The notes: generated by a model from the letters alone, not told the origin. DNA of 63,962 nucleotides, filler included, from an uncultured bacterium (GCA_964609495.1; 6 parts of 6 records of this genome joined end to end with filler, not necessarily neighbours in it), one strand, 5' to 3'. Positions 1 to 63,962 are shown, counted from the first letter of the whole stretch. Translations and numbers: made by a program.

Positions 1-54
1 GAGGGTGTAATACAAAGTAAATTAGATCTTAGATCCCAGATTTTATATGCATCC
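1..54. repeat. End of a multicopy element (probable IS terminus); exact reverse complement of 33663-33716
   Basis: GAGGGTGTAATACAAAGTAAATTAGATCTTAGATCCCAGATTTTATATGCATCC matches the end of contig 3 in reverse complement; both contigs break in it. Confidence 0.85.
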
Positions 55-70
55 TGGCTTGGAGTGTCAT

Positions 71-99
71 TTTACAATATCATAAAATTATGGTATAAT
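71..99 (+). promoter_or_regulatory. sigma70-type promoter P1 of the rpmH operon
   Basis: TTTACA-17-TATAAT with extended -10 TG. Confidence 0.6.
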
Positions 100-138
100 T
101 TAGAGGACGATGTCTCTATAAGATGGAGAAATAAAAGC

Positions 139-168
139 TTGACAAGTGATACTATTTAGGGATATAAT
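139..168 (+). promoter_or_regulatory. sigma70-type promoter P2 of the rpmH operon
   Basis: TTGACA-18-TATAAT. Confidence 0.7.
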
Positions 169-175
169 AGAGTAG

Positions 176-214
176 GTCAACAACCCCTACCACAAGGGTA
201 TGGGGTCTGCCGAC
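176..214 (+). mobile_element. Solo IS200/IS605-end-like hairpin in the rpmH leader
   Basis: GTCAACAACCCCTACC-ACAAG-GGTATGGGGT resembles the GTCAACNACCCC...GGGG hairpin of IS605/IscB left ends. Confidence 0.45.
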
Positions 215-246
215 TAATTTCTTATAAAAGGGGGTATCCACGAGAG

Positions 247-381
247 TTGAAAAGAACTTATCAACCTAAGAGAAAGAAGAGGAGCAAAACTCACGGGTTT
301 AGAGCGAGGATGAGCACTAAGGCTGGGCAGAGGATATTGAAGAGAAGGAGAGAAAAAGGTAGAAAAAAGCTTACTGTTTAA
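247..381 (+). CDS. rpmH: 50S ribosomal protein L34 (not in the ORF track)
   Basis: TTG start; [44 protein letters not shown]; directly upstream of rnpA. Confidence 0.98.
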
Positions 382-499
382 AATAGGAGATTTCAAGATG
401 AGCGGGATAAGGGAGGATAGATCGTTTGATTAGGGGGAAATTGCTCCCCTCGTTCGCGAGAGATCTTTTAATCCTTAAATCCTGCCTCTTCTATATATT

Positions 500-838
500 A
501 TGGTTAAGGATGAACGACTTAGAAAAAGTTACGAGTTTAAGAGGGTATATGATCGGAGGAAATCTTATGTGAATCAACTTTTAGTCCTTAATTTTCTTCC
601 CAATGATTTGGGGAGAAGGAGAGTAGGTTTCGCGGTAGGTAGGAAATTAGGTAAAGCTGTTCTCAGAAATAGAATTAGGCGATTGATGAGAGAGAGCTAT
701 AGACGGGAGAGGGAGAGGGTAAATGAGGGGATGGATATAATTTTTACCGCTCGAGCTAAAGCGATAGGAGCGAGCTATTTCGATATTCACAAAGCTATGG
801 AAGAGCTGTTGAGCAGAGCTAAGCTATTTAAGGAGTAG
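500..838 (+). CDS. rnpA: Ribonuclease P protein component
   Basis: RLRKSYEF N-terminus, RVGFAVGRKLGKAVLRNRIRR (RNR motif); synteny. Confidence 0.97.
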   Translation: MVKDERLRKSYEFKRVYDRRKSYVNQLLVLNFLPNDLGRRRVGFAVGRKLGKAVLRNRIRRLMRESYRRERERVNEGMDIIFTARAKAIGASYFDIHKAMEELLSRAKLFKE

Positions 839-924
839 GAGAATTTGCTTAATTCTGTTATAAGGAGGAAATTTCCCCTTAGTTTATCGACGTTGTTTGG
901 GGGATCTTAATTCGGGCAATTGAG

Positions 925-1206
925 ATGGAAAGGGATTATTCTATAAGACGCCTCTTTTTTCTGATTAATTACTTCATAAAAGCTATAGTTTTAGGTCTAA
1001 TAATCTTCTATAAGAGATTTATCTCTCCTATATTGCCGAATGTCTGTAAATATCAACCCACTTGTTCCCAATACGCTTTAGAATCTATTGAGAGGTTTGG
1101 AATCTTAAAAGGATGCTGGATGGCAGTTTGGCGAATTCTCCGCTGTAATCCCTTTAGCAAAGGAGGATACGACCCAGTTCCTGAGATTGAGGGGAAGGTA
1201 AAGTGA
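925..1206 (+). CDS. yidD: Membrane protein insertion efficiency factor YidD
   Basis: [11 protein letters not shown]...[17 protein letters not shown] motif; between rnpA and yidC. Confidence 0.96.
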
Positions 1207-1275
1207 TGTAAATATTGGACTCGGGTGAATATAGAGAGAATTTGACGAATGCTATATAAGAGGAGGAAGTGGTAA

Positions 1276-2937
1276 GTGTTAAAAACAGCCGTGATTATGC
1301 TCAGCGTTCTCCTGATTTTGTCCCTGTGGGGAGGAGAAGCAAGCGTAGCCCAGGAGGATTGGGTGTCATACGAGGAAATGGACGCGGATTCGGATGGAAT
1401 CCAGGATATAGTAGTTAGCACCAGTCAACTTAAGCTCGTCTTTACTACTGAAGGAGCAAGAATCAAACAATTGTATCTGAATAAATTACGCTCCGATTTG
1501 ATATCTAAACCTCCTTTAGAGAAGGGTGAAACGGTGGACTCGACTAAGCCCCAAGATAAATACTGGAATAGCTATCCTCTTGGAATTTGGTTGGGAGATG
1601 GGAAATGGCCAGGGGAGTTGTATAAAGCCATTTTCGATTATAAGATCGAGCGTCCCGCACCTAAGCAATTTAGGATAGTATTCTCCTATCTCATCGGTGA
1701 AAAGCAAGAAGCTCGGGAGGATATAGAGGTTAAAAGGATAGGGGAAGAGCATGAGGCTTTCGAAAACCCTATTCAAACGGATGATGAAGCCTATGAAGGC
1801 TTAAAGGTGAGCAAATCCTTTACCATTAACAAGGGGAGCTATATAATGGATCTAGAAGTGAAAATCACTAATACTACAGCTGAGGAGATAGTTTTGAGCG
1901 GTGGAGGAGATACTCCCTTTGGATATCGTCTTGAGTGGGGACCGGGAGTAGGATCGAAGCCCCAATCAATTCAACCTGAGGTTATGATAGGAGACAGTAG
2001 AATAACTAAGGATGATCTTAATATCCCAGGATATAATTCGGGAGATGTTCGCTGGAGCTCCCTTTCGGGCTCCGGTAAAATAGCCGCCTTTATCCCTCAG
2101 AACTTCCAGGTTCTATCTTTCGTGGAGAGGGATATCGCCAACTGGGGATGGAGAATGGGATTGGCTACTCTCCCCTTTACCTTACCTGCGAGAGGATCTG
2201 TAACTCATCATTATCGGATTTACGGCGGTCCTAAGGAACTTGTCAGATTGGTGAGTGAGGGATTAGAAAGCTTGAATCTTATGCAGCCTAATTTCTGGGG
2301 AACACTGACAATTTATCTGCTCAGAGCCTTGGAGTTCATATATAGTATCACCAAAAACTATGGGTGGTCTATAATAATCTTAACTTTGCTCTTTAGGCTA
2401 TTGATGTGGCCTCTAATGAAACAACAATCTACATCTATGGCTGCTCAGAAGGAGCTTCAGCCGAAGATAGAGGAATTGAAAAAGAAATATGGGAAGAATC
2501 AGCAGAAGTTGAATAAAGAGATGATGGCGCTATACAAGAAGCAAGGGATCAACCCTATGGGAGGATGCCTGCCCCTCCTTATTCAGATGCCGATCTTCTT
2601 TATGATGTTCAGGTTATTCTCCTCCTATAAATTCGATGATGGAGGGTTTTTGTGGATTAAGGATCTTTCAGCCCCCGATCCTTACTACATCTTAGTGGTT
2701 CTGGTGGGAGTCAGTATGATCTGGCAACAACTATCTATGAGCGGTGCTGACTCCGCTCAGTCCAAGCAGATGTTGTTTATGCCCCTTATCTTTATCTTCA
2801 TCATGATATCTATGCCTGCTGGTGTCGTTCTCTACTGGTTTATCTCCACTTTGGTATCAATATTACAGCAATATCTGACACAACCTCGGATGGCAGTGGC
2901 GATGAAAGGAGATGAAAAGAGTGGAAAAAAGCATTGA
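1276..2937 (+). CDS. yidC: Membrane protein insertase YidC with large periplasmic domain
   Basis: NYGWSIIILT, NPMGGCLPLLIQMPIF, FLWIKDLSAPDPYY, PAGVVLYW; ~330-aa N-terminal periplasmic region. Confidence 0.96.
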   Translation: MLKTAVIMLSVLLILSLWGGEASVAQEDWVSYEEMDADSDGIQDIVVSTSQLKLVFTTEGARIKQLYLNKLRSDLISKPPLEKGETVDSTKPQDKYWNSYPLGIWLGDGKWPGELYKAIFDYKIERPAPKQFRIVFSYLIGEKQEAREDIEVKRIGEEHEAFENPIQTDDEAYEGLKVSKSFTINKGSYIMDLEVKITNTTAEEIVLSGGGDTPFGYRLEWGPGVGSKPQSIQPEVMIGDSRITKDDLNIPGYNSGDVRWSSLSGSGKIAAFIPQNFQVLSFVERDIANWGWRMGLATLPFTLPARGSVTHHYRIYGGPKELVRLVSEGLESLNLMQPNFWGTLTIYLLRALEFIYSITKNYGWSIIILTLLFRLLMWPLMKQQSTSMAAQKELQPKIEELKKKYGKNQQKLNKEMMALYKKQGINPMGGCLPLLIQMPIFFMMFRLFSSYKFDDGGFLWIKDLSAPDPYYILVVLVGVSMIWQQLSMSGADSAQSKQMLFMPLIFIFIMISMPAGVVLYWFISTLVSILQQYLTQPRMAVAMKGDEKSGKKH

Positions 2938-3553
2938 GGAAACTGGAAAGGCTCCTGAGGATGCTATAGAAGCAGCCTTGCAGAAGTTAGGAGTCTCTAA
3001 GGATGAAGTGAATGTAGAGGTTTTAGAAAATGGTAGCCGAGGTTTATTCGGCATATTAGGGGCTAAGAAAGCTAGAGTGAGGGTAGAAGTGAAGGAAAGC
3101 AAGGGTAAAAAAGCTAGAGATTTCGCGGAGAAATTACTACAGCTTATGCGAGCTGAGGCAAAGGTAGAGGTTATAGAGGAAGAGGACTATATCTCGGTGG
3201 AGATCTTAGGCAATAATCTGGGCTTTCTTATAGGTTATCAAGGGAAGACTATAGATGCTCTCCAATATTTAACCTATTTAGCAGCTAACCAGAACAGCGA
3301 TTATAGGTTGAAGGTTACTTTGGATGTAGGAGGATATAAGAAGCGTCATGAACAATCTTTACAGGAGTTAGCCTTGAGGCTTGCTGATAAAGTCAAGGAA
3401 ACAGGAAGAGAGAGCGTTATGCGATCGATGAATTCAGCAGAGAGAAGGATAATCCATATAACTCTTCAAGATGACCCTAAGGTTATAACTCGCAGTTATG
3501 GAGAAGAGCCCAGAAGACATGTAGTGATTTCACCAGTTGAAATTAAGGGGTAG
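2912..3553 (+). CDS. jag: RNA-binding protein Jag/KhpB/EloR (Jag_N, KH, R3H)
   Basis: LIGYQGKTIDALQ KH motif, ERRIIH R3H motif, SYGEEPRR; follows yidC. Confidence 0.95.
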   Translation: MKRVEKSIEETGKAPEDAIEAALQKLGVSKDEVNVEVLENGSRGLFGILGAKKARVRVEVKESKGKKARDFAEKLLQLMRAEAKVEVIEEEDYISVEILGNNLGFLIGYQGKTIDALQYLTYLAANQNSDYRLKVTLDVGGYKKRHEQSLQELALRLADKVKETGRESVMRSMNSAERRIIHITLQDDPKVITRSYGEEPRRHVVISPVEIKG

Positions 3554-3603
3554 TTTTAAGGAGGTGGGGAATAGAGCTAGTTTTTCTATTCTCCCTCTAT
3601 AAT

Positions 3604-4995
3604 ATGACTATGGATCTTAGTGATACTATAGCTGCTATTTCTACTCCCTTAGGGGAAAGCGGAATTGGGATCGTTCGTTTAAGTGGTTCAGATTCTCTAT
3701 CCATAGCAGGTAGGTTATTCTTCTCATCCACCGGTAAGAGTATAGATGGGATCGATACTCATACCATCAACTATGGCTATATCAAAGACCCCGAATCTGG
3801 CGAGGTGGTAGATGAGGTTCTATTAACTGTAATGCGTGCTCCACGAACCTATACCAGAGAAGATATTGTGGAGATAAATTGTCATGGAGGATTTTTTCCT
3901 TTAAGGCAAGTCTTAGAGTTAGTGTTGGAGGGGGGAGCGCGCTTAGCCGAGCCAGGGGAGTTTACTCAGAGAGCTTTTCTGAATGGTCGCATAGATCTAG
4001 CGCAAGCAGAAGCGGTGATAGATCTAATCAAGGCTAAAGCCGAAGTTAGTATGAAAGTAGCGATGGAGCAGCTAAAGGGGAAATTATCCGCTGAGATCTC
4101 CGAGCTAAGACGTGAACTTCTTTCCCTGTTAGCTCACTTAGAAGCTTTGTTAGATTTCCCTGAAGATGAGATAGAGGAGTTGGATGAGGAGGAGCTTATA
4201 GGCAAAGGCGAAGATATCTCGAATCGTCTAGGGGAGTTGATCGCCTCTTTTGAGGAGGGGCGTATAGTCAGGGAAGGACTCAAGGTAGCTATAGTAGGAA
4301 AACCTAATGTGGGGAAATCGAGCCTTCTTAATGCTCTATTGGAGGAGGAGAGAGCGATAGTTACTCCTTTTCCAGGAACGACTCGCGATACTATAGAGGA
4401 GTACTTAAATATCCGAGGACTCCCCCTTAAAATTCTAGATACAGCCGGATTGAGAAGCACCGAGGAGCTTGTAGAGAGTTTAGGAGTTGAGAGGGCTTTA
4501 TCCTCCCTGGAGAAAGCTGATCTAGTGTTATTAGTGCTTGATGGTTCTGAGGATTGGGGAGAGGAAGATGAGAGGATATTAAAGATGATAGGGGATAAAA
4601 GGGCTATCATAGTGCTTAATAAGATCGATCTCCCTCTCCGTTTAAACGAGGGTGAACTCAAAAGATATGTAGATGGTCGTCCTTTGGTCAGAATATCGGC
4701 TAAGTATCTTCAAGGATTAGCTGATCTTGGGGATTCGATCCTTGAGACGGTGATGGAGGGAAGGGTTGTAGCGAAGGATACTATCCTTATCAGCAATGTT
4801 CGGCACAAATCGGCTTTGGAGAGGGCAGAGAAATCTCTTAAAGATTCGCTTTCTGCTTTTAGAAGAGGATTTTCTCCCGATTTAGTAGCTATAGATCTTA
4901 GAGAGGCCGTTGAAGCTTTGGGAGAGATGACTGGAGAGAACACGACTGAGGAAATGCTTGATATGATCTTCAGCCAGTTCTGTATAGGAAAGTGA
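3604..4995 (+). CDS. mnmE: tRNA modification GTPase MnmE (TrmE)
   Basis: DTIAAISTP, GKPNVGKSS, GTTRD, DTAG, NKID, C-terminal FCIGK. Confidence 0.98.
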   Translation: MTMDLSDTIAAISTPLGESGIGIVRLSGSDSLSIAGRLFFSSTGKSIDGIDTHTINYGYIKDPESGEVVDEVLLTVMRAPRTYTREDIVEINCHGGFFPLRQVLELVLEGGARLAEPGEFTQRAFLNGRIDLAQAEAVIDLIKAKAEVSMKVAMEQLKGKLSAEISELRRELLSLLAHLEALLDFPEDEIEELDEEELIGKGEDISNRLGELIASFEEGRIVREGLKVAIVGKPNVGKSSLLNALLEEERAIVTPFPGTTRDTIEEYLNIRGLPLKILDTAGLRSTEELVESLGVERALSSLEKADLVLLVLDGSEDWGEEDERILKMIGDKRAIIVLNKIDLPLRLNEGELKRYVDGRPLVRISAKYLQGLADLGDSILETVMEGRVVAKDTILISNVRHKSALERAEKSLKDSLSAFRRGFSPDLVAIDLREAVEALGEMTGENTTEEMLDMIFSQFCIGK

Positions 4996-5022
4996 GCTTC
5001 AGGAGCGCTATAATCTATCTAA

Positions 5023-6069
5023 ATGGTGGATAGGGTTTATGAGAAGAGCTATGAGGTTATAGTAGTTGGAGCGGGTCATGCTGGTTCCGAGGCGGCCTTA
5101 GCCGCGGTGCGTTTTGGGTGTAGCACTCTGCTCTTTACTATCAATATGGATACTATTTCCCACTTGCCTGGGAGTCCTGCTTTCGTTGATTATCCCCTCT
5201 TAGATAGGATTGAGGAGCTAGGGGGGGAAATGCCCCATAATGTCAGGAGAAATTGTATCCATTTGGATAGGGAGTTGGGATATTTTAAATCTATAGTTGA
5301 CAAAAGAAAGTATAACCTAAATATGAAATATTTGCTGGAGAAGAGGGAGGGTTTAGATATAAAGCAGGATATCGTAACCTCTCTCTTAGCAGAAGATGGT
5401 AAAATTCGGGGAATTAAGACTATAATTGGTATAGAATATAGGGCGAAGGCGGTAATACTAGCAACAGGGACATTTCTACGAGGAGTTCTACATCTGGGAG
5501 AATCTCTTCAATCAGGAGGGAGAGATAGCGAGTTCTCCGCCGACGAGTTATCTCGTGATCTCCGAGAGTTAAGACTAAGATTAAGACGAGGGAGAAGGTC
5601 CTCCCCGTCGGTTGTAGATATCTCTTCTATAGATAGATCGGTTTTAAAAGAGATCCCCAGCTTGCCTTTGGGGAAGGGAGGTTTTCTCCCCTGTTGGTTA
5701 CTCGAGGGGGAGAGAGAGATAATTTTAGAGCCTGAGAGTTATCCTGCGAAAGAATTTTACCTCGGAAAGCTAAGCGATGAATTACATCTTGACGGTGAGG
5801 AGGGCCTACGGAGGTTACCAGGATTTACTGAAGTAAAGTTTGTTAAAAGTGGCTATGAGGTTGAATATGATCAGCTAGAGGCTGGACAGTTGAAAAACAC
5901 CTTGGAATTTAAGAGTATAGGTGGTTTATTCGCGGCTGGAGAGTTCATTGGTAGAACTACCTACGAGAGTGCCGCCCTTCAAGGTTTAATAGCTGGTGCT
6001 AATGCAGCCTGGGGAGCTAAGGGAGGAAAGCCCATATACTCCGAAGAACTGCTCCCTAAAGGATTTTGA
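5023..6069 (+). CDS. Short divergent MnmG/GidA-like FAD-binding protein
   Basis: [49 protein letters not shown]; 348 aa; lacks the CNP and RYCPS cysteines and the C-terminal domain. Confidence 0.85.
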   Translation: MVDRVYEKSYEVIVVGAGHAGSEAALAAVRFGCSTLLFTINMDTISHLPGSPAFVDYPLLDRIEELGGEMPHNVRRNCIHLDRELGYFKSIVDKRKYNLNMKYLLEKREGLDIKQDIVTSLLAEDGKIRGIKTIIGIEYRAKAVILATGTFLRGVLHLGESLQSGGRDSEFSADELSRDLRELRLRLRRGRRSSPSVVDISSIDRSVLKEIPSLPLGKGGFLPCWLLEGEREIILEPESYPAKEFYLGKLSDELHLDGEEGLRRLPGFTEVKFVKSGYEVEYDQLEAGQLKNTLEFKSIGGLFAAGEFIGRTTYESAALQGLIAGANAAWGAKGGKPIYSEELLPKGF

Positions 6070-6118
6070 ATTCGATTATCGAGGAGGGATGATTGCTCCT
6101 TCTATAGAGGTTAGTGAG

Positions 6119-6781
6119 ATGATTAGGCGGATTATTATTACAATTCTGTTTTTATCCTCGCTTTTAGCAGGGGGATGTATCTGGTTGGGGAGGGAGGTTG
6201 TAGAGCCGCCTTCCTTCAATGTCAGCAGATTAGGACGAGTAGCTGTTTTGCCCTTTAAGAACAATACTGTGGTATATAATGCGGGGAATTTAGTAGCGGG
6301 TCGGATAAGGAGATTGCTCATTGAGAACGCGGACCAGTTCGAAGTAGCCAATATAAACTATACTGCTTTAGCGCTTGATGAGGGCTCTTTAGCTATGGTA
6401 GATGAACTTGATTCCCATTGGGCCCAAGAGATGGGAGAAAAGTTGAATGTCGATTCTCTCATCGCAGGAACGGTTGCTTCCTGTTCTGTGAGCGAGATTA
6501 AGATCGAGGAGTGGTATAATTCCAATAGGGAGAGGGAGAAAATTCTCCACGCTGAGAAGAGGGCTTGGATATCGGTTAGATTACGGGCTATAGACGCAGA
6601 AACTGGAGGTATTATCTGGGGAGGGAAGGAACGTTTCAGCCTTTACGCCTCAGATATATACTCTGAAGATGAGGGATATGATCTTCCCTCCGATCAAAGT
6701 ATGATTAGATCTTTAATTCGAGAAGTGGCCAAGAGATGCGCCCAAAATTTTTATCGTTATAGAAAGATAGTCCTGTTTTGA
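6119..6781 (+). CDS. Lipoprotein with CsgG/TolB-N-like fold
   Basis: Lipobox LAGGC; RVAVLPFKN, GEKLNVDSLIAGTV, RAIDAETGGIIW; start at 6119 chosen from GAGG SD spacing. Confidence 0.7.
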   Translation: MIRRIIITILFLSSLLAGGCIWLGREVVEPPSFNVSRLGRVAVLPFKNNTVVYNAGNLVAGRIRRLLIENADQFEVANINYTALALDEGSLAMVDELDSHWAQEMGEKLNVDSLIAGTVASCSVSEIKIEEWYNSNREREKILHAEKRAWISVRLRAIDAETGGIIWGGKERFSLYASDIYSEDEGYDLPSDQSMIRSLIREVAKRCAQNFYRYRKIVLF

Positions 6782-6828
6782 TTATAAATAGGGGGTAGAA
6801 GAGGGATTTTCCCTCTGAGGATTAACCA

Positions 6829-8679
6829 GTGGCTGAGCAAATAATAGGACATTATAGGATATTGGATATCATCGGTAAAGGTGGTATGGGAATCGTATAT
6901 AGGGCTGAGGATATAAATCTGGGAAGGATCGTAGCTTTGAAGATCCTTGGGGATGAAGCTGCCGATAATATCAGACGCTTCTATCGAGAAGCTCAAGCTG
7001 CTGCCAGCTCCGATCATCCTAATATAGTCACTATATATGAGGTAGGCAAGCAGGATAATATCCATTTTATAGCTATGGAGTATATTGATGGAGTTAGCTT
7101 GAGAGTTATAGTGGACAATGGTGCTCCTCTGCCAGTGAATCAAGTTATAGATATAGTTATCCAGTTATGCGACGCTTTAAGTAATGCTCATCAAAGAGGT
7201 GTCGTTCATCGAGATATTAAATCCACTAATATTATGATAACTGATAATGGGCGGGTAAAGATTACGGACTTCGGTCTAGCTAGGCTAGCTGGAGCTTCTA
7301 ACTTGACCGAAACTGGCTCCATTATGGGTTCGATCCCCTATATGTCCCCTGAGCAGGCGGTGGGAGATGTCGTTGATAAACGAAGCGATATTTATTCGAC
7401 AGGGGTAGTCCTCTATGAGCTTTTAGTGGGGAGAACCCCCTTTGCTAAAAATAATATTGTGTCTGTTCTTTACGCTCATCTAAACGAGGAACCTCGGCGG
7501 TTGAGAGATATAAGACCGGATATCCCAGTGGAATTAGAGCGGATAGTTATGAAGATGATCAAGAAGAAGTTAGAGGAACGTTATCAAGATATGCCCGATG
7601 TTTTGCAAGATCTTAGGGACTTTAAAGCTCACCTAAAGGGAGAAGCTGTTCTTAAATTTGATAAAAGTTCTTTTATCAGTAAATCTAGCGGAGATAGAAA
7701 GGATAGAACTCATCCCTCGATAGGAAGATATCTTAAGGGCAATCTTAGAGATAAAGAGGGCGATTCTAGAAGAGGCGAAGTTATCTCAGAAGATATATCA
7801 TCTGTTGAATTTGATGCTAGAGAACTACTGAAGAAGGTAGAGATAGATTCTAGCAAATATGAATCTGAATCTTCTGAAGAGCTAAATGATGAGATAACAG
7901 ATTTAGAAGGGTATAAATTTGAGGATTTATTAGAGTTATTAAAAGATGAGGATAGTCTGACAAGATTATTAGCTGTTGATGCTCTAGGGAAGAGTGGGAA
8001 TGAGAGGGCGGTTGAACCTCTGATAGATTTGATGTTAAGGGATAAGGATCATTTTGTCCGAAACGTCGCCTCCGAGGCCTTAGGGAGTTTGAAGAGTGAA
8101 AGAGCTGTTGATATCCTCCTCGATAAATTGGGTAGTGATGATCCCACTGTGCGTAGGAATATAATCTTAACTTTGGGAAGATTAGGTGGTAAGCAGGTAT
8201 CAAAGGCTTTAGAACAAGTAGCCCTTTCCGATGGGAATAGCGAAGTTCGAGGACATGCGGTTGATTCTTTGGGATTACTAAAAGATGAAGCAGGGAGTGA
8301 GATCTTAGTTAAAGTAGTTCTAACTGATGAGGATATCGCTGTATCTGAAAGAGCTATAAATGTCTTAAAAGATGTTAATTCTCCTGAGATGATAACTGCT
8401 TTGATCCAAGGCCTCTCTCATCGTAAGACATTTGTAAGATCCAGGGCAGCTAGGGCTTTGGGAAGAATTGGGGATAAAAGAGCAATCAAGCCCCTATTGA
8501 GACTTCTTTCGACTTCAGATGTAGTTCTTCGAAGGGCGGTCATAGAAGCTTTGGGAAGGATAGGGGATAAAGAAGCACTACCTTATCTACAGCGGCTATT
8601 AAAAGATCCAGATGTGTATAACATAGCTTCTAAGACTATTCAGAGGATCCGAGAAACTACATCTGGACTTTCTGATTAA
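6829..8679 (+). CDS. Soluble Hanks-type Ser/Thr kinase with C-terminal HEAT/PBS-lyase repeats
   Basis: GKGGMGIVY, VALK, HRDIKSTN, DFGLAR, YMSPEQ; repeated VR..A..ALG.LG units; no transmembrane segment. Confidence 0.92.
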   Translation: MAEQIIGHYRILDIIGKGGMGIVYRAEDINLGRIVALKILGDEAADNIRRFYREAQAAASSDHPNIVTIYEVGKQDNIHFIAMEYIDGVSLRVIVDNGAPLPVNQVIDIVIQLCDALSNAHQRGVVHRDIKSTNIMITDNGRVKITDFGLARLAGASNLTETGSIMGSIPYMSPEQAVGDVVDKRSDIYSTGVVLYELLVGRTPFAKNNIVSVLYAHLNEEPRRLRDIRPDIPVELERIVMKMIKKKLEERYQDMPDVLQDLRDFKAHLKGEAVLKFDKSSFISKSSGDRKDRTHPSIGRYLKGNLRDKEGDSRRGEVISEDISSVEFDARELLKKVEIDSSKYESESSEELNDEITDLEGYKFEDLLELLKDEDSLTRLLAVDALGKSGNERAVEPLIDLMLRDKDHFVRNVASEALGSLKSERAVDILLDKLGSDDPTVRRNIILTLGRLGGKQVSKALEQVALSDGNSEVRGHAVDSLGLLKDEAGSEILVKVVLTDEDIAVSERAINVLKDVNSPEMITALIQGLSHRKTFVRSRAARALGRIGDKRAIKPLLRLLSTSDVVLRRAVIEALGRIGDKEALPYLQRLLKDPDVYNIASKTIQRIRETTSGLSD

Positions 8680-8713
8680 CAGCCGTTAAATTCCGCCGAA
8701 TATCAAAGTTTCC

Positions 8714-8740
8714 AAGCGAGCTATAGTTATGCTCGCTTTT
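8714..8740 (+). terminator. Intrinsic terminator after the kinase gene
   Basis: AAGCGAGC-loop-GCTCGCTT followed by TT. Confidence 0.7.
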
Positions 8741-8820
8741 ATTATGATAGGATACCGAGGTCAGACCGTCATCCCTATTGAAGATAGTTAATGACATATC
8801 GAGCTGAGGAGGAGCGAATT

Positions 8821-10182
8821 ATGTCTTTTAGATGGAGTATGATTTTAGCCATATTTCTGACTATATTTATCATAGGTGAGGTCTTGGCAGAAGGAGAAAC
8901 TTCTGTTTCCTTAACCTTGGAGGAGAGTATAGAGATAGCTATGGAGAGCAATTTAAGTGTTTACATAGTGGGAAAGAAGATCGCTTTGGCTAAGGAGGGG
9001 GTAAAATTAGCCAGATCAGGATATTTACCTACTATAGATCTTAACCTAAGTTATACTCAGTTAGAGAGGGCTCCTACGACGACTATCCCTGAGATGACTA
9101 TAACTGTAGGGACTGATCCGGTGACTGGTGAACCTATAGAGATAACGGTCCCTGCTACTACTGTTGAAGTAGGATCTGAGGGACAATATTCCTCTCAACT
9201 CTCCTTGTCTCAGACGGTATATGCAGGAGGACGTATTCTCGCGACGATAAGTCAAGCGAAGGCTGGGCAGGATATAGCGGAGAATGAATATATTATAGCT
9301 GAACAGGAATTGATTCTAAACGTTAGTAGAGCTTATTACGGGGTATTATCGGCTCAGCAAATCCTCAAGGTCGCGGAGGATGCCTTGGAGCAAGTGAAGG
9401 CTCATGTGAAGAGTGCTCGGGCGCTCTTTGATGCTGGTATATCCTCCGAGTATGATGTCTTAAGAGCAGAGGTCCAACTAGCCAGCGTTAAACAGGATCT
9501 AACTGGGGCAGAGAACGAGTTAAAATTAGCTAAAGCTGTCTTTAATAACGCGCTGGGGAGGGACCTAGAGAGCGAGGTAGATCTAGCTGAAGAATTAACC
9601 TATGAATCCCTTGAACTAGATTTAGATGCTAGCTTAAAGATGGCTTATGAGAATAGACCTGAGATAAAGCAACTAGAGGCGAGTGAGAAAGTGAATAAGG
9701 CAGCACTTAAGATGGCTGAGGGTGAGAGGTTGCCTAGTGTAATTTTAGCGGGAGATTACCACTGGAGTGATAAGGTTCTCCCTGAGGATGCTAGTTGGTC
9801 GGTTACCTTGGCGGCTAGTTTTAATATATACAACGGAGGAGCAACGGGCGCTAAGATAAATCAGGCGAAGGTGAATCTAGCTCAGGTTGAGGCGAGTAAA
9901 AAACAGTTGCTTCAAGGGATAGCGTTGGAAGTCAGGCAAGCCTATTTAAAATCTGAAGAGGCAAAAGAGAGAATCGAAGTTAGCAAAGTAGCAGTAACTC
10001 AGGCTGAAGAAGGTTTAAGGATAGCCGAGATCAGGTATGAGAATGGATTAGCTCCTAGTGTCGAGATATTGGATGCTCAGACGGCTCTGACTCAAGCTAG
10101 GACTAATTATGTTCAAGCTATGGTCGATTATAAATTGGCGATAATAGAACTGAAGAAAGCGATGGGGACTCTAGGGAGATAG
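8821..10182 (+). CDS. TolC-family outer membrane efflux protein
   Basis: Signal peptide, LTLEESIEIAMESN, two OEP repeats, RYENGLAPSVEILDAQ; GAGGAGG SD before ATG 8821. Confidence 0.9.
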   Translation: MSFRWSMILAIFLTIFIIGEVLAEGETSVSLTLEESIEIAMESNLSVYIVGKKIALAKEGVKLARSGYLPTIDLNLSYTQLERAPTTTIPEMTITVGTDPVTGEPIEITVPATTVEVGSEGQYSSQLSLSQTVYAGGRILATISQAKAGQDIAENEYIIAEQELILNVSRAYYGVLSAQQILKVAEDALEQVKAHVKSARALFDAGISSEYDVLRAEVQLASVKQDLTGAENELKLAKAVFNNALGRDLESEVDLAEELTYESLELDLDASLKMAYENRPEIKQLEASEKVNKAALKMAEGERLPSVILAGDYHWSDKVLPEDASWSVTLAASFNIYNGGATGAKINQAKVNLAQVEASKKQLLQGIALEVRQAYLKSEEAKERIEVSKVAVTQAEEGLRIAEIRYENGLAPSVEILDAQTALTQARTNYVQAMVDYKLAIIELKKAMGTLGR

Positions 10183-10266
10183 CAGAACTGATTAACCTAC
10201 CTCTTTGAGGAGGGAATAAAAAGGCACGTTTAGGAGGAGGCTATCCGCCAGGACTTATCCTCTCTG

Positions 10267-10315
10267 AAAGGAAACTTTTGCTTCCAATAAAACTCAAGGT
10301 TAAAAAGTTTCCTTT
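10267..10315. repeat. ~49-bp inverted-repeat element (AAAGGAAACTTTT...AAAAGTTTCCTTT), copy 1
   Basis: 13-bp terminal inverted repeats; near reverse complement of 13622-13669. Confidence 0.8.
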
Positions 10316-10368
10316 TAGGTAGCTCCCTAACTTTCAAACTCGAGATAGCGAAAGGAGGAATTATTTTA

Positions 10369-11254
10369 ATGATAAGTAAAAAGAGATTATCAAAGATCAT
10401 TATCTTCATAGTTACATTTCAGATGATAGTTGGACAACCGATATTGTTAGTTTATGCTCAGGAAGAAGCGGGGGTGATTTCTGAGACTGGAAATATCTCT
10501 GCCTTCAGGGAAGCACAGGTGTTCTCCAAGATGGCAGGGAGGATAGAGAAGATAGATGTTGAAGTAGGTAGTGTGGTAAAAAAGGGAGATGTTATAGCTG
10601 TTTTAGATAGTAAGGAGATAGCAGTCTCGGTAAAGCAGGCAGAGGCATCTTTAGATGCGGCTAAGGTTAAGTTAGCCCAAGCTGAGCTAACTTTAAAGCT
10701 TAGAAAGATTCAGGTAAATAGTGAGATAGCTCAAGCTGAAGCTGGCTTGGCAGTGGCAAAGGTTCGCTTAGAGCAGGCAAAGAAAGGGGTGGAGTTACAG
10801 GATAAGCAGTTGAAGAGTCAGGTTACACAAGCGGAGTCAGGATTAGAGGTAGCTCAAATTAGGGTTGAGCAGGCGAAGAAGGGGATGGAGTTACAGGATA
10901 AACAGGTGGAGAGTCAGGTTACACAGGTGGAGTCGAAGTTAGAGGTAGCTCAAATTAGAGTTGAGCAGGCAAAGAAAGGGATGGAGTTACAGGATAAGCA
11001 GGTGGAGAGTCAGGTTACACAAGCGGAGTCAGGATTAGAGGTAGCTCAAATTAGAGTTGAGCAGGCGAGGAAGGGGGTGGAGTTACAGGATAAGCAGTTG
11101 GAGAGTCAGGTTACACAGGCGGAGTCAGGGTTAGAGGTAGCTCAAATTAGGGTTGAGCAGGCGAGGAAGGGAGTGGAGTTACAGGATAAGCAGTTGGAGA
11201 GTCAGATAGCACAAGCAGAGTTGGGATTAGAGGTAGCTAAGACTAGGCTGGAAC
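10369..11254 (+). CDS. HlyD/periplasmic adaptor (efflux membrane fusion protein) with 32-aa tandem repeats; 3' partial
   Basis: Lipoyl half-motif SKMAGRIEKIDVEVGSVVKKGDVIAVLDS, then coiled coil; downstream of TolC; runs into contig end. Confidence 0.85.
10771..11250 (+). repeat. Five tandem 96-bp coding repeats (EQAKKGVELQDKQLESQVTQAESGLEVAQIRV)
   Basis: Direct inspection of DNA and protein. Confidence 0.95.
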
Positions 11255-11354
11255 NNNNNNNNNNNNNNNNNNNNNNNNNNNNNNNNNNNNNNNNNNNNTT
11301 AATTAATTAANNNNNNNNNNNNNNNNNNNNNNNNNNNNNNNNNNNNNNNNNNNN
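11255..11354. other. Artificial contig linker
   Basis: N44-TTAATTAATTAA-N44, stops in all six frames. Confidence 0.99.
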
Positions 11355-12437
11355 TAAGAGATCCTGACCGGTGGAGACATCTAAGATGAAGACATCATAT
11401 CTTCCATCACTATCATCATACTTATAATAGGCAAGCTTATCTCCATCGGGCGACCAATCTGGTTCTAATATCTCATTCCCCTTTCGCTTAAAGTAGGTCA
11501 GACGCTTGACTTGGGGCAAACCTCGCTCATCCATCTCCCTAAGATCTATAATGTATAGATCGGAATGACCATCCCTAGTCGAACAGAAAGCTAATCTTTC
11601 TCCATCAGGCGACCAAGTGCAATACATATTCTCCGCAGGATAATCCGTAATATTAATGGGGTGCTTTCCATCAGGATACATGAGGAATATATCCTTATCG
11701 CTGGAAGTGGCGCTATAGCGATGGAAAGCTAATTTATTAACATCTGGATTGGTCCAGATTACCTTCACTCTCCTGGAGGAGGAAACCGAATTTCCTCCCG
11801 GTCCATCATTCACATATAGGTTGATCACATACTCCCCATCAGCAGTTGGAGGAGAATATATTACCTCAGAGCCACTGCTGGATATCATATTTCCCCAACC
11901 ACTTCCCGAGACGCTCCACTCGTAAGTAAGGGGATCTCCATCAACATCCTCGACGCTAGCTGATACATATATCGAACTATATAGAACCACGAGAGCATCT
12001 GGTTCATCTTGAGCCCTGAGGGAGCTATCAACCCCGACACTTATACCCTTGATCGTAGGAGGGTTATTAGGAGAAGGAGGAGACTCCTTTTTGAATACCC
12101 TTATCTCCAAACAGCCCATCACTTTCTCTTTTCCATCAGAGATCTCTACTGTCGCTTTATAATCCCCTGGAGTATCACCTGCGGTATAGGTAACTCTTTG
12201 TCCCTTATTAGAGGATAAAGTCCCTTTCTCCACGCTCCAGGTATAAGTCAGTTTATCTCCATCTGCATCTCGACCCTCAGCATAGAGGATCGCTTTGCCT
12301 CCCGTAGCTACTGTGGAGGGATTAGCCCCCATCCTGATTATCTCGGGAGAATGATTAACCGGCATATTCTCAGCACAGCCCATAATTAAATTGAGAATTA
12401 ATAATTCCGAAACGATCAAGATGAGATTTTTTTTCAT
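11355..12437 (-). CDS. Lipoprotein with two PKD/Ig-like domains and TolB-like PD40 repeats; 3' partial
   Basis: Lipobox LIMGC; DADGDKLTYTWS and DVDGDPLTYEWS; WSPDG repeats. Confidence 0.8.
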
Positions 12438-12520
12438 AGTTATTACCAGTCATGAAAACTATTAATTGAGCGGGTTTTCTTCCGTTTTCCGATCTCTATC
12501 CTCGACTTTCCCTCAAGTAT

Positions 12521-12603
12521 AAGGAAACTTTTTAACCTTATATATTTTTGCCGGCAAAAGTTACCAGAACACTTGAGTTTTGTTCGAGGCAAAAGTTTCC
12601 TTT
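12521..12603. repeat. One degenerate plus one partial copy of the AAAGGAAACTTTT element
   Basis: AAGGAAACTTTTTAACCTT...GCAAAAGTTACC, then CTTGAGTTTT...GCAAAAGTTTCCTTT. Confidence 0.7.
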
Positions 12604-13603
12604 ATGCTGACCAGAGCTGCAATCCTCTGAAATCGAAGTTGAAATCTATGATTCTCGCTCCTGCAGACTCTAACACTTTCCTAACATCATCCTCTCGATC
12701 GGAATCGCAGTAGAATAGCAAACATCCTCCTCCGCCAGCTCCACAACCCTTCCCTCCCAAAGCACCATTTTTAAGAGCGGCCTTAAACAGATAATCTATA
12801 TAATCGTTGGTAACTGAGGTATCCCACATCTTCTGACATTCCCAATTCTCCAATAAAATCTCGCCGAGGCGATCTAATTCCCCTTCCGTCAAAGCTTCTC
12901 TCATATCTAAAGCAAGCTCCTTTAGTTTATAAAGAGATTCGGATATCTCAGTCCTTTCCTTATAGCCTTGAAGATTGCTGACTATATCGCCAGAGAGCCT
13001 CGATTTTCCAGTATAACACAAGACTAGATGTTTCTCCAAATCATAAATAACTTCATCCTTGATCTTCAACTGATGAGGGATAACCACATCTTCAAACTCT
13101 ATATAGTTAAAACCACCGATAGAGGCGGCATATTGATCTTGCTTCCCCACCACGATGCTTAATTCCTCGATCTCCAGCTTCTGGGCCAATTCTGCTATTT
13201 CTGACTTGGTGAGTCTATCTTCCTCAGTATAACTAAGTAATCCTATTAAAGCTACTCCTACCGAGGCCGAAGTCCCTAATCCTGAGCCAGGGGGGGCATC
13301 ACAGCGGGTCAAAATGTCCATACCAAAATCTATCTTCAACCTCTTGATCGCTGCCTTTATCAGATCGAGATGACCATCGTATTCTAGCTCTCGCCAATGA
13401 GCAACCTCCACCGAGGTATCGAAGTCCTGAGATATTATCTTAACTGCCTCAGAGTCATCATCTCTCCGACGAAGGGTGCAATAGGTATAGCGATTAATAG
13501 TCGCGTTTACAACTGCCCCTCCCACCTCCTCCGCGAAGGGCGATAAATCTGTTCCTCCTCCAGCGAAATCGATTCTAACTGGAGCTCGACTGCGTAGAAT
13601 CAT
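12602..13603 (-). CDS. hddA: GHMP kinase, D-glycero-alpha-D-manno-heptose-7-phosphate kinase-like
   Basis: RAPVRIDFAGGGTD, PPGSGLGTS, GKQDQY, GAGGGG. Confidence 0.8.
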   Translation of the reverse strand: MILRSRAPVRIDFAGGGTDLSPFAEEVGGAVVNATINRYTYCTLRRRDDDSEAVKIISQDFDTSVEVAHWRELEYDGHLDLIKAAIKRLKIDFGMDILTRCDAPPGSGLGTSASVGVALIGLLSYTEEDRLTKSEIAELAQKLEIEELSIVVGKQDQYAASIGGFNYIEFEDVVIPHQLKIKDEVIYDLEKHLVLCYTGKSRLSGDIVSNLQGYKERTEISESLYKLKELALDMREALTEGELDRLGEILLENWECQKMWDTSVTNDYIDYLFKAALKNGALGGKGCGAGGGGCLLFYCDSDREDDVRKVLESAGARIIDFNFDFRGLQLWSA

Positions 13604-13621
13604 CAGTTCAAACCCTCCTTG

Positions 13622-13669
13622 AAAGGAAACTTTTTTACCTTAAATTTATTGGAAGCAAAAGTTTCCTTT
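13622..13669. repeat. ~48-bp inverted-repeat element, further copy
   Basis: AAAGGAAACTTTTTTACCTTAAATTTATTGGAAGCAAAAGTTTCCTTT. Confidence 0.8.
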
Positions 13670-13682
13670 GTGTAAAGTCTGC

Positions 13683-15065
13683 TCAATTACCAATTTCATT
13701 TTTCATCTTATAAGCGTTCTCTTCTCCGAATATCCTGAAGATAAGAAGTATTAATAAGGGAATATAATAGTATATAGCTATCATATCTGCAAATAATATA
13801 AAACTGAGATAAGCTAAAGATATATAGAGAAAGCAATCGCTCGAAGTTCTTATTCTACTATAGGCTAAGATCATTACTATTAGAAGTAGAATTATCTGAA
13901 TCGGTTGTAAATATCTGCTCTTTCCCCAAAGATAAAACCATCCTGAGAATCCAATAACTTCCATCCAAGCTTGGTTCTGTTCCCACTTCTCCAAGGCGAA
14001 TCTTTGCAGGCGAAATATGGTGGATTCCAAGAACGAACTTATACTACCGATCATAAAGGGCAAGATCAGAAGAGAGGCGACGAGAAGAGAGATAATCGCT
14101 AACTCAAATAATTTCCTCAATCCCAATCTTTTATATAAATAGACCAGCAAAACTGGAACGAATACTAAAGCGGTCTGGAGTGTGGACAGGGATAATCCGA
14201 AGAATAAAGCTGACCATCCGAATCTTCTCCTTACCAAGAGGAAGAAAGATATGGTGAAGAACATCCAAAAGACGGGAACCTCAGAGGTTACATCATTCAA
14301 AATAGCCTCTCTAGTGTAGAAAAAAGCGATGAGAGGGGCTAGAAGAAGGGGACTCTCGTTTATATCCGCTTGCGCGAGCTTATATAACAGATAGATTATA
14401 ACTAGCGTCGCTATGATATTCGCCAAGCGGATATCGATCCCTAAAGCGTAGAAAGGGAGATAAGTCAACCACGTCAAAGGAAGATATACAAGGGGAAATT
14501 TCCAAGGCATATAGAGAGCGTGGTAGGGATTTACCCCGCGGAGGAAATTGGCACACGCCTCTTGAACTATCGGCAACATATCAGCTCTTCTATAGTCCAA
14601 AGGGATATGGGTTATAAGCAATGTCCTATAGACGATCCCTATGATAACGATGAAGAGCAGAATCCTCCCCCAAGAAGGAGGTTTGAGGAATAAGAATATA
14701 AAGCTTGCGAAAGAGAGAAGAAAAAATATTAAGAATACGTAGTTCATCTGAACTACTGGACGATAGAAAGATCTGAAAAAGGATATAGCTAAGAATAACG
14801 CCCCTACCGATATATTTATTCTCTTTTCAGAGAGCCTATCAAGATCGATAATCTTTGTCTCCAAGCGGAAAATCGATTTTCGGCTAAAGGATATATTCCT
14901 AGCAATACCTGGAAAAAGAACGAAGATAGTTACCCCTATAAAGATCAATGTGGCGATCAGCATTGCCAGGCGAGGGAGGAGCTTCAACCCTCCATGTAAG
15001 GAGATCATCGCCGCTAGCACGATTACACCCAAGCTACTCAGTTGCTTCCCTTTTATATCTGTCAT
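13683..15065 (-). CDS. Polytopic membrane protein, GT-C fold (GT87/DUF2029-like) glycosyltransferase
   Basis: Many TM helices; ADML...FLRGVNPY...YLP motif typical of GT-C enzymes. Confidence 0.6.
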   Translation of the reverse strand: MTDIKGKQLSSLGVIVLAAMISLHGGLKLLPRLAMLIATLIFIGVTIFVLFPGIARNISFSRKSIFRLETKIIDLDRLSEKRINISVGALFLAISFFRSFYRPVVQMNYVFLIFFLLSFASFIFLFLKPPSWGRILLFIVIIGIVYRTLLITHIPLDYRRADMLPIVQEACANFLRGVNPYHALYMPWKFPLVYLPLTWLTYLPFYALGIDIRLANIIATLVIIYLLYKLAQADINESPLLLAPLIAFFYTREAILNDVTSEVPVFWMFFTISFFLLVRRRFGWSALFFGLSLSTLQTALVFVPVLLVYLYKRLGLRKLFELAIISLLVASLLILPFMIGSISSFLESTIFRLQRFALEKWEQNQAWMEVIGFSGWFYLWGKSRYLQPIQIILLLIVMILAYSRIRTSSDCFLYISLAYLSFILFADMIAIYYYIPLLILLIFRIFGEENAYKMKNEIGN

Positions 15066-15104
15066 AAATAATTAAGGGGATAAAGGAAATTACATCTAGT
15101 ATCC

Positions 15105-16436
15105 TTATAAGGATTTAGATAAGGGCTCCAAAGGTCGATAGCTTCTTTCTTGGCGATGTGTCTTTGGAATATGTAATAAATCATACTCAGCAAAGTTTTT
15201 ACATCCTCCATATAAATCTGGTTGTAAAGTTATTTCTTCTACTATTTCTATTACACTCTCACGGAAAAGATGCTTATTGAGTTCTATTCCTATACCCACT
15301 CTATTATATTTAGCCGCGACTATTGCTGTTGTAAAACTTCCCGCGAAAGGGTCTAATATAATTTCACCAGGATAAGTATAGTTCAATATAGCCATCTCAG
15401 GTATATCTTCCGGAAAGGGAGCGGTGTGTCCTAAAACGTTCTCGCCTTTTGAATTTATCTTTATTACTGGGGGAAAACGAACGATATCTTTTCGCCATTT
15501 TTTGATTAAACTTTCGGGAATTTTATATTCTTTTGTTTGATGTCTTTGAGTTATATTGGTTTTAAGGGAAAATCGCTTACCTCTATTTGATTTACTTCTC
15601 ACGAAACAATTTTCATTATTACATTCCCAGCTTTGTAAACCGATTTCAGATTGGGTATTGTCATTTACTTTTAAACAACCGCAGATGGGACAGGGATAGC
15701 GCGTTTTATCTAATCTATGTTTATGGAAAATAAGAATATGTTCGTAACAATTTACTGGATATTGATAAAATGGATACGGTTTATCTCCGTGTTTATGCCT
15801 TTGTGTTTGCACCTCTCCTTTGTCCCAAATGTAATCGTCTATAAAAGTGAAGCCTATTTCCTCAAAAAGTTTAATGAAATATGCACCAAGCGGGATCCTC
15901 CTTTTACCCCACACTGATTTAGTCACCAATCCGTCATTATCATAAATATCACCAACATTAAACACGAATACCCTATGATTATCCAGCACCCTATAACACT
16001 CTGTAAGAATCTCTTTCATATCTAAAAAATAGTCATTCAAGTTTTCCCATTTAGAGTATTCCCTGGCATTATAATAGGGGGGCGAAGTGACTATTAGATG
16101 CACAGATTCGGATTTCATTCTTCTTAAAACTTGATAACAGTCGCCCCATACAAGTTTTATCTGTGAACTCTTGTCCTCAATAAATTTACCCAGTTCCGCG
16201 TCATAATGAGGAGAAGTTTTCAATTGATATTGTCTCTTAGCTAATTCACAATAAACTTTATCAAAGTAATCTATATATTCTTGGGTTGAATTTCCTTGAT
16301 AAGATTTTAGTAACTCAAATAGCTCTTGAAGTTCCTCATCTGAGAACTGCCCTTTTAGATATGATTCGCTTATCCTTATAATATCATCGAAGTAATTCCC
16401 GAATATTAGTTCTTTCTCACTCGCCATCTTTACCAC
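15105..16436 (-). CDS. Orphan beta-class N4-C/N6-A DNA methyltransferase with Cys-rich insertion
   Basis: TSPPYY (motif IV) precedes HTAPFP and ILDPFAGS (motif I); CPIC...CNNENC insertion. Confidence 0.9.
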   Translation of the reverse strand: MVKMASEKELIFGNYFDDIIRISESYLKGQFSDEELQELFELLKSYQGNSTQEYIDYFDKVYCELAKRQYQLKTSPHYDAELGKFIEDKSSQIKLVWGDCYQVLRRMKSESVHLIVTSPPYYNAREYSKWENLNDYFLDMKEILTECYRVLDNHRVFVFNVGDIYDNDGLVTKSVWGKRRIPLGAYFIKLFEEIGFTFIDDYIWDKGEVQTQRHKHGDKPYPFYQYPVNCYEHILIFHKHRLDKTRYPCPICGCLKVNDNTQSEIGLQSWECNNENCFVRSKSNRGKRFSLKTNITQRHQTKEYKIPESLIKKWRKDIVRFPPVIKINSKGENVLGHTAPFPEDIPEMAILNYTYPGEIILDPFAGSFTTAIVAAKYNRVGIGIELNKHLFRESVIEIVEEITLQPDLYGGCKNFAEYDLLHIPKTHRQERSYRPLEPLSKSL

Positions 16437-16483
16437 CTATTTATTAATATTGCGAGCAAAAGTTTCCTCCGTCTCTTCTCTCT

Positions 16484-17845
16484 TCACCGAACCCCCTCTC
16501 CCGTTAGGACTACCTTGATCGTATTTACCATAATTTTAAGATCGAGCAGTAAGGATTGATTCTTAACATAATATAGATCATATTCCGCTTTCTCTTTGGG
16601 GGAGAGATTGTAACGTCCGTTTATCTGAGCCAGACCGGTCATCCCTGGTTTGACCTCCAACCTCTTATACCAATCCTTTATCTCCTTACTGAACTGATCA
16701 GAGAATATCGGTCTCTCCGGTCGAGGGCCAACTATACTCATCTCCCCTCTCAGGACATTATACAAATTGAGAAGCTCATCTAAGCTGGTTCTTCTCAAAA
16801 TCCTGCCTGGAAGTGTAATACGAGGATCGTTCTCCTCAGTCACAGTAGGACCAGTTTCATCCTCCGCACGATCGATCATCGAGCGAAACTTGTAGATAAT
16901 AAAAGATCTGCCTCCTCTTCCCACCCTCTCTTGCCTGAGAATAGGATCCCCAGGAGAATCCAGTCTGATAAGGAGAGCGATGATCAGCATAAAAGGGGAA
17001 AAAATCACTAAACCTATAAGGGATATTATTATATCCACAACCCTCTTGACGAATCTATACCATCTTTGATAGGGGGTATCTCTAAGCTCAATTAAGGGGA
17101 TCCCTTCGATCTGACCGATCTTCGCCTTACCAGTTACGATATCATAAAGATCAGGAGTGATCTTAACCCTTACGTGCATCTTCTCTCCCTGAAAGATAGT
17201 ATCTAAGATAGCAGAATGCTTCTCCGGAGGAACAGCAATTATTATCTCCTCTACATTCTCCTCGACTACTATATCGCTTATATCATCCCTGTTCCCCAAA
17301 ACCCTTAGATCATTTATGACCTCTCCTGGTCTTCGCAGATCCTCGTCGATAAAGCCTGCTATCTGATAGCCTAGGCGGGGACGCCTCTGAATCTCGGAGG
17401 CGATCTCTTGTCCCCTATCTCCGGTTCCCACGATCAATACCTTGGTGGTTAATCCCCTCCACCGAGGGATCTTATAGATCACCGCTCGCCAACCAGTTAA
17501 AAAGATGATATTTAATAGCCAGCTATAGACTAACGCCCCTCTAGGGAAGGAGAAAATCCTCACGAACCAAGTAGTAGCCATAACGACCACCAATCCCAAA
17601 GTCACCGCCATTATCACTGAAAATAGGAGATCTATAAAACTGGTATCCCGACCGTTATAGAGATCAAAGAAGTAAAAGGTGAAGATCATTATGACCGTTA
17701 TATAAACCGCGGTATCCATATACACCTGTAGATCTTTCTCAGGTATATCCCACTTAAATCTTAGAAGAAAAGCTAAGAAAGTAGCTAGATTAATCAGAAT
17801 TATATCTACTAGAATAGATAAAACGATTCTACTTCGGATGCGCAT
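16484..17845 (-). CDS. Priming undecaprenyl-phosphate sugar phosphotransferase (WcaJ/CpsE family)
   Basis: Four N-terminal TMs, CoA-binding-like domain, KFRSM, RRTSLDEL, GPRPE, KPGMTGLAQ. Confidence 0.93.
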   Translation of the reverse strand: MRIRSRIVLSILVDIILINLATFLAFLLRFKWDIPEKDLQVYMDTAVYITVIMIFTFYFFDLYNGRDTSFIDLLFSVIMAVTLGLVVVMATTWFVRIFSFPRGALVYSWLLNIIFLTGWRAVIYKIPRWRGLTTKVLIVGTGDRGQEIASEIQRRPRLGYQIAGFIDEDLRRPGEVINDLRVLGNRDDISDIVVEENVEEIIIAVPPEKHSAILDTIFQGEKMHVRVKITPDLYDIVTGKAKIGQIEGIPLIELRDTPYQRWYRFVKRVVDIIISLIGLVIFSPFMLIIALLIRLDSPGDPILRQERVGRGGRSFIIYKFRSMIDRAEDETGPTVTEENDPRITLPGRILRRTSLDELLNLYNVLRGEMSIVGPRPERPIFSDQFSKEIKDWYKRLEVKPGMTGLAQINGRYNLSPKEKAEYDLYYVKNQSLLLDLKIMVNTIKVVLTGEGVR

Positions 17846-17867
17846 ATTCGCTCCCCACTTTTTTAAC

Positions 17868-18485
17868 CTAAAGCCTCATAAGAAAACGAAGCGCCTTAAA
17901 ACCCTCTGCATACTCTACCAGCCCTTGCAATCCTCGATACCTAGCCAGTGACTTCATAATCTCCAATATCTTCAGACTCTTGGCATCCTGCGACTTATGA
18001 GCTTTAATAGCAGCTATCTTCTCATCGATAACCTCGCTGATATCGATAAAGACATCCGGTTCGAAGCTCATACTGGTTGGTCCCTCATACATCAACACTC
18101 GGTTATGAAATCTAGTAGCTGATATCCCGGCATAAGCTAAGTTCCGATGATCCTGATGAGTATCGGATGGAGAAGGCATATAAACTATATCAGGCGTAAT
18201 TCTATCCATAACTGACTCGATAAGGGATATCGATTCTCTGCTCACCGGCAATTCGGTGTCCTTAAATTCTCCCCAAAATATCCTCTTCACTTGCAAAATA
18301 GCAGATGATTCCTCCTGCTCTATCATCGTCCTAACCCTTGGTTCCCCTCCCATAGAACCATCGGTCAGAATAGCAAGATATACCCCGTCCCCTCGACGAG
18401 AGTGCTTTATTAAAGTTCCTCCACATCCTAACTCGATATCATCTGGATGAGCTCCTAAAGCTAATACATTCAACGATAAATCCAC
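17868..18485 (-). CDS. PIG-L/LmbE family N-deacetylase
   Basis: GAHPDDIELGCGGT, HQDH, HKSQ, AEGF. Confidence 0.9.
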   Translation of the reverse strand: MDLSLNVLALGAHPDDIELGCGGTLIKHSRRGDGVYLAILTDGSMGGEPRVRTMIEQEESSAILQVKRIFWGEFKDTELPVSRESISLIESVMDRITPDIVYMPSPSDTHQDHRNLAYAGISATRFHNRVLMYEGPTSMSFEPDVFIDISEVIDEKIAAIKAHKSQDAKSLKILEIMKSLARYRGLQGLVEYAEGFKALRFLMRL

Positions 18486-18494
18486 TCCCTGAAG

Positions 18495-19472
18495 TTATAA
18501 GAATACCTCTTCCCAATAACGAAGCATTGTCAACCCCTCTTTGAATTCTCCATCGATATTCACTTCATATCCCAAAGCTAACTTCACCAATAGCAAAGGA
18601 GTATCGATCCCAGCGGCTATAGTCAAAGGCAGTCCCCCCGAGAAGCGAGGGTTTATCTCCGTAAACCATATCTCACTATCAATCATACATTGAATATTAG
18701 ATGGTCCCTTGATCTTCAGCAAGCTGGCTATTCTCCTTCCATACTCTATTAACCTATTATCTTTGACAATTCTACCCTTATAGGAGATGCCCGCCTTTGT
18801 CTCGATCCTCTCCCTAGGGACGACCGCGATAACCCTCCCCTCTAAGTCTGATAGCGTATCTAAGGTATATTCCTTTCCCTCTATATATTTTTGAATGATG
18901 GGATCGGGAACGTGTTTGATAAGAATATCTAGCTCTTCTTTCGTATCTACCCGAACGGTATCCCTGCTTCCTCTACCTCTCCTGGGCTTGATGATAAGGG
19001 GATAATCAACTGACTTCGTTCCCCTCTCCTCTTCCCTAAGAGAGAAATATCCAAGCTCTTCGGGAAGATAGGTTATGGGAGTAGGAATATCGTTCTCCAG
19101 GAAGAATTTATAAGTTTTGATCTTATCTTCGCAAGTTTCTATAGCATCGGGCTCGGATATAGTGAGCGCGACCCCTAATTCCTCGAATTTCTCCCTGCTT
19201 TGGGCTAAAACGAAGGATTCGGCATCGACCGTGGGGATTAAAACCTTTATCCCCTCTCGGCGACATATATCGGCAACGCTTGTCAGAAAGTGGCTCTCAG
19301 TTGCGGCCGGTAAGATATAGAATTTATGTCCCAGATACAACCCCGCGGAAAGAGGATTCATATCAGCCACAATTACCCTCAATTCCAACTCGTTCTGTTT
19401 TAACAGCGACTTAACAACTGCTACCCCGGCTGGACCTCCGACCCCGGTTACCATAACAGGGATAATGCTCAT
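18495..19472 (-). CDS. ATP-grasp protein (carbamoyl-phosphate-synthase-like, polysaccharide-associated)
   Basis: VTGVGG, DKIKT, IKPRRGRGS, EINPRFSGG. Confidence 0.85.
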   Translation of the reverse strand: MSIIPVMVTGVGGPAGVAVVKSLLKQNELELRVIVADMNPLSAGLYLGHKFYILPAATESHFLTSVADICRREGIKVLIPTVDAESFVLAQSREKFEELGVALTISEPDAIETCEDKIKTYKFFLENDIPTPITYLPEELGYFSLREEERGTKSVDYPLIIKPRRGRGSRDTVRVDTKEELDILIKHVPDPIIQKYIEGKEYTLDTLSDLEGRVIAVVPRERIETKAGISYKGRIVKDNRLIEYGRRIASLLKIKGPSNIQCMIDSEIWFTEINPRFSGGLPLTIAAGIDTPLLLVKLALGYEVNIDGEFKEGLTMLRYWEEVFL

Positions 19473-20626
19473 TCTACTAGCTCCTTCTTTCTAACTGTCT
19501 TCCAGCTAGTCCTCCTCTCTCCTCTGAGATATCTATACAATCCAAGCAAGAGGGCGAGGTTAGCAAAGCAGAAATAAAAAGGCGAAGAGAAAAACTTTGA
19601 TCTCCTCCTTCTTTCCTCCCATATCGCTCCCGCCCCTGCTAAAGAGTAAAATATAACCTGCCCGATAAACACAACCTGATAAAGAAATCCCTGCCTCAAT
19701 AAGGATATATTAGTCGAGAAGATAGCTATTAGGAATAGAGGGATCATCCAACGTAATACCTTATGAGAGATAAGCTGCCAAGTTATGAAACCATAGCGGA
19801 AGGGATTCAAAAGTGGCTTAACCTCAAATAGGCTATGATAACCCCCTAAGGCGACTCTAACTCTACCTCCGATCCCTCGCACCGTGATACTCGAAAGCTC
19901 CTCCATAGACACTGCCTCTGGCTCATATACCACTCTATAGCCCTGACTTGCGACCTTCAGGGGTTGAGCGAAATCACCAATGGCGGCTTCATCTAGGGGG
20001 GTATATAACTCTCGCCGAAGGGCATACATCGCTCCGCTGGAGCCGGTCATCGAGGACAGACTACTCTCCTTATGTTTGAGAAAGGTTTCATAACTCCAGT
20101 AAGCAGTTTCATTCTTCTCAGAGGAATCCTGCTCGCCAGGAATGAAATGAAGCTCCCCACTTACTCCTCCCACCTCGGGATCATTGAAGCTTCGCACTAG
20201 CTTCCTTATCGCACGAGGCTTATACATGACGTTGGCATCGGAGAATACTAGAATATCTCCCCTAGCTATAGGAACTGTGCGATTCTGAGCTGAGGTAGGT
20301 CCTCCATTGGGAGTAAGAGCATTAAGCAGAACTCCTTGAGAAGAATACTCCCCTACTATCTCATTGGTCCTATCAGTTGATCCATCAGAGGCAACGATTA
20401 TCTCCAGTTTATCCTCGGGATAATCCAAGCCGAGCGAATTCTCAATCTTCTCTCTGATAACATCTTCCTCGTTATAAGCGACGATGATCAAACTAACCGA
20501 GGGTTCGATATCAGCCTTATTTATCGGCTTCCTCAGAAAGACGGCTAAGATACCGATTATGAGAGGATATCCAAGATAAACATATATAACTATAAATATA
20601 GAAAGCCAAAATATAAACTTCAGCAA
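19469..20626 (-). CDS. GT2 family glycosyltransferase (IcaA/PgaC-like)
   Basis: AYNEE, SDGSTD, FSDAN; N- and C-terminal TM segments. Confidence 0.9.
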   Translation of the reverse strand: MLKFIFWLSIFIVIYVYLGYPLIIGILAVFLRKPINKADIEPSVSLIIVAYNEEDVIREKIENSLGLDYPEDKLEIIVASDGSTDRTNEIVGEYSSQGVLLNALTPNGGPTSAQNRTVPIARGDILVFSDANVMYKPRAIRKLVRSFNDPEVGGVSGELHFIPGEQDSSEKNETAYWSYETFLKHKESSLSSMTGSSGAMYALRRELYTPLDEAAIGDFAQPLKVASQGYRVVYEPEAVSMEELSSITVRGIGGRVRVALGGYHSLFEVKPLLNPFRYGFITWQLISHKVLRWMIPLFLIAIFSTNISLLRQGFLYQVVFIGQVIFYSLAGAGAIWEERRRRSKFFSSPFYFCFANLALLLGLYRYLRGERRTSWKTVRKKELVE

Positions 20627-20674
20627 ATCGCCATCATCCTCATAAGATAGAAATTGGAAATAGGCACTCTCTAT

Positions 20675-22459
20675 CTAGCTTCTTCCCAATACTTTAAGAA
20701 CAAAACTGCCCTCATATAACTCCTGCCAATTCGCCCTGACGGGAAGACTTAAGAGGCCCATGAGGAGGAGGATTATCCTTGAAGGGTAACTGTTCGCAAT
20801 ATCCGAGGGCGAAATCGAGAGCGTGATCAGGGTATTGGTAAATAGAGCGGATAGTAACACCAACCCGATCGTTGCTAAAGGTTGAGAACGTAACCTGGAG
20901 GGAAGTCCCCCTATCAAACCGCGAAAGATATCAATCCCTCCCCTATAAATAGTCGCTAAAATCTTCATTACTAATCTCATAAGGAAACTGTTATCAGCCG
21001 ACTGCTTCTTATCTTGAGGTAAGGAGATCCTCAACGCGGCTGCGGATAGCCCAGCTATTAGCCAGAAATTCTCCATTATCCTGGGGGATTGAAAGCCGTC
21101 AGTAGTTATCCCGAAGATGATAATCCCCACTAATATCCCTAAGCCACCCAGCCCTAGAGATTTACTTAAATTATCCTCAGACCTACGAAGTAAAAGTAGG
21201 GAGTTTCTGAATAGAAGAGACAACATAAATATGAAGACCAAAAAGCCTGCTATTCCCGACTCTATCAGGATCCTGAGATAGCTATTATCTGTTGTATAGA
21301 CCGAAGCATATCCATTCCCGAAGATAGGACGCTTTAGGAATTGCTTCCACATCTGACGCCATATATAGAATCTAGCCTCTAAAGAGGCATCGAAGATAAG
21401 ACCAGAGCTTCCTAGACGAACCATCCGCTTAATTCTCAGAAAAACTCCTCTAGGCATAATCTCGTAAGCCACTACTCCTAAGAGGATAGCTATTATTAGG
21501 ACAATAACTATTATCTTGAAATTCTTCTTCGTTAAGGCTAAAGCCAAACCTATAGTAACAAAGGCGGGTATAATCGCTATGAAGGCACTTCTTGTCCCAG
21601 AGTAGATCAAAGCGGCGAATAGAAGGGAGAAGGGGACCAGGGAAGCTATCTTCCAGATAAGAGGACGAATATTCAATATAAACGCCAATAGCAAAGAGAG
21701 CATAATTAGGGAATAACCAGCTAACGGTCCGGGAGCATCGTACAACTCGTTCCTATATAAGGGCATACCTGCCCTAAACCAGGTATGGGGGAAAACGATG
21801 TTGGAGTAATATATAGCATGACCTCCCACTATCACCCCTACAAAAGCGAATAAAACTAAAGCTCTCTTCAACATCCTTCGGCTACTGATTATATTAGCGG
21901 CGAAGAGATAAACTATATAGAATTCGCTATATTTCAAGAAATAGAGGATTGAAGGCAGAGGAGAATAGGTAATATATTCTGAAGGATAATTCAAAGTCGC
22001 CACCGGTTTTAAGGCTGAGTGTCCTAATATATACCTTCCCGTTGAGAATGCACCTATCATCATATAAATTAAGATCGGATAGAAGAGGGAAGCTTTGTAA
22101 AACGTCTTATCTTCCTTTAGGGATATCTTGAAGAGAATACAGAGAAAGAGGAAAGCTATAAAAACATCGTTAAAACGAATCTTCCCCTTCATACTCAGTA
22201 ATTTAGATAATTCCCATAATTTGAGTACTTCGGGAGAGATAGCTATAAAGAATATCAAGGGTAATATACTCAAGCTCAACCTGGAGGTGGTAACATAGAT
22301 GAGCAGGGATATTATCAGCAATGCGACTATAAACAGCCCGGCCTTAACTGATAAAATTCCCCCGCCGATTAATATTCCCAGCAGAATCAAACTCAAAGTT
22401 ATAGATTTGGAAGAAAAGCTCTCAGAAGTTAAATACATAAATATAAAATCTCTCCCCAC
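20675..22459 (-). CDS. O-antigen ligase/polymerase (Wzy_C/WaaL family)
   Basis: SGTRSA, SLEARFYIW, PIFGNG, DNSYLRILIESGIAG; more than 12 TMs. Confidence 0.85.
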   Translation of the reverse strand: MGRDFIFMYLTSESFSSKSITLSLILLGILIGGGILSVKAGLFIVALLIISLLIYVTTSRLSLSILPLIFFIAISPEVLKLWELSKLLSMKGKIRFNDVFIAFLFLCILFKISLKEDKTFYKASLFYPILIYMMIGAFSTGRYILGHSALKPVATLNYPSEYITYSPLPSILYFLKYSEFYIVYLFAANIISSRRMLKRALVLFAFVGVIVGGHAIYYSNIVFPHTWFRAGMPLYRNELYDAPGPLAGYSLIMLSLLLAFILNIRPLIWKIASLVPFSLLFAALIYSGTRSAFIAIIPAFVTIGLALALTKKNFKIIVIVLIIAILLGVVAYEIMPRGVFLRIKRMVRLGSSGLIFDASLEARFYIWRQMWKQFLKRPIFGNGYASVYTTDNSYLRILIESGIAGFLVFIFMLSLLFRNSLLLLRRSEDNLSKSLGLGGLGILVGIIIFGITTDGFQSPRIMENFWLIAGLSAAALRISLPQDKKQSADNSFLMRLVMKILATIYRGGIDIFRGLIGGLPSRLRSQPLATIGLVLLSALFTNTLITLSISPSDIANSYPSRIILLLMGLLSLPVRANWQELYEGSFVLKVLGRS

Positions 22460-22497
22460 GAGAGTCTATCTTTAAAGATAAACCCTTACCTGTAAGA

Positions 22498-22526
22498 ATT
22501 ATACTATAGTCCCAATCTTATGTCAA
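22498..22526 (-). promoter_or_regulatory. sigma70 promoter of the polysaccharide operon
   Basis: Perfect TTGACA-17-TATAAT on the minus strand. Confidence 0.75.
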
Positions 22527-22538
22527 TACCTTTTTGGG

Positions 22539-22638
22539 NNNNNNNNNNNNNNNNNNNNNNNNNNNNNNNNNNNNNNNNNNNNTTAATTAATTAANNNNNN
22601 NNNNNNNNNNNNNNNNNNNNNNNNNNNNNNNNNNNNNN
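22539..22638. other. Artificial contig linker
   Basis: N44-TTAATTAATTAA-N44. Confidence 0.99.
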
Positions 22639-22895
22639 CGACGTTGCTGAGAGGTCGGCATCGGAGCGGAAGCTGAAAGTCATCCCTGAACTGTAAGCTG
22701 AAAGGTAAATACCGAATAGGCTGAGCCGGGACAAGCACCCGTTATAAGGCTTGAGGTATAAGATATGAAGCGTTTTATATCTGTACCTGCCGAGGTCGGC
22801 ATCGTGAGGTGTCGGCGAATATGGGTGGTATCGTGAAGGTTATAATGACCTCTCACCCCTAACTGAGAGTGTAGTTATCGGGTGAGAGGTTTTTT
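22639..22895 (+). ncRNA. T-box riboswitch upstream of ilvBNC (5' end cut by contig start)
   Basis: GAGA and GCTGAAAG stem I motifs, CCCGTTA stem IIA/B, T-box GGGTGGTATCGTG (22823-22835), terminator CCTCTCACCC...GGGTGAGAGG-TTTTTT. Confidence 0.9.
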
Positions 22896-22926
22896 ATTTT
22901 GATAATATTTGAGGAGGTGCTTGAGC

Positions 22927-24594
22927 ATGAAGTTAATTGGTGCTGAAGCTTTTGTGGAGACTTTGAAACGAGAGGGGGTTGATACGATCTTCGGGTTTCC
23001 CGGAGGTGCTGTATTGCCTATTTATGATATTCTCTACAAAACGCCAGAGATAAGACATATCTTGACTAGACATGAGCAGGGAGCAGCTCATGCTGCCGAT
23101 GGCTATGCTAGAGTTACTGGGAAGCCGGGGGTGTGCATCGCCACTTCGGGACCAGGAGCTACCAACCTGGTAACTGGGCTTGCCACCGCCAGTATGGATT
23201 CGATCCCCGTTGTAGCTTTCACTGGACAGGTCCCTACTAGCCTCATCGGAAATGATGCTTTCCAAGAGGCAGATATCTTCGGAATCACCTCCCCAATCAC
23301 GAAGCATAACTACTTGGTTAAGGATGCGAAGGAGTTGCCTCATGTGTTGAGGGAAGCCTTTCACATCGCTAAGACGGGACGACCGGGACCGGTGCTAGTA
23401 GATCTGCCTAGAGATGTCCAACTAACTGAGATAGATTACGAATATCCGAAGGAAATAAATCTCAGAAGCTATAAACCAACCTATAAAGGACATATGAGAC
23501 AGATCAAACTTGCGGCGAAGGCGATCGCCGAGGCGAGGAGACCGGTGATAATAGCTGGGGGAGGAATCATCATATCGGGAGCCTCGGAAGAACTTTTCAA
23601 GCTGGCAGAGTTAACCCAAATTCCAGTAACAACTACTCTAATGGGCTTAGGAGTTTTTCCGGAGACTCATCCTCTATCCTTGGGAATGCCAGGGATGCAT
23701 GGGACTTGGTATGCCAACTATGCCATTACGGAGTCCGATCTAATAATCGCCATCGGAATGAGATTCGATGATAGGGTGACGGGGAAGGTATCGGAGTTCG
23801 CTCCCCACGCTAAGGTAATCCATATCGACATCGATCCTTCCGAGATAGGGAAAAATATCCCAGTTGATATCCCTATCGTGGGAGATGCTAAGCTCATCCT
23901 CAAGGATATGCTCAAATACTGCAAAAGCGGGAATAGAACGGAATGGCACGATATGATGGATGAGTGGAAGAGAGAGCATCCCCTTAGATATAAACAGGGT
24001 AGCAGCCCAAAGCCTCAATATATCGTGGAGCAGATATATGAGGCGACCAACGGGGAGGCGATTATCACCACCGAGGTGGGACAGAATCAGATGTGGGCGG
24101 CTCAGTTCTTCACCTATACTAAACCCCGAACCTTTATTTCCTCCGGAGGATTGGGAACTATGGGATATGGATTTCCCGCCTCGATAGGAGCGAAGATTGG
24201 ACGACCCGATAAGCACGTCTTCTGTATCGCTGGTGATGGTAGTTTCCAGATGAACACTCAAGAGTTGGCGACTGCGGTCGCCAACCAGGTCGGAGTGAAG
24301 GTCGCTATCCTCAACAATAAATTCCTGGGGATGGTGCGTCAATGGCAACAGTTATTCTATGATCGCCGTTATTCGGCTACCTGTTTAGAAGATGCTCCTG
24401 ACTTCGTGAAGTTGGCTGAGGCTTATGGAGCAAAGGGGATAAGAATCAAAGAGGCTGAGGAGGTTCGCCCAGCAATCGAAGAGGCGATCGAAACCGATGG
24501 TCCAGTAATTATGGACTTCCTCATACCTAGGGAAGAAAACGTCTTCCCAATGGTTCCTGCTGGAGCTGCGATAAAGGATATGATCGAGGGGTGA
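22927..24594 (+). CDS. ilvB: Acetolactate synthase large subunit
   Basis: [33 protein letters not shown]...NN TPP motif; SD GAGGAGGT before ATG 22927. Confidence 0.97.
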
Positions 24595-24598
24595 TGAT

Positions 24599-25096
24599 AT
24601 GGCTAAGAAACACATTATAACTGCTTTAGTGGAGAATCACCCGGGGGTTCTCTCCCACATATCAGGATTATTCGCCCGTAGGGGATTCAATATCGACAGC
24701 CTTGCTGTGGGGAGGACCGAACGGGATGATGTCTCCCGAATGACGATCGTGGTAGAAGGTGATGATAGTATCTTAGAGAAGGTTACTAAGCAACTTAATA
24801 AGTTGATAGATGTGATCAAGGTGAGCGATTTCGTCGATACTAGTGTGGTTGATCGGGAGATGATCTTGATCAAAGTCAAGGCTAGTGCTACCACTCGCTC
24901 GGAGATTATGCAGATAGTGGATATCTTCCGGGCTAGGATCGTTGATGTCAGCCGAGAATCCCTGATAGTTGAGGTTACTGGTGATGAGGGAAAGCTCTTG
25001 GCTATCATCGACTTACTCAGACCGTTCGGGATAATGGAGATGGTTCGCACTGGAAAGATCGCCCTGGCTAGAGGGCAGAAGGCGACAACCGTTTAG
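24599..25096 (+). CDS. ilvN: Acetolactate synthase small (regulatory) subunit
   Basis: ACT domain ENHPGVLSHISGLFARRGFNIDSL; EMVRTG. Confidence 0.97.
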   Translation: MAKKHIITALVENHPGVLSHISGLFARRGFNIDSLAVGRTERDDVSRMTIVVEGDDSILEKVTKQLNKLIDVIKVSDFVDTSVVDREMILIKVKASATTRSEIMQIVDIFRARIVDVSRESLIVEVTGDEGKLLAIIDLLRPFGIMEMVRTGKIALARGQKATTV

Positions 25097-25182
25097 GGGT
25101 TGAAAATTGAAGATAGAAATTGGAGGGGGAATTTATCCACTTCGATTTCTATCTTCTAAATATGAAAGGAGAGGTGAGATAA

Positions 25183-26181
<999 letters not shown>

Positions 26182-26211
26182 CATATTAATCATAGAATAA
26201 TTTAACTATAT

Positions 26212-26245
26212 AGCATCAGGTAAGTGAACCTGATGCTTATTTTTT
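26212..26245 (+). terminator. Intrinsic terminator after ilvC
   Basis: AGCATCAGGT-AAGTGA-ACCTGATGCT followed by a T-rich tract. Confidence 0.85.
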
Positions 26246-26488
26246 GCCTTGATACAACGCGATAATGTTGATCCTATTCATCAGTTGGATACTTGAAGAC
26301 GAATGAATTATATCTGCACGCCCTAAACCTTGAATATTCTACCAATCTTATAAAACAGGATATAGAATCACCATCCCACGAATTCACTTGCAGGATTATA
26401 ACTATCCTATATCCCTATTAATATCTCAATAACCATGAAGGAGATAGACCCCTTAGCCAAAGCTAAGAGCAATTTTGTCTCTGCTTCA

Positions 26489-26989
26489 TTAATCCAACGG
26501 TGGTATCTCCTCTATAGGTATATCCTGGGGAAGCTCCATAGGCTCTCGCCTAAGCTCTGGAGAGGCATACTTAACCATTATGAGCAATATATCTTCGACC
26601 GTTTGGAGCAACTCAGTTACAGCTTCGATAATAACAGTTATGCCTCCTCTGATTGGCACCTCCTTTATATCCTCTCCCACTACTACGATGACCGAAACAG
26701 GAGTTATGTTCCCCATACTCCTACTCGTCTCAATAGAGAAGATCCCTTCCCCTATTTTCGTTACTTCGGCGAAGAGATTCGCAGTAGCTGTCGGAATTAT
26801 CTTCGTCTGTTCATCGATTATGATTGGATCGCCAAAGACCGTATTCTTATTTAGTACATCCTTGAGAGTGTTTAAAAGTTTGTCATTGATAGATTCCACC
26901 TGCAATTCTTCTTCGGCGAGCGAGATCTCCACTGTTAATAGGAGAAGAACGACTAAGACGATCAATGATAGTGTTATTCTACCCTTCAC
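26489..26989 (-). CDS. YtfJ/GerW-like protein with N-terminal signal peptide
   Basis: NTVFGDPII...IIP and ITPVSVIVV motifs; hydrophobic leader ending in SLA. Confidence 0.6.
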   Translation of the reverse strand: MKGRITLSLIVLVVLLLLTVEISLAEEELQVESINDKLLNTLKDVLNKNTVFGDPIIIDEQTKIIPTATANLFAEVTKIGEGIFSIETSRSMGNITPVSVIVVVGEDIKEVPIRGGITVIIEAVTELLQTVEDILLIMVKYASPELRREPMELPQDIPIEEIPPLD

Positions 26990-27058
26990 CTCTACACCTC
27001 CTTTCAGCTAGGCTTGATCAATTACAAGATAAAGAGATCAGCTTGCGTGGTTGTATAT

Positions 27059-27139
27059 AGTATAGTGTAAATATATAAAATTGTCAAGTGTTTTTTGGCA
27101 AATTTAATCCCCCAGCCTGATGGCTAGGGGATTAAAGCC
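27059..27139 (-). mobile_element. IS605-end-like hairpin plus sigma70 promoter cassette, copy 1
   Basis: Minus strand GGCTTTAATCCCCTAGCCATCAGGCTGGGGGATTAAATTTGCCAAAAAACAC-TTGACA-17-TATACT; homologous to 40684-40764. Confidence 0.7.
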
Positions 27140-27195
27140 ATATTATTCTATAACTTACCAGTTGAATGCTCCTAATTGCCAAAGGACTGTGATTT

Positions 27196-27423
27196 TTAGG
27201 GGATTAACACAACTTCCCCTCCATCGATGACCTCAATTGTATATTGCAGGACAGCCAGAACATCCTCCCAACTTATTCCATATCCATCCATTAATTCATT
27301 TAAGCTCATTCCCGAGGATAACTTGCTTAGAACTAGCTTGACTGGAACTCTAGTTCCCTTTATTATTGGTTGTCCAAACATTATATTTTCGTCTATAACA
27401 ATCCTAGGGGTAAGTTCGATCAT
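27196..27423 (-). CDS. DUF433 antitoxin-like protein (no toxin partner)
   Basis: RIVIDENIMFGQPIIKGTRVPV...YGISWEDVLAVLQY. Confidence 0.85.
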   Translation of the reverse strand: MIELTPRIVIDENIMFGQPIIKGTRVPVKLVLSKLSSGMSLNELMDGYGISWEDVLAVLQYTIEVIDGGEVVLIP

Positions 27424-27446
27424 ATAACCTCATTTCCCTTCAATAT

Positions 27447-28271
27447 CTATTTCCAACGGCGAATGATACCTCTTATCAGCTTTTTGAACTTAGCTCCACT
27501 TGTCTCAGCTACCTCAATTACCTCTTGATGGCTTAAGGTCTTGTGAGAATCCTCCCTCGTTACTCCGGTTATACAAGAGATACCTAATACTCGGAGGGAA
27601 CAATGGCGAGCAACGATGACCTCGGGAACAGTTGACATCCCTACCGCATCAGCCCCAATTATCCTCAAGAATCTGATCTCAGCAGGGGTCTCATAACTTG
27701 GTCCACTTACTCCCACGTATACCCCTTTTTGAACTTTTATCCCTTCCTCCTCAGCAACTTTCAAGCTCAATTCGATCAGTTCCTTATCGTAAGTCTGGGT
27801 CATATTAGGAAACCTCGGACCCATCTTGGAGTAATTGGGTCCGATCAAGGGGTTAGTGCCCATAAGATTGATGTGATCTGTTATAATCATCAAATCTCCA
27901 ACCTCGAAACTCTCATTTATCCCTCCCGAGGCATTGGTAACTATAAGGTCTTTTATTCCTAGCTTAGCCATAACTCGAGTCGGGAAAGTGATCTCTTGCA
28001 TATCCCTCCCTTCATAATAGTGAGGCCTGCCTTGCATAGCTAATATTTGCTTGTTCTCTAACTCTCCAATCACCATTATTCCTGAATGACCTTCAACTGT
28101 AATAGGAGGAAAGTTGGGGATCTCATCATAGGGGAACGTTACTTCGGGTTGGATCTCATCGGCTAGAGCTCCTAAGCCAGAGCCCAAGATTATCGCTATC
28201 TGGGGAATGGAGCTCAATCGAGAGGAGAGAAAATCTTCCGCCTCACCCACCTTCTCATACCAGTCTTGCAT
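27447..28271 (-). CDS. punA: Purine-nucleoside phosphorylase (trimeric type)
   Basis: ILGSGLG, GRPHYYEG, TNASGG, GPSYETPAE, AVGMSTVPE. Confidence 0.95.
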   Translation of the reverse strand: MQDWYEKVGEAEDFLSSRLSSIPQIAIILGSGLGALADEIQPEVTFPYDEIPNFPPITVEGHSGIMVIGELENKQILAMQGRPHYYEGRDMQEITFPTRVMAKLGIKDLIVTNASGGINESFEVGDLMIITDHINLMGTNPLIGPNYSKMGPRFPNMTQTYDKELIELSLKVAEEEGIKVQKGVYVGVSGPSYETPAEIRFLRIIGADAVGMSTVPEVIVARHCSLRVLGISCITGVTREDSHKTLSHQEVIEVAETSGAKFKKLIRGIIRRWK

Positions 28272-28275
28272 AATG

Positions 28276-31200
28276 TCACCCTTCCCTTATTCTCTTCCTT
28301 CTATCTTTAACATAAACGCTTCCTTTTAGCGTCTTGGCATAAGTCTCCAATTCAGCGGCTACTTGAGAGATTTGAGATAAGTTTTTCAAATCATACTTCT
28401 CATTCGTCACTACCGCTATGGAAATGCTTATTATCGGGAACTGCCTTATCTTACCATCCCTATCCTCGGTGATGATATATCCGTTTTTTTGATCCTCCTC
28501 GCGGTAGTGATGAGGGATCAGCTCATCAAATACCTCTATTATCCGGGAGCAGATATTGTCTGCTTTATCTGGGGTAGTTATCAGTGCAAAGTCATCCCCT
28601 CCTATATGACCCACAAAATCGCCTTTACCTCCGTATTCCACTAATGCAGAAGTGATGATGCTCGCTGTCTGGCGAATCACCCCATCACCTTTAGCATAAC
28701 CATATTTATTATTAAAAGCTTTAAAACTATCTATATCGAGGTAACAGACCGCGAACTTGTTCCCGCTCTTGATCCTCCTATTGATCTCGCGTTCGACAGC
28801 GATATTCCCAGGTAGCTTTGTCAGAGGATTGGCATGCAATCCCTCTTGAGTGCGGCGGATGATCATCTCTACTCTCGCTCCTAATTCGGTAGTTCCAGAG
28901 GATTTGGTAAAATAATCATCCGCTCCTATCTTCATCGCTCTCACCTTATCCTCTATGCTCTCCTTTGACGTCAACATCACTATCGGAATATGACGGGTGG
29001 AGGCACTCTCCTTCAGCTTCTTACATACCTCATAGCCATTCATCCCCGGCATCATGATATCGAGCAGGATCAGATCGGGTTGTTCTTGATGAACTATATT
29101 TAAGGCCTCTACCCCACTATAAGCGACTCTATTCTCATAGCCAAGATTATCAAAAGTTATCTTAATAATTTTGGCTATAGAGGGGTTATCATCAACTATC
29201 AAGATCTTGCCCTTCTTGGTTTTTCCCTTGCTCTCAAAGATAGCGCGCGTGGTATCACTCAAGACCCTTCGCTCAATTGGTTTCAATAGATATCCTACTA
29301 CACCCAGTTGGAAAGCCCTATCTCTCTTGTCTATTTCAGATACCACGAGGATCGGTATATCTTTAGTCTGAGGGTCATGCTTTAGAACCTCTATAATTTG
29401 CAATCCATCCATCTCAGGCATCAGGATATCCAGGATGATCAGATCGGGTTGGGACTTTCGAGCCATCGCGATCGTCCCCCAACTATTTAAGGCTTCTATA
29501 ACTTCAAAGCCCTCCCCCTCCAACTGAACCTTAGTTGCGCGTCTGGCATTCGGCTCATTATCCGCTATCAAGATAGTTTTATCGGGTATAGGAATAGGAA
29601 CCTTTATTGTTGTATCCTCATCCTCATAAATCTCCAATTCAGGAGAGGATAGTGCTATCTCAGCTTCAGAACTTTCGATCTCTGCCGATCTGAAAGCCAA
29701 TTCAATCAAACCTTTCTCGGAGGATACCGCCTTCTCTATAGGTAGGATAAGGATGAACTTATTCCTCTTTCCACTCTCTTGTTCTGCCCAGAGTTTGCCT
29801 CCTTGTTGCTCCACTATACTTCTTAAAAGAGGAAGATCTTTTCTAAATCTAGTTACCCTGTCAAATTCGCCCTGAGTCCCCTCGAATATCTTTTTAATAT
29901 GCTCTTCTGGTATCATCTCTCCTGTGTCAGAGATACTGATCTCGACATAATACCTGCTCTTTCGGGCGCTTATAGTTATCCTTCCTCCCGAAGGAGTGGC
30001 TCTGAAGCTATTACTCAGCAAGCCGTTTAAGACCCGTTGAAGTCTCTTTCTATCCCCAGATATCTTGGGAAGATCGGAGGGAATTAGAACTCCCAAATTT
30101 ATATCTTTTTGGATCGCTTGGGATTGGAAGGAATAGGCAACGGAACGAATCAGAGGGGCTATATCTCCCCTCCAAGCCTTCTGTAAAGGCGCCAACAACT
30201 CGCTTATCACAGCATTAATACGTTCGCTCTCTTCAGCGATTATGGATAGAAATTTCCTCTGTTCCGCAAGCTCCATTTCGGAGATATCCTTAGTAAGTAT
30301 CTCGACTGCTCCTCTAATCGCGGTCAGAGGAGATCTCAGCTTATGAGAGATCTCTATCGGAACACTTGAATCCCTGACTTCTCTAGTGTTGTTATCCTTC
30401 TCTTTAATAAACATCAACACTCCGGAATAGTATCCTCCCCTATCTTCTAAGGGAAATAGCTCCAGATTCAACTCTTTATCCTTTGTCCAGATCGGTAGTT
30501 CTCTCACCTTTTTTTGTGCTATACCGCTTTCTGAATACTTCTTTAATAACTCCAGTAGATGACCAGAAGCCTCTAAAGGCACACAATCCCATATATTATT
30601 GGATAATGCTCGCTCTTTATCCAACCCCAGCAATTCCTCGGCAGATTTATTGAGGGTAAGAACTTGATTGTTAGAATCTCCTATAACTATTCCTGCTCCC
30701 AGATAGGCGATTATCTCCTCCCACTCAGGAGATCGAGGATAAACTTGGATAGTTCTATCCGCGATACTGGATGGCTCCTCATAATCCATAAGTGCTTCTA
30801 TTTGTAATTCAAAATGGTACTCATCCCTATCTCCAAATCTTATCCTATCTCCGTTATCCAATACCTTTCGCTTTATGGCTTGATTGTTCACCCAAGTGCC
30901 GTTGGAACTATTAAGATCGTATAGGACAAAGTGGTTATATTGATGCATAAGCAAGGCATGCCAGCGGGAGATAGTGGGATCAACAAGGACTATGTGATTG
31001 CTGATATCTCTACCGATAATGGTTAGTTCTTCATTGAGGGGGAACATCTTACTTGTTCCCATCTCTTCCGATTGAATCAGAAGTGCAGGCGCATCTTGAA
31101 AAAGAAATAATCTTTTGTCCTCTCTGCTTATTTCTCTCTCTTCCTCCTGCTTCTCTTCGCCCTCCTCTTCTTCCTCCTGCCGAGCCTCTTTTTTCCCCCC

Positions 31201-31608
31201 TTCCCGTTGGACATATCTTAGCCTAGCGGAGTTATATCCTAAAGAGATCAAATCTCCATCTGATAATCTCTCTCTTTTTATCCTCACCGCATTGAGAAAA
31301 GTACCGTTGGCACTGTTCTGATCGATTATAAAAAAGCTACCATTTTTAAATATTATCTTAGCATGACGCCTAGAAATACATTTGCTTTTGAAGATTATAT
31401 CATTATCATCTCGACGACCTAGATTGATAACTGGCTTATTCAGGGGGAGCTCCCTAACTGAACTCCTACCATTCTCTACCACTATCTTGGCTTTCAATCT
31501 CTCGATCTCAGTCAAATCTACCGGTTCAAAGATATCGCTTTCCTCGGTTATTCTCCTGCCTAAAAGCCTATTAGTTATTAATGTTACCTTTTTCCCTAGG
31601 AGCTTCAT
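28276..31608 (-). CDS. Hybrid signalling protein: FHA-FHA-PAS-HisKA-HATPase-REC-REC-GGDEF
   Basis: Two GR...SRxH...SxNGT FHA motifs; SHKLRSPL; DTG; two LDIxMP receivers; GHIGGDDF. Confidence 0.88.
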   Translation of the reverse strand: MKLLGKKVTLITNRLLGRRITEESDIFEPVDLTEIERLKAKIVVENGRSSVRELPLNKPVINLGRRDDNDIIFKSKCISRRHAKIIFKNGSFFIIDQNSANGTFLNAVRIKRERLSDGDLISLGYNSARLRYVQREGGKKEARQEEEEEGEEKQEEEREISREDKRLFLFQDAPALLIQSEEMGTSKMFPLNEELTIIGRDISNHIVLVDPTISRWHALLMHQYNHFVLYDLNSSNGTWVNNQAIKRKVLDNGDRIRFGDRDEYHFELQIEALMDYEEPSSIADRTIQVYPRSPEWEEIIAYLGAGIVIGDSNNQVLTLNKSAEELLGLDKERALSNNIWDCVPLEASGHLLELLKKYSESGIAQKKVRELPIWTKDKELNLELFPLEDRGGYYSGVLMFIKEKDNNTREVRDSSVPIEISHKLRSPLTAIRGAVEILTKDISEMELAEQRKFLSIIAEESERINAVISELLAPLQKAWRGDIAPLIRSVAYSFQSQAIQKDINLGVLIPSDLPKISGDRKRLQRVLNGLLSNSFRATPSGGRITISARKSRYYVEISISDTGEMIPEEHIKKIFEGTQGEFDRVTRFRKDLPLLRSIVEQQGGKLWAEQESGKRNKFILILPIEKAVSSEKGLIELAFRSAEIESSEAEIALSSPELEIYEDEDTTIKVPIPIPDKTILIADNEPNARRATKVQLEGEGFEVIEALNSWGTIAMARKSQPDLIILDILMPEMDGLQIIEVLKHDPQTKDIPILVVSEIDKRDRAFQLGVVGYLLKPIERRVLSDTTRAIFESKGKTKKGKILIVDDNPSIAKIIKITFDNLGYENRVAYSGVEALNIVHQEQPDLILLDIMMPGMNGYEVCKKLKESASTRHIPIVMLTSKESIEDKVRAMKIGADDYFTKSSGTTELGARVEMIIRRTQEGLHANPLTKLPGNIAVEREINRRIKSGNKFAVCYLDIDSFKAFNNKYGYAKGDGVIRQTASIITSALVEYGGKGDFVGHIGGDDFALITTPDKADNICSRIIEVFDELIPHHYREEDQKNGYIITEDRDGKIRQFPIISISIAVVTNEKYDLKNLSQISQVAAELETYAKTLKGSVYVKDRRKRIREG

Positions 31609-31743
31609 CTTGCTTCACCTCTCTACCGCCTACTTTTTGAGAGATTTAATACCCCAAAGTTACATATCCAAAGTATTAGTCGCGATTTCTATCAGAAGTA
31701 AGCGTAATCCAATGTATAAATTATAAGGGGTAGAATGCAAATC

Positions 31744-32913
31744 CTAGATCAGTAACTCTTCGGCGAAGCTTGTTCCTGGACCGGGGTAATTCAGGTTCAG
31801 AATCTCGGCAACAGTTGCTCCTAGATCGGCAAAGGTCTCTCTAATACCTAGATCTACACCTCCCTTGATATGGGCTCCATAAACGAGGAGAGGCACATAT
31901 TCTCTGGAATGATCAGTGCTGGGGGTGGTGGGATCATTGCCATGATCGGCGGTGAGGATGAGCAGATCATCATCGCGCCGAATCCTTAATACCTCGACCA
32001 GATCGTGATCGAATTCCTCTAGGGCGGAGGCGTATCCCAACACATTATTCCGGTGTCCATAGAGCATATCGAAATCGACTAAGTTGGTGAAGATGATCCC
32101 CTTATCTATCTCCTCCATGAATTTGATCGTTTTTTCTATCCCATCGTGATTGTTTTTTATATGGACTGATTTAGTGAGTCCAGAGCCAGAGAAAATATCC
32201 TCTATCTTTCCCACCCCAGCGACCTCATAACCAGCCTCAGCCGCGAAGTTGAGGACGGTCCTTCGAGGTGGAGGAAGGGAGTAATCCTTTCTCCCTGCGG
32301 TGCGCTGGAAACTCCCCTTTTCCCCGATAAAAGGGCGAGCGATGATCCTGCCGACGGCGTGTTCTCCTCGCATTATATCTCTCGCTTGTTCGCACATCCA
32401 ATAGAGCTTCTCCACTGGGATAACGGATTCATGCGCGGCGACCTGAAAGACGCTATCGGCTGAAGTATAGACTATGGGGCGACCTGTCTCTATATGCTCT
32501 GCCCCTAGTTCCTCGATTATCACCGTTCCCGAGGCAGGTTTATTACCGAGCACTTTTCCGCCTATTCTCCTCTCGAAAGCCCTGATCACCTCCTCGGGGA
32601 AACCGTTGGGATAAGTGGGAAATGGCTTATCGAGGATGATTCCCATCATCTCCCAATGTCCAGTTGTCGTATCCTTACCTGGTGATCTTTCCGCCATCGA
32701 ACCATAAGCCGCGGAGGGGTTTTCCGAGGGAGGGATTCTAGCTAGAGGGATGATATTTCCCAACCCCATCTTTTGGAGGTTGGGAAGAGAGAAATTCTCC
32801 ACTTGCGAAGCTATATTCCCCAGGGTGTTACTTCCCTCATCTCCATAAAGCGAGGCATCGGGAAGCGCTCCGATCCCCACGCTATCCATTACTATTATGA
32901 TGACTCTTTTCAT
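31744..32913 (-). CDS. deoB: Phosphopentomutase
   Basis: [39 protein letters not shown]. Confidence 0.97.
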
Positions 32914-33511
32914 ACTCAACCAACTTCCCAAATATCTCCTTCACCTGATCTTCCGTTCTTTGAATGGAACCACTGTTATCCACCACAAAATCCGCATATT
33001 TGACCTTCTCGGAGAGGGGCAATTGAGAACTCAGCCGCGCTTGAGCTTCCTCTCTAGTCATATCTCTTCTCTCCAGCAACCTTTCGATCTGGGTATCCTC
33101 ATCAGCATATACCACAATTACTAAATCCACCTTATCCTGCCAATTTACCTCATAGAGCAAAGGTATATCTATAATGATTACCCCTCTGCCGTTATCAGCA
33201 TATTCTAATTCCTCGACCAATCGCCTGACCTCTTCATCTATACGAGGATGGGTCATTCCCTCAAGTTCTTTCCTGGCTTCGGGATCGGAGAAGATGATCT
33301 GAGCTAGCTTGCCCCGATTTATACTTCTATCCTCATTTAATATCCCTTCTCCCCAGCGAGCTACGATATCACGCCAAGCTGGTCGATCTGGCTCAACGAC
33401 CTTGCGAGCTAGCTGATCGGTATCGATCAAGTGGGCTCCTAGCTCCACTAACATCTGAGCCACAATGCTCTTTCCACTGGCGACTCCTCCCGTTAGCCCG
33501 ACTAGCAACAC
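32882..33511 (-). CDS. coaE: Dephospho-CoA kinase
   Basis: [32 protein letters not shown]. Confidence 0.96.
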
Positions 33512-33617
33512 TATAGTTCCTCCTGCTGTCTCCTTCCCAGATCATAAGGGAGCATTGCCCAGACTATAAACAATCCCGCGAAGATAAGGATTCGGTGTCA
33601 ACAGGTATATCAAATAT

Positions 33618-33646
33618 ATTATACTATAGGCATATAATATAGTCAA
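33618..33646 (-). promoter_or_regulatory. sigma70 promoter of the coaE-deoB operon
   Basis: TTGACT-17-TATAAT. Confidence 0.65.
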
Positions 33647-33662
33647 GAGAAGAATTAAGCGT

Positions 33663-33717
33663 GGATGCATATAAAATCTGGGATCTAAGATCTAATTTAC
33701 TTTGTATTACACCCTCC
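33663..33717. repeat. 55-bp end of a multicopy element shared with the window start
   Basis: 33663-33716 is the reverse complement of 1-54. Confidence 0.85.
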
Positions 33718-33817
33718 NNNNNNNNNNNNNNNNNNNNNNNNNNNNNNNNNNNNNNNNNNNNTTAATTAATTAANNNNNNNNNNNNNNNNNNNNNNNNNNN
33801 NNNNNNNNNNNNNNNNN
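33718..33817. other. Artificial contig linker
   Basis: N44-TTAATTAATTAA-N44. Confidence 0.99.
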
Positions 33818-34498
33818 TATTATAGGCGAAGAATCTCCTTCTCTAGGGACTTTTAGAGGACGATAGTAATCCCCCTCTATCTCGAAATCTTCCGCTGATA
33901 CATAAACATAGACGATAATATCCTTAGTAGCATCATCAGGTAGATCTAGGATCAACTGCTCTCCATGAGGACCGCTCCTCTTCATCCTTATAGCCACCTT
34001 CAGGGGAGATAGCTTCCCTAAGGTGACTTTACTCGGAAAGGATACATCGGTATAACGCATAACAGTCTTCGTGGGAACTCCCTCTTCTCCCATCTCATCT
34101 TCTCTCCGCCAACTTATCAGCTCATTTAGGTAGGCAGTTACAGTTTCACCATCTTTGATCTTTGGGATTTCTCCACCTATTACTCCAAGGGGATAATCAT
34201 CTTCTAAGACAGTCAATAATTCTCCAAATTCTTTAAATAGCTCAATTTCAGCTCTATCGATAGTCTCTGTTACAAGAAGCAATTCAGGAATATCTCTTAG
34301 ACGCTTATTATATAAGTTAAGCCCATCCTCATCCATAACTCTATCGAAGAGTTGGATAGGTATTACGGCGAAGCCTCCTCCTTCCAGCTCCACTATCAAA
34401 TAATCTATCTCCTTCTCAGCTTTATATATCGCGTTCTCGATCTCGCGGAAGGTGAATCTATCGGAGATGATGACGAAGTTTGTATTAAGCTCATTCAT
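33818..34498 (-). CDS. Hypothetical protein, 3' partial
   Basis: GGAGG SD, ORF open to the contig end; RYTDVSFP...LKVAIR beta-rich domain of unknown function. Confidence 0.7.
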
Positions 34499-34611
34499 AA
34501 GCTTCCCTCCTAATCCAAAAAAGGTTTACCACGAGAATGATCTTCACCGATAGGCATTTATCACTACTCGCAATAAACCATCTCCATTCCATAATTAATC
34601 TATGGGCAGAC

Positions 34612-35016
34612 TTATCCTTGCTCGGTTGTCTCCTCTGAAAGCAGTCCTCTCAGATATTCCAAAGCCAGTTTGATAAGCATTATCTCCGCATCGTATTGAA
34701 GCGACACCTTAGAGTAATAATTCTCAGGGACATCGCCAGCTTCATATTTCTCCTTTAAGCTCTCCCGGCAATACTCCAGCTCCTCCAGCATATCCTCCAA
34801 TTCTGGTATCGACATCTCGATGAGCATTCTATAGTATGCACTGAGTTCCTCAGGTATAGATAGAGAAGGGGCAATTGCGGCCTTTAAGCTTAGCTCATCA
34901 CATTGAAACAGTGGTTTTGGTAGATCTGGCTTTTTAATAGAAGGACAGCCAGAAAGCAGAATAGCTATTACTATACTTGCCACTAATATTATGCCCAGTT
35001 TGGAATTTATTCTCAT
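34612..35016 (-). CDS. Hypothetical lipoprotein
   Basis: Lipobox LLSGC; SD GGGGGTG. Confidence 0.75.
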   Translation of the reverse strand: MRINSKLGIILVASIVIAILLSGCPSIKKPDLPKPLFQCDELSLKAAIAPSLSIPEELSAYYRMLIEMSIPELEDMLEELEYCRESLKEKYEAGDVPENYYSKVSLQYDAEIMLIKLALEYLRGLLSEETTEQG

Positions 35017-35168
35017 TATCTTTTATCACCCCCCTTCTAAAGTATAATCCAGCCTATCTCCTTATATTATTATATACTATATTTTATTTTTTATCAACCT
35101 TTTTCTAGGTTATAATCTGATGGTGATCGCCAAAAGGGTTTATTCTTCGATGATTTTAGGGGGAGAGG

Positions 35169-35197
35169 TTGCAAAAGAGGGGCAAATATGGTAGAAT
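35169..35197 (+). promoter_or_regulatory. sigma70 promoter of the ATP-grasp gene
   Basis: TTGCAA-17-TAGAAT with extended TG. Confidence 0.55.
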
Positions 35198-35242
35198 AAA
35201 TTTAAGAGATTAAGGAGAAACATCAGAGGTGAGAATTTAACA

Positions 35243-36211
35243 TTGAAAATAGTCATAATCTATAATGAAGAAAAAATTAATATCGCTAAAGAAGAGATGT
35301 ATAGAATGGGGAAGCTAGATTATGAGCCATTAGTAGATATCAGAAGTGCTATAGAAGACGAGGGATATGAAGTTATTTTGATAGACGGTAATGACGATAT
35401 TATTTCCAAGATGAAGAGGGAAAAACCCGATCTTATATTCAACATCTTCGCGGGGACAAAAAGTTATATCCAATCCTATATCCCGATAGTATCGGAAATG
35501 CTGGGGATCCCTTTCACTGGCTCAGATGCCCTTACTCACTCTCTAGCTTTAAATAAAGCTTTTACTAATGAGATATTGATGAGCGAGGGAATACCAATAC
35601 CTGGTTTCATCTCGGCGAAGGATCTGAACTACGATCTTCCTTCATCCCTATCCTTTCCTTTAATCGTGAAGCCATGTCGAGGCGGCTCAAGCAAAGGAAT
35701 AACTAAGGACTCGTTGGTCAATTCGGCAGAGCTACTAGAGCCTGCTATCAGCAGGATACTATCTCTCGGTGATGAAGCCCTTATCTCCGAATTTATTGCG
35801 GGGCGAGAGTTAACGATAGGAATAATAGGAAATGATGATCCCGTAATTATGCCTATTTTGGAGACTGACTTCACCTCCTCGTCGGTGGATTTTTTCACCG
35901 ATGAGTTTAAGGATGAGGTTGGCTACTGGACATCCCATACTTCCGTAGCCGTCCTATCTGCCCAGGAGGAAAATGCAGTTAAGGATAGTGCCCTGCGAAC
36001 CTATAGGGCGCTTGGATGTCTAGATTATGGTAGAGTCGATATTCGTCTGGGGAGCGATGGATCGGCTTATGTGATAGACTTCAATTCTCTACCGGGCATT
36101 TATCCTCAGTATAGCGCCTTTTCCAGAATAGCCGAAGAAGCGGGATGGAACTTTAAGGATTTCATTGTTAAAATATTAGAATGCACTCTCCAAAGATATG
36201 CTCTCGCCTAG
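35243..36211 (+). CDS. D-Ala-D-Ala-ligase-like ATP-grasp enzyme (non-canonical Ddl)
   Basis: GIPFTGSD, PLIVKP..GGSSKGI, EFIAGRELT, YGRVDIR, NSLPG; lacks the GG.S.E...S N-terminal motif of true Ddl. Confidence 0.85.
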   Translation: MKIVIIYNEEKINIAKEEMYRMGKLDYEPLVDIRSAIEDEGYEVILIDGNDDIISKMKREKPDLIFNIFAGTKSYIQSYIPIVSEMLGIPFTGSDALTHSLALNKAFTNEILMSEGIPIPGFISAKDLNYDLPSSLSFPLIVKPCRGGSSKGITKDSLVNSAELLEPAISRILSLGDEALISEFIAGRELTIGIIGNDDPVIMPILETDFTSSSVDFFTDEFKDEVGYWTSHTSVAVLSAQEENAVKDSALRTYRALGCLDYGRVDIRLGSDGSAYVIDFNSLPGIYPQYSAFSRIAEEAGWNFKDFIVKILECTLQRYALA

Positions 36212-36407
36212 CTTAAATGAAGACATATTAACTCTCCTGATGATATAGCCGAAGGACTATCTCAACTAATCTGAGCACTTAATTCCCCACTCCTCTCTCT
36301 TTCCTTAGAAGAGGAGAGATATCCGATAGATCAAAAACTAAACTTATCACCTTTTTTCTCTACTCAGAGGGTGACTTTTATCTTTGTATATAAAGGAGGT
36401 ATATTTT

Positions 36408-37499
36408 ATGGTCGAAAAGAAAGATCTGAAATTTGCGGTGCTTGGTGCTGGGCATGGAGGGAAAGCTATGGCGGCTCATTTAGCTATAAAAGGATTCTCA
36501 GTTAATTTATTCAACCGCACCTGGGATAGAATAAGACCCATAGCTCTTAGAGGAGGGATAGGACTAAGCGGAGAGATAGAGGGATATGGCAAGCTTAATT
36601 TAGTCACCTCCAATATGGAGGAGGTGATCAAGGGGGTGGATGTAATTATGGTTGTCGTTCCTGCTACTGGACATAGATATATGGCTGAACAAAGCGCCCC
36701 CTATCTCCAGGATGGACAGATAGTTCTCCTCAATCCTGGTAGGACAGGAGGGGCTTTGGAGTTCTCCAAAGTCCTGAAGGATATGGAAGTTGCGGCGGAT
36801 GTCATCATCTCGGAGGCGCAGACCTTCATCTACGCTAGCCGCAGTATGGGGCCAGCCGATGCGAAGATCTTCCGGATAAAGAACACTGTCCCTGTAGCGG
36901 CTCTGCCAGCTACTAAAACCCAAAAAGCTTTAGAGAGCATAAATAAAGCTTATCCTCAATTCATCCCTGCGGATAGCGTATTACAGACTAGCCTGGATAA
37001 TATGGGAACGATATTTCATCCCTGCTTGACGATCCTCAACTCCGCTCGCATCGAATCTACCCGCGGGAACTTTCAATATTACATCGAGGGAGTGACTCCA
37101 ACGGTAGCTCATATCCTCGAGGTTGTGGATAGAGAACGGATGACGGTAGCGGCCGCTTTAGGGGTAAGAGCTACCTCAGCGGTTGAATGGTTGGAAATGG
37201 CTTATAATGCTACTGGTTCTAATCTCTTCGAGGCTATTCAAAGTAATCCGGGCTATCGTGGGATCAGCGCTCCTCGCAGTCTGGAAAATCGCTATCTTCT
37301 TGAAGATGTGCCAGCGAGTTTAGTCCCCATCGCCTCTTTAGGGAAGAGCTTCGGAGTCTCCACTCCCACTATTGATACCTTTATTCACTTAGCTTCTCTT
37401 CTTCATCGGAGTGACTATTGGGAGGTAGGGAGAACAGTGAAAACTTTAGGGTTAGAGGGATTGACCGTAGATGAGATTCAGAAATTGGTTCATGGTTGA
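36408..37499 (+). CDS. NAD(P)-dependent opine (octopine/nopaline) dehydrogenase family protein
   Basis: GAGHGG Rossmann motif, LNPGRTGG, N...HP, RYLLEDVP; SD AAGGAGGT before ATG 36408. Confidence 0.9.
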   Translation: MVEKKDLKFAVLGAGHGGKAMAAHLAIKGFSVNLFNRTWDRIRPIALRGGIGLSGEIEGYGKLNLVTSNMEEVIKGVDVIMVVVPATGHRYMAEQSAPYLQDGQIVLLNPGRTGGALEFSKVLKDMEVAADVIISEAQTFIYASRSMGPADAKIFRIKNTVPVAALPATKTQKALESINKAYPQFIPADSVLQTSLDNMGTIFHPCLTILNSARIESTRGNFQYYIEGVTPTVAHILEVVDRERMTVAAALGVRATSAVEWLEMAYNATGSNLFEAIQSNPGYRGISAPRSLENRYLLEDVPASLVPIASLGKSFGVSTPTIDTFIHLASLLHRSDYWEVGRTVKTLGLEGLTVDEIQKLVHG

Positions 37500-39148
37500 T
37501 CAGCGATCCTCTTCCAAATTTGCTCAATTCTCTCTTCCTCACTCAAAATATCTCTACTTTGAGGATCTACTGCATAGCAAGCTCCATCTATTATATCGGT
37601 TACTAGATCACCTCTAGTATCCTCACTGGGCAGGAGTTGAGGGGCATCTAGAAATCCCAAGCGGACAGCTTTAGCCAGAGTGGGAGGATCGATAAGAGGA
37701 TCTCCTACATCTCTCCCTAAAGTCCTGATAGCATCTATAAGCACTAAGGCTTCCTTCTTCAGTTGCTCTTTTCTCTCTTGAATCTTAGGATCCGAAGTCA
37801 TATCGGGAAGGCCGTAGATGGCGTTTTCGATAACTTTCCTAGTGATACGGCAACTCTCCATTACATCGCTGGGAGTAGCGGCATGATCCGCCTCTGAATA
37901 ACTCACCACATGAACTATCTCTGGATCAAGTGCCATCTGAAGCATTGTGGAGGAAGCTAGTTGTCCCTTAGCCATATCCAGATCGACTGGATAGCTGAGT
38001 AATCCAGTTCTCGTTTCTCGATGAACTCGAAAATCACTATCTTGTAACTCCTCGACCAATTCTACACAAGCCAGCATCTTGGCTAGATCCATCGGAAACG
38101 ATATTCCCGCGGGAGTATTGAACATATATTGGGAGATGTAATCTTTGATCCTCATCTTCTTAGCATTATAGGCGCTTATATATGCCGAGGCGACGAAGAT
38201 GGTATCGTGAGCGCTGCGCAAGGACCAATGATGAGGCTCATTTAGTTCCACAGGTATATCCCGTTCGGCATGCCACTTCATAACCTCTTGGTGAACCTTG
38301 ATCGATTCCTCCAAGCCCATAGGGCCTCTTCCATCTATAACGTTGAACCAGAAGATAGGGACCGCGGAGAAGCAGATGTTTATAGTATCCACGTAAACTT
38401 GGGCGAGCTTCAACAGATCATCGGTGCCAGCATAAGTTCTCATCAAGGGGAAATTCCCACCGCGAGAGGCTTCATATAGAGCGCGAAAGTCATCGGGGGT
38501 GCGAACGGGGACTCCTCCTGCTCCTTTTCGCCTCGGATCTTGCCTCTCTGGATGAAGGAAGTTCTCCTGAGCATCTTGATCGGTTCCCAGAGAGATTATA
38601 TCTAGCACTCTAGCCTCGGCTATCTCCTTTACTCCCTTGATGGTATCCTCCAGCGAGGGGAGTCCGAAATGATGACGGATCACGGGGAAGGGCTTCTTTT
38701 GAGCGATACGCTCGAGGAGGGTATGGGCGTAATCCTCCTCTTCTGCACTGCCGGGTTCTCTTCCTTGCAGAAAGGCGATGACATCTTCTACCGGCTCTTG
38801 GCCCCCAAATACTGCCTCGAAGAAGTTTAGCTCTCTAGCAACAGCGGCAACTGGCTCTGTTCCCCCAAAGGCATATTTTCTATCCCTCAATCCAGCCTCT
38901 TGAACGCTGGCAACTAATTCCTTCAACAGCGGTTCAGCGGTCTCCGGGGTCAATCTATAGCTCACGGCAACTATATCTGGATTTGCCTCCCTTATCGCTC
39001 CGATCAATTCCTTTATCGGAACAGCCGGTCCTAGGAAAGCTGTTTTATATCCCTGTTGTTCGGCTAAGCGAAGAAAGGATAATACTCCCGCTACGTGAAC
39101 GCATTCCCCTAGTGATGCTCCCAATATGCTTTTAGTTTTAGAAGACAT
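37490..39148 (-). CDS. Single-chain cobalamin-dependent enzyme: N-terminal B12-binding domain plus glutamate-mutase-E-like barrel; substrate unknown
   Basis: GECVHVAG (DxHxxG variant), VAVSYRL, AFGGT; C-terminal motifs align by eye with GlmE. Confidence 0.8.
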   Translation of the reverse strand: MSSKTKSILGASLGECVHVAGVLSFLRLAEQQGYKTAFLGPAVPIKELIGAIREANPDIVAVSYRLTPETAEPLLKELVASVQEAGLRDRKYAFGGTEPVAAVARELNFFEAVFGGQEPVEDVIAFLQGREPGSAEEEDYAHTLLERIAQKKPFPVIRHHFGLPSLEDTIKGVKEIAEARVLDIISLGTDQDAQENFLHPERQDPRRKGAGGVPVRTPDDFRALYEASRGGNFPLMRTYAGTDDLLKLAQVYVDTINICFSAVPIFWFNVIDGRGPMGLEESIKVHQEVMKWHAERDIPVELNEPHHWSLRSAHDTIFVASAYISAYNAKKMRIKDYISQYMFNTPAGISFPMDLAKMLACVELVEELQDSDFRVHRETRTGLLSYPVDLDMAKGQLASSTMLQMALDPEIVHVVSYSEADHAATPSDVMESCRITRKVIENAIYGLPDMTSDPKIQERKEQLKKEALVLIDAIRTLGRDVGDPLIDPPTLAKAVRLGFLDAPQLLPSEDTRGDLVTDIIDGACYAVDPQSRDILSEEERIEQIWKRIADQP

Positions 39149-39163
39149 GATATATACACCTCG

Positions 39164-40564
39164 TTATGATAATTCCTCAACATATTTCTTCATCATCCGT
39201 AAAGCGGAGAGCGGATAGATCGTGCTTAGCAAACCCATCGCCCAAAGTATATATCTCTTATCTATCAAGAGCTTTGCCGCTTTTGGTTTCAAAAGCCATG
39301 GCTCATCCTCGGAGGCAATAGCCTCCTCTAATATTCGAGCAGGCTCTTTGCTATGGGCGAATATTCCCCCCGTCCCAATTATATGTTCAATATCCGATAG
39401 ATCCTTTCCCCTTTGAATAAAGATAGTTCCTGTTTCCACAGATACCTCCTCTAAAGTTCCTACGTGTCTATCCACGGCAAGTTTAACCGCAGATCTGCTC
39501 ATTCCCAGGTCGATAGCGATCTTTTCAGGATCAGTGGGGATCATTCCTACCTCCTCAGCTAACTGTTCAACGTAATCTCTCAGATCGAAGCTCAGCTCCT
39601 TCAAACTGCTCTTAGCTAAGATCATCTCCTCCCCCGTGGCTTCTAAGAGCGTAGGAGCGCTGACGCGCAACCCCAGATCGCCCTCTACTGTCCGCTGGGC
39701 ATAAGGATCGGGAAGACCTCGCTTTATAACCTTTGTCTTAGTGGGTTTCCCCTTAGCTATCGAATGAACATCGGTGGTAGCTCCTCCTAGGTCAACAGTT
39801 AGCAATTCTCCTATCCCTTTCCCCTCCCCGACTCCATCTGCCAAAAGCTGGACTGCTTTCAAAACCGCGGTTGGAGTGGGCATTAAAATATCATCTATCA
39901 TTCCTTCAACCTTAGCTATCCCCTTGGCATAGATGATATTCTCCATAAATAGCTGACGGATCACTTCCTTAACCGGTTCGATATTCAACCTCCCCAGTTC
40001 AGGAAGGACATTATCCGTTATCTTGCTCTCTTTGTTATGCTCCCTCAATATTCCCTCGATCTCATCCCTTGCCTCCTTATTCCCGGCGACGATGATGGGA
40101 GAAACTATATTCGTGTGGGCTAAAGCTTCGGCATTATGAACTACCGTCTCCCGATCTCCCCCATCCGTCCCTCCAGTTAGGAGAATAATATCTGGGGAGA
40201 TATTCGTTATCTCCTCGATCTCCTTGGAGGTAAGCTTATAGGAGAAGGTCTTCAATACTTTAGCTCCTGCTCCTAAAGCCGCTCTCTTAGCCGCCTCAAC
40301 AGTGAAGTCTGGAACTAGACCGATAGCGATCATTCTCAATCCACCAGCGGCGCTGCTACAGGCTAATTTAAATTCGAAATCATCCTCAGATATCCCTTCT
40401 AACTTCGCTAAGGCCTCTTGATAGCCGAGGGTGATATCTGTCTCGACGGTGGTGGAGGCTTGAGTATCAGCTACTATTGTTTCCCTATCTACGTCGATCG
40501 CTACTAGCTTAGTGAAGGTACTCCCGAAATCGATCAAAAGGCCATAGCTTTTTTTCTTCTCCAT
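39164..40564 (-). CDS. glmL: Glutamate mutase accessory/reactivating protein GlmL (MutL-type, ASKHA fold)
   Basis: DFGSTFTK, CSSAAGGL, LLTGGTDGG, MPTP, DLGGATTDVHS, RTVEGDLG. Confidence 0.92.
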   Translation of the reverse strand: MEKKKSYGLLIDFGSTFTKLVAIDVDRETIVADTQASTTVETDITLGYQEALAKLEGISEDDFEFKLACSSAAGGLRMIAIGLVPDFTVEAAKRAALGAGAKVLKTFSYKLTSKEIEEITNISPDIILLTGGTDGGDRETVVHNAEALAHTNIVSPIIVAGNKEARDEIEGILREHNKESKITDNVLPELGRLNIEPVKEVIRQLFMENIIYAKGIAKVEGMIDDILMPTPTAVLKAVQLLADGVGEGKGIGELLTVDLGGATTDVHSIAKGKPTKTKVIKRGLPDPYAQRTVEGDLGLRVSAPTLLEATGEEMILAKSSLKELSFDLRDYVEQLAEEVGMIPTDPEKIAIDLGMSRSAVKLAVDRHVGTLEEVSVETGTIFIQRGKDLSDIEHIIGTGGIFAHSKEPARILEEAIASEDEPWLLKPKAAKLLIDKRYILWAMGLLSTIYPLSALRMMKKYVEELS

Positions 40565-40683
40565 TCTCGAATCACCGCAATATCAAAGATTTCGTTCGAA
40601 GCTATGATGAGTCTAATTTCTCTTTAGATTCTAAGAGAAAACTGCTCTTTTGTCAACAATTTTGGAGATTTTTATAAGAAGTT

Positions 40684-40764
40684 GGCTTGAAGCCCTCTAT
40701 CCTTCAGAGTGGAGGATTGATTTGCCAAAAAATACTTGACAAATTGAACATTTTTGTCTATAAC
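40684..40764 (+). mobile_element. IS605-end-like hairpin plus sigma70 promoter cassette, copy 2, upstream of mnmG
   Basis: GGCTTGAAGCCCTCTATCCTTCAGAGTGGAGGATTGATTTGCCAAAAAATAC-TTGACA-17-TATAAC. Confidence 0.7.
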
Positions 40765-40825
40765 TAAAGTATGAGGAAGACTATACAAAAAAACCCCTTC
40801 TAGATATACTGAGGCTGGAGAGATT

Positions 40826-42703
40826 ATGGAAAATTATGATGTGATAGTCGTTGGAGCAGGACATGCCGGATGTGAGTCTGCTCTAGCCGCAGCTCGAATA
40901 GGATGTCGAACTCTGATGTTGACTTTGAATATAGAGAATGTGGCGTTGATGCCTTGTAATCCCTCGATTGGGGGACCTGCTAAAGGACATCTGGTGCGGG
41001 AGATCGATGCTCTTGGCGGGGAGATAGGGGTCAACATAGATAAAACCCTGATTAATATTAGAATGCTTAACACCAGTAAAGGCCCTGCGGTTCGCGCCCT
41101 TCGTGCTCAAGCTGATAAGAAGCTCTATCAACATGAGATGAAGCGAGCCTTGATGCGTCAGGAAGGATTAGACTTAAAACAAGGACTAGTTACTGATATC
41201 ATAGCTCATAATGGTAAAGTGGAGGGGGTAAGAACGATAGCGGGAGATGAATATCGAGCGAAGACGGTAATAGTTACTACTGGGACTTTCCTGAATGGGC
41301 TGATCCATATCGGAGAGGTATCCTATCCCGCAGGAAGACAGGGTGAATTCCCCTCGATACATTTATCGGATAGTTTGAGGAAGCTGGGGTTGGAATTAGG
41401 GAGGTTGAAGACAGGCACAGTTCCTAGATTAGATGCTCGAACTATAGACTATTCTCGATTGAAGGAGCAGAGGGGCGATGAAGAGCCATTAAACTTCTCC
41501 TTTACCTCTCCTATCTATGAGAGAGAGCAGGTATCCTGCTGGCTGACTTACACCACAAAGGAGACTCGCGATATAATATTGCGCAATCTTCATCGCTCGC
41601 CTCTTTACGGAGGTAAGATCAAAGGGATCGGACCTCGTTACTGTCCATCTATTGAGGATAAGATCGTTCGTTTCGCTGACAAGGAAACTCATCATGCTTT
41701 TCTAGAACCAGAAGGGATAACGACTAATGAGGTATATTTACAAGGGATCGCCACCAGTCTGCCCGCAGATGTGCAACTGGATATGGTCCACTCGATAATA
41801 GGTTTGGAGAATGCGGAAATTATGCGGTGGGGATATGCGATAGAATATGATTTCGTATTTCCCACCCAGTTGAAGCCCACACTTGAGACTAAGAAGATCT
41901 CAGGTCTTTTCTTGGCTGGACAGGTAAATGGGACCTCGGGATATGAGGAGGCTGGTGGTCAGGGCATTATGGCGGGGATCAACGCCGCTCTGAAGGTTAG
42001 AAGGCAGGAGCCGTTGATCTTGGATAGATCTCAGGCCTATATCGGAGTTCTGATAGATGATCTAGTAACTAAGGGGACTAAAGAGCCTTATAGAATGTTC
42101 ACCTCTAGGGCGGAATATAGATTACTGCTTCGTCAGGATAACGCTGATCTTCGCCTAACTCCTATAGGATACAAGATAGGTCTTATTCCTAAGGAGAGAT
42201 ATCGCTTATTCTTGGAGAAGAGAGAGATACTGGAGAAACAACTAGATCGCTTAGGCAAGATATCCTTAAAGCCTGAGGAAGAGGTCCAATCCTCCTTACG
42301 CTCGGTGGGAAGTAGCGAGATAAGGCAAGCTGTCAGACTCTCGGAGCTACTGCGCAGACCTGAGATCAGCTATGAGTTGCTATCTAAAATCACCTCCGAG
42401 CTTCCTTCCCTACCGAGAGATATAATCGAGGAGTTGGAGATTCAAATTAAATATGATGGATACATAAAGCGAGAACTACAGCAGGTTGAACGCTTCAAGA
42501 AGCTAGAAAATAGGGGAATACCTGATGATATAGATTATGATGAGGTATATGGATTATCAACTGAAGCTAGGCAGAAGTTAAAAGCTATAAGACCGATATC
42601 GATAGGGCAAGCTCAACGCATATCTGGTATCAGCCCTTCCGATATATCTGTGCTGATGATATATTTAGAGCGGAGGAAGAGAAGTTCACAAAGCTATAAA
42701 TAA
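40826..42703 (+). CDS. mnmG: tRNA uridine 5-carboxymethylaminomethyl modification enzyme MnmG (GidA), full length
   Basis: [49 protein letters not shown]. Confidence 0.98.
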
Positions 42704-42786
42704 TATTTAGATATCAATTGGGATACAGAATAAGTATAACTCTACGAATGAATTTATAGATGACGATTAGGAAAATGGTGACACCT

Positions 42787-43161
42787 ATGGTTAAGCTGAA
42801 GCAACATAAGGTTATATTAGAAGGCAAAGCTCCGCGGGATAGAAGTATCAGGCTACGCCCTATGACTGAAGATGATTGGGATATTTTAGCCAAGTGGAAT
42901 AGCGATCCAGAGGTTCTTTACTACTCCGAAGGAGACGATGTTACTTCCTATACTCTTGAGGAAGTCCAGGAGATATATCGTTCAACATGTAAAAATGCAT
43001 TCTGTTTCATTATTGAGGTTGACGGCGAACCAATTGGAGAATGCTGGCTTCAGAAGATGAATCTTGAGAGAATTATCCAGGAGTATCCTGATTTAGATTG
43101 CCGTCGAATCGACTTGATGATTAAGGAGAAGTTCTTCGAGAAAAGAGATAAGGAACGATGA
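42787..43161 (+). pseudogene. GNAT (RimJ/AAC(6')-like) acetyltransferase, C-terminally truncated
   Basis: RLRPMTEDD...PIGECW...RIDLMI, then stops before the acetyl-CoA-binding R/QxxGxG motif. Confidence 0.6.
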
Positions 43162-43200
43162 AATGATAGCTTCATATGTCTTGGGAATATAAACAATAAA

Positions 43201-43233
43201 AATCATCGATCTCTTCGCCAGAGATCGATGATT
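43201..43233. terminator. Hairpin between convergent genes (probable bidirectional terminator)
   Basis: AATCATCGATCTCT-TCGCC-AGAGATCGATGATT perfect 14-bp stem. Confidence 0.75.
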
Positions 43234-43267
43234 AATAAGCAAAAGTGGCTAATTTACATCCCCTTTC

Positions 43268-43636
43268 TTACCAATAACAATCGGGAGGATCCACAATTGG
43301 ATAAGGATCGTAATACGGTGGATCTACAATTGGATAGGGACAGGGATCATCGTATATATATGGTGGTTCTACGATCGGGTGAGGATTGCATATAGGTGGC
43401 CTTTTAAATGGATAGGGAGCATGGTAGGGTGGCTCCACGATTGGATAGGGATAGCGTATACGATCTGGAGCTATGATTATTATTATCACGTACGGAGGGC
43501 GGCGATCATATATATCGATCGGACGCCTCTCATACGGCCTCCTGATGTAGATTCTTTGTGATGTCTCCTCTGCAAAAGCCAATGAGCAAGCCACTAATGT
43601 AAGAAGTGTTATCCCTAATATTAAGTATCTTTTCAT
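43268..43636 (-). CDS. Small secreted Pro/Tyr-rich repeat protein
   Basis: Signal peptide ending in AFA; four P-x-PIV(E/D)PP units. Confidence 0.75.
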   Translation of the reverse strand: MKRYLILGITLLTLVACSLAFAEETSQRIYIRRPYERRPIDIYDRRPPYVIIIIIAPDRIRYPYPIVEPPYHAPYPFKRPPICNPHPIVEPPYIYDDPCPYPIVDPPYYDPYPIVDPPDCYW

Positions 43637-43880
43637 CTTTAGATTCTCTCCTCATCAATAAGATTTTCTTAGCTATTACTTATAAGATTTGGAGAGCTAA
43701 AAGTTTCAACTAAATAGAAATTTGTCCTGGAGTTAGAGATATAAGATGAAAAAAAGAGCTGGGCGGCAAGTTGAAGGCTGGAACCAGTAGTATTTTCAAT
43801 TCTCAAGCGGAATTATCATTATTTCTACTATGGCTTACTTATCCCTCAGCCTGCCACTTATTGAACATTACGTCTAACAA

Positions 43881-44375
43881 TCAGGGTAGTGCTATTGATA
43901 TTGGGGTAGATTCGTTGTTGGTCTCGTTGCTTTCCTTTACCCTGCAATAATCGGGCATAGACTCGTCGCCACTGCAACTATCAGCGATAGCTTTCAAGGA
44001 AACGGTCACGTTATGTACCGTAGGGGAGAAGGTTACTTTTCCTTCGAAGGTCACGGTTGACCCTGAGTCCAACGCACCAGTTGTATAGGGATACCAAGTA
44101 TCACTTTGCCCTGGAACAGTGAAGGCAACTACGAAAGTGCCACCGGAGCCGGTGTATTTTGTGGCTACCTTGAAGATACCAGCTGACTCAGTACCTTGAT
44201 TCTTGACTATAACGCGGATAGGCACTTCAACACTGCCTGCAGGGTTTATAGTAACAGGGCCTGTGGTCACCAAGGTAGAAACCACCAAGTCTGGCAAATT
44301 TGTTTCCACATATATACAACTGGACATTGAAAGGATTATGCATACGGCAAACACAACTAATATATAGCGTTTTAT
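43881..44375 (-). CDS. CARDB/Ig-like lipoprotein; probable ATA start
   Basis: LPDLVV...V.VKNQG...ESNETNN CARDB motifs; AAGGAGGT SD 7 nt before ATA at 44375; signal ending in SMSSC. Confidence 0.75.
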   Translation of the reverse strand: MKRYILVVFAVCIILSMSSCIYVETNLPDLVVSTLVTTGPVTINPAGSVEVPIRVIVKNQGTESAGIFKVATKYTGSGGTFVVAFTVPGQSDTWYPYTTGALDSGSTVTFEGKVTFSPTVHNVTVSLKAIADSCSGDESMPDYCRVKESNETNNESTPISIALP

Positions 44376-44483
44376 ATTTTACACCTCCTTAAATAAAGAT
44401 ATATGCCTAATATTCTCAAGGCGATCAAGACATATCTTTCCTACAATTGAGACTCTTTAAGGTTGAGTAAAAGAGTCCGACAA

Positions 44484-44836
44484 TTAGGGTAGCGCTATTG
44501 ATATTGGGGTAGATTCGTTGTTGGTCTCGTTGCTTTCTTCTACCCTGCAATAGTCGGGCATAAACTCGTCGCCACTGCAGCTGTCGGCGATAGCTTTCAA
44601 GGAGACGGTCACATTATGTACCGTATAGTAGAAGGTTACTTTTCCTGCGAAGGTCACAGTTGCCCCTGAAGCCAGGGAAGTATTTGTAAAGGGATACCAG
44701 ACACTACTTTGCCCTGGAACAGTGAAGGCAACTACGAAAGTGCCATCGGGCCCAGTGTATTCTGTGGCTACCTTGAAGATTCCAGCTGAAGCAGTGCCCT
44801 GATTTTTGACTATGACGCGAATAGGTACTTCCACGG
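44484..44836 (-). CDS. CARDB-domain paralog, 5' partial
   Basis: Highly similar to 43881-44231; cut by contig end. Confidence 0.8.
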
Positions 44837-44936
44837 NNNNNNNNNNNNNNNNNNNNNNNNNNNNNNNNNNNNNNNNNNNNTTAATTAATTAANNNNNNNN
44901 NNNNNNNNNNNNNNNNNNNNNNNNNNNNNNNNNNNN
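44837..44936. other. Artificial contig linker
   Basis: N44-TTAATTAATTAA-N44. Confidence 0.99.
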
Positions 44937-45032
44937 CTTTATTCAGAATTTATCCATCTCGGATACGAATATCTATTTTCCCCTTCATCTCTATTATCCT
45001 AAAAATGGGGGGAAGTTTCAACTATTTTTGCC

Positions 45033-46673
45033 TCAACTAGTTCTCGCTCTAAGTGAACGTAACTTATTCTTAATCAGCCTTATTATCTGATATATCTCCT
45101 CCCCTTTTAAGATGATGGATACTGTTATATATACCGCTACACTCCCCAGTAACGATGTGGCTACTTGAATCATTGAGAAGAGAAATTTACTTGTATCCGT
45201 AAGCGCTTCTAAACCAGTGGATATCAGAAAGGCTGTCAATCCTAGTGCTAGGGAAGACAAAACCATTTTTAGGATCGCAAATATAATCCTTCGCAGGCCG
45301 ATCCCCTTTAATCTACGTTGAGCGAGCCAGAAGAGGATGAGCGTATTGACTATACCAGCAATCGAGGTTGCCAGAGCTAACCCTCCTACTTTCATAGGAC
45401 CTATCAAGATCAGATTCAGAACTATATTTAGTCCAACGGAGAAAGCACCGATTATCATCGGAGATTTGGTGTCTCCTAAAGCATAGAAGAGGCGATTAAG
45501 GAGATGAACAGTTCCATATCCGAAGAGACCAAAAGAATAATAGAAAAGAGCGATCGCAGTTATAGCTGTGGCTTGACTGGTAAAACGGTGCCTTTGAAAG
45601 ATCAGACGGATAAGGGGATACCTCAGGACCATCAATCCCACGGCGGAAGGTAAAAGGATGAAGAAGATAAGCCGAACCGCCTCGGATAAACTATCCTTCA
45701 AGCCAGATGTATCATCTTCAGCTACCTGTTTGGCGAAGAGAGGTAGGGATACAGTTGAGATCGCCACTCCAAAGACGCCATAGGGAAGTTGAATTAACCT
45801 GGTGGCATATTGCATAGCGGAGATACTTCCCTCAATTAAGCCCGAGGCTAGCTTTCTATCCACCAGTATATTGAGCTGAGTGACAGCTAACCCTAGAGCG
45901 ACCGGTCCCATAAGGCGAAGGATCTCTTTAATTCCCGGATGATCTAGGGAAGGGATGAACTTAAATCTAAAGCCCCGCTTTACTACACTTGGGACCTGAA
46001 TTAGCCACTGTCCCATACCTCCCACCAGAACTCCTAAGGCGGCGGCATAGATCGGATTGCCCAGCGAAGGGCTCAACACCACAATAAAAGCGATCTCGGT
46101 TATAGAGAGCATAATGGGGGCGATAGCCGGCCATAGGAAGTGCTGATGAGAATTGAGCATCCCCATAGTAAGAGCGGCTAGGGAGATAAATCCTAGAAAG
46201 GGGAACATTATCCTCGTCAAAGAGATGGTCAGATTCAACTTCTCTATATCATTTTTAAAATTAGCAACGGTCAATCCTCTAACGAGTAGGGGAGAAAATA
46301 ATATCCCTACTGCAAGAGCTATTAATAACACTATAACTAGCAGGCTGAATACTATATTCGCTAACTTCCAAGCCTCTTCCTTGCTCTCCTTAGTTAGATA
46401 ATAGGTAAAGACGGGGATAAAAGCGGTGCTTAAAGCTCCCTCCGCGAGTAATTGACGGAGGAAGTGAGGGATAGTATATGCTATCGAAAAGGCATCATAT
46501 TGACCGCTAGCTCCGAAATAAGCGGCGATCACCACTTCCCTTGCCAAGCCCAATACTCGGCTTAATAGGGTCGCTAGCATAACTATTCCAGTGAGCTTCG
46601 CTATCCTTCCCCTTCTGGTTTCACTTGCTATCTCTTGGGGGAACTCTCCAATATCTCTCTGAGATTCAGTCAT
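45033..46673 (-). CDS. murJ: Lipid II flippase MurJ (MviN)
   Basis: SRVLGLARE, LLAEGALSTAFIPVF, YATRLIQLP, FYALGDTKSP. Confidence 0.96.
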   Translation of the reverse strand: MTESQRDIGEFPQEIASETRRGRIAKLTGIVMLATLLSRVLGLAREVVIAAYFGASGQYDAFSIAYTIPHFLRQLLAEGALSTAFIPVFTYYLTKESKEEAWKLANIVFSLLVIVLLIALAVGILFSPLLVRGLTVANFKNDIEKLNLTISLTRIMFPFLGFISLAALTMGMLNSHQHFLWPAIAPIMLSITEIAFIVVLSPSLGNPIYAAALGVLVGGMGQWLIQVPSVVKRGFRFKFIPSLDHPGIKEILRLMGPVALGLAVTQLNILVDRKLASGLIEGSISAMQYATRLIQLPYGVFGVAISTVSLPLFAKQVAEDDTSGLKDSLSEAVRLIFFILLPSAVGLMVLRYPLIRLIFQRHRFTSQATAITAIALFYYSFGLFGYGTVHLLNRLFYALGDTKSPMIIGAFSVGLNIVLNLILIGPMKVGGLALATSIAGIVNTLILFWLAQRRLKGIGLRRIIFAILKMVLSSLALGLTAFLISTGLEALTDTSKFLFSMIQVATSLLGSVAVYITVSIILKGEEIYQIIRLIKNKLRSLRARTS

Positions 46674-47001
46674 ATATCGCTACTCTTTCGCTCTTTATCC
46701 TCATATCCTAATATAGGTTGGGTACATATTCTATCATAAAGTAAAATTCTTGCTTTTCAGGACACTTATCTTAACCTTTTCTCTTACATTCCATCTTCTC
46801 AGATACAGATAGCTTGATATTATGATAACATAGAGAGATTTAGGAGTCAAGAGGATTAAAAATATTATTCTAGCTAGACAACCTACCGATTATAACTTCG
46901 ATTAAGATCATCATCTCTACTTATAGATTATATCGCTAAAAAGAAAAAGAGCCAGATCGCTGAGGTCTGACCCTTCCTGGAATATTTCGCTTAATCTTAA
47001 C

Positions 47002-47310
47002 TTAACCTGCCTTCCTCAACTTTTCTATCCCTCTGCTAGGCCATATTCTCCTAATGCTATAAATACATCTATACAGCCACCTTTTCTCCCTAAGCTTCCT
47101 CCGTTTTATCGCTTCATTAAGTTCTGTAATTAATTGCTTAGGAGTTATATTGTGATCAGCGGCGAAGAAGAGAATAGGCTTTCGAGGAACTTCTGGCCCC
47201 TCGAAGGCACTCACTCCGTATCTATGGAACACCCTCCTACACTCAGGATATCGGGCTGTTACCTCTTCAATCGTCATCTTGCTATGAATCTTATCACGTA
47301 GACTTGACAT
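47002..47310 (-). CDS. DUF1858/ScdA_N-like small protein
   Basis: MTIEEVTARYPECRRVF...HNI...LITELNEAI pattern. Confidence 0.6.
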   Translation of the reverse strand: MSSLRDKIHSKMTIEEVTARYPECRRVFHRYGVSAFEGPEVPRKPILFFAADHNITPKQLITELNEAIKRRKLREKRWLYRCIYSIRRIWPSRGIEKLRKAG

Positions 47311-47594
47311 CTTTATCCCCCCTTGAGGGCAGCCGAGAGCCTTATCCTTATTAAGAGGTAATTTTTTACAACCTCATTCGCCTTGTCCTCTATTCCTTGT
47401 GCCTCCTCTTATAGAAAACTTGAATTGAACTCTAGTAAATTGGAACTTATTAACTCAAACCTCCCCCCTAATGCTTAATACGTGATTTGAGGAAAGCTCA
47501 TAACTGGTGTGTAAATTTTGCCACAACGAAGACAAGGCTCGTCCCAAATAAGGCTGAACAACCGCCTACCCGAATATTTGTTGTATGATAGTAA

Positions 47595-47611
47595 AGCAAA
47601 AATTATGCCAA
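47595..47611 (-). promoter_or_regulatory. Putative sigma54 (-24/-12) promoter
   Basis: TTGGCATAATTTTTGCT, GG-N10-GC. Confidence 0.5.
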
Positions 47612-47727
47612 TGTAGCGGTATCATTAAGGAGGGCACTAAATTAATCTATATTCTTATAGTCGTAGATGAATTATATCCAATCACTATTAATACTAAAAC
47701 AGGACAAATTATGTTTCATTCCTTTCC

Positions 47728-48792
47728 CTAATTGTAATACCCGAAATCCTCGACCGCTTCGAAGAAGGCTACCACATTGTTCCAAGGGATGCTCGCCTCG
47801 ATGTCATAAGCAGGAGCGGCTATGAATCCTCCTCCTCTTCTCATCGTCTCTATCCGCAACTTAACCTCCCCTCTTATATCCTCTGGACTGCCAAACTGCC
47901 AAAGAGAGGCGCTGCCTATCGCCCCGATGAAGGATAGCCTTTCTCCATATAGCTCCTTCAACTTAGCAGGGTTCATAACATCGGGTTGAACTGGGTGAAG
48001 CAGATCGACCCCGATCTCGATCAGATCTGGAATGATGGGTTCTATATATCCATCGCTGTGATAGAAGATATGAATCTCTGGCTTTACGCTCTTGGCAGCC
48101 GCTATAACCTCAGCTAAATGCGGTTTCAATAGCTTTCGCCACATAGTGGGACTGATGATCATCCCGGTTGGCATTCCCACATCGTCATCTAGGGCGAGGA
48201 TATCTGCATCTGCCTGCGCGACAACAAGGCTATTATGAGCTGTCATATCGCTGATTTGATCGAAGAGATAAGTGGCTAGCTCTGGCTCATACACTAAATC
48301 CCCCAATAGCTTCTGAAATCCCCTCAATCTCCAAGCACTCTCGAATATCTCCCCTCCTAGATGAGGCAGATGAGCAATTACCGCCAGGTCCTTTTTATGA
48401 AGTTCTTCAACCTCCTGTTTCAGATATCGGTAGCGATATTCAGCGGTGATATCGGGGAATTTATACTCTCTTATCTCCTCGATAGTTGTAGCTTCACTTA
48501 GAGGATTAACTTCCTTGAGATCGGGCTTATATCCCCATTCACTATAGGTTTTTAAGATGGATATCTCTCCGATATCTATATCCTTAGGTAGTTTTTGGAG
48601 ATACTCGGTGAAATCTAATTCCCTTCGACTAGATTCGAAGTGGAGGGGGCGAATTTCGATACCAAAGTAATCGGAGGTATCTTCGGGAGCCATCTTCTTC
48701 GAGAACCATTCTCCCGGCCATATAATCGTCTTGGGAACTTTATCAGGTTCTTTCCTAGCTAGAGTGGTCAATACCCTCTCTCTTGGAGTCAT
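47728..48792 (-). CDS. Uroporphyrinogen decarboxylase family (MtaA/CmuA-like) protein
   Basis: MTPRERV...PDKVP, DDVG, HSDG, PVQP, GGGFIAAP. Confidence 0.88.
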   Translation of the reverse strand: MTPRERVLTTLARKEPDKVPKTIIWPGEWFSKKMAPEDTSDYFGIEIRPLHFESSRRELDFTEYLQKLPKDIDIGEISILKTYSEWGYKPDLKEVNPLSEATTIEEIREYKFPDITAEYRYRYLKQEVEELHKKDLAVIAHLPHLGGEIFESAWRLRGFQKLLGDLVYEPELATYLFDQISDMTAHNSLVVAQADADILALDDDVGMPTGMIISPTMWRKLLKPHLAEVIAAAKSVKPEIHIFYHSDGYIEPIIPDLIEIGVDLLHPVQPDVMNPAKLKELYGERLSFIGAIGSASLWQFGSPEDIRGEVKLRIETMRRGGGFIAAPAYDIEASIPWNNVVAFFEAVEDFGYYN

Positions 48793-48900
48793 TATATATC
48801 ACCCTTTCCTAACCATTTACTTAACAACTCTTTTCCGCTCCTCTGTGATATCTGGTGGTCCCCCTTAACGATGTTGATATATAATAAGCATTAATGTATA

Positions 48901-49117
48901 ATGTACTGACAGATCACATCTGGACTATCAAACTTCGAACGAAGCCCCGAGGCTTGTCCCGTTCTGCGTCACCCTTTTAGCTCTTGTTAAAGTTATAGTA
49001 AATCCTACAGGAAGAACCTCAAAACAAGCTCCTGACTAAAGAGGAAGCTGCGGCCTCCGGATTTACCGCTTGCAATCCTTCATTTAAACCTGCCCTAAAT
49101 AGGCGTTTGTCAGCAGT
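48901..49117. mobile_element. Degenerate MITE-like remnant
   Basis: Imperfect ends (TACTGACAGA ... GTTTGTCAGCAGT) reminiscent of IS1182-type inverted repeats; internal GAAGCCCCGAGGCTTG hairpin fragment; no ORF. Confidence 0.35.
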
Positions 49118-49146
49118 AACTAAGACTATATCATTCCCTGACTGTT

Positions 49147-49182
49147 CTAGAAAGCGCTAGCATCAAGATAAAAGTGATTCAC
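49147..49182 (-). pseudogene. Truncated VapC/PIN toxin (11 codons)
   Basis: GTG start right after the antitoxin stop; MNHFYLDASAF* matches the PIN N-terminal YLDAS motif. Confidence 0.65.
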
Positions 49183-49183
49183 C

Positions 49184-49480
49184 TCAAAACTCCTCTCGCA
49201 TCTTGATCACTAAATCACTTAACTTTTCATCAGGAGGAATGCGGTTATCGAGCATCTTCCTGGCTTCTTGGACGGAGATCACCTTATCATAATCTCCTAG
49301 GATTACAGCTAACTGCTGATCTAGAAGATCAACCTCCTCATTGGCAGATCTCTTCTCTAAGGCTTCTAATATAGCTAGGGTGATAAAATCGTCAAGTCTA
49401 TAATCTCGATTAAGATAGAGGAAATCTTTGAGTTTGGCATATATCTCCTCAGGTATTTCAACTTTAATTATTTCTCCCAT
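49184..49480 (-). CDS. Putative antitoxin (VapB-like)
   Basis: RHH-like N-terminus; C-terminal LSDLVIKMREE; precedes the PIN remnant. Confidence 0.6.
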   Translation of the reverse strand: MGEIIKVEIPEEIYAKLKDFLYLNRDYRLDDFITLAILEALEKRSANEEVDLLDQQLAVILGDYDKVISVQEARKMLDNRIPPDEKLSDLVIKMREEF

Positions 49481-49489
49481 AGAGAAATC

Positions 49490-49533
49490 GTGCAAGGGGG
49501 CTGCCGAGTTTTAGTCGGCAGGGGGAATTGCAC
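49490..49533. mobile_element. IS200/IS605-derived palindrome (PATE/REP-like)
   Basis: Minus strand GTGCAATTCCCCCTGCCGACTAAAACTCGGCAGCCCCCTTGCAC. Confidence 0.6.
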
Positions 49534-49677
49534 AGGTTTCACCTCCTTTCTCTAAGTTTTCTTATCTGGTTTACTTGTGCCTTGTATATTCTCTACCCAC
49601 ATTTCTTAATATTCTAAATATACTTTAATATACTAAATTTTTGTTGTCTTATCAAGTAAAAAAGGTCTTGCCGACCC

Positions 49678-49715
49678 CAATTCATCCCCGAGGCAAGCCT
49701 CGGGGTTTTCTTAGC
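49678..49715. mobile_element. IS200/IS605-derived palindrome (PATE/REP-like)
   Basis: CAATTCATCCCCGAGGCAAGCCTCGGGGTTTTCTTAGC. Confidence 0.6.
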
Positions 49716-49743
49716 ACGCTTCTATAACGGGAAATATGATAAT

Positions 49744-50493
49744 CTAATTTCTCTTTCGATTTATTCTCCAGTTCAAAGAGATGAAATCCCCGCTTATGCG
49801 ATCGGATTCCTCCGAACTTAGAAACATCACTAAAGGAATCACCTCCTCTGGACTCATAAGTAGGGAGCGATCTAGATCCTCCCACCTATCACGCTTCTGC
49901 TCCACCATCTTATGCATCTTAGTATCTACTTCACCCGGATAGATGGCGTTCACATTTATATCAAATTCGAGAACTTCCTCAGCTAGCGATTGAGTAAAAC
50001 CTATTACTCCAAATTTAGATGCGCAATAAGCACTCATAGTTGGAAAGCCGATCTTCCCCGCAATCGAGGAGAAGTTTATAATCTTACCCTTTCTCCGCTT
50101 CTTCATCGGGCCAAGAACTGCTTTGCAACAGAGGAAAGTTCCCTTTAGATTTATATCTATTAACCTTCCCCAATCCTCGGCCTTGACCTCATCAACGGCT
50201 CCGATGGGTTCAACTACAGCGGCGTTATTGATTAATATATCCACAGTCCCAAACTCCTCTATAGTTCTTCTCACCATCTCATTTACCTCATCTTCTTTTG
50301 ACACATCAGTCTTAATCGCTAGAGCTTCCCCTTCCAAAGTTCGAATCTCCTCGGCTGTTTCATCGATCTCACGCTGAGTCCTAGCCGCCACTACTACCTT
50401 GGCGCCCTCTTTAGCAAAGGCGATAGCAATGGCCTTCCCGATTCCTCTTCCCCCTCCGGTTATGATAACAACTTTATCTTTTAATTTCAGTAT
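49744..50493 (-). CDS. SDR family oxidoreductase (FabG-like); non-canonical start (ATA 50493 or CTG 50490)
   Basis: Frame extends upstream of the track ORF to LKDKVVIITGGGRGIG; NNA, YCASK; in-frame stop at 50497-50499. Confidence 0.88.
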   Translation of the reverse strand: MLKLKDKVVIITGGGRGIGKAIAIAFAKEGAKVVVAARTQREIDETAEEIRTLEGEALAIKTDVSKEDEVNEMVRRTIEEFGTVDILINNAAVVEPIGAVDEVKAEDWGRLIDINLKGTFLCCKAVLGPMKKRRKGKIINFSSIAGKIGFPTMSAYCASKFGVIGFTQSLAEEVLEFDINVNAIYPGEVDTKMHKMVEQKRDRWEDLDRSLLMSPEEVIPLVMFLSSEESDRISGDFISLNWRINRKRN

Positions 50494-50612
50494 AAATCAG
50501 CTCCCTTCTATTTAAGAACTTTGAGGACTGATATTACTACCTATCAGCAATCTCAGGAGATTCTCAGTCCTCTCTAAATCCTTCTTCGCCCTCATCTTTT
50601 CTCTGGGATAAT

Positions 50613-50954
50613 TTAGCTCGTTTTTTGAGGTAAGAAAAACCTCTGAGCTTTTAGAACGAAGATAGTTGCTCCCCCAACTATCACTTCGATTGGGTGGAAG
50701 GCATGGGTTCCAGTTGGCATAGTAGCGGGTAGGGGAAGGTCGATATATCTCTCTCGGGCATGGCAGGTCTCCCGAATTATGGATATAGCCTCATCTACTC
50801 GTTCCTCTTCTACACCGATGAGGATAGTGGTGTTACCTCCCCTTAGGAATCCTCCGGTGCTAGCCAATTTTGTGCACCGAATATTTCTCTCTGCCAACCT
50901 AAACAGGAGATTGGGCGAGTCTCGATCTTGCACTATCGCTATTAATAATCTCAC
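50613..50954 (-). CDS. darA: c-di-AMP receptor, PII-like (DarA/PstA/YaaQ)
   Basis: MRLLIAIVQDRD, TKLASTGGFLRGGNTT, VGGATIFV. Confidence 0.92.
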   Translation of the reverse strand: MRLLIAIVQDRDSPNLLFRLAERNIRCTKLASTGGFLRGGNTTILIGVEEERVDEAISIIRETCHARERYIDLPLPATMPTGTHAFHPIEVIVGGATIFVLKAQRFFLPQKTS

Positions 50955-51021
50955 TTTTACTCTCTCCTTTCTCTATTTGGTCACTACATTTATCAACCTC
51001 CCTGGTAGATAGATGATTAAT

Positions 51022-51081
51022 AAAAAACTCCCGCCACCAGTAACTGGCATTACCAGGACAGGAGTATTACCTTCAGCAACG
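51022..51081 (-). ncRNA. Riboswitch-like leader with overlapping terminator (resembles Na+-I/DUF1646)
   Basis: CGTTGCTGAAGG-TAATACTCCTGT-CCTGGTAATG stem competes with terminator CTCCTGTC...GGCGGGAG-TTTTTT. Confidence 0.55.
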
Positions 51082-51124
51082 CACTCTCTTCACTAAGCAT
51101 TGATTGAGAGAGAATATCAGAATA

Positions 51125-51199
51125 TGGTGGAGCTGGTGGGAATTGAACCCACGACCTTCTCCATGCCAAGGAGACGCGCTCCCCCTGCGCCACAGCCCC
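51125..51199 (-). tRNA. tRNA-Ala (GGC)
   Basis: GGGGCTG/CAGCTCC acceptor stem with G3:U70, anticodon loop TTGGCAT, GGTTCAATTCC T-arm, encoded CCA. Confidence 0.97.
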
Positions 51200-51223
51200 A
51201 TATCAATCCCTCGGTCTAATTAT

Positions 51224-51252
51224 ATTATACTAGAGGATTGAGAAAATGTCAA
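51224..51252 (-). promoter_or_regulatory. sigma70 promoter of tRNA-Ala (possibly reading through to darA)
   Basis: Perfect TTGACA-17-TATAAT. Confidence 0.8.
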
Positions 51253-51332
51253 GAGTTTTTTCATAAATATCGGAAAATTTCGTTGATAAAAGCTATGTTT
51301 TATGGTATGATGATGCGAGAGGAGGGATAGTT

Positions 51333-51932
51333 ATGGAGCAGCGCAGACCAGGATGTATAACTGCCTTAGCAGTCCTCACGGTAATTATAGGTATAGGGGC
51401 GCTTCTTTTAATGGCGAAAGCTTATATGGTGGAGAAGGCTGATAAGGAAGCCATCTCTGTGACATGGAGGGAATACATAGAGAGGAATAAAAATTTCTCT
51501 TTTCATGAATATGTGTTGAGGATCTCCTTCCTCTTCGCTCTTCTGGTGGTAGCTCCTATAATCACCGCGCTTGGACTCCTCAGGATGGAGAGATGGGCTA
51601 GATTCACCTCAGCCCTTATCTATGGTCTCGCGGCTATCTTTCTAAGCCTCGGTCTAGTAATGATATCGCTGGAGGAGAGGAGAAGTATCGCCAGCAGTTT
51701 TCAAGACATAGTGTTCGTTCTTATATACTTAGCTCTCATTTCCTTTTTCGTCTATATATTTCAATATCTACTTTTCTCCGAGAGTTCTATACGGGCTTTT
51801 GGGTTGAAGAGGAGTTCTTCTGCCTCGAAGGAGGGAGTGATTGTTGAATCCGAGGTTTCCCCTCTCGAGGTAGCTGATCCAGAGGTTAATGAGACCTCAC
51901 CTGAGATATCCAGCGAAAGGAGGGTTCCTTGA
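51333..51932 (+). CDS. Hypothetical membrane protein (4 TM)
   Basis: GGAGG SD; RPGCITALAV N-terminus; four hydrophobic segments. Confidence 0.75.
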   Translation: MEQRRPGCITALAVLTVIIGIGALLLMAKAYMVEKADKEAISVTWREYIERNKNFSFHEYVLRISFLFALLVVAPIITALGLLRMERWARFTSALIYGLAAIFLSLGLVMISLEERRSIASSFQDIVFVLIYLALISFFVYIFQYLLFSESSIRAFGLKRSSSASKEGVIVESEVSPLEVADPEVNETSPEISSERRVP

Positions 51933-52251
51933 TAGATGCAGATAGCCTAGGAGTTACTTCGACGATACCGATGTTTTGATCATCCTGCAACATCTCCAGA
52001 GATTCGAGGTCTCCGATCTGTCGGAGAAAACTTTTCAGATCCTCTTCACTCACCATCCAAGGCGCATATTCACCCTTACTGCGTTGAACGCTCTCCTTAT
52101 CTCGATAGGCCTTTAATTTGATGAATTCTCCTCTCTTTCCCTTTCTTATCCAGTTTCGAACCGTGGCGGGATCGATACATAATTTCTCCGCTATCTGCTC
52201 TGGAGTTAGATAGGTAGATATTCCTTTAGAGATAAAGGTGATGGGAGGCAT
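51886..52251 (-). CDS. HTH_17/MerR-like (excisionase-type) DNA-binding protein
   Basis: YLTPEQIAEKLCIDPATVRNWIRKG...W.V.EEDL..FL; AAGGAG SD before ATG 52251. Confidence 0.75.
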   Translation of the reverse strand: MPPITFISKGISTYLTPEQIAEKLCIDPATVRNWIRKGKRGEFIKLKAYRDKESVQRSKGEYAPWMVSEEDLKSFLRQIGDLESLEMLQDDQNIGIVEVTPRLSASIKEPSFRWISQVRSH

Positions 52252-52375
52252 ATTATCTGATCTCCTTTCTTTATTATAATCTGTAGGAGTGAAAGGAAGG
52301 AGGGGCTTATACATCCCCTCCTTAGTCAAATTAGGAGGGATTAAGAACTTAACAAGGGTGGTTGGGTAAGTGAGC

Positions 52376-53515
52376 TTATTTGGGGGGAAGGGAATTATCT
52401 GTGATATCATTGCTATCTGACTTTTTGTATATCTCCTCCGAAAGAAGCTTGTTTAACATCTCGTCGAAGCGCTTGACTATGATCGGGAGAAGACCTCTAG
52501 TATCAATATTTGCTATTTCGTCAGCCCTCAAGCCGGCTTTAGTGTCTCTTATAGCCCGGCCGATGGTTAGTTGGCAGGGGCGAAAGTGGCCGGTGCAAAG
52601 ACCACTCCTCACTCGTCGAGCACAATACGTGTTTATCTTAGTCTCTATTAGGTTTATGCTCTGATGATTGAGGAATTCCTCTGAGCGAGGAAATAATTCT
52701 TGGAAGGACTGCCAGAACCACTGACGGAAGGTCTGGGTCAAGGGGGTGGGGTCCGTCTCAAAGAGACAAAAGTTGTCCAAGGCACAAGCCCGAGTCGGAG
52801 GCTCATGACCGGGGAGCTTATTATATCCCGCCACTTTGGACATCAGATCAGGAGAGAGTGATTTTGGGGAAGGGGAATTGCTTACTTGAGGGCTGACGAA
52901 GGATGTGGTTCGTTTTTGTTGATTTAAGTAATGATATTGACGGATCGCGGGTTTGAGATCTCCTTCGGGGGAGATGGGAGAATTGTTTAACGAAACGTTA
53001 AGGCCATCCCTTAAAGCAGGGATATTATTGCTTTCCCCAATAGTGTCAAGTTTATTTGACAAATCTTCTTGACAATTATTTAATATTTCGTTAAATTCAG
53101 CTTTAGATTCCTCGGAGGCTAAATTAGATTTAACGACCTCTTGAAGGCGCTCTGGGCTGAAGTGAGGGATCAGAGGCACTTTCCAATTGCCGAAATTATC
53201 GTTTATGGAGTACTCGCACTTATCCTCGTCCCAGATGATTACTCCATCCTCAGCTAAACGATTCAACTCCTTTTTGATGTGTTGCTCAGGGATACCAGCA
53301 AGAGTCTGAAAGTCTCGCTTAATGGGAATATGAGCATATTCCTTCTCGCATCCATAAGATAGTCGGATGATAAGATCTAGGATAGATCGCTGTCTCTTTG
53401 AGAAATCCGATATCATAATGCGCTCTAGTATTTGATTTTTCAGTTTTAGGTATCCCCCAGAGGGGATATATCCCTGCCAATTATTCTTCATTTCTCTGTT
53501 AAATTCATTTGACAA
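52376..53515 (-). CDS. Phage replication protein O-like initiator
   Basis: GYLKLKNQILE...DFSKRQRSIL...IRLSYG...L..L...GVI...YSIN...W matches the lambda O-type N-terminal wHTH; start uncertain. Confidence 0.7.
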   Translation of the reverse strand: MSNEFNREMKNNWQGYIPSGGYLKLKNQILERIMISDFSKRQRSILDLIIRLSYGCEKEYAHIPIKRDFQTLAGIPEQHIKKELNRLAEDGVIIWDEDKCEYSINDNFGNWKVPLIPHFSPERLQEVVKSNLASEESKAEFNEILNNCQEDLSNKLDTIGESNNIPALRDGLNVSLNNSPISPEGDLKPAIRQYHYLNQQKRTTSFVSPQVSNSPSPKSLSPDLMSKVAGYNKLPGHEPPTRACALDNFCLFETDPTPLTQTFRQWFWQSFQELFPRSEEFLNHQSINLIETKINTYCARRVRSGLCTGHFRPCQLTIGRAIRDTKAGLRADEIANIDTRGLLPIIVKRFDEMLNKLLSEEIYKKSDSNDITDNSLPPK

Positions 53516-53570
53516 ATATTCAGAGTTATTTTACAAAATGTTAATTTAATGAATCGTTCCTCCTACCTAC

Positions 53571-53677
53571 AGTATACCATATAAATCATAATTTGTCAAG
53601 TGTTTTTAACAATTTATTTAAAATTATTTAAAATTTTTAATAAAAATATTTACAAAACACCAAAAAAGTGTTAAAAT
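53571..53677. promoter_or_regulatory. Divergent promoter pair with palindromic operator
   Basis: Leftward TTGACA-17-TATACT (53571-53599); rightward TTTACA-17-TAAAAT (53649-53677); TGTCAA-N6-TTAACA at 53594-53611. Confidence 0.65.
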
Positions 53678-53746
53678 AGGGGAGCGGGGGAATTGAGATG
53701 TCAATATATTTTAGCTTTTACCTTCCGGGAAGAGAGGACTGACAAG

Positions 53747-54247
53747 GTGAGCGAGCTTGGGGACGAGATTAAGAGAATTCGAGGAGAGAGGGGTGTATCG
53801 CAAAGAACTCTAGCCAGGAAAGCAGGAGTATCTAATACTACTTTAGCCTATATAGAGGCTGGAGAGACTAATCCCCGACCTGATACCTTGAAGAAGATAG
53901 CCGAAGCTCTGAATATCTCTTATGAGGAGTTGCTTATAAAGGCTGGCTATTTATCTCCAGATAGTGAAGAGGATAAGGTTCCAGAGGTCTCTAGTCCTCT
54001 TCAAATAGAATTTACAAAACATCCTCTAAGTCGGTTGGTAGCGAAATTTGAGGCTTTGCCTCCTGAATATCAGAAAGTAGCCCTCGCTTTAGCCGAGGCT
54101 CAAATAGATAAGTTAGCGGAATTGGCTGGAACCAAGATCGAATTTGAGAAGGATGAGGGGAGAAAGGAGGGGGGATGCAAGCGGAGAAGGACGGGAAGAT
54201 CGTATAAGAAAAGGAGGAGCATAGGGACAATTTTTGAGGGTAATTAA
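53747..54247 (+). CDS. XRE-family (cI-like) transcriptional regulator
   Basis: LGDEIKRIRGERGVSQRTLARKAGVSNTTLAYIEAGETNP; GAGG SD before GTG 53747. Confidence 0.9.
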   Translation: MSELGDEIKRIRGERGVSQRTLARKAGVSNTTLAYIEAGETNPRPDTLKKIAEALNISYEELLIKAGYLSPDSEEDKVPEVSSPLQIEFTKHPLSRLVAKFEALPPEYQKVALALAEAQIDKLAELAGTKIEFEKDEGRKEGGCKRRRTGRSYKKRRSIGTIFEGN

Positions 54248-54271
54248 AGGTATAGTCTATTTCTACCTATT

Positions 54272-55282
54272 TCAATCGGATTTCCTCGCCTTATTATATA
54301 TCTGCACCGCTAACTTGATCGCTTCCTGCAAGCTCTGAGGATCGGCGATCCCCTTCCCTGCTATATCATAAGCAGTTCCATGATCTACTGAGGTACGGAT
54401 TACCGGAATTCCTAGAGTAAGGTTTACTCCCTCCTTGAAGCCGAACATCTTAACTGGAATATGTCCTTGATCGTGATACATAGCAACAACTATGTCAAAC
54501 TCCCCTTTCATCGCTCGGAAGAATATCGAGTCGGGAGGGATGGGGCCTCTGGCGTCGATCTCCATTTCGATTGCCGCCTCTATCGCCGGTCTTATCTCGT
54601 ATATCTCCTCTTGTCCGAATATACCTCCTTCTCCGGCATGGGGATTCAAGCCAGCCACCGCTACTCTGGGCTTGGATATTCCCATCTGCTCGGCAGTCTG
54701 ATGAGCGATCTTGATAGCCTTAAGAACTCTCTCCTTAGTTACAAGATCGCACGCCTGTCTAAGCGAGATATGAGTGCTTACATGAATCACCCTCAAGGGA
54801 CCTGAGATCAACATCATCGCGACCTCAGAGGAATTTGTCAACTCCGCCAATATCTCGGTATGCCCTCCATAGCTATATCCTGCCTTGTGCATCGCCTCCT
54901 TATTCAAAGGAGCGGTTACGAGGGCTTGGACCTTACCCTGCATAGCTAGCTTAGTCGCCTTAATCACATATTCTACGGCGGCCTTTCCCGCTTGAGGAGA
55001 GACTTTACCTATAGTTAGTCTTTGTAAGTTGATATTATCTAAATCTAAAACATCTATAGAACCAAATTTGAAATTCGCATCACTAATTAATTTAATAGGA
55101 TGGACAGATAGATCGGGGAGATCGAGCATATCGAGAGTCATCGAGATAACGGAAGCAGCTCCGATAACTACAGGATGACACATTCTATATATCTTCTTCT
55201 TAGCTAGGGTTTTCAGTATGATCTCAGGACCAATGCCTGCTGGATCTCCCATCGTAATAGCGATAATCGGTTTAGCTCTCAT
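54272..55282 (-). CDS. pdxA: 4-hydroxythreonine-4-phosphate / D-threonate-4-phosphate dehydrogenase (PdxA2)
   Basis: TMGDPAGIGPE, GHTE, NPHAGE, MYHDQG, RTSVDHGTA. Confidence 0.95.
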   Translation of the reverse strand: MRAKPIIAITMGDPAGIGPEIILKTLAKKKIYRMCHPVVIGAASVISMTLDMLDLPDLSVHPIKLISDANFKFGSIDVLDLDNINLQRLTIGKVSPQAGKAAVEYVIKATKLAMQGKVQALVTAPLNKEAMHKAGYSYGGHTEILAELTNSSEVAMMLISGPLRVIHVSTHISLRQACDLVTKERVLKAIKIAHQTAEQMGISKPRVAVAGLNPHAGEGGIFGQEEIYEIRPAIEAAIEMEIDARGPIPPDSIFFRAMKGEFDIVVAMYHDQGHIPVKMFGFKEGVNLTLGIPVIRTSVDHGTAYDIAGKGIADPQSLQEAIKLAVQIYNKARKSD

Positions 55283-55809
55283 CTTCCCTCCTTAAATACA
55301 GTATGCTCTTTAATAGAGCCTCTTTCCTTCCAAATCCGCCGGCCTTAGTTATCATTGGCAATCCCTCGAAATTTCCTCCCCAAGTTTGAACTAATGGTAT
55401 CCCTGGCAATACCTCCTCTCGAATCTTCAGGGCTGAGGTTCCCAAAGCTCTGAGGACATGATTAGCTGTCTCTCCACCTGTGAGCACCAAACCTGATATA
55501 TTTGCCCGTTCTAGTATTATACGCCCTATCTTACCCAATCCTATCCCCACGGAGAGGCGAACTTCACGATCGAGGAGTTTATCAGAGCTTGGAGGCTGGG
55601 GATAGCAAGAGCTTACTATAACCTCATTTCCCTTTTCAATATTCGCCAGGGCTTGCTTAATTATAGGCTCTATTGAGGATCCTACCTCAAACTTCACTAG
55701 CCTGGCATCTAACTTATCAAGCGTATATTCGATCTGCTCAAGAGTAGTCTTGTTATAGCTACCAGCGATTATCAGAACAGGAGAATTGAAGCGAGGAGTA
55801 AGGGGGCGA
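55272..55809 (-). CDS. Four-carbon acid sugar kinase (DUF1537/DtnK family), 5' partial
   Basis: LIIAGS, LTGGETA, TKAGGFG; frame open to the contig end; overlaps the pdxA start. Confidence 0.88.
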
Positions 55810-55909
55810 NNNNNNNNNNNNNNNNNNNNNNNNNNNNNNNNNNNNNNNNNNNNTTAATTAATTAANNNNNNNNNNNNNNNNNNNNNNNNNNNNNNNNNNN
55901 NNNNNNNNN
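55810..55909. other. Artificial contig linker
   Basis: N44-TTAATTAATTAA-N44. Confidence 0.99.
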
Positions 55910-58566
55910 AATTAAAGGAGGAGATAGGGAAGGTATCTCTCCTAGGGGAGGTAGCGAAGCCAGGGTTATATGGGATAAGGGAGGATTCGACCTTATTAGA
56001 GGTGATAGTCGAGTCAGGAGGTGCAGGCGATAGAGCTGATCTAGGGGAAGCTTCCTTAGTTAGAGATGGACAGAAGGTAGCTCTTGATCTTATCTCTCTT
56101 CTTGAGGAAGGGGATACCACTAAGGATATGACCTTGCAGAGAGGGGATTTGATATTAATCCCGAAGATACCAGAATTAAAGGAGGAGATAGGAGAGGTAT
56201 CGATACTGGGAGAGGTCCTCAGTCCCGGTTTGTATAAGATCAGGGATGGAGATACTTTGCTCAAGGTGATAGTCCAAGCAGGTGGTCCAACCAATAAAGC
56301 GAGTTTAATTGAATCTTCCTTAGTCAGAGGCAAGGAGAAGCTTCCAGTGAATTTAGCTTCGCTCCTCGAAGGAAATATCTCTCAAGATTTGACTTTACGG
56401 AGTGGAGATTTAATTCTAGTTCCAAGTATCACAGAAACTCCGAAGATATCTTTACTAGGACAGATATCGAAGCCCGGATTTTATGAGATAAAGGAAGAGG
56501 ATACTCTACTTGATATAATGATCAAGGCAGGAGGAACTACAGAGAAGGCTGATTTAACGGAAGCCTCTTTGGTAAGAGGAGAGAGGAAGATAAAGGTGGA
56601 TTTAGCTTCTCTTCTTCAGGAAGGAGATATGAGTAAGGATATCAAATTGCAGGATAATGATTTGATATTAGTCCCTGGTGTACGAGAGGTGGAGGTAAAA
56701 TACGGAGAGGTATCGATATTAGGGCAGGTTGCTAGTCCAGGGCTCTATAGAATTGGCAAAGGGGATACCCTGCTTGGAGTGATAGCTCAGGCTGGTGGAG
56801 CTGCAGAAGAGGCTGATCTGGAGAACTCGATATTGACTAGAGATGGTAAGCAGCTAAATCTTGATCTACGATCTCTGTTGGAGGAAGGCGACACCAATTT
56901 CGATATGGAACTGAAGGATAACGATCTAGTCCTGATCCCACGCAAATCCGATTCGAGAGATAAGGTGACGCTCTTCGGGGAGGTAAATAGGCCCGGCTCT
57001 TATCGGATAGATCGAGATGAGACCCTTCTCGACCTCATCGCTAGAGCAGGAGGGATTAAGGAGGATACCGCGGCAAACACAGCTACCATTAAGCGGGGGG
57101 CGCACCAACTGTTGGTGAATCTAGATCAACTGCTTAGAGAGGGAGAGGTCAGCCAGAATATGGAACTTCGAGCAGGAGATATGATCTTCGTGCCTAAGAG
57201 TACTGCTCAAAATAAGGTATTCGTCTTTGGGCAGGTAGCTAATCCAGGGCTCTATGATATTACTCAGTCTGCAACCTTCCTTGATATTATAGCCAGAGCT
57301 GGAGGCTTAACAGAGGATATATCTTACTCTACGGCAACTGTATCACGAGGCGTAAAGCAGATGACGATCGACCTCAATAAATTGTTACTGGAAGGAGATC
57401 TTAGCTATGATGTCTTACTCGAGCCTAAGGACACGATAATCGTAAAAGGCAGACCTAGTAGTCAAGTATTCATCTTAGGAGAGATCGAGAAACCAGGCTC
57501 GTATCCCATCGAGGATGGTGATACTTTAATAGACATCATAGCTAAGGCAGGAGGAACTACGGAGAGAGCTTTGTTGGAAAAAGCCACCATCGCTCGAGGA
57601 GATAGCGTCCTTGAAGTAGATCTACAGAAGTTGGTTAAGGGAGGAGATATTTCTCAGAATATACCTCTAAAATCTGACGATCTGATATTCATTCCGGAGA
57701 AGGTAAGAGGTAAGGTAGTGGTATTAGGGCAGGTGAATAATCCTGGGACTTATCAATTGGAGAATTCCTCGCTATTAGAAGTAATTGTTCAAGCAGGAGG
57801 CCCATCGGAGGGAGCTGATTTGACAGGTGCTACTTTGACGCGTGCTGGAAAGTTGATCGACCTCAAGTTAGATAAATTGCTGGAGGAGGGAGAGGCAAGC
57901 TATGATATAGCACTTCAGCCGGGAGATAAAATCTTCGTCCCCGATCTGGCAGAAAATCAAGTTCTAATACTAGGACAAGTGAACAGGCCTGGAGCATACG
58001 ATATGAAGCCCGGAGAGAGCTTACTAAGGGCTATAACTCAGGCTGGGGGCCCAGCCGTCAACGCCTCCCTTTCCGCGGCAACGGTTATCCGAGGGGAGAG
58101 TGGAGAGGTCCACCAGGTAAACTTGAAGAGATTCCTCATCGAGGGAGATCGAAGTCAGGATATATCCTTGGAGCTAGGAGATACGATCTTTATTCCAGAG
58201 AAGACAGAAAATAGAATATATGTTTTAGGAGAGGTTAAAAATCCAGGCGTCTTTACTTATGAGGATTATATGAGCGTTCTCCAGGCTATAAGCTTGGCGG
58301 GAGGAGTTACGAATAAGGCGATCTTGAGTAGGGTAAAGATCATAAGGGGTGATATCGATAGTCCAGAGATGATTCCAGCGGATGTGCGTAATCTGATTAA
58401 GAAAGGGGATGTATCTCAGGATATAATCCTATTGCCCGGAGATGTGGTGTTTGTGCCTCAAACCTCTAAGCCTGATTGGGATAATATCTTACAATGGGTT
58501 AGTACAGTTGTAAATGGAATTAACCTCACGCTAGAATTGAGGCAAACCCTGAAGGATACATTTTAG
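55910..58566 (+). CDS. Polysaccharide export protein (Wza/KpsD-like) with at least 10 SLBB repeats; 5' partial
   Basis: Ten G(E/Q)(V/I)xxPGx(Y/F)...GG...D.I..P units; C-terminal amphipathic helix WDNILQWVSTV; frame open from the contig start. Confidence 0.88.
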
Positions 58567-58633
58567 TGATGGGAAAGGGGAGAGGGAGATGATATAGCTA
58601 AGTATGTAAACTCCCTCTCCTTTACTATGTATT

Positions 58634-59698
58634 TTACCGATCCTTTCTAGGCAATCTCTCCTCAACCGGCAACATAGACGGGAACTTCTTATGAGGCTCA
58701 GTTTGATACCAGTAGGCGGTGCTTGAATAGTCATTGGAGAGGCAATTAGCATGCCCATGCTCGATCGTTACTTTGATCGACTTATCGAAGTAAATCGGAT
58801 CTTCGATATGGAAACGATAGACGGAGTTTTTGCCCTTCCAGGGCCACTCTTCAGTGCCGCTATAGACAGTCAATCCGTGATAAGGGGCATTGAACTCCTC
58901 TCTGGGGGAATAAGCGGTGTTGAAATAATCCTCAGTGCCAGTTCCATAGATGGTCAGAGAGTCATCTCCATCTATGAAGATCATATCGTCTCCCTCTCCA
59001 TACCAATCGTTCTTCTGCCTCTCAAAGCAGTCGATATTGAGATTGCACCCGACATAATGACCCTTACCCTCAGCCTCTAGGATAACATAGTTATCCCTTC
59101 CATCAAGATTAGGAGTTGCCCATATCTTCTCTCTAGCCTCATTATCGGTCAGAGGGATGTTTTCCCCCCAACCCTGGGTTGGATTCTGTCTGTGCCACTG
59201 GGCATGAAATCTTCCTAGATCTTCTTCCAGTTTATCGTATTCCTCATAATCGATGTAGAAATAGACAGCTCCCTTGTTATCACACTCGCTAATTATCTCG
59301 ATCCTAGCGCCATCGGAGAAGGGCATCGGGAAGAAGCAATTAAATCCTCTCCCAGAGGAGGGACTCATAGTAAGTGGTAAAGAGGTGAAGTTCTTAATTA
59401 TCCCATGCCCGACCCCAAAGAAATCTCCGAGGGGAACTTCTACACTGGGATTCTCCTCCCCATCCCAAAACATCCTGAGCAATAGTTTACGGGTAAAAGC
59501 TTCCTCTCGAAAGCCAAGAGTCATCCAGATATGTTTGATGCACCCTGCTCCCTTGATCTCAGCGATCACCCTCTTATCTCCTGGCTTGAAATCCCACCAA
59601 TCCCTATTTCCTCCAGTCTTATCATAGCTGGAGATTCTTCTCCTCTTACAATTTCTTAATTTCGGTAGATCACCCAAAGAGCTTCCTACTAATTTCAT
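58634..59698 (-). CDS. DUF2961 / GH172 family glycoside hydrolase
   Basis: SSYDKTGGNRD, PSVEVPLGDFF, WYGEGDD, GTGTEDYF, YRFH..DP, EHGHAN. Confidence 0.9.
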   Translation of the reverse strand: MKLVGSSLGDLPKLRNCKRRRISSYDKTGGNRDWWDFKPGDKRVIAEIKGAGCIKHIWMTLGFREEAFTRKLLLRMFWDGEENPSVEVPLGDFFGVGHGIIKNFTSLPLTMSPSSGRGFNCFFPMPFSDGARIEIISECDNKGAVYFYIDYEEYDKLEEDLGRFHAQWHRQNPTQGWGENIPLTDNEAREKIWATPNLDGRDNYVILEAEGKGHYVGCNLNIDCFERQKNDWYGEGDDMIFIDGDDSLTIYGTGTEDYFNTAYSPREEFNAPYHGLTVYSGTEEWPWKGKNSVYRFHIEDPIYFDKSIKVTIEHGHANCLSNDYSSTAYWYQTEPHKKFPSMLPVEERLPRKDR

Positions 59699-60003
59699 TT
59701 TTCATCTTTGACCTGGCTCTTGAAATAATACCAGATCTACTACCTCCTTTCTAATTCCTCCCCGAACTTTTTTAGTCCTCGATTTCCTAACTTTAAACGA
59801 TCCGGTTATTAACATAATGATGAAACAGATCGCAACTATATCATAGCATAGTCAATTCTAATTATCAAGACCTTTTTAGAAAATTATGCTATATAAAATC
59901 AAGTGAATGATAGCGATCCCAGAATATTTAAATTAATTGCCTAGACAAAGCATAGCTATTTATGATATAATATTCTTAATTCTCTATAACTGGAGGGATT
60001 TAT

Positions 60004-61626
60004 ATGACAGAGCTGGATATAATAGCAGATATTACCGCAAGAGCAGGCATTTTGATAGATTGTCTTAGAAATTGTCTGGATAGAGAGCAAGAAGTGGCGC
60101 GCCCCTTCTTCTACTATCATGTTTCTACTCCTAAACCAGTAGCGTATCATTCCTTTTGGGATATCTCAGATATGGTATTTCGAGGGGCTGATGCTCTGCT
60201 GAAACTCGCCCGCATTACTAAAAAGGAGGAAGCTGAAGAGGCGGCTAGTTGGCTTCTTCCCCTAGTTGAGGGATGTCTTGATCGAGGGAACGGATTGAAC
60301 TTCCGAATGGCTGACAAGCATTATAGTAAGGATTATGTGATGACCCATGATCTCGGACGCGGTCTTCTTGGAACTACCGCTTTTCTGCGTTATGGAGGAG
60401 TAAGCAGGATGAGAGATAGACTATCTCGCTTCCTCGATCGTGTGGAGGAATTGTATAAAGAGGGAAGAGGAGCCTCATCATATTTAATCGATGCCAACGG
60501 GTTTACCCCCTATGAAGGGGAGGTATGTCAGCCTGTTACATCAGGGCGTCTGGTATGGCCGTTAGTTGAATATTTCAAAGCGACCGGAGATGAACGGGCA
60601 TTACCGCTCTTAGATAATTTAATCAAGGTCAACCTTGATACCTCTTTCAATGAAGATGGAACGATTAAGCCAACTGCTGGAAAGCATTTTCACTCTGTAT
60701 CTGGCTTGATCACTGGAATCGCGATGTTTGCCAGCATAATATCAGATAGAGCGTTGTTGGAGAGAGCAAGACTTATCTTCGATCGAGGTCTCGTTCCTGA
60801 AGGCTCCAGTTGGGGATGGTTCACGGAGAGGGTCGGTGGTGATCTTCATGAGGGAGAAGGTTGCTGTACCGCTGATATGATTCAAGGAGCGATAACTTTT
60901 GGGAAAGCTGGATTCCCCGAATATTTCGAGAAAGCTGAATGCTGGCTCAGGAATGGTTTGTTTGGAGGGCAGGTAGTTGATACCTCTTGGTTTGGAAAGA
61001 CTCCATCAAAAATTATGCCCTCCAATCACATGATGCCTGTCGATATGATCAGCGCTCCCTATGAATTGTCCGTAGAGGAAGCCAAGGAGAAAGTTCGAGG
61101 GATAATTTATGGATTTGGTGGTCCAGCGGAATTCATCTCTGAGTATAGAGCATGTGAATTTCAGATGTGTTGTTCTGCTCAAGGGGCTGATGCCATCTAT
61201 GATGCTTGGGAGGCTGTGATCACGAGGGATGCTCTTGGAGATAAGGTCAATCTCCTCTTGACTAGAGAGGATGATAGATTATCTATTGAGAGTGAAATTC
61301 CCTTCGCTGGAAAGATATCCCTTATGGCAAAGATGGATGGGGTCTTACCTCTTGTTCGCCTACCCAATTGGGTCGATAAGAAGGCTATGTCGGTAAAGAT
61401 TGGAGAGAAGAAGGTGAACTATTTCCAGGCAGGTGCTTATCTCGGAACGCGTCGATTAACGAGTGGCGAGAGGTTCACGATCGAATTTCCTCTCCCGCGG
61501 CGTGAAGGAAAGGAGGTTATACAAGGACGTACTTACAATGTTAAGTGGGTTGGTAATACGGTAATAGAGGTTACTCCAGAGAAAGGAGAGTTATTCGCTC
61601 CCTATTTTGGAGGACGTAAGCTATAG
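60004..61626 (+). CDS. GH127/GH146-like (alpha/alpha)6 protein
   Basis: HFHS, EGCCTAD, MCCSAQG, VRLPNW; divergent. Confidence 0.6.
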   Translation: MTELDIIADITARAGILIDCLRNCLDREQEVARPFFYYHVSTPKPVAYHSFWDISDMVFRGADALLKLARITKKEEAEEAASWLLPLVEGCLDRGNGLNFRMADKHYSKDYVMTHDLGRGLLGTTAFLRYGGVSRMRDRLSRFLDRVEELYKEGRGASSYLIDANGFTPYEGEVCQPVTSGRLVWPLVEYFKATGDERALPLLDNLIKVNLDTSFNEDGTIKPTAGKHFHSVSGLITGIAMFASIISDRALLERARLIFDRGLVPEGSSWGWFTERVGGDLHEGEGCCTADMIQGAITFGKAGFPEYFEKAECWLRNGLFGGQVVDTSWFGKTPSKIMPSNHMMPVDMISAPYELSVEEAKEKVRGIIYGFGGPAEFISEYRACEFQMCCSAQGADAIYDAWEAVITRDALGDKVNLLLTREDDRLSIESEIPFAGKISLMAKMDGVLPLVRLPNWVDKKAMSVKIGEKKVNYFQAGAYLGTRRLTSGERFTIEFPLPRREGKEVIQGRTYNVKWVGNTVIEVTPEKGELFAPYFGGRKL

Positions 61627-61649
61627 TCGATAATCTTAGGAGGAAGAAG

Positions 61650-62624
61650 ATGAAGGGAATATCAAGCAAATTTGTGCATAAGCAGAATGACATCGTTCCC
61701 AGATGCCACGCTTCCAGCATCGTTGAATTAGAAAATGGTGATTTTCTATGCGGCTTTTATGGAGGAAGTGGCGAGAGCAATGTTGATGAAGCAAATTTCT
61801 TCTCAAGACTCAAGAAGGGGACTGATCGCTGGATGCCGATAAGGGCATTTGCTAAGTTCCCTGGCCATGCTATGGGGAATATCCGCTTCTTCCACTATGG
61901 CAAAAGCGTTTGTGTTATCTATGCCGCGAACTTCGGTAAGTGGTGTCGCGGAGGAAGCAGGCTATATTTTGCGACGAGTGAGGACTATGGTTATACCTGG
62001 TCTGAGCCGAAGCATATCGAGGTAGATATCCCGGTTCTTGGCAAGAATAAGGGTATCGTCCTCAAAAATGGTTCGATACTCCTTCCCTTGACCTACGAGC
62101 CGACTGAACTCTACGTTATTCCTCCAACGGGGGTGTTAATATCCGAAGATGGGGGGGCAACATGGCAACGTTATGGTGATATAAGAGCTGAAGATAATTG
62201 CTGGGTTTTGCAAGGAACATGCGTTGAGAATGAAGATGATTCAATACTGATGTTGCTTCGCTCCACCGGTGGTCGGATCTATAGCGTGGTTGGAACTGAT
62301 GGGGGGAAGAATTGGCCGGAGGTCGCAACCCGAACGGAGTTGCCGAACAATCACAGTGGAATTGATATGACTCGTCTGAAGGATGGCAATCTTGTCCTCG
62401 CCTTCAATAATCAGGAGAATGAGGAGCTTAGGACTCCTTTAAATTCCGCTTTGTCAACTGATAATGGCGAAACATGGCCCTATATGATAACCCTTGAGGA
62501 TGGCGAGGGTGAATACTCCTATCCCGCGATCATTCAGGATTCGGAGGGATTGATCCATGTTACATACACCTATCTTAGAACTCACATAAAGCATATCACC
62601 TTCTCAGAGGATATCTTCTCATAG
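61650..62624 (+). CDS. BNR/Asp-box sialidase-like hydrolase
   Basis: SEDYGYTW, SEDGGATW, TDGGKNW, STDNGETW, YSYP. Confidence 0.85.
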   Translation: MKGISSKFVHKQNDIVPRCHASSIVELENGDFLCGFYGGSGESNVDEANFFSRLKKGTDRWMPIRAFAKFPGHAMGNIRFFHYGKSVCVIYAANFGKWCRGGSRLYFATSEDYGYTWSEPKHIEVDIPVLGKNKGIVLKNGSILLPLTYEPTELYVIPPTGVLISEDGGATWQRYGDIRAEDNCWVLQGTCVENEDDSILMLLRSTGGRIYSVVGTDGGKNWPEVATRTELPNNHSGIDMTRLKDGNLVLAFNNQENEELRTPLNSALSTDNGETWPYMITLEDGEGEYSYPAIIQDSEGLIHVTYTYLRTHIKHITFSEDIFS

Positions 62625-62706
62625 TGATCTAAGATTACGGAGCTGTATTATCTGGCAGTATAGTTTGATCGAAGTTTTCATCAAAAAATTGTGAAAGGAG
62701 AATTAT

Positions 62707-63962
62707 ATGGAACTTACCGAAATTGAAAAAGCCTTAATTTCCGCTATGGAGGAATTTGAGATCATCGATGCCCATGAGCATTTGGGTCCTGAGAAGCGTC
62801 GAGTTGAAGCGGAGGTGGATGTATTCACCCTCTTTTCTCACTACACTCGTGGCGATCTTATGGTAGCAAGGATGAGTGAAGCTGATTATCAGTCTCTCTT
62901 CAATCGGAGCATACCCTTGGAGCGTCGTTGGGCACTCTTTGCCCCCTATTGGGAACAGATTAGATGGGGATCCTATGCCCGAGCCGCTCTTTTGGCGGCG
63001 CAGAAGTTCTACGATTTCGATGATATCAATGAGGAAACATACCAGCCTCTCTCTAAGGCCATGCAGGAGGCTAACAAGTCTGGGATCTATGAGCGGGTGC
63101 TACGGGATGCGTGTAAAATTCGCACTGCTCTTACCCAATGCGGTTCCACGGAGCTTGGCACTCCCCTTCTCACCCCGGTAATGCCGATGGTCTATGAGAT
63201 GGAGACCTGGGAGGAATTATCGCATCCGAAAATGTGGAGCCCATTATCACGCCCGGTCTTTGACTCTGGGACAAAGATTCGTTCATTGGATGATTATCTT
63301 GATGCTGTCCGAAGCTATGTTCTCCGCGTCAAGGACGAGGGCGCTGTTGGGTTGAAAATGATCTCGAATCCTTATAAGGCGCCTAGTCGTGAGGAAGCAC
63401 TTAGCGCTTTCGAGCGCCTGCGTAAGGGCACCGAGTCACGTCTATCAACCTATCAGTCTCATCCTCCGATTCCCTTGCCAAATCCTCTGAGGGATTATGT
63501 GGTTGATGAGACGATCTCATTTGCTACTAAGCAGGATCTTGTCATTGCGGTGCATACTGGTTACTGGGGTGATTTTAGAGTGCTGGATCCCCTTCATATG
63601 ATCCCGATCCTCCAGCGACATCCAAAGACAAGGTTTGACATCTACCATCTTGGCTATCCCTGGGTAAGGGAGAGCCTTATGCTCGGTAAAGGTTTTCCCA
63701 ATGTGTGGCTTAACCTGTGCTGGACACATATAATCTCTCAGCTTTTCGCTACGTCTGCATTAGACGAGGCTATTGACCTAATACCTATGAATAAGCTCTT
63801 AGCTTTTGGGGGAGATTATGGTACTCCAGTGGAAAAAGTTTATGGGCATCTGGTAATGGCTCGGGAGGATGTAGCTCGAGTTCTGGCAAGGAGAATCAGG
63901 GAAGGACAGATGACTGAGACCCAAGCGCTTGGACTGGCTCGAAAATGGTTCTGGGAAAATCC
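62707..63962 (+). CDS. Amidohydrolase superfamily protein (Amidohydro_2/uronate-isomerase-like), 3' partial; not in the ORF track
   Basis: AAAGGAG SD; IIDAHEH, AVHTG, FDIYHLGYP, FGGDY; open to the window end. Confidence 0.88.
   Translation, partial: MELTEIEKALISAMEEFEIIDAHEHLGPEKRRVEAEVDVFTLFSHYTRGDLMVARMSEADYQSLFNRSIPLERRWALFAPYWEQIRWGSYARAALLAAQKFYDFDDINEETYQPLSKAMQEANKSGIYERVLRDACKIRTALTQCGSTELGTPLLTPVMPMVYEMETWEELSHPKMWSPLSRPVFDSGTKIRSLDDYLDAVRSYVLRVKDEGAVGLKMISNPYKAPSREEALSAFERLRKGTESRLSTYQSHPPIPLPNPLRDYVVDETISFATKQDLVIAVHTGYWGDFRVLDPLHMIPILQRHPKTRFDIYHLGYPWVRESLMLGKGFPNVWLNLCWTHIISQLFATSALDEAIDLIPMNKLLAFGGDYGTPVEKVYGHLVMAREDVARVLARRIREGQMTETQALGLARKWFWEN

Follow-up and report, generated by a model that had tools for sequence, protein, structure and literature searches.

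A B12-dependent isomerase-like protein and its opine dehydrogenase partner: a candidate pathway for an amidated opine-type metabolite

We identified in an uncultured bacterium a cluster of four genes encoding a single-chain B12 enzyme, a GlmL-type accessory protein, an opine dehydrogenase (ODH) and a Ddl-family ATP-grasp ligase. Our best explanation, to which we give a probability of about 60%, is that the four genes form one module in which an adenosylcobalamin (AdoCbl) isomerase and the ODH make an amidated opine-type metabolite with an osmotic or potassium role. The genes are located as follows in the window (the whole stretch of DNA that was analysed, 63,962 nucleotides):

35243..36211, plus strand: Ddl-family ATP-grasp ligase, 322 aa (Pfam Dala_Dala_lig_C)
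36384..37499, plus strand: opine dehydrogenase, 371 aa (Pfam Octopine_DH)
37490..39148, minus strand: single-chain B12 enzyme, 552 aa (Pfam B12-binding and fold of an AF2 model)
39164..40564, minus strand: GlmL/MutL-type accessory protein, 466 aa (NCBIfam NF040745, Pfam MutL)

The ORF listing agrees with the first-pass annotation on the coordinates, on the layout as two convergent pairs (ligase and ODH against GlmL and the B12 gene) and on the 10 bp common to the odh and B12 genes (37490-37499). On the minus strand, 15 bases separate glmL from the B12 gene downstream of it. Runs of 44 N, in pairs spaced at roughly 11 kb, indicate that the window is a string of several contigs. All four genes are inside the segment 33818-44836 (11,019 bases), and the claim that they share one contig therefore holds. 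No further Met_asp_mut_E, methylaspartase or ornithine/lysine aminomutase domain was detected among the 54 window ORFs of at least 100 aa, consistent with the annotated absence of glmS/glmE, methylaspartase and oraS/oraE.

In the proposed mechanism, the 552-aa protein would be an AdoCbl-dependent radical isomerase of common stock with glutamate mutase, with the sigma and epsilon subunits joined. His18 would bind cobalamin, and the Co-C bond would open over a GlmE-like barrel. The predicted substrate, distinct from plain glutamate, has carboxylates as well as an amino (or secondary amino) group; the pocket appears rebuilt and enlarged. GlmL may act as a chaperone or reactivase for the 552-aa protein. 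The mutase would have as its substrate or product an N-(carboxyalkyl) amino acid whose C-N bond the ODH makes or cleaves, and the Ddl-like ligase would add an amide bond, a step that AsnB or a RimK-like ligase may catalyze in relatives. The most likely output is a small, rearranged, amidated opine-type metabolite. In a simpler but more speculative variant, the ODH may act twice, so that the core pair of genes would isomerise a 2-oxo acid via a transient opine with no net redox change. Folds, domains, gene linkage, fusions and regulatory elements are observed directly, whereas the cofactor form, the class of substrate, the biosynthetic direction and the role in physiology are inferred.

Partners of the B12 gene

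The B12 family is widespread, with at least 7,911 clusters when grouped at 90% identity and 195 representatives (E up to 1e-30) when grouped at 50%. Linkage in its main subfamily was counted in 80 related loci, which are mostly Chloroflexota and, for this reason, non-independent. The ODH gene adjoins the B12 gene in 73 of the 80 loci, and the seven loci without it all end at a contig edge. All 16 long relatives are fusions of the mutase with GlmL that leave the catalytic residues unchanged; in this sister subfamily, ODH is directly upstream in 58 of 69 loci, the remaining 11 being without upstream DNA (58/58 where present). One protein (P0284) is an in-frame ODH-mutase fusion fragment. The ODH partnership of the B12 family is near-universal, and the expected co-localisation of homologues with odh was found. 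The window ODH scores 163.8 bits against Octopine_DH (cut-off 30) and matches the Arthrobacter N-(1-D-carboxyethyl)-L-norvaline dehydrogenase (1bg6) over residues 13-367 (E 1.6e-85, 290 bits). The His-Pro of the active-site helix is aligned in both proteins (fHPclTiLN in the window ODH, mHPlpTLLN in 1bg6), and includes what we take to be the catalytic His.

The window ligase has the Dala_Dala_lig_C domain (116.5 bits) and falls under all NCBIfam Ddl cut-offs (best model NF002378, 164 bits versus a cut-off of 243). Its alignments begin near residue 33, so translation may start downstream of the TTG at 35243. In two Sumerlaeota genomes, the best match of the window ligase (191 and 158 bits) is the ligase of a riboswitch-ODH-ligase-GlmL-B12 operon, and the other Ddl-like genes of both genomes score below it. 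A Poribacteria relative carries a separate true Ddl (350 bits, over the cut-off). These sequence comparisons suggest that the window ligase is probably a dedicated paralogue and not a housekeeping D-Ala-D-Ala ligase. Across the 80 loci, AsnB is present in 25 and a Ddl-like gene in 11; the two co-occur once (union, 35) and are near-exclusive alternatives. The AsnB beside relatives is a true AsnB (523 bits, cut-off 499) that reaches 242 bits, short of the cut-off of 570, against the model for N-acetylglutaminylglutamine amidotransferase. Another relative (P0265) has the mutase fused with a RimK/GshB-like ATP-grasp domain.

The window ligase could be an unrelated neighbour. Under this reading, the module is confined to odh, glmL and the B12 gene, and the Ddl-like ligase is a cell-wall gene lying upstream by chance. 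Consistent with this, ligase genes occur at only 11 of the 80 loci, a MurJ gene is on the next contig segment, and the ligase neighbouring Poribacteria-type relatives is not the best match of the window ligase; the same is true of the Ddl-like genes in the genomes of the closest relatives (L001 and L002). However, the sub-cut-off Ddl scores, the best matches within a riboswitch-controlled operon, the near-exclusive alternation of AsnB and Ddl-like genes and the mutase-ATP-grasp fusion all count against a chance neighbour, which we regard as unlikely while granting it some weight.

The window GlmL scores 621.9 bits against NF040745 ('methylaspartate mutase accessory protein GlmL', cut-off 475) and 570.2 bits against Pfam MutL. 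A tree of 17 rows places it with the ODH- or fused-mutase-adjacent GlmLs of Armatimonadota (support 98/95) and Sumerlaeota (89/91), apart from the GlmL encoded in a canonical glmS-L-E operon. GlmL adjoins the B12 gene in just 4 of the 80 main-subfamily loci, and the MutL-like protein of most Chloroflexota carriers is distant and encoded elsewhere in the genome. This suggests that GlmL is not generally required. The first-pass annotation ranked the odh-mutase-GlmL link above the link to the ligase, an order that is reversed in the main subfamily (GlmL in 4/80 loci versus an amide-forming enzyme in 35/80). The GlmL link is strong solely via the fused sister subfamily.

Regulatory context and direction of the pathway

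An RF00379 riboswitch precedes the operon in all four Sumerlaeota loci that have the window's same four genes. CdAMP_rec domains were identified in 9 of the 80 loci, some of them fused to Na+/H+ exchangers, and in three of the five genomes checked all CdAMP_rec copies are at or adjoining the operon. In relatives, c-di-AMP riboswitches, receptor proteins and cation antiporters recur next to the B12-ODH pair. A search of positions 30000-46000 of the window gave no Rfam match to a c-di-AMP riboswitch (E up to 1), and no CdAMP_rec gene is on the cluster's contig, the sole window copy being on another contig segment. The module is probably connected with osmotic or potassium balance, and its product is probably an osmotic or potassium solute, because relatives appear to turn on its synthesis via c-di-AMP signalling.

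The osmolyte role suggested in the first-pass annotation gains support from the c-di-AMP riboswitches and receptors beside relatives, neither of which was found at the window cluster. Support was not found in the main subfamily for the metallophore or the fermentation route proposed alongside it. The broader idea of an AdoCbl rearrangement coupled to opine chemistry is partly supported. As a tentative extension, the module may represent a new class of compatible or potassium-balancing solutes (a rearranged opine, amidated and governed by c-di-AMP), with the GlmL-fused sister subfamily operating a mirror-image catabolic route by which other phyla would consume that metabolite.

The neighbourhood of the sister subfamily appears catabolic, with genes for a GntR regulator (33 of 69 loci), a D-glutamate-cyclase-like protein (21), a Peptidase_C26 hydrolase (14) and an amidohydrolase (11), as well as parts of peptide/opine ABC importers. 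The main subfamily could be catabolic as well. An imported opine or peptide-like compound would then be cleaved by the ODH and its skeleton rearranged by the mutase for assimilation. Opine dehydrogenases are reversible, and at 3-4 of the 80 main loci the flanking genes include a family-5 solute-binding protein and permease. However, the companions of the main subfamily are ATP-consuming amide formers (35/80) and not hydrolases, the GntR, C26 and amidohydrolase HMMs had matches in none of the 80 main loci, and the cluster's contig carries no importer or regulator genes. Furthermore, synthesis of a solute fits the connection to c-di-AMP through riboswitches and receptors. A catabolic role for the window module is, in our assessment, quite unlikely.

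Fold and active site of the B12 enzyme

The 552-aa protein has an N-terminal Rossmann cobalamin domain followed, in one chain, by a GlmE-like TIM barrel. The B12-binding domain (PF02310) matches residues 7-118 (42.5 bits, Pfam cut-off 32.1), and Met_asp_mut_E (PF06368) gives a sub-threshold match at residues 385-516 (22.5 bits, cut-off 26.6); the NCBIfam search returned no match to TIGR01503 (GlmE). The best Foldseek match of the AF2 model (pLDDT 89.7, pTM 0.88) is 1cb7_B (E 1.3e-16), which VIA aligns over 377 residues with Z 32.5 and rmsd 3.1. Ranking after GlmE in Foldseek and VIA are solely other AdoCbl isomerases, and the isolated cobalamin domains 2yxb, 4jgi and 1y80 reach VIA Z scores of 15-16. 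The cobalamin motif of the window protein, C16-V-H18-V-A-G21 (CVHVAG), is a CxHxxG motif and departs from the canonical base-off/His-on DxHxxG. His18 and Gly21 are present in all 37 aligned members, and Cys occupies position 16 in 27 of them, Asp in nine and Gly in one. Among 76 locus ORFs, 70 have GEC[VA]HVAG and three GEDAHVAG.

Alignment with the GlmE profile (hhalign, E 2.3e-5) covers GlmE residues 35-445 with a moderate probability of 75.9%, on which the following residue mapping rests. Arg66, Arg100 and Arg149 of GlmE, which form its substrate 'arginine claw', align with His160, Gln194 and Tyr239; of these three arginines, two count as replaced. Two invariant arginines, Arg158 and Arg237, sit two residues before the replaced positions His160 and Tyr239. 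Asp272 occupies the place of the amino-binding Glu171 of GlmE and Glu419 that of Glu330, which contacts the adenosyl ribose; the loop bearing Tyr181 is deleted. These active-site residues and changes are invariant in 37/37 family members. The GlmE residue numbers (Arg66/Arg100/Arg149, Glu171, Tyr181) are assumed, and they fit one GlmE sequence (P0121) at +3.

A fused glutamate mutase would convert L-glutamate to 3-methylaspartate for fermentation or amino-acid metabolism, with the ODH and ligase acting downstream on 3-methylaspartate. GlmE as best fold match, a window GlmL over NCBI's GlmL equivalog cut-off and the acidic residue kept at the amino-binding position are consistent with this activity, and the true AsnB beside relatives could act on an aspartate analogue. 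Yet the Met_asp_mut_E score is below cut-off, methylaspartase was not seen on the contig or in the 80 loci, and the arginine replacements and the loss of the Tyr181 loop extend across the family. In addition, one genome (G001) contains the module with its own GlmL plus a canonical glmS-glmL-glmE-methylaspartase operon, and Anoxybacter fermentans has one GlmE and one member of the B12 family. The rebuilt active site and the coexisting operon make a plain glutamate mutase unlikely, indeed improbable, and favour the earlier view that the protein is probably not a simple glutamate to 3-methylaspartate enzyme.

A PLP- and AdoCbl-dependent aminomutase making a beta- or shifted amino acid has less in its favour still. 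Lysine 5,6-aminomutase (Z 30.4) and ornithine 4,5-aminomutase (Z 27.4) come near GlmE (Z 32.5) in VIA, OraE and lysine aminomutase beta are weakly matched by the B12 domain in NCBIfam, ornithine aminomutase is likewise served by GlmL relatives, and beta-amino acids are known osmolytes. However, the aminomutases align over 333-339 residues versus 377 for GlmE, which alone matches among the Pfam and profile models. No Lys is invariant in the cobalamin domain; Lys35, in an approximate alignment the rough counterpart of what we presume to be the PLP lysine of OraE, is not conserved. We consider an aminomutase very improbable.

The best sequence matches of the cobalamin domain are methyltransferase corrinoid proteins (MtgC, MtbC and 4jgi), an observation that counts against an isomerase. 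Corrinoid-protein NCBIfam models score 17-34 bits on this domain, versus cut-offs of 215-450. Names such as 'methionine synthase' in databases imply a methylcobalamin corrinoid protein that works in a methyltransferase system. This reading would also fit the URO-D genes (the fold of MtaA-type methyltransferases) adjoining the B12 gene (L004) and ODH-GlmL (L099) in one Armatimonadota genome, with another on a different contig segment of the window, but we give it scant credence: such adjacency is seen in just 2/80 loci, the Rossmann domain begins at residue 7 with no Pfam match to a helical cap domain ahead of it, the 400-residue barrel matches solely AdoCbl isomerases, and GlmL adjacency or fusion points elsewhere, as does a CobA-type adenosyltransferase gene after the mutase-GlmL fusion in 14 of 69 sister loci. 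The fold matches, the lack of a detectable cap, the kept ribose Glu and the sister-subfamily adenosyltransferase suggest that the 552-aa protein resembles an AdoCbl isomerase and, as first proposed, not a methylcobalamin methyltransferase.

Relation to known systems

The first-pass annotation presented the pathway as undescribed, but the B12 family had already been predicted as a new family of B12-dependent proteins (Zhang, Rodionov, Gelfand and Gladyshev, BMC Genomics 2009; PMC2667541). The passages of that paper describing the family place it in 11 genomes, always beside an octopine/nopaline dehydrogenase and with Ddl and AsnB genes near. They locate the TIM barrel N-terminally, assign no function and draw no connection to glutamate mutase, GlmL or c-di-AMP. 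By the features given there (N-terminal distant B12 domain, adjacent ODH, Ddl/AsnB nearby), all of which the window module has, its B12 enzyme belongs to this family.

The family is distinctive for its wide distribution, its unusual Cys-His cobalamin motif and its obligatory ODH partner. To our knowledge, about a dozen AdoCbl isomerase reactions are known in all, and a further one, if true, would be a genuine gain for B12 enzymology. The c-di-AMP riboswitches, receptors and cation antiporters provide a concrete physiological handle and suggest that a novel stress metabolite may be made by many uncultured members of the Chloroflexota, Sumerlaeota and Poribacteria. With fused and unfused forms, cultured carriers and clear candidate substrates, the question lends itself to direct testing.

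The pathway for the osmolyte NAGGN (N-acetylglutaminylglutamine amide) consists of the Ngg ATP-grasp ligase and the AsnO amidotransferase. The proposed module resembles it in logic alone (a stress-induced glutamate-family solute, an ATP-grasp ligase and an AsnB-type amidotransferase) and, unlike it, includes a B12 enzyme and an ODH. The window ODH aligns end to end, at the sequence level, with the N-(1-D-carboxyethyl)-L-norvaline dehydrogenase of Arthrobacter sp. 1C (1bg6). With glutamate mutase (GlmS/GlmE and GlmL, EC 5.4.99.1; Clostridium cochlearium, 1cb7, 6h9e), the B12 enzyme shares the Rossmann and TIM barrel fold, an acidic amino-site residue, a Glu at the adenosyl-ribose site and an adjacent GlmL gene. 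It differs in having one chain instead of two subunits, CxHxxG instead of DxHxxG, and His/Gln/Tyr in place of Arg66/Arg100/Arg149 with new invariant arginines near, as well as in lacking the Tyr181 loop. Furthermore, its partner is an opine dehydrogenase, whereas that of glutamate mutase is methylaspartase.

The four-gene cluster and its setting

As the first-pass annotation had stated, the cluster lies on one contig; it falls in the segment of the window between 33818 and 44836, whose length of 11,019 bases matches that of the contig recorded for the B12 protein. The list of open reading frames, annotated with Pfam and NCBIfam, returned the four genes exactly as described there, including the convergent inner pair that overlaps by 10 bp:

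35243–36211, + strand: Ddl-family ATP-grasp ligase
36384–37499, + strand: odh, opine dehydrogenase (ODH)
37490–39148, − strand: B12 gene, encoding a B12-binding protein with a sub-threshold match to GlmE, the epsilon subunit of glutamate mutase
39164–40564, − strand: glmL, passing NCBI's equivalog cut-off

The nearest relatives of the B12 protein share 67–71% identity with it and are labelled Poribacteria and Armatimonadota. A scan for promoters and terminators found no excess over shuffled sequences (12 versus 10.2 and 3 versus 6.4, respectively).

The window consists of contigs strung together, with paired runs of 44 Ns at steps of about 11 kb. Its joins fall at 11255–11354, 22539–22638, 33718–33817, 44837–44936 and 55810–55909, and distances across them are meaningless. 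The segments between the N runs shorten from 11,254 to 10,873 bases and have the appearance of size-sorted contigs of one assembly. Elsewhere in the window are a 1,110-aa hybrid signalling protein (28276–31608, − strand) with two FHA, a PAS, a histidine kinase, two receiver and a GGDEF domain, and a small phage-like patch (51333–54247) that encodes a Phage_rep_O replication protein along with several HTH regulators. A URO-D-family gene (47728–48792, − strand), on a contig segment other than the cluster's, is 31% identical to one Armatimonadota copy. In one Armatimonadota genome, URO-D-family genes lie directly next to the B12 gene (locus L004, 2047–3060) and to the ODH-GlmL pair (locus L099, 1904–3016). 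The family has the fold of MtaA-type methyltransferases.

Relationship of the B12 enzyme to glutamate mutase

The B12 protein, a single polypeptide chain, is related to glutamate mutase. Its AlphaFold2 model, built with 37 homologues as input (pLDDT 89.7, pTM 0.88), had GlmE as its top Foldseek match (1cb7_B, E 1.3e-16), and the matches below it, down to about E 1e-5, were almost all adenosylcobalamin (AdoCbl) isomerases. VIA-align also placed GlmE first (Z 32.5, rmsd 3.1 Å over 377 aligned residues), followed by lysine 5,6-aminomutase (Z 30.4), ornithine aminomutase (27.4) and methylmalonyl-CoA mutase (about 21). A sequence search of the PDB with the 552-aa protein retrieved cobalamin-domain matches only, and alignment of the family with a single GlmE sequence in hhalign was uninformative (probability 1.3%). 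Only the profile-profile run worked: with a profile made from the GlmE of the Sumerlaeota glmS-glmL-glmE-methylaspartase operon and 23 homologues, family residues 121–541 aligned with GlmE residues 35–445 (probability 75.9%, E 2.3e-5). The active-site comparison uses the residue numbers of C. cochlearium GlmE, which fit the Sumerlaeota-operon protein at +3 for the substrate residues.

Active-site residues of GlmE and their counterparts in the B12 enzyme family
Arg66, substrate arginine: His160, with Arg158 two residues earlier
Arg100, substrate arginine: Gln194
Arg149, substrate arginine: Tyr239, with Arg237 two residues earlier
Glu171, binds the amino group: Asp272
Tyr181 loop, substrate contact: deleted
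Glu330, contacts the adenosyl ribose: Glu419

Each mapped family residue is invariant in all 37 members. This conserved catalytic framework indicates that the enzyme retains what adenosyl-radical chemistry and amino-group binding require. Its pocket for the carboxylate is rebuilt and probably enlarged. The cobalamin motif of the window protein is CxHxxG; of the 37 aligned sequences, 27 have Cys, 9 have Asp and 1 has Gly at its first position, so Cys is common there and not universal. A second weak PF06368 match in one genome (G003) proved to be methylmalonyl-CoA mutase and was set aside. The family has a third branch of about 600–636 aa (P0301 and some 20 others; 33–38% identity) with a longer N-terminal region, and the one sequence read from it, P0301, has the canonical DxHxxG motif.

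The B12 enzyme is unlikely to be simply a one-piece glutamate mutase. One Sumerlaeota genome (G001) encodes a canonical glmS-glmL-glmE-methylaspartase operon and, on another contig, the fused B12 enzyme with its own GlmL paralogue, ODH and ligase. Both GlmE and a family member also occur in Anoxybacter fermentans. According to Kronen et al. (2015), MutL/GlmL is a chaperone with a part in glutamate-mutase reactivation. In a small tree with one canonical sequence only, the window GlmL clusters with GlmLs encoded beside ODH or a fused mutase, with support of 98/95 for those of Armatimonadota and 89/91 for those of Sumerlaeota, and is separate from the GlmL of the canonical operon in the Sumerlaeota genome mentioned above. 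GlmL adjoins the B12 gene in only four of the 80 gene neighbourhoods analyzed, all from Sumerlaeota; other GlmL-grade matches in the 40 carrier genomes searched either neighbour ODH, in one Armatimonadota genome, or accompany ornithine-aminomutase-like genes. Most MutL-family matches in the carrier genomes (32 of 40 over the cut-off) belonged to a distant subfamily of about 585 aa in an unrelated conserved context or were associated with OraE, and these we did not count as GlmL. In Chloroflexota (loci L104–L110; e.g., L106, 5239–11303), the 585-aa protein is part of a conserved four-gene row, in which the three accompanying proteins (about 855, 224 and 351 aa) have no Pfam match.

Conserved partners of the B12 enzyme and its sister subfamily

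ODH is a near-obligatory partner of the B12 enzyme, which bears out the linkage proposed from the window. Among the best 80 loci of 522 confirmed genomic relatives, ODH was detected in 72 by tblastn and in 73 by HMM. In each of the other seven, the sequence breaks off close to the B12 gene, within 175 nt on its upstream side or 300 nt on its downstream side; true absence of ODH was seen in none of the 80. Roseiflexus-type Chloroflexota are also among the carriers of the pair.

We also identified frequent ATP-dependent, amide-forming companions in these loci. AsnB is encoded in 25 of the 80 (one representative scored 523 against the NCBI asparagine synthase B cut-off of 499) and Ddl-like ligases in 11. 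One or the other is present in 35 loci and both together in only one, giving them the appearance of alternative solutions to one step. The window ligase falls under every NCBIfam Ddl cut-off, and its best matches are the operon ligases of Sumerlaeota. A separate, genuine Ddl is present in one Poribacteria relative. Of the 80 loci, only L049 (gene order B12, cyclase-like, AsnB, ODH) has a D-glutamate-cyclase-like gene, a neighbour it shares with the sister subfamily; here it sits between the B12 gene and AsnB. At locus L022, the ODH gene is immediately followed by a SAM riboswitch (7277–7382), whose target is presumably the gene after it.

All 16 longer relatives (1207–1267 aa, 33–40% identity) are mutase-GlmL fusions that keep Cys16, His18 and the entire barrel residue set. 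Two further proteins are single cluster representatives known from protein sequence alone: P0284, a fragment with the C-terminal part of an ODH (42% identity to the window ODH, E 4e-22) continuing in frame into the mutase, and P0265, a mutase with an added ATP-grasp domain resembling those of RimK and glutathione synthetase. BLASTP of P0265 against the window ligase showed no similarity, and its extra domain is of the RimK/GshB type, not the Ddl type.

The mutase-GlmL fusions (about 1,220 aa; loci L103, 612–5970, and L112–L180) form a sister subfamily, sampled in 69 metagenome loci. In 58 of these the fusion gene is immediately preceded by a co-directional ODH-like gene, and the other 11 start inside the fusion gene; one of the ODHs is over the Pfam Octopine_DH cut-off. 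A CobA-type ATP:corrinoid adenosyltransferase gene follows the fusion in 14 of the 69 loci; no other sequence evidence points as directly to the predicted use of adenosylcobalamin. The other neighbours look catabolic and include a putative peptide or opine importer: GntR regulators (33 of 69 loci), ABC ATPases (27), D-glutamate-cyclase-like proteins (21), OppC-type permeases (15), Peptidase_C26 hydrolases (14) and amidohydrolases (11). The amide-forming companions of the main subfamily versus the amide-hydrolyzing or importing companions of its sister suggest the hypothesis that the two are make-and-break pathways for one metabolite class.

c-di-AMP elements and a proposed pathway

A c-di-AMP riboswitch (RF00379) precedes the operon directly in all four Sumerlaeota loci (Rfam; 100–108 bits versus a cut-off of 38) and is absent from all 18 other loci scanned. 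These operons (riboswitch, ODH, ligase, 4HBT hotdog thioesterase, GlmL, B12 enzyme) contain the four window genes plus the thioesterase. c-di-AMP receptor domains (PF06153) are encoded in nine of the 80 loci: in L070 as DarA-like genes in tandem, placed between AsnB and the B12 gene; in L051 immediately behind ODH; and in L048, L055, L065 and L074 fused to Na+/H+ exchangers just downstream. In three of five genomes checked, every PF06153 copy is in or beside the operon (G032, 2/2; G041, 2/2; G025, 3/3). Also encoded nearby are Na+/H+ exchangers with TrkA domains, Na+/Ca2+ exchangers, a CBS protein, CitMHS transporters and, in 16 loci, a small DUF5698-DUF2179 membrane protein. No such element is seen on the cluster's contig: positions 30000–46000 of the window, which include it, had no Rfam match at E up to 1. 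The window's one CdAMP_rec gene (50613–50954, − strand; DarA/PstA-type, PF06153 at 128 bits) is on another contig segment and shows that the organism uses c-di-AMP signalling.

We propose that the B12 enzyme is an AdoCbl isomerase that would act on an amino-dicarboxylate or opine larger than glutamate, and that ODH would make or cleave the mutase-linked opine. The ATP-dependent enzyme could then amidate the pathway product, which may contribute to osmotic or potassium balance. A metallophore had also been considered in the first-pass annotation; no nicotianamine-synthase-like or metal-regulator genes were seen, and we set this reading aside. The association of the gene pair with c-di-AMP elements and cation antiporters gives a testable physiological lead.

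In the openly accessible literature (main texts), we found no assay of the family and no paper joining opine dehydrogenase with glutamate mutase, glutamate mutase with c-di-AMP, or the c-di-AMP riboswitch (ydaO) with opine dehydrogenase or octopine. Searches pairing adenosylcobalamin or cobalamin with opine or opine dehydrogenase returned unrelated work only. The module had been presented as a candidate undescribed pathway, but Zhang et al. (2009; PMC2667541) already predicted the family from 11 genomes, with an invariable ODH neighbour and Ddl and AsnB genes nearby. The module is a genuine member of a known but uncharacterized family and a new variant among the B12 isomerases.
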